A stretch of 32,000 bases of DNA from Sinorhizobium meliloti. Lineage in GTDB: Bacteria; Pseudomonadota; Alphaproteobacteria; Rhizobiales; Rhizobiaceae. The number at the start of each line of letters is the position of its first letter. Position 1 is the stretch's first letter. The position numbers were made by a program, and so were the translations under genes. The stretch spans positions 1,170,001-1,202,000 of the forward strand of contig NZ_JAGIOS010000002.1 in NCBI RefSeq assembly GCF_017876815.1, in the 5' to 3' direction. The notes beneath the pieces were generated by a model. It ran no database searches, was not told the DNA's origin, and worked only from the letters and a program-made list of their open reading frames with translations. Shown here in pieces: positions 1 through 32,000 of the stretch.

Positions 1-287
1 TCGACGAAGGCGATGCGATCCTCGAAGAGGTTGGAATTCTGGTAGCCGAGCACGACCGCCAGCTTTCCCTCCCTTTCGGCGCGCTCGATATCGGCGGCCG
101 TTCTGGCGATAAGGATGAGGTCCGCGTTGTCACGCTCCATGTCTCGCCAGCGGGCAAGCGAGTCGAGAGACTCCATCGTCCCTTCCCAGAAACCGAGCGT
201 CGGCGTCACCGCGCTGTAGCCGCCCCGCCGCAGCGCCTCGAAGGACTCGCGGTTAAAATGTCCGCATTGAAGTGCATCGATGATCAT
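1..287 (-). CDS. Peptidase M19 (membrane/renal dipeptidase-like) family protein, N-terminal 95 codons; gene continues past the window start
   Basis: ATG at 287..285 on the minus strand, open to the window edge. Translation MIIDALQCGHFNRESFEALRRGGYSAVTPTLGFWEG...REGKLAVVLGYQNSNLFEDRIAFV resembles the N-terminus of bacterial M19 dipeptidase-like proteins (IDGLQ...GGVTA...GK.A...QN pattern). Absent from the ORF track because it is truncated. Confidence 0.6.
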   Translation of the reverse strand, partial: MIIDALQCGHFNRESFEALRRGGYSAVTPTLGFWEGTMESLDSLARWRDMERDNADLILIARTAADIERAEREGKLAVVLGYQNSNLFEDRIAFV

Positions 288-300
288 CGTCGTTTCCAGC

Positions 301-1029
301 TCAGTTATTGATTACGGTCGTGCCGTGCTGTGCGGCGCCGGCGATCAGCAGTGAGAGGTCCGTCTCGTCCTCGTCCTGCCGGCCGATGACCTTGCCGTCG
401 GCCTCGACGATGATCGGACCGGCGTGGCGGCGCGACACGTAGGAATCCGGCGCGAGCGCTTCGGCGGACCGGTGGAACAGCTGCCACCAGAGAGCCGCAT
501 CGACGGTCAGCCCGTTGCGCCGGATTCTTTCGAGAACCGTCACATCCATTCCCTTCCGGGCGGGCGAGACGACGATCTCGGCAGAGCCGGCTGTCTCGTC
601 GATGGCGACCTCAGCTTGCAGTCGAAAACGCTGCGCAAGAGCCTCGACAACCCTCAGTTCGCCGATTTCGGTGGCGCTACGGACCTCGACCCTCCCCGAA
701 CCCTGCGTGCGCAGACGCTCCGCTGCGAGATCGAGCACCGCATCGGCGGCGATCCACGCGTGCTGCCCGCCGCAGTCGACAGTTAGGCGTTCGGCGTCCG
801 CTGTTAGGCTCAGCGCATGCGGATTTGCCGATCGCACCGCCTCGAGGTTGTGAGCCAGGCGGCCGAAGCCGCCGAGGCCGAGCGCTGCGGAATAAAGGGC
901 GCAATCCCTGAGCGAGGGCACGAGGCCCGCGTCGAGCCGCGTGACCTGTATCAACCGCTCGAAGACCATCCGCAGTTCGCGAAGGCTGACAGTGAGGTTC
1001 GAAGGAAGGTTGGACTGGCAGGAACTCAT
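301..1029 (-). CDS. Hypothetical protein (242 aa), family not recognised
   Basis: Long ORF. The chosen ATG at 1029 forms an ATGA overlap (1026-1029) with the stop of the upstream gene. It lies 13 nt upstream of the dipeptidase start, so it is part of the same operon. Confidence 0.65.
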   Translation of the reverse strand: MSSCQSNLPSNLTVSLRELRMVFERLIQVTRLDAGLVPSLRDCALYSAALGLGGFGRLAHNLEAVRSANPHALSLTADAERLTVDCGGQHAWIAADAVLDLAAERLRTQGSGRVEVRSATEIGELRVVEALAQRFRLQAEVAIDETAGSAEIVVSPARKGMDVTVLERIRRNGLTVDAALWWQLFHRSAEALAPDSYVSRRHAGPIIVEADGKVIGRQDEDETDLSLLIAGAAQHGTTVINN

Positions 1030-2762
1030 AGGCTCGGCTCCGAAGGGTAGAACCACAGGTCGTCGGCGCTGCCGGCGGCAATGTCTTCCGGAACAGGCGC
1101 GCCGTGGAACAGAACGCCGCGCAGGTTGCGGTCGAGGAAATCGCGGGTCTTGTCGATGCCGTGGATGCCGACATTGAGAAGGCGGGTGATATGAGCCGGG
1201 GTGAAGGCTCCGCTCATGATGTCGGCATGCGGCGAGTGGAGGCCGGTGCCGGCAAGCGCCTGCACGCGCGTGGCGATCGCCCGGTGTTGGGGATGCGCAA
1301 GCAGGAAGCGGGCCGTGCTGAGGGTCGGATCGGCGGCGGCGAGGTCGCGGTCGAGGGCAACCACGAGCCGTGGCAGGTCGAGGCCGAGATTGACGACGTT
1401 GTCGCCGACTTCCGCAGCGGGGCCGCGGCGCGGCTCCTCGGCGGACACCGATTTGTACCAGACGTATCGCATTGCGGACTCGATATCGAGGTCGAGTCCG
1501 AAAGCCCAGGCGTAGTCATTTCTCAGGATCTCGCGCAGCCGGGCGACCGGCATTTCCGGCCGGCCCGTCAGCTCTTCATCGATGACGAGGCCTTCCACGA
1601 GCTGGTCGGCCTCTTCGGCGACGAGCTCTATGAGGAGGGAATGGAGGGTTTCCATGGCTTCCGCATGGACGCGGCACTCGAGGGACGCAGCAAGCTCGGC
1701 AAAGGGCTCGCTTTCGAAACGGCTGCCGCTCTGCCAGCGGGCAAGCAAATTCGCAACGGCGTCGCGGATCACGCCGAGTTCCCGCGCCACGACATCGGAG
1801 CGCGTGACGTTCTCGTACTGCACGCGGTCCTCGGACCGGAAGGTTATCGCCTTGTCGACAAGGCTCAGCAGTTTGGCAATCTCCGAGCCCGCTTCGTCCG
1901 GTGTGAGCGCCTTGGCACGTGCGATCGCCTCCTCGCGGATGAACAGCCATCGCTCGATCAGGCGCGGGTGATTGTTGACGAAGAGCATCAGGCCAAGCGC
2001 CGAGCCGTTGCCGACCCCGAGGAAGCGGCGAAGCTCGATCGCCATCTGCGGGGCGGCAGGGGCTTCGAGCCGGACGAGATGGGCAAGGAGATCCTGGGCA
2101 AAGACGCGCATCATATAAGCGCAGAGCATCTGGGCGGCGAGCGACCAGCGCAGCGGGTGATCGCCCTCATAGGCGAGGAAGGATTTGGTCCCGAAGGTAC
2201 CATTGCCGTCGAGGCCGGTATTGCGCATCAGGTAGCAGGTCTGGGCGAGCTCGGCGACGTTGGGCTGGCGGCCGGCCTGGAGCGCTGCCTTTGCGCCTTC
2301 GAAGAAGCGGCCGCTGCGGTTGGAGCGGCACCAGATCAACGTTGCGGGTGTGGCGCGGCCCTCATAGAGCTTCGGAAGCTCGGCTCGGGTCGTTTCGAAA
2401 TCCCGCTCGCTCATGTCGCCTTCAACCAGAGCGCCCATCATATCCCAGGCCCGGCCGATGATGCGGCCCGTACGGCCGTGCGGCGAGGGCTCGAATGAAT
2501 AGACGGGAAAGCTGAAGCGCCAGCCGCCGATGTCGATGCGGTATTCGGCGACGCCGTTGCCCTTGGCGTCGATGTCGAAGCGCTTGCATAGGATCTGCCA
2601 GCGCTGGCGAACGGCGCGGCTCATCAGCGCGCGTGAGGCGCTGATGCGTGAAGGCTGGATGGCGGCGAGCTTTTCTGGCTTCATGATGTCGGCCGGGGAA
2701 CGCATCAGCCGCGCGATGCGGTGAGCCTCCGACTCCGGCGCGGGTTTCTTCAGGGCGCTCAT
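1026..2762 (-). CDS. Conserved-looking hypothetical protein (578 aa), family not recognised
   Basis: The ORF track gives 1026..2990, but its first 76 codons are Arg/Pro/Ser-rich junk overlapping the IclR gene. The ATG at 2762 (MSALKKPAPE...) is preceded by GAGGAG 8 nt upstream and lies 1 nt after the IclR stop. Confidence 0.75.
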   Translation of the reverse strand: MSALKKPAPESEAHRIARLMRSPADIMKPEKLAAIQPSRISASRALMSRAVRQRWQILCKRFDIDAKGNGVAEYRIDIGGWRFSFPVYSFEPSPHGRTGRIIGRAWDMMGALVEGDMSERDFETTRAELPKLYEGRATPATLIWCRSNRSGRFFEGAKAALQAGRQPNVAELAQTCYLMRNTGLDGNGTFGTKSFLAYEGDHPLRWSLAAQMLCAYMMRVFAQDLLAHLVRLEAPAAPQMAIELRRFLGVGNGSALGLMLFVNNHPRLIERWLFIREEAIARAKALTPDEAGSEIAKLLSLVDKAITFRSEDRVQYENVTRSDVVARELGVIRDAVANLLARWQSGSRFESEPFAELAASLECRVHAEAMETLHSLLIELVAEEADQLVEGLVIDEELTGRPEMPVARLREILRNDYAWAFGLDLDIESAMRYVWYKSVSAEEPRRGPAAEVGDNVVNLGLDLPRLVVALDRDLAAADPTLSTARFLLAHPQHRAIATRVQALAGTGLHSPHADIMSGAFTPAHITRLLNVGIHGIDKTRDFLDRNLRGVLFHGAPVPEDIAAGSADDLWFYPSEPSL

Positions 2763-2763
2763 T

Positions 2764-3483
2764 TCATTGTTCTCCTCGCAGGCGCGCGGCGCTTGCCGCC
2801 GCTGCTGCGACGACGATCCGGGCGCACTTGTCAGTATCGAAACCTGTGAACGGGCCGGAAAGCGCAAGCGCGCCGATGCATTCGCCCTGCGCATCGATGA
2901 TCGGGGCGGCGACCGCCGATACGGTCCGTGGCCCCTCGACCTCCGAAATGGCGTAGCCGCACTTGCGCACCCCGGTGATGGTCTCGTCATCCGGCAGTTC
3001 GACGCCCTGCGCCCTCAGCCGGTCGACTATTTCCGGACGCGAGAACGATACGAGCACCCGACCGAAGGCGGTGCGATCGAGGCGGAGCTGCGTTCCGATC
3101 CGAAGGTCCGCGCGAAGGACGCCGCGCGACTCGACCCGCCGAACGATGACGGCGGATTTTCCGTCGAGAACGGCGAGCGAGGCGGTCTCACCGCTCTCCG
3201 TGACCATCTCTTCCAGGACGCCTGCAAAGCGCACGCCGAGATTGGATTGTTCGAGCGCCATGGCCGCGTGTCCGACGATGCGAAGCGTCAAACGATAGCG
3301 GCCGTCGGGCGTCTGCTCGATCCATCCGGCTTCCACCAGAGTGACGAGGCGCTGATGGGCCGCACCCCGCGCTTCGCCGAGTTGGCGCGCGATGCCGACG
3401 AGGCGCAACGGCTCCGGTGCCGCGGCGATACACTCGAACGCTGCGAGGGTCTTGAGCACCGATGATAAGGGGCGAACCGACAT
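2764..3483 (-). CDS. IclR family transcriptional regulator
   Basis: N-terminal wHTH (LKTLAAFECIAAAPEPLRLVGIARQLGEARGAAHQRLVTLVEAGWIEQ) and a C-terminal IclR effector domain (SLAVLDG...RRVES, CGYAISEVE, AVAAPI.D..G..IGALALSGP). Start set at the ATG at 3483 (MSVRPLSS...); the 29 upstream codons in the track lie in AT-rich promoter DNA. Confidence 0.9.
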   Translation of the reverse strand: MSVRPLSSVLKTLAAFECIAAAPEPLRLVGIARQLGEARGAAHQRLVTLVEAGWIEQTPDGRYRLTLRIVGHAAMALEQSNLGVRFAGVLEEMVTESGETASLAVLDGKSAVIVRRVESRGVLRADLRIGTQLRLDRTAFGRVLVSFSRPEIVDRLRAQGVELPDDETITGVRKCGYAISEVEGPRTVSAVAAPIIDAQGECIGALALSGPFTGFDTDKCARIVVAAAAASAARLRGEQ

Positions 3484-3510
3484 TTTCTCAAAAATTCCGT
3501 AAAACCTCTT

Positions 3511-3527
3511 GTCTTCTATTAGAAGAC
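3511..3527. promoter_or_regulatory. Perfect palindrome GTCTTCTA-T-TAGAAGAC, candidate IclR operator
   Basis: 8-bp perfect inverted arms with a 1-nt spacer, 28 nt upstream of the IclR start codon, in the only AT-rich stretch of that upstream region. Confidence 0.4.
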
Positions 3528-3871
3528 ATCGTATGTATATGTTGGACATAGATCTGCTTTCTGTCAACATCGTTCTGCGCGAACGACGGGTATTTTTTCG
3601 CGCCGAATTGGTGCTCGCTTCATGAACAGAAAAATCGGAAGCCTTTCAGCGGCTTGAACTGTGAAGCTAGCATCGTCGCGGACGAGCCAATATCGCGCCC
3701 AGGCTCAATTGCCGGCCGCGACGCGCCAAATTTTAAGAATTGCGGGCGAGAGGCTCTCGGAGCACTTCCACTACGCGCTCAGGTTCGAGCCGAACGGTTC
3801 GGGCGTCAGCCCCGACCCGGACGCACCTCCCGGTCTCCGGGGCGGTGGTTTTCATCGGGCCCTGTCGCGAC

Positions 3872-4852
3872 CTACTGACCGAGAGAAACGACGACGTTGC
3901 CGATGGTTTTTCCGCTTTCGACCGCCTCGTGGGCCGCGGCGATGTCGTCCAGCGCGTATGTTCCGGCGATATGATGCCTGAGAAGCCCGGATGCGAGCTG
4001 CCCTTGAAGCGCGCTGACGGTCTCGGTGCGCGCTTCCGGCGACATCTCATAGACGATGAAGAACCGCGCCGCAGCGCCGGCGAGTATCATCGGAAAGAAC
4101 TCGAATGAGACTACGGGCTTACTGGAACCGTAGATCACGCAAAGACCGTCCCGCGCTATGATGCATGGCAGCATCGCGACATTCGTGGCGGCGTCCACCT
4201 CTATGACTCGGTCGACGCCGCGCCCGTGGGTAATGCCCCCTATCCGGTCGACGACCTCTTCCGTTCTGTAGTTGACCGTGTGGTCGGCTCCGAGCCTCGT
4301 GCAGATTTCGGCCTTTTCCGACGAACTGACGGTCGTGATGATACACGCCGCGCCATAAAGCCTCGCGAACTGAATGGCGTAAGCGCCGACTGCGCCCGCG
4401 CCTCCGGTCACCAGCACGGTTTTTCCGAATACGCCTCCGTCCGTGGTCACCGCGCGAAGTGCCGTCAGCGCCGGAATGCCGAGGCAGGCGCCCTCCTCGA
4501 AAGATACGTTATCGGGCAGGTGAACCGCCTGATCCTGTGGAAGGACGACATATTCGGCAGCCGTACCGTTCGAACGTCGCCAGGCGGCATTCCAGGTCCA
4601 TACCCGCTCGCCGATGCGCTCGCCTGCGACGCCCGTTCCCACGGCGTCGATAATGCCTGCGCCATCACTGTGCGGGATCATTCGCGGGGCAATGAGCGGC
4701 CGTCCCGCCCGCGCCTTCACATCGGACGGATTGACGCCGGACGCATGTATGCGGACGCGGACCTCTCCTGGGCCGGGAAGCGGGTCGGGAAGCCCGCCGA
4801 CCTCAAGGACATCGCGGGCGGCGCCATTCTTCTCGTACCATGCAGCTCTCAT
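3872..4852 (-). CDS. NADPH:quinone oxidoreductase / zinc-type alcohol dehydrogenase-like (MDR superfamily) protein
   Basis: 326 aa. GroES-like N-terminus (MRAAWYEKNG...GPGEVRVRIHASGVNPSDVKARAG) and a Rossmann motif (VLVTGGAGAVGAYAIQFA). The ATG at 4852 overlaps the stop of the upstream GGDEF gene (ATGA, 4849-4852). Confidence 0.9.
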   Translation of the reverse strand: MRAAWYEKNGAARDVLEVGGLPDPLPGPGEVRVRIHASGVNPSDVKARAGRPLIAPRMIPHSDGAGIIDAVGTGVAGERIGERVWTWNAAWRRSNGTAAEYVVLPQDQAVHLPDNVSFEEGACLGIPALTALRAVTTDGGVFGKTVLVTGGAGAVGAYAIQFARLYGAACIITTVSSSEKAEICTRLGADHTVNYRTEEVVDRIGGITHGRGVDRVIEVDAATNVAMLPCIIARDGLCVIYGSSKPVVSFEFFPMILAGAAARFFIVYEMSPEARTETVSALQGQLASGLLRHHIAGTYALDDIAAAHEAVESGKTIGNVVVSLGQ

Positions 4853-5892
4853 TGTCGTTGTCTCCGTAAGGCGTCGAGGATGACGAACCGGTCGCGGCCG
4901 TCACGCTTTGCCGAGTAGAGAGCCTTGTCGCAGCTGTTCAGCAGCTCCGCTCGTCGCTGCCCGTTGAGCGGGGCAAGGGCGCCGCCGATGCTGATGCGTG
5001 CAAGGACCGCCTTGCCGTCGACCTGGAAGGGTTCGCGAAAGGCCGCTACCAGCCGCTGCGAGACCGCTGCCAGGGCCGGTGCGTTGGGCGGATTTGGAAT
5101 GAAAACGGCGAATTCGTCGCCGCCCATGCGGATCGCGATATCGCCTGCTCTGATGACCGAGCGAATTCGGTTGGCGGCTTCGTACAAAACCTCGTCGCCG
5201 GCGTGATGGCCAAGCTCGTCGTTGATCGCTTTGAAACCATCCATGTCGAGATAAAGAGCGCCGAAGGTCTGACCCGCGGCGATGGCGTTGTGGAGAGCCC
5301 CGTCGACGATCGACGACAGGGCCGAGCGGTTGAACAGGCCGGTCAACGGATCGGTAATGGCCGCATTCTGTAGTTGGTTATGGGCGAGCCCCATCACGAG
5401 ATTTGCCTTCTGCAAGCTCAAAAGCGCACTGGCGACAGCCGCAAATCGGCGCAGGTTCTGCGCCTGCCCGTCGGAAAGATGCCTGGGCCGGACATCGAGG
5501 ATGCAGAAGCTGCCGACGGGCAGGTTCTCGAGATAGACGGGCGTGCCGGCGTAAAAGCGGAAGTGCGGGCTTCCGACCACATATGGTCTCGTCTTCAGCT
5601 CACGGTCTTCCGCCAGGTCCGGGACAATGAGGAGTTCGTCTGCGAAGACGACCCGCGTGCATATGGACATCTCGCGCGAGCATTCGCCGATCCTGAAGCC
5701 CGCCTGACCGGCGATCCGCTGCCAGTCTTCGTCGATGATGTTGATGGCGGCGTAAGAAACGTCGAAGATGCCTTTGGCAAGCTCGGCCAGGGTCGCGAGT
5801 TCGGGCGTGGGAGCGCTGCCGATTGAATTGAGCGAACGGACTGCGAGCAACCTTTGACGTTCGTTCGTGGGCATTCGTACGGCTTGTCCCAT
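4849..5892 (-). CDS. GAF domain-containing diguanylate cyclase (GGDEF) with RxxD I-site
   Basis: 347 aa. GAF-like N-terminal half, then DPLTGLFNR...YLDMDGFKAINDELGHHAGD...RAGDIAIRMGGDEFAV...ALYSAKRDGRDRF. RxxD sits 5 residues before GGDEF. GAGGGAG RBS lies upstream of the ATG at 5892. Confidence 0.9.
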   Translation of the reverse strand: MGQAVRMPTNERQRLLAVRSLNSIGSAPTPELATLAELAKGIFDVSYAAINIIDEDWQRIAGQAGFRIGECSREMSICTRVVFADELLIVPDLAEDRELKTRPYVVGSPHFRFYAGTPVYLENLPVGSFCILDVRPRHLSDGQAQNLRRFAAVASALLSLQKANLVMGLAHNQLQNAAITDPLTGLFNRSALSSIVDGALHNAIAAGQTFGALYLDMDGFKAINDELGHHAGDEVLYEAANRIRSVIRAGDIAIRMGGDEFAVFIPNPPNAPALAAVSQRLVAAFREPFQVDGKAVLARISIGGALAPLNGQRRAELLNSCDKALYSAKRDGRDRFVILDALRRQRQ

Positions 5893-6013
5893 TTCTATCT
5901 CCCTCGTTCGTGAAAGATGGCGATCCAGGCGACCCGTCCCTTGCCAGGGGAAAGTTCAGCGGCCTTCCGACCTATCGCAGAAAAATGTCGGCGCGCTATC
6001 CTTAAACCTTAGA

Positions 6014-6124
6014 GCGGGATGAGGAAAAATGTGTGCGGTTTTCCGCCCGCATCCCGCGTCTCAACTTCTTGGAATCGATCACGTTCATGCTTTCAGGTCG
6101 ACCCGACCTAAGAGCATCGTGATC
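6014..6124. repeat. Two adjacent extended imperfect hairpins (REP/RIME-like intergenic element or structured RNA)
   Basis: Hairpin 1: GCGGGATG (6014-6021) pairs with CATCCCGC (6050-6057), enclosing GCGG-TTTT-CCGC (6035-6046). Hairpin 2: GATCACG..ATGCT..AGGTCG-ACC-CGACCT..AGCAT-CGTGATC (6077-6124), 18 paired positions. Confidence 0.35.
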
Positions 6125-6327
6125 TAGAGTAATGCGGGGACTCTCGTTCACCCGCCGAAGTTTTGCGCAGTTCACCACCGAAACATGCAAATTTGAGGGT
6201 TGTTCAACACAGAATACCATTCAATCGTGACGAAACGCGGCGAAGCGGCTCAAGTCCGGGCGTAGCGTCGCAGAATAGTTGCGGCAGCGTATCAGCCGAA
6301 CCGGCTGTCCTCAGTGAGTAATTGGAC

Positions 6328-7560
6328 ATGATCCTCAATCATCGGCTCACGCGTATTACCGTCGGCATCCTCCTCCTGGCGCTTGCAATTGCCGTCCTGC
6401 TGCCCGGATTGACTGGCTACAGCAGCCTGGATGGGACGGTAAACGCACGCCTTGCCGTCATAAATGCGCCGATCGACGGCGAGATCGAGAAACCGGCGCC
6501 TCGAATCGGAACGCCGGTGGCAGAGGGTGAAACGCTCGCGACGATCCGTAACCAGCGGGTCAACAGGGCGATCCTGGCGTCGCTGCGCACCGATCATCGA
6601 ACCGCCGTCGAGCGCGTCGCGGCGCTGCGGCGGGAGCGGGATGAACTCGCGCGATTGCGGGATGATCTTGCCGGGCGGCTCGACATCTTCAGGAACGCGA
6701 CCATCGCCAGCCTGGAGCGCGAGGTCCAGATCCTGCAGAAAAGGGTCGAGGTGTCGCGCGCGCAGGACGTCGTGGCAAGGGTTGACCTCGTCCGGCGGCA
6801 GGACCTGGAGTCCAAGGGGATCTTCACCCGCAAGATGGTGGAGGCGGCGCAAGCCGCCGGTGCGGCCGCCGGCGGCGAGCTCGAGATCAGCAATTTGACG
6901 GTGGAGTTGCTGCAGCAACGCCTCAACGCCGTGCGTCAGGGGATATTCCTCGTCGGCGACGGCCAGAACGACGTGCCTTACTCCCGGCAGCGCCAGGACG
7001 AGGTGATCGTTCGCATCCACGATCTCAATACGCGAATCGCGGAGAATGAGGCACGGGCAAAACAGACGGACCAGCAGATAGCCGAGGAGGAGAGGCGGGT
7101 TCTAAGTCTCGAAGCCGCGACGATCCCGTCGCCCTTCGATGGCGTCGTGTGGAGCCGTAACGTCATTAGCGGTTCCAATGTCGTTCTGAACAACGAGATG
7201 ATGCGCATCCTCGATTGCCGCGAGTTGTTCGTCGATATTCTGGTCCCTGAAGTCGATTATGACGAGATCTATCCCGGCCGCGAGGCGGAGGTCCGGCTTT
7301 TCGGTCGCGGCGATGTGTTCCGGGGCCGCGTACAGGCGGTCAAGGGATCGTCCGCGGTCGTGGAAAAGGACTCGCTGGCGGCCAACGAGCCGGAGACGGA
7401 GGAGCGAAATGCCCGCATCCGCGTCACGCTCGCTCCGTCGGCACTCAACACCGATTTTGCGAATTTCTGTCAGGTTGGGCGAACGGCGCAGGTTCGTTTC
7501 TCCAAGCGCAGCCTTCACCTGGCGCAGTGGGTTCAAAGCTTGTGGTTCAGTCTCTTCTAG
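6328..7560 (+). CDS. bgsB: HlyD-family membrane fusion-like protein, partner of the glucan synthase (BgsB-like)
   Basis: N-terminal TM segment (ITVGILLLALAIAVLLPGL), lipoyl-like hairpin motifs (LDGTVNARLAVINAPIDGEI, GETLATIRNQ), a long coiled-coil middle and a beta-barrel C-terminus (IPSPFDGVVWSRNV.SGSNV). The track start is TTG at 6322; ATG at 6328 is preferred. The symbol is from memory of the S. meliloti bgsBA architecture. Confidence 0.75.
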   Translation: MILNHRLTRITVGILLLALAIAVLLPGLTGYSSLDGTVNARLAVINAPIDGEIEKPAPRIGTPVAEGETLATIRNQRVNRAILASLRTDHRTAVERVAALRRERDELARLRDDLAGRLDIFRNATIASLEREVQILQKRVEVSRAQDVVARVDLVRRQDLESKGIFTRKMVEAAQAAGAAAGGELEISNLTVELLQQRLNAVRQGIFLVGDGQNDVPYSRQRQDEVIVRIHDLNTRIAENEARAKQTDQQIAEEERRVLSLEAATIPSPFDGVVWSRNVISGSNVVLNNEMMRILDCRELFVDILVPEVDYDEIYPGREAEVRLFGRGDVFRGRVQAVKGSSAVVEKDSLAANEPETEERNARIRVTLAPSALNTDFANFCQVGRTAQVRFSKRSLHLAQWVQSLWFSLF

Positions 7561-9536
7561 CGCTGGCGCCGACCTTAATCGTCATCGCCTTTTTTCTCCT
7601 CGGCCCGTTCAACTGGTCGCGCCACAGGAGCTGGTCGCGCGCCGTTACCTGCGCGTTCGTCGCTGCAATCGCGCTGCGTTACATGCTCTGGCGCTTCACA
7701 GAAACCGTGCTTCCCTATCCGAACGACGGCCCCAATTTCTATTGGGTCTGGTTCGTGTTCATCGTCGAGTTCCTCGCCTTTTCGGAGGTCGTTCTCTTCC
7801 TCATCCTGATGAGCCGCTACGTCGACCGCAGCGCCGAGGGGAATCGGCTCGAGCGGCAGTTTTTTGAGCGCGATGAACGGGAGCTCCCCACGGTCGACGT
7901 CTTCATCCCGACCTATAACGAGCCTCTCGACGTTCTCGAACGCACGATCGTCGGGGCGCTTGCGCTCGACCATCCCAAGGACAAGCTGAATGTCTATGTG
8001 CTCGACGACGGCCGGCGCGACTGGCTCAGGACCTTCTGCGAGGGGCGCGGTGCGATCCATGTGACGCGCAGCGACAACGCGCATGCCAAGGCCGGCAACA
8101 TGAACAACGGTTTGCGCGTCAGTTCAGGCGATTTCATCGCCGTCTTCGATGCCGATTTCGTACCCTATCGCAGTTTCCTCCGGCGCACCTTGCCCTTCTT
8201 CATGGACGACACGATCGGCATCGTGCAGACACCGCAGCACTTCTTCAACGTCGATCCGATCCAGTCCAATCTCGGACTGGAGAACCTATGGCCCGATGAG
8301 CAGCGCCTGTTTTTCGACGAGATCGCGCCGAGCCGCGACGGCTGGGACGTGAGCTTCTGCTGCGGCTCCTGTTCGATCGCAAGGCGCAAGGCGGTAGACG
8401 CCATCGGCGGTTTTCCAACCGAGTCGATCACCGAGGATCTACTGACGACGCTGTCGATGCTCAACAGGGGGTTCAAGACGCGCTATCTCAACGAGCGGCT
8501 TTCGATGGGGCTGGCGGCCGAGAATCTCACCGGCTATTTCGTCCAGCGCGAGCGCTGGTGCCAAGGCGGTATCCAGACGCTCTACCTGCACAACGGCCCC
8601 TTGCGCGGGCCCGGCCTCTCGCTCTTTCAGCGCGTCATGTTCCTGCCGATGTCGTGGCTCGTGCAATATCTGGTCCGTTTCATCGTGCTTCTCATTCCTA
8701 TCGTCTATCTGTGGTTCGGCGCCCTGCCGCTCTACTTCACGGATGTCGCCGACTACGTCTCGAACCAGGTTCCCCTGCTGGCGGCCTATTTCCTGCTGAT
8801 GTTCTGGCTCACGCCGACGCGCTACCTTCCGCTGGTCTCCACCGCCGTCGGTACCTTCTCGACCTTCCGCATGCTGCCAACCGTCCTGTCGAGCCTCGTC
8901 AGGCCCTTCGGCAAGCCCTTCAAGGTGACCCCGAAGGGCAGCAGCAACGAGGCAAACGTCTTCGACGCCTATACCTTCACCTGGATCGCCGGCTTCATCG
9001 TGGTTACGGCTTTGGGACTCCTGATCAACATCGTTCCGGAGACGGCGCGGGTAGAGGGGTCGTTCTCGGCGATCGCGGCGCTTTGGTCGGGCATCAACAT
9101 CGTGGTGCTGATCATCGCCTCGCTTATCTGCTTCGAGAAGCCGCGGCGCCTGCTGCAGGCGTTCAAGCTCGACGAGCCGGTGGATCTGGACGGTGTCGAA
9201 GGCCGGCTCGTGAGCCTCTCACTGGACAAGGCGGTGGTGGCGGTTTCGACGGAAACGCGGTTCAAATCGACCAAGGTGAGGCTGAACATCGAAGGCTTCG
9301 CGCCGCTCGAAGCGGATCTGAAGCAGGTGACACAGCGGCGCGGGGACATCACGCGCACCGGCGACAAGCAGCGTTACTACCTTCATCTTCACTATGACCT
9401 GCGTGGATTCGAGCGGGACAAGATGATCATCAAGCTCTACACCGGGCGCTATTCCCGGGACGTTCCCGATATCGACAAGATCGCCGTTTCCGTAAATTTG
9501 CTATTGCGCGCTTTCGGTCGCACGCGAACCGCCTGA
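7527..9536 (+). CDS. bgsA: Family 2 glycosyltransferase, BcsA/CrdS-like processive beta-glucan synthase with a non-canonical C-terminal c-di-GMP-type domain (BgsA-like)
   Basis: Motifs seen: VFIPTYNEP, YVLDDG, FDADF, TEDL, QRERWCQG (QxxRW), plus multiple TM helices on both sides of the catalytic domain. The GTG start at 7527 overlaps bgsB by 34 nt (alternative GTG at 7542). No bcsB-like gene follows. Confidence 0.85.
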   Translation: MGSKLVVQSLLALAPTLIVIAFFLLGPFNWSRHRSWSRAVTCAFVAAIALRYMLWRFTETVLPYPNDGPNFYWVWFVFIVEFLAFSEVVLFLILMSRYVDRSAEGNRLERQFFERDERELPTVDVFIPTYNEPLDVLERTIVGALALDHPKDKLNVYVLDDGRRDWLRTFCEGRGAIHVTRSDNAHAKAGNMNNGLRVSSGDFIAVFDADFVPYRSFLRRTLPFFMDDTIGIVQTPQHFFNVDPIQSNLGLENLWPDEQRLFFDEIAPSRDGWDVSFCCGSCSIARRKAVDAIGGFPTESITEDLLTTLSMLNRGFKTRYLNERLSMGLAAENLTGYFVQRERWCQGGIQTLYLHNGPLRGPGLSLFQRVMFLPMSWLVQYLVRFIVLLIPIVYLWFGALPLYFTDVADYVSNQVPLLAAYFLLMFWLTPTRYLPLVSTAVGTFSTFRMLPTVLSSLVRPFGKPFKVTPKGSSNEANVFDAYTFTWIAGFIVVTALGLLINIVPETARVEGSFSAIAALWSGINIVVLIIASLICFEKPRRLLQAFKLDEPVDLDGVEGRLVSLSLDKAVVAVSTETRFKSTKVRLNIEGFAPLEADLKQVTQRRGDITRTGDKQRYYLHLHYDLRGFERDKMIIKLYTGRYSRDVPDIDKIAVSVNLLLRAFGRTRTA

Positions 9537-9571
9537 TCAGCGGTCTGCAGGTTGGGCGGGATGCCTCCGGT

Positions 9572-10285
9572 CTACCTGCCCTTCGGGGCATAGAGCGTGC
9601 GGGAGCGCTCGAGGTGTCTGATCATCGCCTGCTCGGCTTCGTCCGGATTGCCACTGCGGATACAATCTATGATTTCCTCGTGTTCCGTGAGGGTTACGTT
9701 CTCCCGGCCGGTCCAGATCAGCATTTCCGTATGATACTCTTTGAGCCAGCCGAGCATCGCCTCGCTGACGGCGGTGTATATCGGATTGCCGGAAATCTGC
9801 GCAATGCGGGTGTGGAACGCCATGTCCGCGGCGATGAAGGCATCGGAATCCTCGAGTGCCGCCTGCTGCCGCTTCAAGATTTCCTCCAGCGCCGCGATAT
9901 CGCCGGCATCGGCTCGGCTTGCCGCCTCCCGTGCCATTCCGCGTTCGAAGAAGATGCGCGCGCTCTTCAGGTGTTCCAGCGAATCCGAGGAGGCCGCAAG
10001 CATGATCTTGGCGGCGGCATCCACCTGCCGAAGCAGCGACCGCGCCGTCGGCTGCAGCACCTTGGCACGCTCGCCATGCGAAATCTCGATCAGACCCATA
10101 TTGGCAAGCGCCTGCATCGCCTCGCGAATGGCCGGGCGTCCCACCTGGAAGCGCTCCATCAGCATCCGCTCGGAAGGCATCTCGTCTCCCGGTTGCAGCT
10201 CGCCGGTTTCGATCAACGCCTTCAGCCGCGCAAATACCTCGTCGGAGAGTTTCCTGCGGATAATTGGCTCGGATTGCATGACCAT
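9572..10285 (-). CDS. GntR family (FadR/FCD subfamily) transcriptional regulator
   Basis: KLSDEVFARLKALIETGELQPGDEMPSERMLMERFQVGRPAIREAMQALANMGLIEISHGERAKV is a GntR wHTH. It is followed by an all-helical FCD-like domain (FH..IA..SGNP). Divergent from the RLP gene. Confidence 0.9.
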   Translation of the reverse strand: MVMQSEPIIRRKLSDEVFARLKALIETGELQPGDEMPSERMLMERFQVGRPAIREAMQALANMGLIEISHGERAKVLQPTARSLLRQVDAAAKIMLAASSDSLEHLKSARIFFERGMAREAASRADAGDIAALEEILKRQQAALEDSDAFIAADMAFHTRIAQISGNPIYTAVSEAMLGWLKEYHTEMLIWTGRENVTLTEHEEIIDCIRSGNPDEAEQAMIRHLERSRTLYAPKGR

Positions 10286-10423
10286 GTGAACTCCAGCAGC
10301 TTGCGGCTCATTCTCTATAGGCAGGATTCTTCCGGCAGGCGAGATTTCTCTTGCCTAACTCAGATACTCATTATACCAGTTGCGCGAAAGACGCTACTGA
10401 ATCCAATGTAAAGAGCGCTGCCC

Positions 10424-11680
10424 GTGCTACGCATCACCTACCGCATCGAGACCCCGGGAGATGTCGAATTCCTGGCGAAGAAGATCGCAAGCGACCAGTC
10501 GACCGGAACGTTCGTGCCGGTTCCGGGCGAAACCGAAGAGCTGAAGGCGCGGGTGGCCGCGCGCGTACTGGCTATCCGCCACCTCGAACCCGCCGATCGG
10601 GCCTCATGGCCGGACGAGGCGGGAAGCGCCACGCGCTTCAACCGCGCCGATGCGGAGATTGCCTTCCCGCTCGATGCGGTGGGAACGGATCTTTCCGCCT
10701 TGATGACCATTGCGATCGGCGGCGTCTATTCCATCAAGGGAATGACCGGCATCCGCATCGTGGATATGAAGCTGCCGCCGGAGTTCGCGGCTGCGCATCC
10801 GGGTCCGCAGTTCGGTGTCGTCGGCAGCCGGCGCCTGACCGGTGTCGAAGGCCGCCCGATCATCGGCACGATCGTCAAGCCGGCGCTGGGTTTGCGGCCA
10901 GAGGAAACCGCCGTACTCGTCGGCGAGCTGCTTTCCTCCGGGGTGGATTTCATCAAGGACGACGAGAAGTTGATGAGCCCGGCCTATTCGCCGCTGAGTG
11001 CGCGGATAGCAGCCATCATGCCGAGAATCCTCGACCACGAGCAGAAGACCGGCAAGAAGGTCATGTATGCCTTCGGCATATCCCATACCGATCCCGACGA
11101 GATGATGCGAAACCACGATCTGGTGGTCGCGGCCGGCGGCAATGCGGCGGTCGTCAACATCAATTCCGTCGGAATGGGCGGCGTCGCCTTCCTGCGCAAG
11201 CGCTCCGGCCTCGTGCTCCACGCCCATCGCAACGGCTGGGACATCCTCACGCGCCATGGCGGTTTGGGAATGGAGTTTTCGGTCTGGCAGCAGTTCTGGC
11301 GGCTCCTCGGGGTGGATCAGTTCCAGATCAACGGCATCCGCGTCAAATACTGGGAGCCTGACGAGAGCTTCGTGAAGTCCTTCGAGGCGGTGAGCACGCC
11401 GCTCTTTACCAAGGACGATTGTCCGCTGCCGGTCGTGGGGTCGGGCCAATGGGGCGGACAGGCGCCCGAGACCTATGCACGGACCGGGCACACGACCGAT
11501 CTGCTCTATCTCTGCGGCGGCGGCATCGTCAGCCATCCGGGCGGACCCGGCGCCGGCGTCAGGGCCGTACGTCAGGCCTGGGAGGCGGCAGTCGCCGGGA
11601 TCCCGCTGGCGGATTATGCCAGGGATCACCCCGAACTGGCGCAATCGCTCGAAAAATTCGCCGACGGCAAGGGCGCCTGA
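10424..11680 (+). CDS. RuBisCO large-subunit-like protein (form IV RLP), not a bona fide carboxylase
   Basis: 418 aa with a GTG start. GTIVKPALGLRP (RuBisCO has GTIIKPKLGL), DFIKDDEKL (KDDE with the carbamylated-Lys position kept), LHAHRNG (HR pair), GSGQWGG and CGGGIVSHPGG. The K177 equivalent is Ala. No small-subunit or cbb genes are nearby. Confidence 0.9.
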   Translation: MLRITYRIETPGDVEFLAKKIASDQSTGTFVPVPGETEELKARVAARVLAIRHLEPADRASWPDEAGSATRFNRADAEIAFPLDAVGTDLSALMTIAIGGVYSIKGMTGIRIVDMKLPPEFAAAHPGPQFGVVGSRRLTGVEGRPIIGTIVKPALGLRPEETAVLVGELLSSGVDFIKDDEKLMSPAYSPLSARIAAIMPRILDHEQKTGKKVMYAFGISHTDPDEMMRNHDLVVAAGGNAAVVNINSVGMGGVAFLRKRSGLVLHAHRNGWDILTRHGGLGMEFSVWQQFWRLLGVDQFQINGIRVKYWEPDESFVKSFEAVSTPLFTKDDCPLPVVGSGQWGGQAPETYARTGHTTDLLYLCGGGIVSHPGGPGAGVRAVRQAWEAAVAGIPLADYARDHPELAQSLEKFADGKGA

Positions 11681-11703
11681 CTTCAACGCGACCGGAGGTC
11701 CCG

Positions 11704-13032
11704 ATGCACATTCCCCTGCTCAGCTACTACGGCGACGATCTGACCGGCTCGACCGACGTGATGGAGGCACTCTCCTCCCAGGGCGTCGAAACCGCGTTGT
11801 TTCTCAAGGTGCCCGAGCCTTCGCTCTTCGAGCGCTTCGCCCGTTGCCGCGCCTTTGGGCTCGCGGGCACCAGCCGCAGCCAGACGCCGGGCTGGATGGC
11901 GGAAAACCTTCCGCCGGCCTTTCTGTGGCTGAAGGCGCTGAAGGCGGAGATCGCCCATTACAAGGTCTGCTCGACCTTCGATTCGAGCCCCGGTGTCGGC
12001 AACATAGGCAAGGCGATCGAGATCGGACGGGATGTCTTCGGCGCCGCACCGGTACCGCTCGTCATCGGCGCACCGCAGATCCGTCGCTACACCGCCTTCG
12101 GCAATCTCTTCGCCGCCTTTCGCGGCGAAACCTATCGCATCGATCGCCATCCGGTGATGAGCAGGCATCCGGTAACCCCCATGAACGAGGCGGATATCCG
12201 CCTTCACCTTTCGCGTCAGACATCGCTCAGCGCGGCTCTTGTAGATCTCGTGCAACTCGCGTCGCCGGACGTGGACGCGTTCGCCGACAGGGCTCTCGCG
12301 GATCACCAACTCGTCCTTCTCGATGTCGCGGATGAGGGGAGCCAAGCCGTCGTCGGGCGGCAGCTCTGGCGGACGCGAACGGCCGAAGGGCAATTCGTCT
12401 GCGGCTCGTCCGGCATTGAATATGCACTCGTTCGCGAATGGCGTCGCCTTGGCCTGATCGGCGAAGCGCCGGCATTCGCGCCGCCTGGACCGGTCGACCG
12501 GATCGCGGTGGTTTCCGGCAGCGTCTCTCCGACGACGGAGCGGCAAATCCGTCATGCGATCCAGAACGGTTTCGACGGGATCGCGCTCGATGCAGTCGCA
12601 CTCGCGGCGACGGATGCCGGCTCGGCACTCGAGGATGCCGTCGCGCGCGGGCTGGCCTCTCTGGAGAAGGGCCGGAGCGTTCTTCTCTACACCGCGCTCG
12701 GCCCCTCTGCCGATCGGGGCGATGCCATTCCTGTTGAGGATGGCTCGCGCCACCGGATCGGTGAACGGCTCGGATCGCTCCTGAGAGAGCTGGTGACGCG
12801 CGCCGGGCTCCGCCGCGCTGTCGTCGCCGGGGGAGATACGTCGAGCCACGCCCTTGGCCAGCTCTCTTTCGACGCGCTTACATTGCGGCTGCCGCTTCCG
12901 CAGTCGCCCGGCTCCCCCCTCTGCACCGCGCATAGCGCCGATCCCAGGGTGGACGGCATGGAGGTCGCTCTCAAGGGCGGTCAGGTCGGCCTCGACGACT
13001 ATTTTTCGATGATCCGGGATGGACGGGCCTAA
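11704..13032 (+). CDS. DUF1537 family four-carbon/acid-sugar kinase
   Basis: ATG at 11704 preceded by GGAGG (11693-11697), 23 nt after the RLP stop. Motifs: YYGDDLTGSTDV, HPVTPM, VVAGGDTSSHAL, ALKGGQVG. The 95 upstream codons in the track are Arg/Gly-rich and overlap the RLP gene. Confidence 0.85.
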   Translation: MHIPLLSYYGDDLTGSTDVMEALSSQGVETALFLKVPEPSLFERFARCRAFGLAGTSRSQTPGWMAENLPPAFLWLKALKAEIAHYKVCSTFDSSPGVGNIGKAIEIGRDVFGAAPVPLVIGAPQIRRYTAFGNLFAAFRGETYRIDRHPVMSRHPVTPMNEADIRLHLSRQTSLSAALVDLVQLASPDVDAFADRALADHQLVLLDVADEGSQAVVGRQLWRTRTAEGQFVCGSSGIEYALVREWRRLGLIGEAPAFAPPGPVDRIAVVSGSVSPTTERQIRHAIQNGFDGIALDAVALAATDAGSALEDAVARGLASLEKGRSVLLYTALGPSADRGDAIPVEDGSRHRIGERLGSLLRELVTRAGLRRAVVAGGDTSSHALGQLSFDALTLRLPLPQSPGSPLCTAHSADPRVDGMEVALKGGQVGLDDYFSMIRDGRA

Positions 13033-13071
13033 GGCGCTTCCGAGCAAGAGTGCGTAGCTCTGAAACCACTC

Positions 13072-15363
13072 TCATAGCAGCTTGTCGAGCGTTATCGGCA
13101 GATCGCGAATGCGTTTTCCAGTCGCGTGAAAGATGGCATTCGCAATTGCCGCCGCCGCGCCCGTTATGCCGATTTCACCGACCCCGTGTGCGCCGAGAGG
13201 CGTATGCTCGTCGGGAATGTCGTTGTAGATGATCTCGATATGCGGCACGTCGAGATGCACCGGGACATGATATTCGGCCAGTGACGGATTCATGATCCGC
13301 CCGCGGCGCGTGTCGAGCAGGGTTTCCTCGGCGAGAGCCATGCCGATCCCCATGACGATCCCGCCGCGAAGCTGGCTGACGGCCGTTTTCGGATTGAGGA
13401 TCCGGCCGCAATCGAAGGAGCCGAGCCAGCGCGAGATCCGCACTTCGCCCGATTCATGATTGACGCGAGCTTCGCAGAATTGCGCGCCGTAGGAGGCCAT
13501 GGAGTACTTCATCACCTCGAATGGCATTCCCGAAGTCTCTTCCACTTCAATGAAGTCACGGCCGGCGCGCTTCAGGATCGAGGCGTAGGTTTCGCCCCTG
13601 CTTTCCTCGCCGGACACGAAGAGCCCGCCGTCACGCGCCTCGATCTCTACGTTCGCGCCCGCCAACGGCGAGCCGTTACCCGCGAGTTTGACGAGTTCGC
13701 GATGGGCCTTTTCGACGGCCACCTGCACCGCTGCGGCAATGCTGCCGGTCTGGCTAGAGCCGCCGGCGATGATTGGCGAATCCGGCAGGTCGGAGTCTCC
13801 GTAGCGGAATGAAACCATCTCAAGTGGCAGGCCGAGACGGTCGGCTGCGTGCTGAATCTGCACCGTTGCCGTTCCCATGCCCATTTCGTTCGCCGCCGCT
13901 TGCACGACTGCACTGCCATCGGCGGAAATGCGAAGGCGAACTGCGGCGGGAAAGCGGAAGACTGGGTAATAGGCCGTCGCGACGCCTTGCCCGATCAGCC
14001 ACTTTCCATCGCGCTGCGAACACGGTTCGGCCGGCCGCCCGCTCCAGCCGAACTTTTCCGCGCCGCGCCGAAAGGCCTCGACGAGATGACGGCTCGAAAA
14101 TTCCGTGCCCTTCGTCGGATCTTTTTCGGGCTCGTTCAAGCGGCGAAGTTCGACCGGATCGATCTTCATCTCGTAGGCGAGTTCGTCGATGGCCGATTCC
14201 AAAGCGAAAGTGCCGATCGATTCCCCCGGCGCACGCATCCATGTGTTGGCGACGGTATCGAGATTGACGACCTTCTGACCGACGGACATTGTCCGCGAGG
14301 CGTAGAGATGCCGCGGGGTCAATGAAAATTGTTCGGGAAACTTGGCGTGGGTCGTCGTCGCGGTCACCCCGGTGTGAATGATCGCGGCGAATTTTCCATC
14401 CTCGTCGGCGCCGAGCGCAACGCGCTGTTCCGAAGGCGTGCGGCCGCCGATGAGGCGGAAAACCTCTTCGCGCGAGAGCGCCATCTTCACGGGGCGATTG
14501 GCTACTTTGGCCGCCGCCGCACAAAGCGCGGTGTGGTTCCACAAGGCGGCCTTGCCGCCGAAGCCGCCGCCGACGAAAGGCGCGATGACGCGAACGTTCT
14601 CCGCGTTGAGGCCGAATATGCCGGCGAGTGCATGCTTGCAGCCGTTTACGAATTGGGTCGAGTCGAAAACCGTCAGCCTGCCGTCTTCGTCCCAGGCGGC
14701 GATCGCCGCATGCGGCTCTATGGCGTTGTGGTTGTAGTGCGGTGTCCGATAGACGTTGTCGACCTTGAATGCCGCCGCCGCGAAAGCCTTCTCAGGGTTG
14801 CCGATCGCGAGTTCCGGATCTTCGCCCATGACGGCGGACGGCACGGTCGCTTCCGCCTTGAGATCCTCGAATGAGACGCGCGCTGTTTTCTCAACATATT
14901 CGACGCGCACGAGCGAAGCCGCATGCTCCGCCTGTTCCAGCGTTTCGGCAACGACAACCGCGACGGGCTGCCCATCCCAACTGATCTCGCCGTCCTGCAG
15001 GACAGCGAGGTCACTGGCCGCGAAGCCCTTGTCCATGTGCCTTACATCCATCAGCGGCGGCCGTTTCATCTTCGGTGCGTTTTGGGCGGTGACGGTGGCT
15101 ATTACGCCTGGGCTCCTCTCGGCATCGGAGGCGTCGATCGTGGTAATCCGCCCCTTGGCGATCGTGCTGCAGACGGGAACGGCATAGGCCAGATTTTCGA
15201 TCTCGAATTCCGCGGCGAAGCGCGCTTCACCTTTCACCTTCCGTTGCCCGTCGACGCGGCTGACGGGCGTGCCGAGGTAACCATGTTTGTGGAGGAGCGG
15301 GTCCGGCGCCTTGTCGGGCATGAACTGGACGACGGTTTCCATAAGCTTCTGCAGGACGCTCAT
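13072..15363 (-). CDS. Xanthine dehydrogenase family molybdopterin-binding subunit (PaoC-like aldehyde oxidoreductase large subunit)
   Basis: 763 aa. Motifs: GGGFGGK, MRAPGE, GRILNPKTA.SQ..GG..MG.GMAL.EE, GVGE.G..G...AIANA, and the C-terminal end ITLDKLL, as I recall for E. coli PaoC. GGAGGG RBS lies inside the end of the upstream gene. Confidence 0.9.
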   Translation of the reverse strand: MSVLQKLMETVVQFMPDKAPDPLLHKHGYLGTPVSRVDGQRKVKGEARFAAEFEIENLAYAVPVCSTIAKGRITTIDASDAERSPGVIATVTAQNAPKMKRPPLMDVRHMDKGFAASDLAVLQDGEISWDGQPVAVVVAETLEQAEHAASLVRVEYVEKTARVSFEDLKAEATVPSAVMGEDPELAIGNPEKAFAAAAFKVDNVYRTPHYNHNAIEPHAAIAAWDEDGRLTVFDSTQFVNGCKHALAGIFGLNAENVRVIAPFVGGGFGGKAALWNHTALCAAAAKVANRPVKMALSREEVFRLIGGRTPSEQRVALGADEDGKFAAIIHTGVTATTTHAKFPEQFSLTPRHLYASRTMSVGQKVVNLDTVANTWMRAPGESIGTFALESAIDELAYEMKIDPVELRRLNEPEKDPTKGTEFSSRHLVEAFRRGAEKFGWSGRPAEPCSQRDGKWLIGQGVATAYYPVFRFPAAVRLRISADGSAVVQAAANEMGMGTATVQIQHAADRLGLPLEMVSFRYGDSDLPDSPIIAGGSSQTGSIAAAVQVAVEKAHRELVKLAGNGSPLAGANVEIEARDGGLFVSGEESRGETYASILKRAGRDFIEVEETSGMPFEVMKYSMASYGAQFCEARVNHESGEVRISRWLGSFDCGRILNPKTAVSQLRGGIVMGIGMALAEETLLDTRRGRIMNPSLAEYHVPVHLDVPHIEIIYNDIPDEHTPLGAHGVGEIGITGAAAAIANAIFHATGKRIRDLPITLDKLL

Positions 15364-15364
15364 C

Positions 15365-16348
15365 TTACCCTCCGGCCAACTCGCCCAACACGCCGACGAT
15401 CGTGCGCTTCGCCAACTCGATTTTGAACTCGTTATGGGCGAGGCCTCTTGCCGGCGCGAGTTCGGCTTCCGCCGCCTGTCTGAAGCTCTCCGCGCCAGCG
15501 TTCGCTCCCGCCAGAACGCGCTCGGCTTCGGTAGCCCGCCACGGCTTGTGCGCTACGCCGCCGAGTGCCAGGCGGACGTTCCTGACCTTGCCGCTGTCGA
15601 CCTCCAGAGCGGCAGCCACGCTGACCAGGGCAAAAGCATAGCTCGCGCGGTCCCGGACCTTCCTGTAGAGCGAGCGCCTGGCAAAGCCGAGCGGCGGGAT
15701 CTCGATGCCGGTTATGAGTTCGCCGGGCTGCAGGTCGGTCTCCATATCGGGTGTATCCTCAGGCAAACGGTGGAACTCCTCGAAGGCAATCGTACGCGCG
15801 CCGCCGGGCCCGATGACGTTCACCTTCGCATCGAGAGCCGCCAGGGCGACGCACATATCGGACGGATGCGTGGCGATGCAGCTGTCCGAGGCTCCGAGGA
15901 TCGCGTGCATGCGATTGAAGCCCCCGATCGCATCGCATCCCGCTCCCGGTGCACGCTTGTTGCAGCGCGCGGCGTGGTCGTAGAAATAGAGGCAACGCGT
16001 CCGTTGCATGAGGTTGCCCGCAACGGTCGCCATGTTGCGGATCTGGCCCGATGCCCCGAACACGATCGCCTGGGCTAGAAGCGGATAGCGGTCCCGCACC
16101 ACCGGATGGCCGGCGACCGCCGTGTTCCTCACCGTAGCACCGATAACAAGGCCGCCGTCCGGCCGCTCCTCGATCCGGTCCAGGGGCAGCCCGGTCACAT
16201 CGACCAGCGCGTCCGGCTGTTCGATGTTCTCGCGCATCAGATCGACGAGGTTCGTGCCGCCGCCGAGGAGCTTCGCATTCGGCGTCTTGGAGAGGAGCTT
16301 CACCGCGGCTTCCAGATCTGCTGCTCTCGCATAGGCGAAGCTCTTCAT
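15365..16348 (-). CDS. FAD-binding subunit (PaoB/CoxM-like) with a four-Cys cluster motif
   Basis: MKSFAYARA..L.EAV...........LGGGTNL.DLM, and ATVAGNL.QRTRCLYFYD...RCNKR.PG.GCDA...NR.HAILG.S..CIATHPSD. ATGA overlap (16345-16348) with the 2Fe-2S subunit gene. Confidence 0.9.
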   Translation of the reverse strand: MKSFAYARAADLEAAVKLLSKTPNAKLLGGGTNLVDLMRENIEQPDALVDVTGLPLDRIEERPDGGLVIGATVRNTAVAGHPVVRDRYPLLAQAIVFGASGQIRNMATVAGNLMQRTRCLYFYDHAARCNKRAPGAGCDAIGGFNRMHAILGASDSCIATHPSDMCVALAALDAKVNVIGPGGARTIAFEEFHRLPEDTPDMETDLQPGELITGIEIPPLGFARRSLYRKVRDRASYAFALVSVAAALEVDSGKVRNVRLALGGVAHKPWRATEAERVLAGANAGAESFRQAAEAELAPARGLAHNEFKIELAKRTIVGVLGELAGG

Positions 16349-16911
16349 TTCGCCACCTCGCGGTCAAATGCGCTGTGGATCGCCTCGCAGATGCCGACAT
16401 AAGCCCCGCAACGGCAGAGATTGCCGCTCATGCGTTCCTTGATCTCAGCGTCCGAGAACTCGATCCTGGCCGCGGCCATATCCCCGGTCACGGCGCTCGG
16501 CAAGCCGTTCTGAAACTCTTGGAACATTCCGATCGCCGAACAGATCTGCCCGGGCGTGCAATATCCGCATTGGAAACCGTCATGCTCTATGAATGCGACC
16601 TGAAGCCGGTGAAGCTCGCCGCTGGCAATGCCTTCGATCGTGGTGATCTCCCGGCCTTCGAGCTGAACCGCCAGCGACAGGCAGGACAGGACGCGCTGGC
16701 CGTCCACCAGAACCGTGCAGGCCCCGCAGGCGCCCTGGTTGCATCCCTTCTTGGGCCCGGTAAGGCTCAAATGTTCACGCAGAACGTCCAGCAGAGACGT
16801 GCGCGGGTCGATCGAAAGCGAATGGTCGACGCCGTTGATCTTCAGCAGGATCAGCGCTGAGCCGGCAGGCGGGATGGGTGCCGCCTTCGGCGTTCGGTCG
16901 GGAGATGGCAT
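16345..16911 (-). CDS. (2Fe-2S)-binding small subunit (PaoA-like), no Tat leader
   Basis: CNQGACGACTV, FQCGYCTPGQ and CRCGAY motifs. Start set at the ATG at 16911 (MPSPDRTPK...) with GAGAGGG upstream. The 42 extra track codons have no support. No RR twin-arginine motif precedes the ferredoxin domain. Confidence 0.9.
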   Translation of the reverse strand: MPSPDRTPKAAPIPPAGSALILLKINGVDHSLSIDPRTSLLDVLREHLSLTGPKKGCNQGACGACTVLVDGQRVLSCLSLAVQLEGREITTIEGIASGELHRLQVAFIEHDGFQCGYCTPGQICSAIGMFQEFQNGLPSAVTGDMAAARIEFSDAEIKERMSGNLCRCGAYVGICEAIHSAFDREVAK

Positions 16912-17077
16912 GGCGCACCCTCTCGATTTGCATCGGCCGCCGCATCTTGCGCCCGGAGCGGCGCAGGTCAGTCGCGCGCGGCGGCAGGGGTTGCCAGAAC
17001 CCGGCAATCGGATGAATGTTCCGAAGATTATTCGCATGCGGCACGACCGCGGCCGGGCAGGGACAGCGATTGGCGAG

Positions 17078-17572
17078 ATGATCTATTTCACGGGCGACAC
17101 GCATTTCGGCGACCCGCGTGTGCTTCGCATCGACCGCCGTCCATTTTCCAACATGGCCGAGCATGATGCCGCCCTGATCGCCAATTGGAACGAAACCGTC
17201 TCGCCGCAGGACGAGGTCTGGCACCTTGGCGACTTCGCGGCAAAGAGAAACGGGCTTGCCGAAGATATTCTGTCCCGGCTGAACGGCCGCAAGCATCTGA
17301 TCGTGGGCAACAACGATCCGAACGACACGACCGGGGCGGGCGGCTGGCACAGCGTGCAGCATTATGCGGAGCTGATGGTGGATGGGCGGCTGCTCGTCCT
17401 TTGCCATTATCCGTTCCGGACCTGGAACCAGATGGGGAAGAAGTCGATCAACCTGCACGGCCATTCCCACGGCAGGTTGAAGCCGATGCCACGGCAGTTC
17501 GATGTGGGGGTGGATGCGAGAGGCCTGCGTCCGGTCAGCCTGGTTGATATTCTCCCCCAATCCGCGCGGTAG
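17078..17572 (+). CDS. Metallophosphoesterase family protein
   Basis: MIYFTGDTHFGD (DxH), WHLGDF (GD), VGNND (GNHD-like), LCHYP and LHGHSHG motifs. The start is uncertain: in-frame ATGs also occur at 17035 and upstream, none with a strong RBS. Confidence 0.8.
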   Translation: MIYFTGDTHFGDPRVLRIDRRPFSNMAEHDAALIANWNETVSPQDEVWHLGDFAAKRNGLAEDILSRLNGRKHLIVGNNDPNDTTGAGGWHSVQHYAELMVDGRLLVLCHYPFRTWNQMGKKSINLHGHSHGRLKPMPRQFDVGVDARGLRPVSLVDILPQSAR

Positions 17573-17655
17573 AACATTTCTGCTTTACGCTGCGGGAACG
17601 TGCGGGCTCGATAGCTGTTCGATGTGAGGGCCTGCGTCGAATACGAGGTGCTTCA

Positions 17656-18245
17656 ATGCAAGGAGACCTATTCGGAACCCGCCCGGCAATCTGCCTGAGG
17701 GCTTCCGCTACCAAGCGGGTATCGTTCCGCGGAAGCTCCAGGAGGCACTTCTGGAGGCACTGCCGGAACTTCCCTTCAAGCCTTTCGACTTTCACGGCTA
17801 CGAGGGCAAGAGACGGGTGGTTTCATTCGGCTGGAAGTACGACTTCGACACCGAAACGGTCCGGAGGATCGATGCCATCCCCCCGCTGCTTCTGCCGCTC
17901 CGGCAACTGGCGGCCGACTTTGCCGGACTGCCGGCGGAGGGACTCCAGCAGGCACTGGTCACCGAATACGACGTCGGGGCCCCGATCGGTTGGCACAGGG
18001 ACAAGGCTGTGTTCGGCGATGTCGTCGGGATATCGCTGCTCACTTCCTGCACATTCAGGCTGCGCCGAAAGCGGGCCGGCAGATGGGAGCGGACCTCGGT
18101 CATTCTCGAGCCGGGCTCGGCATATCTCCTCTCCGGCGCCGCGAGATCCGAATGGGAGCATTCCATCCCGCCCGTAGAGCGCCTGCGCTATTCGGTCACC
18201 TTCCGGGAGCTGCGTTCAGGGATTGGCGCCGGCGGCCGTGCGTGA
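17656..18245 (+). pseudogene. AlkB-like 2OG-Fe(II) dioxygenase, apparently interrupted by a 1-nt frameshift near 17680-17690
   Basis: ATG at 17656 with GAGGTG upstream reads MQGDLFGTRP, then loses sense. The adjacent frame, open from 17628, reads GNLPEGFRYQAGIVPRKLQEALLEALPELPFKPFDFHGYEGKRRVVSFGWKYDF...IGWHRDK...WEHSIPP..RLRYSVTFR (HxD...H...R triad). That frame has no ATG/GTG/TTG before 17817. Confidence 0.55.
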
Positions 18246-18254
18246 ATCTGTCGA

Positions 18255-18518
18255 TCAGCCGGTCAACGTGCCCCAGGACGGATCCCATTCGACGTCCTCG
18301 ACGAGCTCGACATAGATCGGGATCGAGCCTTCGCTGTGGCTCGCCGCCAGTCTGAAGGCCGACTCAGCCTCCATTTCTTCTCCGGGAAAGATGACGTCAT
18401 CCTCGGAGGGGTCGGTGACCTTTCGCACATATCCCCGCACCGCATCGCCGGAGTGGTAGAGTTTCACGACCATGGCGCCCGGCACGGGCCTTACCGGAAG
18501 CCGCTGATAGACGGGCAT
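18255..18518 (-). CDS. Hypothetical small protein (87 aa)
   Basis: ATG at 18518 (MPVYQRLPVRP...) preceded by GGGAGG. It starts 26 nt after the stop of the 57-codon ORF. The 180-aa track ORF (18255..18797) is an unsupported upstream extension of this frame. Confidence 0.5.
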   Translation of the reverse strand: MPVYQRLPVRPVPGAMVVKLYHSGDAVRGYVRKVTDPSEDDVIFPGEEMEAESAFRLAASHSEGSIPIYVELVEDVEWDPSWGTLTG

Positions 18519-18544
18519 CGAGACCTCCCTGGGTCGCGGCAAAG

Positions 18545-18718
18545 CTAATTCCGGCCATCGTTGGGCCTGGCCTTGTCGCCTTTCTTTTTCACCGTCGTCG
18601 CTATCTTGGCATCCGGCTCCTGGCCGTAATAGGTGCCCCCCAGATGGCCGCCGCCGCTCGTGTTCTCGGCCTGTTTTCGTGCGTCCTTCTGGGCCTGCTC
18701 GACATTGGTCTTGGTCAT
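18545..18718 (-). CDS. Unlisted small hydrophilic protein (57 aa), general-stress-type
   Basis: Hand translation: MTKTNVEQAQKDARKQAENTSGGGHLGGTYYGQEPDAKIATTVKKKGDKARPNDGRN, stop TAG. AGAGGAG lies 8 nt upstream of the ATG. It is below the 60-aa cutoff of the ORF track. Confidence 0.5.
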   Translation of the reverse strand: MTKTNVEQAQKDARKQAENTSGGGHLGGTYYGQEPDAKIATTVKKKGDKARPNDGRN

Positions 18719-18749
18719 TTTCGGAACTCCTCTGATTGGCTGGCTGTGT

Positions 18750-18774
18750 AACCACAGGCGCGCGCATCTGTTCC
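18750..18774 (-). promoter_or_regulatory. EcfG/RpoE2-type general stress promoter-like motif GGAAC-N16-GGTT
   Basis: The minus strand reads GGAAC (18774-18770), 16 nt, then GGTT (18753-18750). The remembered consensus is GGAAC-N16/17-CGTT, so there is one mismatch. The -10 element is about 31 nt upstream of the small-ORF ATG. Confidence 0.35.
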
Positions 18775-18861
18775 GGGGTAGCGTTTACGTCGCGCAAACA
18801 TCAAAGCCGCTCGGAACACATCGGCAATTGCGGCGTTTCCCGCCATCGGCGGAGATTCCCG

Positions 18862-20250
18862 ATGCGAGCTTTGAGGGTGGCGATCGGCATCGCGGCAGTC
18901 ATCCTTGTGGCTGCCGCTGCTTTCTTTTTATTCGCGTGGCGTTCGGAGATCCCCGAAGACACCACGGCCGCAGAGGCGCGCTTTGCAGCGGAGTTGGTCG
19001 CCAAGGGGGCCCAACTGGCGGCGCTCGGCAATTGCATCGCCTGCCACACCGTGCCTGGGAGACCGGCATTTGCCGGCGGCCTTGCATTGCCCACCCCCTT
19101 CGGCACGATCTACTCCACCAACATCACCCCTGATCGCGAAACAGGCATCGGCGGCTGGAGCGAGGCGGCATTCGAGCGCGCCATGAGGGAAGGTGTCGAC
19201 CGGGAGGGAAGCCATCTCTATCCGGCGTTTCCCTATGAGCACTTCACGCGTGTATCGGCAGACGACAATCGCGCCCTCTACGCTTTCCTCATGACGCGTG
19301 TTGCGGTGAAAGCCGAGGCGCCGGAAAACGACCTTCCGTTTCCCCTGAAGTTCCGGCCTCTGCTTGCCGGCTGGAAGCTCCTTTTCCTCGACAGCGGCGA
19401 GCGGGAGCCGGATCCCGGCCAGAGCGATGCCTGGAACCGCGGGCGCTATCTTGCCGAGGGCCTCGGCCACTGTGGCGCGTGCCATACGCCCCGCAATCCA
19501 TTCGGCGCCGAAGACCGCGACCGGCACTTCGGCGGCGGCGAAGCGGAAGGCTGGCAGGCCTATGCGATCAACACGGAGTCGAAGGCGCCGATCCCCTGGG
19601 ACGAGCAGGATCTCGCCTTCTATCTTCGCAATGGCTGGCACGAATTCCACGGCGTTTCGCGCGGACCCATGGCCGAGGTGACCGGCAATCTCGCCTTCCT
19701 GCCGGACAGCGATATCGCGGCGATCGCCACCTATGTCAGATCGATCATGGGCGCCCCGACGCCGGAACGCGAGCAAAGGGCGGCGCAGTTGCGCGAGGCT
19801 TTTGAAGGGCAACGCCCGGAGCAGACGGCGGATAGCCAGCGTTCACCGGTCAGTGCGTCAGGCAGCCAGCCTGGCGAGGCGATCTATCTTGCCGCCTGCG
19901 CAAGCTGTCACGAGGGCGGGCGGCGCCAGCCCTTCGGGGGGCTGAATTTCGAACTCAGCACCGCCGTCAATGCGCCGGACCCGCAAAACATCGTCAACGT
20001 GGTGCTGTTCGGCCTTCCGCCGGCCGATGGAGAAGCGAGCGCAGTGATGCCGGCTTTCCGGCATCTGCTCAACGATCACCAGGTGGCCGATCTCCTTGCC
20101 TACATGCGCGAGCGGTTCTCTGAGGAGCCACCCTGGGCGGGGCTCGTCGAGCAGACGGCCAGAACCCGTTCCGGGACCTACAAGGTGGCAGTCCGGCCCT
20201 CTGACGGCATTGAAAGGGCGCCGCACCATGTCGGCGCCGAGGAGGATTGA
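18862..20250 (+). CDS. Membrane-anchored triheme cytochrome c subunit of a membrane-bound dehydrogenase
   Basis: Three CxxCH motifs (CIACH, CGACH, CASCH). N-terminal hydrophobic anchor or signal MRALRVAIGIAAVILVAAAAFFLFAW. ATG at 18862 with GGAGA upstream. Confidence 0.85.
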   Translation: MRALRVAIGIAAVILVAAAAFFLFAWRSEIPEDTTAAEARFAAELVAKGAQLAALGNCIACHTVPGRPAFAGGLALPTPFGTIYSTNITPDRETGIGGWSEAAFERAMREGVDREGSHLYPAFPYEHFTRVSADDNRALYAFLMTRVAVKAEAPENDLPFPLKFRPLLAGWKLLFLDSGEREPDPGQSDAWNRGRYLAEGLGHCGACHTPRNPFGAEDRDRHFGGGEAEGWQAYAINTESKAPIPWDEQDLAFYLRNGWHEFHGVSRGPMAEVTGNLAFLPDSDIAAIATYVRSIMGAPTPEREQRAAQLREAFEGQRPEQTADSQRSPVSASGSQPGEAIYLAACASCHEGGRRQPFGGLNFELSTAVNAPDPQNIVNVVLFGLPPADGEASAVMPAFRHLLNDHQVADLLAYMRERFSEEPPWAGLVEQTARTRSGTYKVAVRPSDGIERAPHHVGAEED

Positions 20251-20252
20251 AG

Positions 20253-20750
20253 ATGATATCGCTGACGGTCAACGGCAGCCCGCATCAGATCGACGCAGAC
20301 CCCACGACGCCGCTGCTTTACGTGCTGCGCGACGAGCTGGCGCTCAACGGGGCCAAATACGGCTGCGGACTTGGGCAGTGCGGCTCCTGCACCGTCGTCG
20401 TCGATGGCGAGGCGGTGCTTTCCTGCATGGTACCGATCATGCTGCTGGAAGGGCGGGAGGTCACCACCATCGAGGGCCTGGGAACGATCGACGAGCCGGG
20501 GCCGCTGCAGGAGGCGTTCATCGAGCTGCAGGCGGCGCAATGCGGCTATTGCATTCCGGGCATGATGATGAGCGCGCATGCGCTTTTGCGCCGTAACGCG
20601 CAGCCGAGCGAAGAGGAAATCCGCGAGGCGCTGGCGACCAATCTTTGTCGTTGCGGCACCCATATGCGGATTCTCGCGGCGATCCGGCGCGCCGGCGAAC
20701 TGATGCAGGCCGCCTCGTTGCCTGCCACTGACCAGGGGAGGGCCGGCTGA
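20253..20750 (+). CDS. (2Fe-2S)-binding subunit (IorA-like)
   Basis: MISLTVNG..., CGLGQCGSCTV, AQCGYCIPG and CRCGTH motifs. GGAGGA RBS at 20241-20246. The ATG at 20253 lies 2 nt after the cytochrome c stop. Confidence 0.9.
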   Translation: MISLTVNGSPHQIDADPTTPLLYVLRDELALNGAKYGCGLGQCGSCTVVVDGEAVLSCMVPIMLLEGREVTTIEGLGTIDEPGPLQEAFIELQAAQCGYCIPGMMMSAHALLRRNAQPSEEEIREALATNLCRCGTHMRILAAIRRAGELMQAASLPATDQGRAG

Positions 20751-22995
20751 TGGGCATTCTTCAGGAAGAAATCACCCGCCGCAGCGTCATCGCAGGTGCC
20801 GGCGGGCTTGTCGTCGGTTTCTCGCTCGGCCGCTCATTTGCCCAGGAGCTTCCGCCGGCAATGCCGCCGGCTCCGCCAGTGTCCCTGCCGGGCAGCCTTG
20901 ACGACGAGCGCTTCCTCGATTCATGGATCCGCATCGATCCCGACAATTCGGTCACGGTCTTCACCGGCAAGGCGGAACTCGGGCAGGGCATTCGAACGGC
21001 CCTGTTGCAGGTTGCCGCCGAGGAGCTCGAAGTCGACCCCGCGGAGATCCGGCTGATAACGGCCGACACCGGCCGAACCCCCAATGAAGGGTTCACGGCC
21101 GGCAGCCAGTCGATGCAAAACAGCGGTACCGCCATCAGGAACGCTGCAGCCCAGGTGCGGGCCCTGCTTCTCGCCGAAGCTGCCAGGCGCTTCGGCATGG
21201 CGGCGACGGAACTCAAGGCGGAAAACAAGGCGGTGCTGGCAAAAGACGGACGGCTGGCGACCTACGGCGAGCTCGTTTCCGGACAGATGCTGCACGTGGA
21301 AGCTCAACCGCAATCGGCCTTGAAGCCGCCTGGTACTTTCCGCGTGATCGGCAAAACACTGCCGCGCGTCGACATCCCGGGTAAGGTGACGGGCCAGCCG
21401 GCCTATGTTCATGATCTTCGCCTGAAAGGCATGCTGCATGCGCGCGTCGTACGCCCGCCGAGCTCCGCTGCCAGGCTTGCGGAGGTGGATGCGAGCGCCG
21501 CCGAGGCGCTGCCGGGCGTCGTCTCGGTCGTGCGCGACGGCAATTTCCTGGCGGTGGTGGCCTCGAAAGAGTTCCAGGCGGTGAACGCCATGCGGACGCT
21601 GGCGGCGGCCGCGCAGTGGCAGGAAAGCGAGACGCTCCCCGACCAGACCGACCTGCCGGCGGAACTGCAGAGGCTCGAGAGCGAGGTGGGGACGGTCGCC
21701 GAGGCCGGCATGCTTTCGTCTGATGGCAAGATATTCGAGGCGACGTTTAGATTAGCCGGCCCTATCAGATCCACGGCTCGATCGGTCCGTCCTGCGCCGT
21801 CGCGCAGATGAAGGCGGACGGGTCACTGGACGTGTGGTCGCACACGCAGGGTGTCTTTCCCGATCGGGCGGCGATCGCCGAGATGCTGGCCATGCCGGAG
21901 GACAAGGTTCACGTCATCCATATGGAAGGGTCGGGCTGTTACGGCCACAATGGAGCCGATGACGCGGCTGCGGATGCGGCCCTCATCGCCAGCAAGCTGC
22001 GGGGCAAGCCGATCCGGGTCCAGTGGATGCGGGAGCAGGAGCACAGCTGGGAGCCCTATGGTCCTGCAATGCTCATGAAGATCAGCGCCGCACTGGACGA
22101 TCAGGGCAGGATCGCCAGCTGGGCCTATGACCTCTGGAGCAATACCCACTCCACCCGCCCGGGCGGCGCCGGTGCGCTCCTCGCGGCGCGCCACAAGGCC
22201 GAAGCCTTTCAGCCGAAGCCTGCCAAGCTCAATATCAGCCCGTCGGGCAACGGCGACCGAAATGCCGATCCGCTCTATGTGATCCCGAACAAGCGCGTGC
22301 TCTGGCATTTCCTGGCCGACATGCCGCTTCGCGTATCGGCGCTTCGCGCGCTTGGGGCCTATGCCAATGTCTTCGCCATCGAAAGCACGATCGATGAGCT
22401 GGCGCTGATCGCCGAAGCAGATCCGGTCGAATTCCGGCTACGCCACATGGAGGACCCGCGAGCCCGTGCCGTGATCGAGCTGGCCGCGGAGCGGTTCGGC
22501 TGGGACAAGGCGCAGATGCCCCGCAACCGCGGACGCGGCTTCGGCTTCGCCCGCTACAAGAACCTTGCCGCCTATCTGGCGGTGGCGATGGAGGTGGATG
22601 TCGAGCCCGAAACGGGCCGTGTTCATGTGATCCGCGCCGTTTCCGCCATCGACAGCGGCGAGATCGTCAACCCGGACGGTATCCGCAATCAGACCGAAGG
22701 CGGAATTTTGCAGTCGATCAGCTGGACGCTCTATGAGGCCGTGGCCTTCGACCGGACCAGGATCACCAGCACCGATTGGTCGAGCTATCCGATCCTGCGC
22801 TTCGCAAGTGTCCCGGAAAGCGTGGAGGTCCATATCGTCGAGCGTCCCGGGGAACCTTTCCTCGGCACCGGGGAAGCGGCCCAGGGCCCGGCCGCCGCAG
22901 CCGTCGCCAACGCGATCAGGGATGCGACCGGCAAGCGCCTTTACGATCTGCCTTTTACCAGGGATCGGATACGAAGCGCCGTCGGGCGCGCGTGA
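20750..22995 (+). pseudogene. Molybdopterin-binding dehydrogenase large subunit (IorB-like) with Tat-type leader, split into two ORFs (20750..21811 and 21808..22995) by a frameshift at about 21749-21753
   Basis: The N-terminus MGILQEEITRRSVIAGAGGLVVGFSLGRSFAQ carries a T-R-R-x-V-I motif. ORF1 ends in 20 Arg/Pro/Ser-rich junk codons. The ORF2 frame is open from 21751 and reads SRPYQIHGSIGPSCAVAQMKADGSLDVWSHTQ, which aligns with YRTPHYNHNAIEPHAAIAAWDEDGRLTVFDSTQ of the in-window paralog (13072..15363). Confidence 0.7.
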
Positions 22996-23028
22996 AGCGG
23001 CAGGTCCTCACCACGGCGAGCAGGAAAG

Positions 23029-23256
23029 TCACGCCCGTTCGTCACGCAGGGCGTTGACGATCTCGAGCGTCACGGGCGGTGCGTCCGGACGAGGCGACAG
23101 GAGAGGAATTCCATTACGCTCGCCGCCGCTGCGCGGCCGGCGCAGAGAACGCCTCGCCAGTTCGGAAATTACCTCGCCGACGCTCCGCTGCTGTTGGGTC
23201 GCCATTGCCTTTGCGGCGATCAGGACATCGTCGTCAATAGCCAAGGTCGTTCTCAT
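23029..23256 (-). CDS. VapB-like (ribbon-helix-helix) type II antitoxin, no cognate toxin gene adjacent
   Basis: MRTTLAIDDDVLIAAKAMA...SVGEVISELARRSL...NGIPLLSPRPDAPPVTLEIVNALRDE is a typical antitoxin pattern. ATG at 23256 with GAGG upstream. The track start at 23277 is TTG. Confidence 0.7.
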   Translation of the reverse strand: MRTTLAIDDDVLIAAKAMATQQQRSVGEVISELARRSLRRPRSGGERNGIPLLSPRPDAPPVTLEIVNALRDERA

Positions 23257-23437
23257 GTTCGCCTCATCGCGCATCAATCATCACGCATCATTAAGCAAGA
23301 GGTCGGCATTCTCAAGGTGGAATAGTGAAGGATGATCCCGTCATTGACCCGCTCTTTGCCGGTCGAAATCACATTCTCCAATCGGTGGGAGAACCGCGGG
23401 GGGCTCCGATTCAAATCGGGTCAACCCGCCTTCGAGT

Positions 23438-23911
23438 TTACCATTCGAGTATCGGCCGCGTGATCATGAGCCAGAAGATCGCGAGGACGGCGCCGAAGGC
23501 CGGGAAGCCGAAGGCGAACCACAGGCGGAAGAGTTGATGATAACGCTTCGGCAGCGGCTCGCCGGCCTTGCTTGCCGTTTCGGCGAGCCGGCGCATTTCC
23601 ATCTGCATCCACACGACCGGCAGCCAGAATGCGCCTGTGACCACGTAGAGGAGAAGCGAAAGCAGGATCCATCCTTCCGCGAGTGAATAGCCGACGTTCC
23701 ATGCAAGGGCGATCCCCGTGACGGGCTGCAACACCACGGCGGTGGCGGTGAAAAGAAAATCGGCGATGACGACGATGCGGGCCACGGCCGCAACCGTTTC
23801 CGTGCGGCCGGTCCGATGCGCCAGGAGCATGAAGAATGCGATCCCGGCGCCCGTGCCGAGGAGGACGGAGGCGCCGATGATGTGCAGGAACTTCAGAACG
23901 AAGTACAGCAT
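23438..23911 (-). CDS. DUF2269 family integral membrane protein
   Basis: 157 aa with four predicted TM helices (MLYFVLKFLHIIGASVLLGTGAGIAFFML...). The ATG at 23911 overlaps the upstream stop by 1 nt (TGATG). The 29 upstream track codons are unsupported. Confidence 0.8.
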   Translation of the reverse strand: MLYFVLKFLHIIGASVLLGTGAGIAFFMLLAHRTGRTETVAAVARIVVIADFLFTATAVVLQPVTGIALAWNVGYSLAEGWILLSLLLYVVTGAFWLPVVWMQMEMRRLAETASKAGEPLPKRYHQLFRLWFAFGFPAFGAVLAIFWLMITRPILEW

Positions 23912-25200
23912 CAACGCTCCTCCAGGATAGCAAGGGCAGCGAGATGCAGCACCAGGATGGGCCAGATCTTCAGAAGCGGTCCAAGCGGCTCGTTCCACAA
24001 TTCCGGGAGCAGGGCCGTGCCGGCGATCGCATAGAAAAGCGAGAGGCCGACCGCGCCATAAAGGCCGATGCGGCTTGTGCGGCGAACCGCGATTGCCATA
24101 CCGATCAGGATGTCGGCGAGGGCTCCGGCGATGACGCTCGGCCCCGCAAGAACGCCGGCGCCTCCCCGTTCCATCAGATCAACGCCGATTTCATACCCCG
24201 ATGTGAGCGAGATGACGCCCGTCGTGATCCAGAAGAGCGGGAGGACGACGAAGATGACGGGCTTGAGCAGATAGAGCTTGGCGAACCAGCGCTCCTGGAC
24301 TGAAACCGGCGTTCTCGCCAGCGCGTCTGCGAGCGCCATCGGTTCTATCCCGGTTTTCTCAACCCATGCCCTGTTGTCGCCGACGGCGCCGCGCCCGATC
24401 TCTTTTTGCGCGGTGCTGCGGGTCGGCGGTCGCCAGCCCAGAGCCCCGGCGATGTCGCTGAGCTTGTAGGTGAGATTCGCGAGCGGGGTTGGCATGTTTA
24501 CGACGCGAGCAGCGGGCCATCCGAACCAGCGCCTGTAGGTGCCCACCACGTCCTTGAACGACAGGGCCTCAGGTCCCGCAACCTCGAGAGTGAGCCGCGA
24601 AGGAGCATTCGGGTTGACGAACATCTCGACCGTGCGCACCACGTCCTCGAGGCGCACGACCTGAAGCAATCCGGTATTCGGCATGACCGGCAGCCAGGGC
24701 AGTGCGGCGAGGCCCCTGAAAAGCGCGCTTGCGCCGTAGGCTCCAGGGCCGAGCACGACGGAGGGGCGCAGGATGACCCAGTCGAGATCGCATGCCATTA
24801 GCGCTTCGTCGCCCTGAAGCTTGGTGCGCGAAAAGGGCGAGGGCTGGGCCCTGTCGACCCCCATTGCCGAGAAGTGGATGACGCGGCGCACGCCCGCCTG
24901 CTCGCAGGCCTTGAAGAGCGAGGCGGGACCGCGGGCATGGACTGCCGTCGTATCCTCCCCCGGACCGTCCTGGAGCGTTCCCGCGCAGTTTACTACGGCG
25001 TCGATGCCTGAGAGATGCGGCAGCCAGTCTTCAGGGCCGACGGACCGAAGGTCGAGTTCTAGGGCTTTGCCGGCCGTGTGGGAGCTTGGTGCCGAGCCGG
25101 GCCGGACCACGCGGACGATCTCGCTTCCACGGCCATGGAGCCCTGCGCACACGGCCGAGCCGATCAGGCCGGAGGCGCCGACCACAAGTACTCTCGTCAT
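23911..25200 (-). CDS. SDR/NAD(P)-binding (NmrA/epimerase-like) domain fused to a C-terminal DoxX-like membrane domain
   Basis: MTRVLVVGASGLIGSAV Rossmann start. A soluble domain of about 300 aa is followed by 4 TM helices (LLKPVIFVVLPLFWITTGVISL ... ILVLHLAALAILE). GAGGA RBS lies upstream of the ATG at 25200. Confidence 0.85.
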   Translation of the reverse strand: MTRVLVVGASGLIGSAVCAGLHGRGSEIVRVVRPGSAPSSHTAGKALELDLRSVGPEDWLPHLSGIDAVVNCAGTLQDGPGEDTTAVHARGPASLFKACEQAGVRRVIHFSAMGVDRAQPSPFSRTKLQGDEALMACDLDWVILRPSVVLGPGAYGASALFRGLAALPWLPVMPNTGLLQVVRLEDVVRTVEMFVNPNAPSRLTLEVAGPEALSFKDVVGTYRRWFGWPAARVVNMPTPLANLTYKLSDIAGALGWRPPTRSTAQKEIGRGAVGDNRAWVEKTGIEPMALADALARTPVSVQERWFAKLYLLKPVIFVVLPLFWITTGVISLTSGYEIGVDLMERGGAGVLAGPSVIAGALADILIGMAIAVRRTSRIGLYGAVGLSLFYAIAGTALLPELWNEPLGPLLKIWPILVLHLAALAILEER

Positions 25201-25567
25201 TCGTCCTCACAATCTTTCCGGACGGGCCGCCATTCGCACTCGCCCTACGTCCGACGCCAAACAACTGCGGCAAGGAAGATGTTCCTTTTGACTTGACCTC
25301 CGTTTTTTATGCGGCACTCTCCCGCTGAAAGAGTCTTAAGACCCTCTCCGCGAGGGCTCTCGACAATCGCCGGCTCTACTCTATTTGGATCGAGGCGGTG
25401 CTGGATGTGAAAAGGCGGCTATAGCACTTTGATTTGCTGCTGTTTTTGTCTTCGAATCAGTCGGGATTCAAGGAAAGACGCAGTGGAGAGGAAACGAGTC
25501 GTTTGCTTGACATCGGGAGTGTCGGCGAACGTCTCGGGTGTGGTTGAGTACAAGGGAGGAGAATATT

Positions 25568-26860
25568 ATGCGGTTGATTTCCATTTCCACAACGATTGCA
25601 TTCGGCTTCGCTTTTCAGGCGCAGGCCGCCACGGAACTGCAGTGGTGGCACGCAATGACGGGTGCCAATAACGAAATGATCGAGGAACTCACCAAGGAGT
25701 TCAACGAGAGCCAGAGCACCTACAAGGTGGTGCCTGTCTTCAAGGGCACCTATCCCGAGACACTGAATGCCGGCATCGCGGCTTTCCGGTCGAAGCAGCC
25801 GCCGGCGATCATTCAGGTGTTCGATGCCGGCAGCGGCACGATGATGGCCGCCGAGGGCGCGATCGTGCCGGCAGCGGAGATCCTCCAGAAGGGCGGCTTC
25901 ACCTTCGACAAATCGCAGTATCTGCCCGGGATCGTCGCCTATTATTCGAAGCCGGACGGAACGATGCTGTCCTTTCCGTACAACTCCTCCTCGCCCATCC
26001 TTTATTACAACAAGGACGCTTTTCAGAAGGCGGGCTTGAACGTCGACAACCCGCCGAAGACCTGGCCGGAAGTCTTCGAAGCGGCGAAGAAGATCAAGAC
26101 GAGCGGTGCGGCGCCTTGCGGAATGACGTCGACCTGGCTGACGTGGATCCAGACGGAGAACTTCGCCGCCTGGAACAACGTGCCCTACGGAACCAATGAA
26201 AACGGCCTCGGCGGAACCGACGTGAAGCTGCAGATCAACGCGCCGCTTTACGTGGAACATTTCCAGGCGATTGCGGATCTCGCCAAGGACGGCGCCTTCC
26301 GCTATGGCGGGCGCACCTCGGAGGCAAAGCAGCTCTTCACCTCAGGCGAATGTGCCATCCTGACCGAGTCTTCTGGCGGTCTCGGCGACATCGCCAAGAG
26401 CGGCGTGAACTACGGCATCGGCCAGTTGCCCTATTACGAGGGCCACGGCCCGCAGAACACGATCCCCGGCGGAGCGAGCCTCTGGGTATTCGCCGGCAAG
26501 TCGGACGAGGAATACAAGGGCGTAGCGGAGTTCTTCAACTTCCTTTCCCAGACCGAGATTCAAGCCAAGCTGCACCAGATCTCGGGCTATATGCCGGTCA
26601 CGATGGCCGCCTACGAGGAAACGAAGAAGTCGGGCTTCTACGAGAAGAACCCCGGGCGCGAAACGCCGCTCCTGCAGATGATGGGCAAGGCGCCGACCGA
26701 AAACTCGAAGGGCGTCCGGCTGGTCAACCTGCCCCAGGTTAGGGACATCCTCAACGAGGAGTTCGAAGCGATGCTGTCAGGGCAACAGGATGCCAAGACG
26801 GCGCTCGACAAGGCGGTCGAACGCGGCGACGCCGCAATCGCAGCAGCAATCAGCAATTGA
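25568..26860 (+). CDS. ugpB: sn-glycerol-3-phosphate ABC transporter substrate-binding protein
   Basis: Close colinear similarity to remembered E. coli UgpB (AGIAAFR, NSS.P.LYYNKDAF.KAGL....PPKTW, GGASLWV, GFYEKNPG, ALD.AVERG). Signal peptide MRLISISTTIAFGFAFQAQA. GGAGGAG RBS lies before the ATG at 25568. Confidence 0.92.
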   Translation: MRLISISTTIAFGFAFQAQAATELQWWHAMTGANNEMIEELTKEFNESQSTYKVVPVFKGTYPETLNAGIAAFRSKQPPAIIQVFDAGSGTMMAAEGAIVPAAEILQKGGFTFDKSQYLPGIVAYYSKPDGTMLSFPYNSSSPILYYNKDAFQKAGLNVDNPPKTWPEVFEAAKKIKTSGAAPCGMTSTWLTWIQTENFAAWNNVPYGTNENGLGGTDVKLQINAPLYVEHFQAIADLAKDGAFRYGGRTSEAKQLFTSGECAILTESSGGLGDIAKSGVNYGIGQLPYYEGHGPQNTIPGGASLWVFAGKSDEEYKGVAEFFNFLSQTEIQAKLHQISGYMPVTMAAYEETKKSGFYEKNPGRETPLLQMMGKAPTENSKGVRLVNLPQVRDILNEEFEAMLSGQQDAKTALDKAVERGDAAIAAAISN

Positions 26861-26873
26861 TCGAGGCAGGTGT

Positions 26874-26899
26874 CCGGCGCCGTCGTTCGACGGCGTCGG
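26874..26899 (+). other. Intercistronic stem-loop after ugpB (11-bp stem, GTTC loop)
   Basis: CCGGCGCCGTC-GTTC-GACGGCGTCGG with one G-U pair, followed by a partial T tract (CTTTCT). A second hairpin CTCGGGCCG-ATC-CGGCCCCGAG lies at 26931-26952. Confidence 0.4.
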
Positions 26900-26977
26900 G
26901 CTTTCTGCGGTCATGCCGCCCTGACGTGATCTCGGGCCGATCCGGCCCCGAGGTCATCGTGATCCAGGAGATTGCTC

Positions 26978-27859
26978 GTGCAGCGTGTCGTCTTTCCGAA
27001 CAAAATCCTCCCTTACTTGCTCGTCGCTCCGCAGATCGTCTTGACGATCGTTTTCTTCTTCTGGCCGGCAAGCCAGGCGCTCTACCAATCGGTGATCCGT
27101 GAAGACCCGTTCGGCCTGAAAAGCGGCTTCGTCGGTTTTGCCAATTTCAGCGCCGTGCTTTCGGAGGCGAATTATCTCAACTCGCTGAAGGTCACGGTGA
27201 TCTTCAGCGTCCTCACCGCGCTGCTCGCGATGGGCGTCGCCCTGCTTCTCGCCACGGCCGCCGACCGCGTCGTGCGCGGGAAGACCTTCTATCGCACCCT
27301 GCTGATCTGGCCCTATGCCGTCGCACCGGCCGTCGCCGGCATGCTGTGGCTCTTCATGTTCAATCCGGCGATGGGCACCTTCGCCTATATGCTGAGGCGG
27401 AACGGCTTTCACTGGGATCCGTTGCTGAACGGCAATCACGCCATGATGCTGATCGTCGTTGCAGCGGCCTGGAAACAGATCAGCTACAATTTTCTCTTCT
27501 TCGTCGCCGGGCTCCAGGCCATACCCAAGTCGCTCATCGAAGCGGCGGCGATCGATGGAGCGCGCGGCACCCGGCGTTTCTGGACGATCATCTTCCCGCT
27601 GCTGGCGCCGACGACCTTTTTCCTGCTCGTGGTCAACACCGTCTACGCCTTCTTCGATACGTTCGGCATCATCCACTCGGTCACGGGCGGAGGGCCGGCT
27701 AGGGCGACGGAAACCTTGGTCTACAAGGTCTATAACGACGGCTTCGTCAACCTGAACCTCGGCTCGTCCGCGGCCCAGTCCGTGATCCTCATGGCGATCG
27801 TCATTGGGCTTACCGCCTTTCAGTTCCGGTTCGTCGAAAGGCGTGTCCACTATGGATGA
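26978..27859 (+). CDS. ugpA: sn-glycerol-3-phosphate ABC transporter permease
   Basis: [18 protein letters not shown]-terminus as in UgpA, and the EAA-loop region IEAAAIDGA...RFW.I.FPLL. GTG at 26978 lies 8 nt after AGGAGA. The track start TTG at 26972 is too close to the RBS. Confidence 0.9.
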
Positions 27860-27867
27860 GATCGCCA

Positions 27868-28716
27868 ATGATTGAAAAGCGCCCCATCTCCAACCTGATC
27901 GGGCACCTGATGCTGATCATCGGCATCATCATCGTGGTTTTCCCGATCTATTATACCTTCGTCGCCTCAAGCATGAGCTCGGTCGAGATCATCCGGCCGC
28001 CTATGCCGCTCGTTCCCGGCACGCGGCTTGCCGAGAATTATAGCGAAGCGCTTTCCGGTGGAGTCGAGCGTGTGGTCGGCGTCAGTCTCGAACGGTTGCT
28101 GTTCAACACATTCGTGGTGGCGATCGCGATCGCCGTCGGCAAGATCGTCATTTCCTTCCTCTCGGCCTTCGCCATCGTGTTCTTCCGTTTCCGCCTGCGC
28201 ATGGCCTTCTTCTGGATGATCTTCATCACGCTGATGCTCCCGGTGGAGGTGCGGATCCTGCCGACGTATAAGGTGATCGTCGATCTCGGACTGATCGACA
28301 CCTATGCGGGACTGACGCTTCCCCTGATGGCGTCGGCGACGGCGACCTTCCTGTTCCGGCAGTTCTTTCTCACCATCCCGGGCGAACTCGTGGAAGCGGC
28401 GCGCATCGACAATGCCGGGCCGTTCCGCTTCATGCGGGATATTCTGCTGCCGCTTTCAAAGACCAATATCGCGGCGCTTTTCGTGATCCTCTTCATCTAC
28501 GGCTGGACCCAGTATCTCTGGCCGCTGCTGGTCACGAATGACAGCCGGATGAACACGATCATCATCGGCCTCAGGAAGATGGTCGATTTCACTGACGCAT
28601 CGACCCCGTGGAACTACGTTATGGTGACCGCCATCCTCGCGATCATCCCGCCTGTCGCGGTGGTCGTCCTGATGCAGCGCTGGTTCGTCAAGGGCCTCGT
28701 CGAAACGGAGAAGTAA
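27868..28716 (+). CDS. ugpE: sn-glycerol-3-phosphate ABC transporter permease
   Basis: MIEKRP... matches the remembered UgpE N-terminus MIENRP. EAA loop [19 protein letters not shown]. An alternative ATG at 27856 forms an ATGA overlap with the ugpA stop. Confidence 0.9.
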
Positions 28717-29765
28717 TGGCAACGATCACTCTCAAGGATGTCCACAAGACCTATCACGGCGACATCGCCGCGATCCGCGGCGTTTCGCTTGCGATTGCCG
28801 ACGGCGAGTTCATCGTGCTCGTCGGCCCTTCCGGCTGCGGAAAATCGACGCTGCTGAGGATGATCGCGGGGCTCGAGAGCATCACGTCGGGCGAGGTCTC
28901 CATCGGCGACCGCGTCGTCAACGGGCTGGAGCCTTCCGAGCGCGACATTGCTATGGTCTTTCAGAACTACGCGCTCTACCCGCATATGACGGTCCGTCAG
29001 AATCTCAGCTATGGCCTGAAGAACCGCAACACGCCGAAGGAAGAAATCGAGCGCCGCATAGCCAAGGCGGCGAAGTCCCTGGAGATTGAGCCCTTCCTGG
29101 ATCGAAAGCCACGGCAGCTTTCAGGCGGGCAGCGCCAGCGTGTGGCCATGGGGCGCGCCATCGTCCGGGAGCCTGCCGCCTTCCTGTTCGACGAGCCTCT
29201 CTCGAACCTCGACGCCAAGCTCAGGGTCCAGATGCGCGTCGAGATCAAGCGCCTTCAGCGGGCGCTCGGCACGACGAGCGTCTACGTCACCCACGACCAG
29301 CTGGAAGCGATGACGCTCGCCGACCGCCTCGTGGTTCTGAACGGGGGGAGGATCGAGCAGGTCGGTACGCCGATCGAGCTGTACGAGAACCCGGCGACGG
29401 CATTCGTCGCAACCTTCATCGGCTCGCCTTCGATGAACCTTCTCGATCTCAATACCGGCAATGCTGCCTGGTCGGCCCCGGCGGCTCTCGTCGGGAAGCC
29501 GGGGCTTGCGACAATCGGAATCCGACCTGAGGACATTACCCTCGCCGGTGACACGGACGGCGGCGAGCGTTTCAGAGCCCGCGTGCGCGTCGGCGCCGTG
29601 GAACTCGTCGGCGCCGAAAGCTATGTGCACGGCACCCTGGCGAACGGCGAGCCGCTCGTCTTCAGGGTTGCCGGCCGCTCCCGCATGATGATCGACGAGG
29701 AGGTCGAGGTCGCAGCGGTGGCCGGAAGCCTGCACTGGTTCGACGCCGCCGGCCGGCGCTTGTAG
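28716..29765 (+). CDS. ugpC: sn-glycerol-3-phosphate ABC transporter ATP-binding protein
   Basis: Walker [10 protein letters not shown], signature LSGGQRQR, Walker [12 protein letters not shown], and a MalK-like C-terminal regulatory domain. The ATG at 28716 overlaps the ugpE TAA by 1 nt, with GGAGAAG RBS upstream. Confidence 0.92.
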
Positions 29766-29885
29766 CGCGAGGGTGGCAAGGCGACCCCGTTTACCAAATT
29801 TTTGCGACCCGCTGTCGGCACGGCCTTTCCTCCAACGTCCTTGCAGGTGGCCATTTGGACGATCAGGAAGATCAGGAGAACCGAA

Positions 29886-30512
29886 ATGATGAAACTATAT
29901 GGATTAGGTCCGACGCGCTCGCTTCGCGCCCGTTGGGCGCTTCAGGAGCTGGATGCGGAGTTCGAGTTCGTGCCCGTCAACATAGTGGCGGGCGAGGCCC
30001 ATCACCCCGACTTCCTGCGGCTCAATCCGGCGGGCAAGCTTCCGGTGCTGGTCGATGGCGACTTCGTCCTCACGGAATCTGCCGCGATCGTCATGTATCT
30101 GGCGGAAAAATATGGCGGCAAAGGGCTTATGCCAGCGGACCTGAAGGAGCGGGCGCAGGCGTATCGCTGGTCTCTGTTCGCGGTCACCGAACTCGAACAG
30201 CCACTGTGGCGGATGGCTAAGCACACGTTTCTTTATCCCGAGGAAAAGCGGTTGCCGGAAGACATTGCGCTAGCCAAGGAAGAATTCCTGGCCATGGCAG
30301 CGGTGCTCGAACAGCACATGAAAGGGCGGGAATTTATCGTCGGCGACAGGATAAGTATCGCCGATTGCGTAACCGCCTATGTTCTGGATTGGGGCAATGA
30401 AAACGGCCTGCTCGATGACTTTCCAAATCTTAAGGCGTATCTCGAGCGGATGTATGCGCGCCCCAAGGCGCCGCAACGGATCGCGGAGGCATTTGCGAGC
30501 CTTCAGAGTTAG
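29886..30512 (+). CDS. Glutathione S-transferase family protein
   Basis: MMKLYG....S.R.RWAL.E........V.......H..FL.LNP.GK.P.LVDGDFVLTES.AI..YL N-terminal thioredoxin-like domain, then a helical C-terminal domain. AGGAGA lies 7 nt upstream of the ATG at 29886. Confidence 0.9.
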   Translation: MMKLYGLGPTRSLRARWALQELDAEFEFVPVNIVAGEAHHPDFLRLNPAGKLPVLVDGDFVLTESAAIVMYLAEKYGGKGLMPADLKERAQAYRWSLFAVTELEQPLWRMAKHTFLYPEEKRLPEDIALAKEEFLAMAAVLEQHMKGREFIVGDRISIADCVTAYVLDWGNENGLLDDFPNLKAYLERMYARPKAPQRIAEAFASLQS

Positions 30513-30544
30513 AACTGGATGAGGAATGATCCAGAGCAGGTTCA

Positions 30545-30834
30545 CCCCCTCTGGCCTGCCGGCCATCTCCCCCACAAGGGGGGAGACCATTTGAGGCGCG
30601 CTCAGCGTCTCAACAAGGATTCCTGTATGCGGGGACCTGCTGTGGGGGCAAAGAGTGAAACGCTTGTATTCTCCCCCCTTGTGGGGCAGGGGAATCGCAT
30701 ATGCGGAACAGGCATGGAACATCGAAGGGTTTGTTCTCGATGCGATTCCGTTCTGTTCGCCATTCGATTCCTCGAAATCGGCCATATGCGAAAGCCCTAC
30801 CTTGTGGGGGAGATGCCCGGCAGGGCAGTGGGGG
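30545..30834. repeat. 290-bp repeat cluster bounded by 35-bp imperfect inverted repeats (MITE/RIME-like), with a third internal core copy
   Basis: 30545-30579 (CCCCCTCTGGCCTGCCGGCCATCTCCCCCACAAGG) matches the reverse complement of 30800-30834 at 32 of 35 positions (counted by hand). The core CCCCACAAGGGGGGAGA recurs inverted at about 30670-30686. Each core folds as a G/C hairpin. Confidence 0.55.
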
Positions 30835-30888
30835 TATATCGTCCTGCAAGCTGATCCATCCCGCTCTGCCGCCCGCGCCGTCGTACCC

Positions 30889-31968
30889 TTAATCAGGCAC
30901 GACCACGAGCTTGCCGACGAAGTTCTTCGCCATGAAGTCCGTTTGTGCCCGATGGAACTCCGATAGCGGATAGACGCCGCCGACGAGCGGCCGGATCTTT
31001 TTCTCCTCGATATAGCGGACGAGGCGGCGGAAATCGGCGCGGCTGCCCTGGCTCGATCCGTGCAGCTCCAACTGCTTCAGATACATCGTCCTGAGATCGA
31101 GCTGCACGACCGGCCCGGCGATCGCGCCGGCGGTGGTGTAGCGGCCTTCCGGGCGCAGGATCTTCAGGAGATCGTTGAAGAGGGGACCGCCGACGAGATC
31201 GGCGACGACATCGATCGGTCGGCCGCCGCTTGCCGCCTCCACCGCCTCTGCGAGGTCGCCTTGACCGCGGGTCACGACGGCTTGCGCGCCGATGTCGAGC
31301 ATCGCCGCTTCCTTGCCCGGTCCGGCTACAGCGATCGGAACGGCGCCGCGAGCGCGGGCGAGCTGGATGATCGCGGAGCCGACGCCACCCGAGGCGCCGG
31401 TCACGAGGACGGTCTCGCCGGCGGCAAGCCGCGCCCGTTCCAACATCCGCTCGCCAGTAAGATAAGCGCAGCAGAAGGTGGCAAGCTCGATATCGGTCAG
31501 GTCGGTCGCGACCACATGGGCGTTTTCGGCCGGAAGCGCCATATATTCGGCATAGCCGCCATCGCGGCCATGACCCATGTAATCGATGTCGGCAAGACTG
31601 TCGTCGTCGCGGTTGTAGATCGAGAAGTCGACCATGACGCGCTCGCCGATGCGCGCCCGGTCGACGCCCTCGCCGACGGCAACGATATGGCCGACCGTGT
31701 CGGTGCCCTGAATGCGCGGGAAGGTCAGCGTATTGCCGTGGCGGCGCCACGTCGAGACGGCGGACGGATCGTCCTCCGTCCCATAGGCGCCTTCGCGCAC
31801 CCAGACGTCCGTATTGTTCATGCCGCAGGCAGTGACTCTGATCAGCACCTCGCCGGCAGCCGGAGCCGGGACGGGTACGTCCCGGCTGTAGACGAGCTTC
31901 TCCAATCCGCCGTGCCCTGTCAAAAGCACCGCGGTCATGGTCTTCGGAACGGAATGCATCATGCGCAT
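30889..31968 (-). CDS. Zinc-binding alcohol dehydrogenase / quinone oxidoreductase family (MDR) protein
   Basis: GEVLIRVTACGMNNTDVW, ETVLVTGASGGVGSAIIQLA Rossmann motif. Several clustered ATGs (31968, 31962, 31959, 31938) leave the start uncertain. An AGGAAA RBS overlaps the stop of an upstream gene. Confidence 0.85.
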   Translation of the reverse strand: MRMMHSVPKTMTAVLLTGHGGLEKLVYSRDVPVPAPAAGEVLIRVTACGMNNTDVWVREGAYGTEDDPSAVSTWRRHGNTLTFPRIQGTDTVGHIVAVGEGVDRARIGERVMVDFSIYNRDDDSLADIDYMGHGRDGGYAEYMALPAENAHVVATDLTDIELATFCCAYLTGERMLERARLAAGETVLVTGASGGVGSAIIQLARARGAVPIAVAGPGKEAAMLDIGAQAVVTRGQGDLAEAVEAASGGRPIDVVADLVGGPLFNDLLKILRPEGRYTTAGAIAGPVVQLDLRTMYLKQLELHGSSQGSRADFRRLVRYIEEKKIRPLVGGVYPLSEFHRAQTDFMAKNFVGKLVVVPD

Positions 31969-32000
31969 TTTCCTCAGCGGCCGAGTACGGACTGAATGGC

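Follow-up and report, generated by a model that had tools for sequence, protein, structure and literature searches.

Organisation of the bgsBA locus

The window analysed here, a stretch of 32,000 nucleotides, is part of the Sinorhizobium meliloti megaplasmid pSymB; DNA identity is 100% with strain SM11 and 99.5% with strain 1021. Two open reading frames on its plus strand, both with Pfam matches and PGAP annotation, form the locus of interest: bgsB (SMb20390; 6328–7560), which encodes a 410-residue periplasmic adaptor of the HlyD type, presumably anchored in the inner membrane, and bgsA (SMb20391; 7542–9536), which encodes a 664-residue processive family-2 glycosyltransferase identified by homology as a mixed-linkage beta-glucan synthase. 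The gene names are those of PMC13438883 and PMC9495663. BgsB matches its strain 1021 counterpart at 410 of 410 residues and BgsA at 662 of 664, the two substitutions being at residue 549 (Leu here, Val in 1021) and residue 623 (Phe here, Val in 1021), positions that are both variable among the 19 diverse orthologs compared. These sequence matches identify the pair as the bgsBA operon of S. meliloti pSymB, which has been characterised before: it is the type locus of a system reported in 2015, with further studies in 2017, 2019, 2022 and 2026. In strains 8530, 1021 and 2011 the locus has the same gene overlap, the same GGDEF and GntR neighbours and all of the functional residues; relative to strain 1021 there are only strain-level differences, namely the two BgsA residues and a GGDEF neighbour that is 6 aa longer here. 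A sequence-only reading of this DNA had matched the pair to the S. meliloti bgsBA operon, correctly as it turns out, and the locus thus provides a calibration point for the recognition of a system from raw sequence.

The start of bgsA determines how far the two genes overlap. The experimentally studied residues of BgsA, as numbered in PMC5567048, fall into register only when translation begins at the GTG at 7542 (10 of 10 residues), which is also the PGAP start. Of 19 orthologous loci sampled, 3 have no in-frame start upstream of the equivalent codon. Because the published numbering and PGAP agree on this position, the overlap is 19 nt (7542–7560, plus strand); the sequence-only reading was right that the genes overlap, but the 34 nt it had calculated from an alternative GTG at 7527 does not stand. 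Of the 80 related loci that we collected, most show a like arrangement, with abutting tblastn matches to the two proteins, and the overlap suggests translational coupling. For bgsB, PGAP places the start at 6328, with an alternative TTG start at 6322.

On the 3' side the operon is bounded by a convergent regulator gene of the GntR/FCD family (NanR-type by Pfam and NCBIfam; 9572–10285, minus strand), which the sequence-only reading had named as the next gene. A close NanR match (97%) adjoins bgsA in 1 of the 80 related loci, that of the near-identical Ensifer sp. USDA 6670. On the 5' side lies a divergent gene for a GAF-GGDEF diguanylate cyclase (4849–5892, minus strand; Pfam GGDEF E 8e-43, GAF E 2e-6), a possible local source of c-di-GMP. 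A GGDEF gene also occurs near bgsBA in several Sinorhizobium loci, though identity is only about 42%, and in 3 of the 19 loci sampled. The literature searched does not mention the locus tag of the gene found here.

Between the divergent GGDEF gene and bgsB is an intergenic region of 435 nt (5893–6327), which presumably holds the promoter and the region controlled by ExpR. Transcription of bgsBA depends on the ExpR/Sin quorum-sensing system, with the ExpR requirement published in PMC9495663 and PMC13438883. A consensus scan of positions 5800–9700 returned no sigma-70-like promoter, and a terminator scan of the same interval returned one weak terminator-like hairpin. Rfam gave no match anywhere in the window, and no inverted repeats were found in the region upstream of bgsB. 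An ExpR consensus was not found in the searchable literature, and no ExpR box was located upstream of bgsB. A CCC-N7-GGG dyad is present upstream of bgsB at 5937–5951.

Gene pairing and the synthase core of BgsA

The pairing of an HlyD-like protein with a family-2 glycosyltransferase, proposed from the raw sequence, is borne out by HlyD and GT2 Pfam matches of the two reading frames and recurs well beyond S. meliloti. The sequence-only reading had suggested asking whether the closest homologs of the synthase are canonical BcsA proteins with bcsB directly downstream. Instead, the 120 best BgsA homologs (534–675 aa, most about 664 aa) have no PilZ Pfam match, and in 80 of 80 related genome loci, which span Sinorhizobium, Rhizobium, Phyllobacterium, Mesorhizobium, Salinarimonas and Methylobacterium, bgsA has bgsB directly upstream. 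The neighbourhoods are otherwise unrelated, with no family present in more than 4 of the 112 neighbouring ORFs. BcsB, GH8 and OEP are absent among the neighbour families with at least two members from this set, and a scan of ORFs across the window gave no BcsB, GH8 endoglucanase or outer-membrane factor. The PGAP tables of strain ml46 likewise list no BcsB, BcsZ or outer-membrane gene within 20 kb on either side. The absence of such partners had also been noted from the raw sequence.

BgsA matches GT2 families (E about 1e-23; Pfam PF13641 and PF00535), with a cytoplasmic catalytic domain encoded at 7887–8564. All four motifs of a processive synthase that the sequence-only reading had listed were located in the translation: DDG (8004–8012), DADF (8148–8159), TED (8430–8438) and QRERW (8544–8558), of which the residues checked are invariant in 19 diverse orthologs. 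To these we add the sequence FKVTPK (8919–8936), which corresponds to the FxVTxK gating-loop motif noted for BgsA in PMC5567048; all 19 orthologs keep F460 and K465 of this loop. Residues 39–555 are homologous to the solved BcsA structures (E 2e-77), a similarity that extends no further than the last TM helix, and the full-length BgsA model aligns with BcsA at TMq values of 0.59–0.67. BgsA resembles the synthases of the BcsA-BcsB systems of Rhodobacter/Cereibacter (4hg6, 4p00) and E. coli (9b8v) in its GT2 core with D,D,D,QxxRW and TED, and BcsA in its FxVTxK gating loop, its TM channel and its activation by c-di-GMP via a C-terminal cytoplasmic domain. Unlike those systems, bgsBA lacks BcsB, BcsZ and BcsC and has an HlyD-type adaptor as the partner, and the BgsA product has alternating 1,3 and 1,4 linkages.

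We considered whether the glycosyltransferase might be an orphan canonical cellulose synthase that makes beta-1,4-glucan. TIGR03030 (CelA) is the best NCBIfam match of BgsA (E 1e-121), its best solved homologs are BcsA proteins and many database entries call its orthologs cellulose synthase. However, the TIGR03030 score of 406.8 bits is far below the equivalog cut-off of 699.1, and that for NF008558 is 308.4 bits against a cut-off of 992. The C-terminal domain has no PilZ Pfam match and neither RxxxR nor DxSxxG, no bcsB, bcsZ or bcsC adjoins the pair, and S. meliloti 8530 has no cellulose genes and makes a lichenase-digestible mixed-linkage glucan (MLG; PMC5567048, PMC9495663). With sub-cut-off scores, no PilZ motifs and no adjacent bcsB, we rejected the assignment to canonical BcsA as highly improbable.

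That BgsA is of the CrdS type and makes curdlan, a beta-1,3-glucan, is just as improbable, even though orthologs of BgsA in S. medicae, S. fredii and Methylobacterium carry the name curdlan synthase and CrdS, like BgsA, has a post-TM tail of roughly 100 residues without PilZ motifs (PMC6821405). The neighbour-joining tree of PMC9495663 places an R. etli glycosyltransferase with BgsA and another with CelA, and none groups clearly with CrdS. The partner of bgsA is an HlyD-type adaptor rather than crdA or crdC, and the published bgsBA product is MLG; on these grounds the CrdS assignment was also rejected.

[quoted passage not shown] According to that study, c-di-GMP binding requires R599 and H615 (9336–9338 and 9384–9386 in the window), activity requires R605, D608, Y633, G635 and R656, and the substitutions R535A/R536A have no effect. 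All seven of the required residues are present in register here.

C-BgsA was published as a "novel, non-PilZ" domain, and sequence comparisons are in line with that description. Residues 526–664 have no Pfam match even at E <= 10, and a motif scan of the domain finds neither RxxxR nor [D/N]xSxxG. A phmmer search of 1.84 billion representative proteins placed the domain in only 23 representative clusters and returned no PilZ homologs. A profile of C-BgsA searched against PDB sequences recovered no PilZ chain, its sole match being a spurious histone (E 0.64). The AF2 model (mean pLDDT 73, core near 90) points in another direction. At the moderate confidence of this model, the domain is predicted to fold as a PilZ-like six-stranded beta-barrel followed by a helix, and its top Foldseek matches are PilZ domains, with weak E-values. 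C-BgsA is thus predicted to share the barrel fold of the BcsA PilZ domain while lacking both PilZ sequence motifs.

We lean slightly towards the view that C-BgsA is a cryptic PilZ-fold barrel derived from the PilZ domain of BcsA, which would have lost the motifs and moved binding to the beta5-beta6 segment that carries R599 and H615. In Methylobacterium-type orthologs a deletion of 7–8 residues removes this segment, the stretch R599–D608, and a near-canonical hSxxG turn (SLSLEGG) is retained; these proteins could be intermediate forms or be regulated in a different way. The predicted fold is one small new point of the present analysis and, if true, would reconcile BgsA with the regulatory architecture of BcsA.

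BgsB and the export of the glucan

BgsB matches the Pfam families HlyD_D23 (PF16576; E 1e-14, 54.8 bits against a cut-off of 30) and HlyD_3 (PF13437; E 3e-12, 47.5 bits against a cut-off of 22.2). Matches to NCBIfam models of the EmrA/HlyD type are weak, with all adaptor scores far under their cut-offs. Among PDB sequences, BgsB matches LipC (5nen) and EmrA (4tko). Its translation begins with a hydrophobic segment, RITVGILLLALAIAVLLPG (aa 9–27; 6352–6408), presumably a single membrane anchor, and contains a barrel-sandwich domain at 7066–7344 (PF16576). Based on the HlyD domains above the Pfam gathering score and the N-terminal anchor, we classify BgsB as a periplasmic adaptor of the HlyD/EmrA type.

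Between the anchor and the barrel-sandwich domain, at 6793–6828, BgsB has the sequence RRQDLESKGIFT (aa 156–167), which fits the RxxxLxxxxxxT form of the RLS/RLT motif, for which a TolC-docking function is described in PMC3391258. The Arg and Leu are invariant in 74 of 74 BgsB sequences, and the third position is Thr in 47, Ser in 13 and Ala in 14. The segment sits near the middle of a putative helical hairpin (aa ~80–255, with boundaries read from the sequence) and is thus a candidate for the tip that docks onto TolC, although this is suggestive only, as R...L......[ST] is a short pattern with two occurrences in BgsB. What BgsB has in common with HlyD, LipC and EmrA, adaptors of type I secretion and MFS-type tripartite systems, is the N-terminal anchor, the barrel-sandwich domain and, presumably, a long helical hairpin, with the RLT-type motif as its candidate tip. 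Unlike in those systems, the inner-membrane partner is a glycosyltransferase and not an ABC or MFS transporter.

PMC5567048, PMC9495663 and PMC13438883 describe the bgsBA product as a linear glucan in which beta-1,3 and beta-1,4 bonds strictly alternate and which is made only at high c-di-GMP. These findings cover strains 8530 and 2011 as well as R. etli. How two inner-membrane proteins could export such a polymer was raised as a puzzle in the sequence-only reading. For the genes in the window the point is valid, with neither tolC nor expR present in it, and genetic work published since then gives an answer, with a requirement for unlinked TolC and a proposed BgsA-BgsB-TolC complex (PMC13438883, 2026). 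In that study, transposon screens gave insertions only in bgsA, bgsB and expR, and a tolC mutant neither made MLG nor accumulated it inside the cell, a defect complemented by tolC. Adding tolC to bgsBA and pleD* raised the yield about 8-fold, and the three together transferred MLG production to Mesorhizobium. The conserved RLT-type motif of BgsB is consistent with the proposed complex.

These observations suggest the following mechanism. BgsA, a BcsA-like processive GT2 in the inner membrane, would polymerise UDP-glucose into the alternating glucan and drive the chain through a transmembrane channel of its own, remaining inactive until c-di-GMP occupies the C-terminal cytoplasmic domain, for which R599 and H615 are essential. 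BgsB, presumably co-translated from the overlapping reading frame and held by its single N-terminal helix, most likely forms a periplasmic conduit above BgsA. Through its hairpin tip, with the RLT motif as the candidate contact, BgsB would probably dock onto the unlinked outer-membrane channel TolC, and the resulting tripartite machine would extrude the polymer across both membranes; we infer both the direct BgsB-TolC contact and the passage of glucan through TolC. We estimate a probability of roughly 0.93 for the account as a whole, comprising the identity of bgsBA, the c-di-GMP-activated MLG synthase and export by BgsA-BgsB-TolC.

The requirement for TolC could instead be indirect, through envelope integrity or the secretion of another factor, in which case BgsB would not bridge to TolC but serve BgsA in the periplasm as a scaffold or guide in place of BcsB, and the glucan would leave by another outer-membrane route. 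The authors of PMC13438883 explicitly leave an indirect role open, such as secretion of another factor, and in S. meliloti mutation of tolC has pleiotropic effects on EPS-I, EPS-II and stress sensitivity. Four points argue against it: (i) BgsB is of the HlyD/EmrA type, and its nearest solved relatives operate with TolC-type channels. (ii) The RLT-type motif has kept its Arg and Leu in every BgsB ortholog compared. (iii) The module of tolC, bgsBA and pleD* is enough for production in a non-producer. (iv) The transposon screens were saturating and gave no alternative outer-membrane gene. We therefore regard an indirect role as unlikely and favour the BgsA-BgsB-TolC channel, for which the conserved RLT-type motif offers a direct handle by point mutation. 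Together with the predicted fold of C-BgsA, this motif may be of interest to the field of c-di-GMP-regulated synthases.

A parallel is drawn in PMC13438883, which cites Maeda et al. (2018) for tripartite cellulose secretion in Thermosynechococcus by a cellulose synthase, an HlyD-like adaptor and TolC. As described there, that system likewise has, in place of BcsB and BcsC, an HlyD-type adaptor and an outer-membrane channel of the TolC type alongside its BcsA-like synthase; unlike that of bgsBA, its polymer is cellulose, and it belongs to a different lineage.

Identity and gene content of the bgsBA locus

Two overlapping plus-strand open reading frames (ORFs) were found where the sequence-only reading had placed them, at 6322/6328–7560 and 7527/7542–9536. 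They correspond to bgsB (SMb20390), which encodes an HlyD-type adaptor, and bgsA (SMb20391), which encodes a GT2 synthase (PMC13438883; PMC9495663). BgsB exceeds the Pfam gathering scores for the HlyD barrel-sandwich families PF16576 and PF13437 and matches the EmrA/HlyD-type adaptor models of NCBIfam weakly. BgsA matches GT2 families in Pfam and scores 407 bits against the NCBIfam model TIGR03030 (CelA), well below its 699-bit equivalog cut-off. Each of the motifs claimed earlier for BgsA (DDG, DADF, TED and QRERW) is present, as is an FKVTPK gating loop. The next gene is, as had been stated, a convergent regulator (GntR/FCD, 9572–10285, minus strand; Pfam, NCBIfam), and a divergent GAF-GGDEF diguanylate cyclase gene (4849–5892, minus strand; Pfam) lies upstream of the pair. 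The reported absence of BcsB, endoglucanase and outer-membrane genes was confirmed: no BcsB, GH8 or outer-membrane-factor family was matched among the ORFs scanned across the window, and none is annotated within ±20 kb in the PGAP-annotated sister strain ml46.

Several S. meliloti strains, SM11 among them, carry pSymB-type megaplasmids to which the 3.8-kb region is 100% identical; against pSymB of strains 1021 and 2011 the identity is 99.5%. Relative to strain 1021, BgsB has no amino-acid changes and BgsA has two, V549L and V623F, at positions that vary among orthologs. These comparisons support the earlier identification as bgsBA, a locus that is already known and experimentally characterized. 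The overlap between the two genes had been put at 34 nt on the condition that bgsA starts at GTG 7527. All ten BgsA residues studied experimentally (E327, R535, R536, R599, R605, D608, H615, Y633, G635 and R656; PMC5567048) are in register only when GTG 7542 is the start, which is also the PGAP start, and the overlap is thus 19 nt. In 3 of 19 sampled orthologous loci, the 7542-equivalent codon has no in-frame start before it.

According to published work, the product, mixed-linkage β-glucan (MLG), is a linear glucan in which β-1,3 and β-1,4 bonds alternate perfectly. Its synthesis requires both bgsA and bgsB, whose transcription depends on ExpR/SinI quorum sensing, and the c-di-GMP pathway has its own cyclase, BgrR, which is under the control of a partner-switching system.

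The 120 best BgsA homologs, from Sinorhizobium/Ensifer, Rhizobium, Pararhizobium, Phyllobacterium, Mesorhizobium, Microvirga, Salinarimonas and Methylobacterium, are 534–675 aa long (most about 664 aa), share 64–98% identity and include none with a PilZ Pfam match. All 80 related genome loci have a BgsB homolog directly upstream of bgsA, in most cases abutting it as here. The pattern expected if the best homologs were canonical BcsA proteins followed by bcsB was therefore not found. In 19 diverse loci, 112 ORFs around the pair were scanned; the most widespread family occurs at most four times, and BcsB, GH8 and outer-membrane factors are absent from the families seen at least twice. On this comparative evidence bgsBA is a self-contained two-gene module, mobile between unrelated neighbourhoods, and not a truncated bcs operon.

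Five of the 80 loci look decayed, with assembly errors possible in each case: bgsB carries a frameshift in Pararhizobium LjRoot255 and in an alphaproteobacterial MAG and lacks an internal stretch in S. chiapasense S24; about 1.1 kb interrupts bgsA in Rhizobiales R129_I; and a deletion in R. herbae HU44 joins bgsB aa 173 to bgsA aa 153. The naming of BgsA orthologs in public databases is inconsistent ('cellulose synthase (UDP-forming)', 'Curdlan synthase', 'glycosyltransferase'), and no entry among the listed homologs is called a mixed-linkage glucan synthase.

Export and TolC

How a two-protein inner-membrane system exports its polymer had been posed as a puzzle, to which a published answer exists (PMC13438883). 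In that 2026 study, saturating transposon screens gave hits limited to bgsA, bgsB and expR. A tolC mutant made no MLG and accumulated none inside the cell, and production was restored by tolC in trans. Adding tolC to a bgsBA-pleD* plasmid raised the yield about 8-fold, and the combination conferred MLG production on Mesorhizobium japonicum. The authors proposed a BgsA–BgsB–TolC tripartite complex while conceding that an indirect role of TolC is possible (PMC13438883).

The nearest solved relatives of BgsB by sequence, LipC (5nen) and EmrA (4tko), are both TolC-dependent adaptors. Residues 156–167 of BgsB, RRQDLESKGIFT, match the RxxxLxxxxxxS/T (RLS/RLT) motif, which in MacA, AcrA and HlyD forms the hairpin tip that touches TolC (PMC3391258). 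The motif is close to the midpoint of the stretch that we read as the helical hairpin. All 74 BgsB sequences compared keep the R and L and have T, S or A at the third position. Because the pattern is short and BgsB contains it twice, the motif is supporting evidence for TolC docking and a target for mutagenesis rather than proof. The residual value of the locus lies in this handle on the TolC model and in the predicted PilZ-like fold of the BgsA tail.

Predicted fold of the c-di-GMP-binding tail

BgsA needs c-di-GMP for activity and binds it through its 139-aa C-terminal tail (C-BgsA, aa 526–664; 9117–9533) with a KD of 0.23 µM. Affinity drops about 1000-fold in R599A and H615A, and R605A, D608A, Y633A and R656A abolish activity with binding unaffected. 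No effect is seen with R535A or R536A; these residues had been examined as potential equivalents of BcsA R580, which is the first arginine in the PilZ RxxxR motif (all PMC5567048). C-BgsA has been described as structurally different from PilZ (PMC5567048; PMC6821405; PMC10374906), and our literature search found no paper contradicting this. The published view holds at the sequence level: C-BgsA has no Pfam match at E ≤ 10, and its profile found no PilZ chain among PDB sequences. Just 23 representative clusters match it among 1.84 billion proteins; most are short sequences, and the sole full-length one is BgsA.

An AlphaFold2 model of aa 526–664, built from 50 orthologs (mean pLDDT 73, core near 90), comprises six β strands followed by a helix, in agreement with the full-length BgsA model. 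In a Foldseek search of the PDB, PilZ domains make up almost all of its top matches: YcgR, MotI/DgrA, the K. xylinus cellulose synthase PilZ domain, PlzA, MrkH, BcsA, MapZ, VCA0042 and Alg44. E-values are weak (3e-3 to 0.2), and TM-scores range from 0.37 to 0.52 when normalized to the query, 38 residues of which have pLDDT < 50. The full-length model can be aligned to BcsA, with TMq of 0.59–0.67 against the eight deposited BcsA chains carrying sequence (686–760 alignment columns; targets of 721–845 residues). At the β2–β3 turn of the C-BgsA model, the site of the [D/N]hSxxG motif in PilZ structures, lies SLSLDK; Methylobacterium-type orthologs have SLSLEGG there, one residue short of that motif. 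We slightly favour, with a probability of roughly 0.55, the model-based reading that C-BgsA would be a degenerate PilZ barrel binding c-di-GMP on a non-canonical face.

In BgsA orthologs of Methylobacterium, Methylorubrum and Microvirga massiliensis, a 7–8 aa deletion removes the R599–D608 segment (R599, R605 and D608), and the H615 position is K, R, G or S. The c-di-GMP control of Methylobacterium-type orthologs may differ from that in S. meliloti.

Other features of the window

The literature yielded no link between the GAF-GGDEF gene at 4849–5892 and MLG. Its product is 6 aa shorter at its end in strain 1021. Several further Sinorhizobium species have a different GGDEF gene, about 42% identical, at a similar position; in a few other genera, bgsBA is flanked by GGDEF or EAL genes. 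The region upstream of bgsB contains an imperfect dyad, TCCCTTGCCAGGGGA, at 5937–5951.

Two consecutive minus-strand ORFs of 251 and 654 aa at 301–2990 (annotated by PGAP as hypothetical, about 242 and 578 aa) sit immediately 3' of a same-strand IclR-type regulator gene and match no Pfam family at E ≤ 1e-5. Compared with ml46, a 5-nt insertion (TTAGA) at 21747–21751, probably a strain-specific frameshift, breaks a molybdopterin-binding oxidoreductase subunit gene into ORFs at 20750–21811 and 21808–22995. Relative to the same strain, the window has an extra base at 12914 and 17060 and lacks one after 17675 and 18943. Colinearity with ml46 pSymB stops at 23011; the genes of 23012–32000 (DUF2269, an NAD-epimerase/DoxX fusion, a sugar ABC transporter, GST and a zinc alcohol dehydrogenase) differ from those of ml46, and by this comparison the segment is strain-variable.

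Follow-up and report, generated by a model that had tools for sequence, protein, structure and literature searches.

A RuBisCO-like protein and DUF1537 kinase pair of Sinorhizobium meliloti as the probable distal operon of a split D-apiose pathway

What do a RuBisCO-like protein (RLP) and a DUF1537 kinase act on when they are encoded side by side under a divergent GntR regulator, apparently without a pathway around them? We addressed this question for such a pair in a 32-kb stretch of S. meliloti DNA (the window), which is 100% identical to the megaplasmid pSmeSM11d of strain SM11. A preliminary description had regarded the pair as standing alone, which is correct for the window, none of whose genes encodes ApnO, a lactonase, a sugar dehydrogenase or a matching transporter, but not for the replicon, on which the rest of the pathway is intact. 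We propose, at a probability of roughly 85%, that the RLP gene (oiaX) and the kinase gene form the distal operon of the known D-apiose/D-apionate pathway in its RLP-decarboxylase variant. The finding is an ordinary one, since the pair corresponds to the last two enzymes of a published D-apiose pathway, which is split in S. meliloti by ~42 kb of other genes. This bacterial pathway, comprising ApsD, ApnL, ApnO, OiaK and OiaX, was reportedly described by Carter et al. 2018 (Nat Chem Biol).

The RLP and the adjoining kinase

The RLP gene (10424-11680, forward strand) encodes 418 amino acids from a GTG start with AAGAG 8 nt upstream, and its product contains the Pfam domains RuBisCO_large (2.9e-74) and RuBisCO_large_N. 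It matches the NCBIfam equivalog NF042437 (OiaX) with 791.3 bits across model positions 2-412 of 412, above the cut-off of 700 bits and close to the 785.6 bits of R. phaseoli OiaX. The RLP is 82% identical over its full length to RHE_RS26630, the product of oiaX in R. etli CFN42, and RefSeq names the exact sequence 3-oxo-isoapionate-4-phosphate decarboxylase OiaX. The substrate and product, previously considered undefined, are thus indicated by membership in this family, and the link to D-apiose and 3-oxo-isoapionate chemistry suggested in the preliminary description is borne out.

Alignment to spinach RuBisCO (in the sequence used, 20/20 canonical residues checked stood at the expected positions) places K175 at K152, K201 at K178, D203 at D180, E204 at E181, H294 at H268 and R295 at R269, so that the KDDE segment with its carbamylated Lys and the HR pair are kept as first described. 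The replacements noticed earlier by hand alignment, Ala for K177 (A154) and Gln for H327 (Q301), also hold, and residues of CO2 fixation are therefore lost. R. phaseoli OiaX carries the identical residue at every mapped position, and the pattern of kept and replaced residues is that of OiaX. The large-subunit fold, KDDE motif and HR pair are common to RuBisCO forms I-III and to MtnW (DK-MTP-1-P enolase) RLPs; however, the two replacements set the protein apart from CO2-fixing RuBisCO, and it scores below the cut-offs of the models for rubisco_III (212 vs 497), form II (132 vs 489) and MtnW (136 vs 409). The closest solved structure is an uncharacterised Burkholderia RLP (3NWR, 340 bits).

Based on these similarities, we infer that the RLP functions as 3-oxo-isoapionate-4-phosphate decarboxylase, yielding L-erythrulose-1-phosphate. 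OiaX is the RLP decarboxylase; OiaC, named in the preliminary description by a minor slip, is a decarboxylase of a different pathway variant and is not an RLP. The absence of lerI and derI from the cluster led us to consider an OiaT (transcarboxylase/hydrolase) function, which the score against the OiaX equivalog and the 82% identity to R. etli OiaX make unlikely.

The kinase gene (11704-13032, forward strand) follows after a gap of exactly 23 nt and encodes 442 amino acids from an ATG start with GGAGG upstream. As described earlier, its translation contains DDLTGS and GGDTS motifs, and with the Pfam domains SBD_N (PF07005, 1.5e-49) and NBD_C (PF17042, 2e-29) it has the DUF1537 architecture and the DDxTG and GGDTS motifs of the OiaK family. 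Its best NCBIfam match is the OiaK equivalog NF042436, yet at 464.2 bits it stays under the cut-off of 700, so that of the two proteins only the RLP can be placed in an established isofunctional family. Membership in OtnK is not indicated either (NF043035, 147.8 bits, cut-off 350), and annotated otnK genes are 27-30% identical to the kinase.

The sub-threshold score could be taken as a sign that the S. meliloti kinase has diverged, an idea that we rejected since complete clusters contain kinases with the same score: that of R. phaseoli, 63% identical to the S. meliloti protein, reaches 469 bits against NF042436 and is likewise under the cut-off, as are all OiaX-linked kinases examined. For R. 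etli, Shinella and Marivivens, the annotation of the OiaX-linked kinase goes no further than family membership. Unlike the OiaK proteins of NF042436, with which they have the two-domain fold and both motifs in common, OiaX-linked kinases form a separate clade that the model does not capture. The genomic context is that of OiaK, encoded with ApnO and OiaX: oiaX adjoins the gene here, and in five other genera the kinase gene shares a cluster with apnO. It comes immediately after oiaX in Rhizobium, Shinella, Ensifer and S. fredii, and Marivivens too has both genes in one cluster. We therefore propose from context that the kinase is a 3-oxo-isoapionate 4-kinase, with OiaK function, outside the modelled OiaK clade. 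Members of this clade still bear the name "four-carbon acid sugar kinase family protein", although their genomic context would permit a more specific annotation.

The remainder of the pathway in S. meliloti and its relatives

In SM11, a seven-gene operon of intact open reading frames on the same replicon encodes ApnO, a four-gene ABC transporter (SBP, DUF2291, ATPase, permease), ApsD and ApnL, and ends ~42 kb upstream of nanR. This strain has intact copies of all nine pathway genes and of nanR. ApnL of S. meliloti RCAM1750 scores 835 bits against the ApnL equivalog (cut-off 750). The S. meliloti SBP matches PDB 5IBQ/4RY0 with 541 bits, and these entries share 100% identity with the SBP encoded in the R. 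etli operon. Judging by the link of 5IBQ/4RY0 to this operon, the R. etli proteins are presumably the orthologues that Carter et al. assayed.

Contiguous clusters occur in S. fredii, Ensifer adhaerens and Shinella, where apnO-SBP-DUF2291-ATPase-permease-apsD-apnL is followed by nanR and then by oiaX-kinase. Gene content, order and orientation are identical to those of S. meliloti, lerI and derI are absent, and the S. fredii proteins are 82-91% identical to their S. meliloti counterparts. Unlike this cluster, those of S. meliloti and S. medicae are interrupted between apnL and nanR by a block of ~42 kb carrying two-component and c-di-GMP genes, ABC and TRAP transporters and a probable bgsBA pair. 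The RLP belongs to the OiaX family, and the genes thought to be missing are located on the same replicon and are contiguous with the pair in sister taxa, so that the preliminary reading of an orphan system falls away. Because of the split, methods that consider a neighbourhood of ~10 genes would miscall the S. meliloti pair as an orphan. The RLP shows the genomic association of OiaX, namely with a DUF1537 kinase, ApnO, ApnL, ApsD and an apiose-type transporter.

The cluster on R. etli CFN42 plasmid p42f (RHE_RS26580-26635) represents the known D-apionate pathway in the RLP-decarboxylase variant. Rhizobium and S. meliloti proteins are 82% (ApnO), 86% (SBP), 79% (ATPase), 87% (permease), 70% (ApsD) and 56% (ApnL, which passes the ApnL equivalog) identical, and the arrangement of nanR divergent from oiaX-kinase, with its promoter box, is common to both. 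However, the S. meliloti genes apnO to apnL are located upstream of nanR, whereas those of R. etli follow the kinase gene; ~42 kb lies between the two operons, and neither half contains lerI or derI. The R. leguminosarum cluster likewise lacks these two genes.

On the S. meliloti megaplasmids, searches for lerI and derI yielded nothing of LerI type, the one match being a generic rpiB with 34% identity. We therefore rejected the view that all missing genes reside on pSymB; the isomerases are encoded on the chromosome, in the ery locus, from which tpiB and rpiB have been reported in S. meliloti (PMC3599248). In the close relative Sinorhizobium sp. K101, this locus encodes a DerI equivalog (253 bits, cut-off 240) as well as a TpiB that shares 72% identity with cluster-encoded LerI.

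The operon convergent with the kinase (17037-13072, reverse strand) encodes, as already described, an oxidoreductase, here assigned as a PaoABC-like Mo/FAD/2Fe-2S enzyme. This operon and the upstream bgsBA-like genes were rejected as partners of the system because they are not conserved as neighbours of the cluster in any of the relatives.

The NanR-like regulator and a common promoter box

The divergent GntR regulator named in the preliminary description (9572-10285, reverse strand) contains the Pfam domains GntR and FCD and belongs to the NanR subfamily (NF003011, 362 bits, cut-off 260). It is 71% identical to the oiaX-adjacent regulator of R. phaseoli, and its position is unchanged in every relative examined. 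Position 10286, where the locus was previously said to start, is the beginning not of a gene but of the nanR-oiaX intergenic region (10286-10423), which holds the divergent promoters. Reading this region directly, we located an operator-like box, ACTCATTATACCAGT, at 10366-10380 on the forward strand, 44 nt upstream of the oiaX GTG, with a second ACTCAG hexamer (10358-10363) 8 bp upstream of it. The box is the sole match in the window at ≤2 mismatches (0.03 expected by chance). A simple consensus scan of the intergenic region gave no sigma-70 promoter, terminator-like matches fall inside coding sequence, and an Rfam scan of the whole window returned no match.

The box ACTCATYATACCAGT precedes oiaX in all five genera and apnO in S. 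meliloti, S. fredii, R. phaseoli and S. medicae, with AC...T.ATACCAG invariant in 10/10 promoter regions. Its distribution suggests a NanR-type operator, through which the NanR-like regulator probably controls both operons.

These data also bear on the idea that the pair acts independently of the apiose genes, on a different and undefined 3-oxo acid sugar. The pair indeed lies apart from apnO...apnL under a regulator of its own, the kinase scores under the OiaK cut-off, and ApnO acting on D-erythronate would be equivalent to a 3-dehydrogenase (2026 JBC, PMC12994016), a hint of possible promiscuity. However, we regard independence as very improbable, given that the RLP is an OiaX equivalog with an active site identical to that of its orthologue in a complete cluster, that the nearest relatives have nanR, oiaX and the kinase gene in one contiguous cluster with the apn genes, that the box is common with the apnO promoter, and that conservation of the neighbourhood does not extend to the flanking oxidoreductase and bgsBA-like genes.

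Selection, gene loss and the proposed route

Purifying selection is evident across nanR, oiaX and the kinase gene (dN/dS 0.06-0.27). Ratios are 0.065-0.16 for oiaX and 0.11-0.27 for the kinase gene, and comparison with S. fredii gives 0.063 (nanR), 0.065 (oiaX) and 0.11 (kinase); within S. meliloti the kinase value is 0.18. At least 1000 contigs carry exactly this RLP sequence, and members of its cluster are almost all full length.

Signs of erosion are nevertheless visible in the clade. The kinase gene and apnL have been lost cleanly from S. medicae ml29, with OiaX intact and the nanR-oiaX module kept together with its box (dN/dS about 0.09). The S. meliloti RCAM1750 assembly has a 1-bp indel that fuses oiaX to the kinase gene, and in two S. 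meliloti assemblies the kinase aligns over residues 1-405 only. These aberrant assemblies are unreviewed GenBank records in which sequencing errors are possible.

Losses, fusion and shortening of this kind would be expected if the pathway had fallen into disuse in S. meliloti and S. medicae after the 42-kb interruption, leaving the pair as an intact remnant without present function. We consider such decay unlikely, as the complete gene set of SM11, the abundance of full-length RLP sequences, the low dN/dS values of both genes and the conservation of both boxes all argue against it, and the aberrant records may reflect sequencing errors.

The retention of nanR-oiaX without the kinase gene in S. 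medicae, together with a biotin-related phenotype of R. etli and R. phaseoli rlp mutants, raises the possibility of a second role for OiaX that needs neither kinase nor apiose, although we assign it a slightly smaller chance than decay. Mutants in rlp (RHE_RS26630) showed no growth recovery in biotin-free subcultures, 14C-bicarbonate uptake differed between CIAT652 and its rlp mutant, and the authors attributed the phenotype to carboxylation (PMC8914248). Extended to the S. meliloti RLP, a carboxylation-type role supporting biotin-independent growth would fit the intact OiaX under purifying selection in S. medicae. However, this is the least probable of the readings considered here: K177 and H327 are replaced, RuBisCO models score far under their cut-offs, the study does not consider the apiose pathway, shows no enzymology and gives inconsistent 14C numbers, and the rlp phenotype may be indirect. 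Since the "uncharacterised Rubisco-like carboxylase" of that study is the oiaX of the apiose pathway, its results invite reinterpretation.

Returning to the D-apiose pathway, we infer the enzyme activities in S. meliloti from the encoded proteins as follows. D-apiose would enter via the RbsB-type ABC transporter and be oxidised by ApsD to the lactone, which ApnL would open to D-apionate for conversion by ApnO to 3-oxo-isoapionate; all steps from entry to ApnO would be provided by the intact seven-gene operon of the same megaplasmid. The DUF1537 kinase would then phosphorylate 3-oxo-isoapionate, and OiaX, using its carbamylated Lys and Mg2+ site, would decarboxylate the 3-oxo acid phosphate to L-erythrulose-1-phosphate. 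This intermediate is common with erythritol catabolism and could be converted to erythrose-4-phosphate by the products of chromosomal eryC, tpiB and rpiB, assuming that the ery isomerases, which belong to another regulon, are co-induced with the apiose genes.

Data on apiose catabolism, growth, expression or enzymes in S. meliloti were not found in the searchable literature, nor was a text match for SMb20392, SMb20393 or SMb20394. The new points are minor and comprise the kinase clade under the OiaK cut-off, the split cluster, and the loss of kinase and lactonase in S. medicae with OiaX kept. D-apiose derives from plant pectin and apiosylated flavonoids, and the regulon is thus plausibly relevant to life in the rhizosphere.

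The RuBisCO-like protein and its kinase

Based on sequence comparison with related clusters, the RuBisCO-like protein (RLP) gene of the window and the adjoining DUF1537 kinase gene very probably represent the distal operon of the known D-apiose/D-apionate RLP-decarboxylase pathway (probability roughly 0.85). The RLP gene, oiaX (10424-11680, + strand), is a 418-aa ORF with a GTG start; an ATG upstream, at 10406, runs directly into TAA. The kinase (442 aa; 11704-13032, + strand) starts at the ATG at 11704, which is preceded by GGAGG, leaving 23 nt between the two genes. A GntR/FCD regulator gene, nanR (9572-10285, - strand), diverges from the pair, a PaoABC-like molybdenum oxidoreductase operon lies convergent downstream, and the GC content of the window is ~62%. 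Pfam domains of the RLP are RuBisCO_large and RuBisCO_large_N, and those of the kinase, SBD_N and NBD_C, constitute the DUF1537 architecture. Across the whole 32-kb window, we saw neither ApnO nor a lactonase, a sugar dehydrogenase or a fitting transporter. Domains, spacing, active-site residues and this lack of partner genes thus bear out the preliminary description of an RLP and DUF1537 pair alone inside the window, including its 23-nt spacing.

The RLP residues were numbered by alignment to spinach RuBisCO, with every canonical residue checked at its expected position. Six are kept (K175=K152, K201=K178, D203=D180, E204=E181, H294=H268 and R295=R269) and two are replaced (K177 by A154, H327 by Q301). 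The protein passes the NCBIfam equivalog for OiaX, 3-oxo-isoapionate-4-phosphate decarboxylase, with 791.3 bits against a cut-off of 700, while the second-best model, type III RuBisCO, reaches 212 against 497. RefSeq already lists the identical sequence as OiaX, and it occurs on at least 1000 public contigs.

For the kinase, the top NCBIfam model is OiaK (NF042436) at 464 bits, below the cut-off of 700; on the OtnK model it reaches only 148 bits. The R. phaseoli kinase, encoded inside a complete cluster, scores 469 bits on the OiaK model, and in R. etli, Shinella and Marivivens the kinase linked to OiaX carries family-level annotation only ('four-carbon acid sugar kinase family protein'); the shortfall is not peculiar to S. 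meliloti. Kinases linked to OiaX seem to be a clade apart that no specific model covers, as judged from two scored proteins and otherwise from annotation (window 11704-13032; retrieved loci L001 16248-17582, L008 24239-25552 and L009 4223-5572, in local coordinates). The predicted function of the window kinase follows from orthology and synteny and not from the HMM cut-off, and part of the remaining interest, which is small, lies in this annotation gap.

Apiose clusters of relatives and the 42-kb split

R. phaseoli and R. etli CFN42 (plasmid p42f) encode the whole pathway in a single cluster, in the order nanR, oiaX, kinase, TIM-like lerI, RpiB-like derI (DerI equivalog), apnO, SBP, DUF2291, ATPase, permease, apsD (a Gfo/Idh/MocA dehydrogenase) and apnL (ApnL equivalog, 1054 bits). 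The window proteins share 71% (regulator), 82% (OiaX) and 63% (kinase) identity with their Rhizobium counterparts. The SBP of the R. etli apiose operon is 100% identical to PDB 5IBQ/4RY0, of which 5IBQ is an Enzyme Function Initiative structure in complex with D-apiose; this match links the cluster to the experiments reported by Carter et al. 2018. A 2022 biotin study of R. etli mutated a 'previously uncharacterised Rubisco-like protein', proposed it as a biotin-independent carboxylase and made no connection to apiose (PMC8914248); its gene, RHE_RS26630 (p42f, L010 15020-16315), is the oiaX orthologue of the apiose cluster.

In Shinella sumterensis, Ensifer adhaerens and S. fredii GR64, apnO-SBP-DUF2291-ATPase-permease-apsD-apnL, nanR (- strand) and oiaX-kinase form one contiguous block. 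S. meliloti has identical gene order and orientation, but with ~42 kb inserted between apnL and nanR. The locus is 100% identical to the pSymB-type megaplasmid pSmeSM11d of S. meliloti SM11, where all seven operon ORFs from apnO to apnL are intact (record positions 1351785-1343571) and the apnL stop lies about 41.9 kb from the nanR stop. Since window and operon map to the same strand of that record, the operon falls upstream of the window start, at about -40.6 kb to -32.4 kb in window coordinates. With R. phaseoli ApnO as tblastn query, 75 Sinorhizobium replicons, as many as carry the RLP locus, proved to hold a copy of 82% identity. In strain RCAM1750 the match is the first gene of an operon comprising apnO, SBP, DUF2291, ATPase, permease, apsD and a 639-aa protein that passes the ApnL equivalog (835 bits versus 750). 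The earlier claim that the pair lacks the rest of a pathway does not hold: the RLP belongs to a characterised isofunctional family, the kinase is assigned to one by orthology and synteny, and the genes missing from the window stand intact nearby in the genome. This split architecture defeats short-range neighbourhood analysis.

The distal end of the inserted block occupies window positions 1-9571, and in no relative examined were the window's flanking genes found as cluster neighbours. The block includes a GAF-GGDEF protein gene (4849-5892, - strand) just upstream of overlapping genes for an HlyD-like adaptor (6322-7560) and a cellulose-synthase-like GT2 (7527-9536). Judged by protein family and pSymB position, the latter pair is probably bgsBA (SMb20390-91), the genes of the c-di-GMP-activated mixed-linkage beta-glucan synthase. 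A 654-aa ORF (1026-2990, - strand) adjoining an IclR regulator has no Pfam or NCBIfam match, and the corresponding RCAM1750 stretch is annotated as two hypothetical proteins. The interruption is shared with S. medicae, which places the insertion before the S. meliloti/S. medicae divergence and after the split from S. fredii.

Predicted regulation and downstream steps

The nanR-oiaX intergenic region contains the box ACTCATTATACCAGT (10366-10380), 44 nt 5' of the oiaX start and with an ACTCAG hexamer 8 bp upstream; allowing up to two mismatches, it is the sole match in the window (0.03 expected). Upstream of apnO, S. meliloti and S. fredii have the same box, as ACTCATYATACCAGT, with ACTCAT 8 bp upstream, and R. 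phaseoli and S. medicae carry it at apnO too. The oiaX box is kept in all five genera, and AC...T.ATACCAG is invariant among the ten promoter regions compared. The window regulator passes the NanR subfamily model, and E. coli NanR recognises GGTATA hexamers in tandem, whose complement reads TATACC; the architecture therefore fits a putative NanR-type operator. Through this predicted operator, the two separated operons most likely still constitute one regulon.

The OiaX product in the established pathway is L-erythrulose-1-phosphate, which we take to be L-3-tetrulose-4-phosphate, an intermediate of erythritol catabolism reportedly described there by Barbier et al. 2014. The isomerase genes lerI and derI, which in R. 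etli and R. phaseoli separate the kinase gene from apnO, are absent from the Sinorhizobium/Shinella-type cluster and from R. leguminosarum (NZ_CP030761.1, 1164043-1167582), where apnO follows the kinase ~140 nt on by match coordinates, which makes these isomerase genes an insertion specific to the etli/phaseoli clade. On the S. meliloti megaplasmids, we found no LerI-type match, and a derI search returned only a generic rpiB (34% identity). The chromosomal erythritol locus of S. meliloti holds eryC and an eryR-tpiB-rpiB sub-operon (PMC3599248), and was seen directly in the close relative Sinorhizobium sp. K101, whose TpiB is 72% identical to cluster-encoded LerI and whose RpiB passes the DerI equivalog (253 bits versus 240). 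After OiaX, the apiose pathway would draw on these chromosomal enzymes (eryC, tpiB and rpiB).

Selection, erosion and aberrant assemblies

Between S. meliloti and S. fredii, dN/dS is 0.065 for oiaX, 0.11 for the kinase and 0.063 for nanR (0.09-0.27 against more distant taxa, where dS nears saturation), and these low values indicate that all three genes are maintained. In S. medicae ml29 (pMl3, CP140910.1; L011 1157-8241, L012 3972-6686), apnL is cleanly gone, with 64 nt from apsD to the next gene, as are the kinase and the PaoABC-like operon, with 71 nt from oiaX to a metallophosphoesterase gene. Its OiaX (dN/dS 0.087 versus S. meliloti) and nanR (0.066) are intact and both boxes are present. 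The S. medicae OiaX is a genuine orphan, a further small point of interest.

In RCAM1750 (CP050512.1, L002 12925-15534), oiaX has a 1-bp indel towards its 3' end that creates an in-frame 869-aa RLP-kinase fusion ORF, and the record's gene table has no RLP CDS; in S. meliloti CP140921.1 and CP140944.1, the kinase aligns over residues 1-405 only (92%). The fusion and both short alignments may be sequencing or assembly errors. For a second xanthine-dehydrogenase-family enzyme, SM11 encodes the molybdopterin-binding subunit in two overlapping ORFs of 353 and 395 aa (window 20750-22995), where RCAM1750 has a single 746-aa gene (L002 23252-25492); the split is likely a frameshift, pseudogene or sequencing error.
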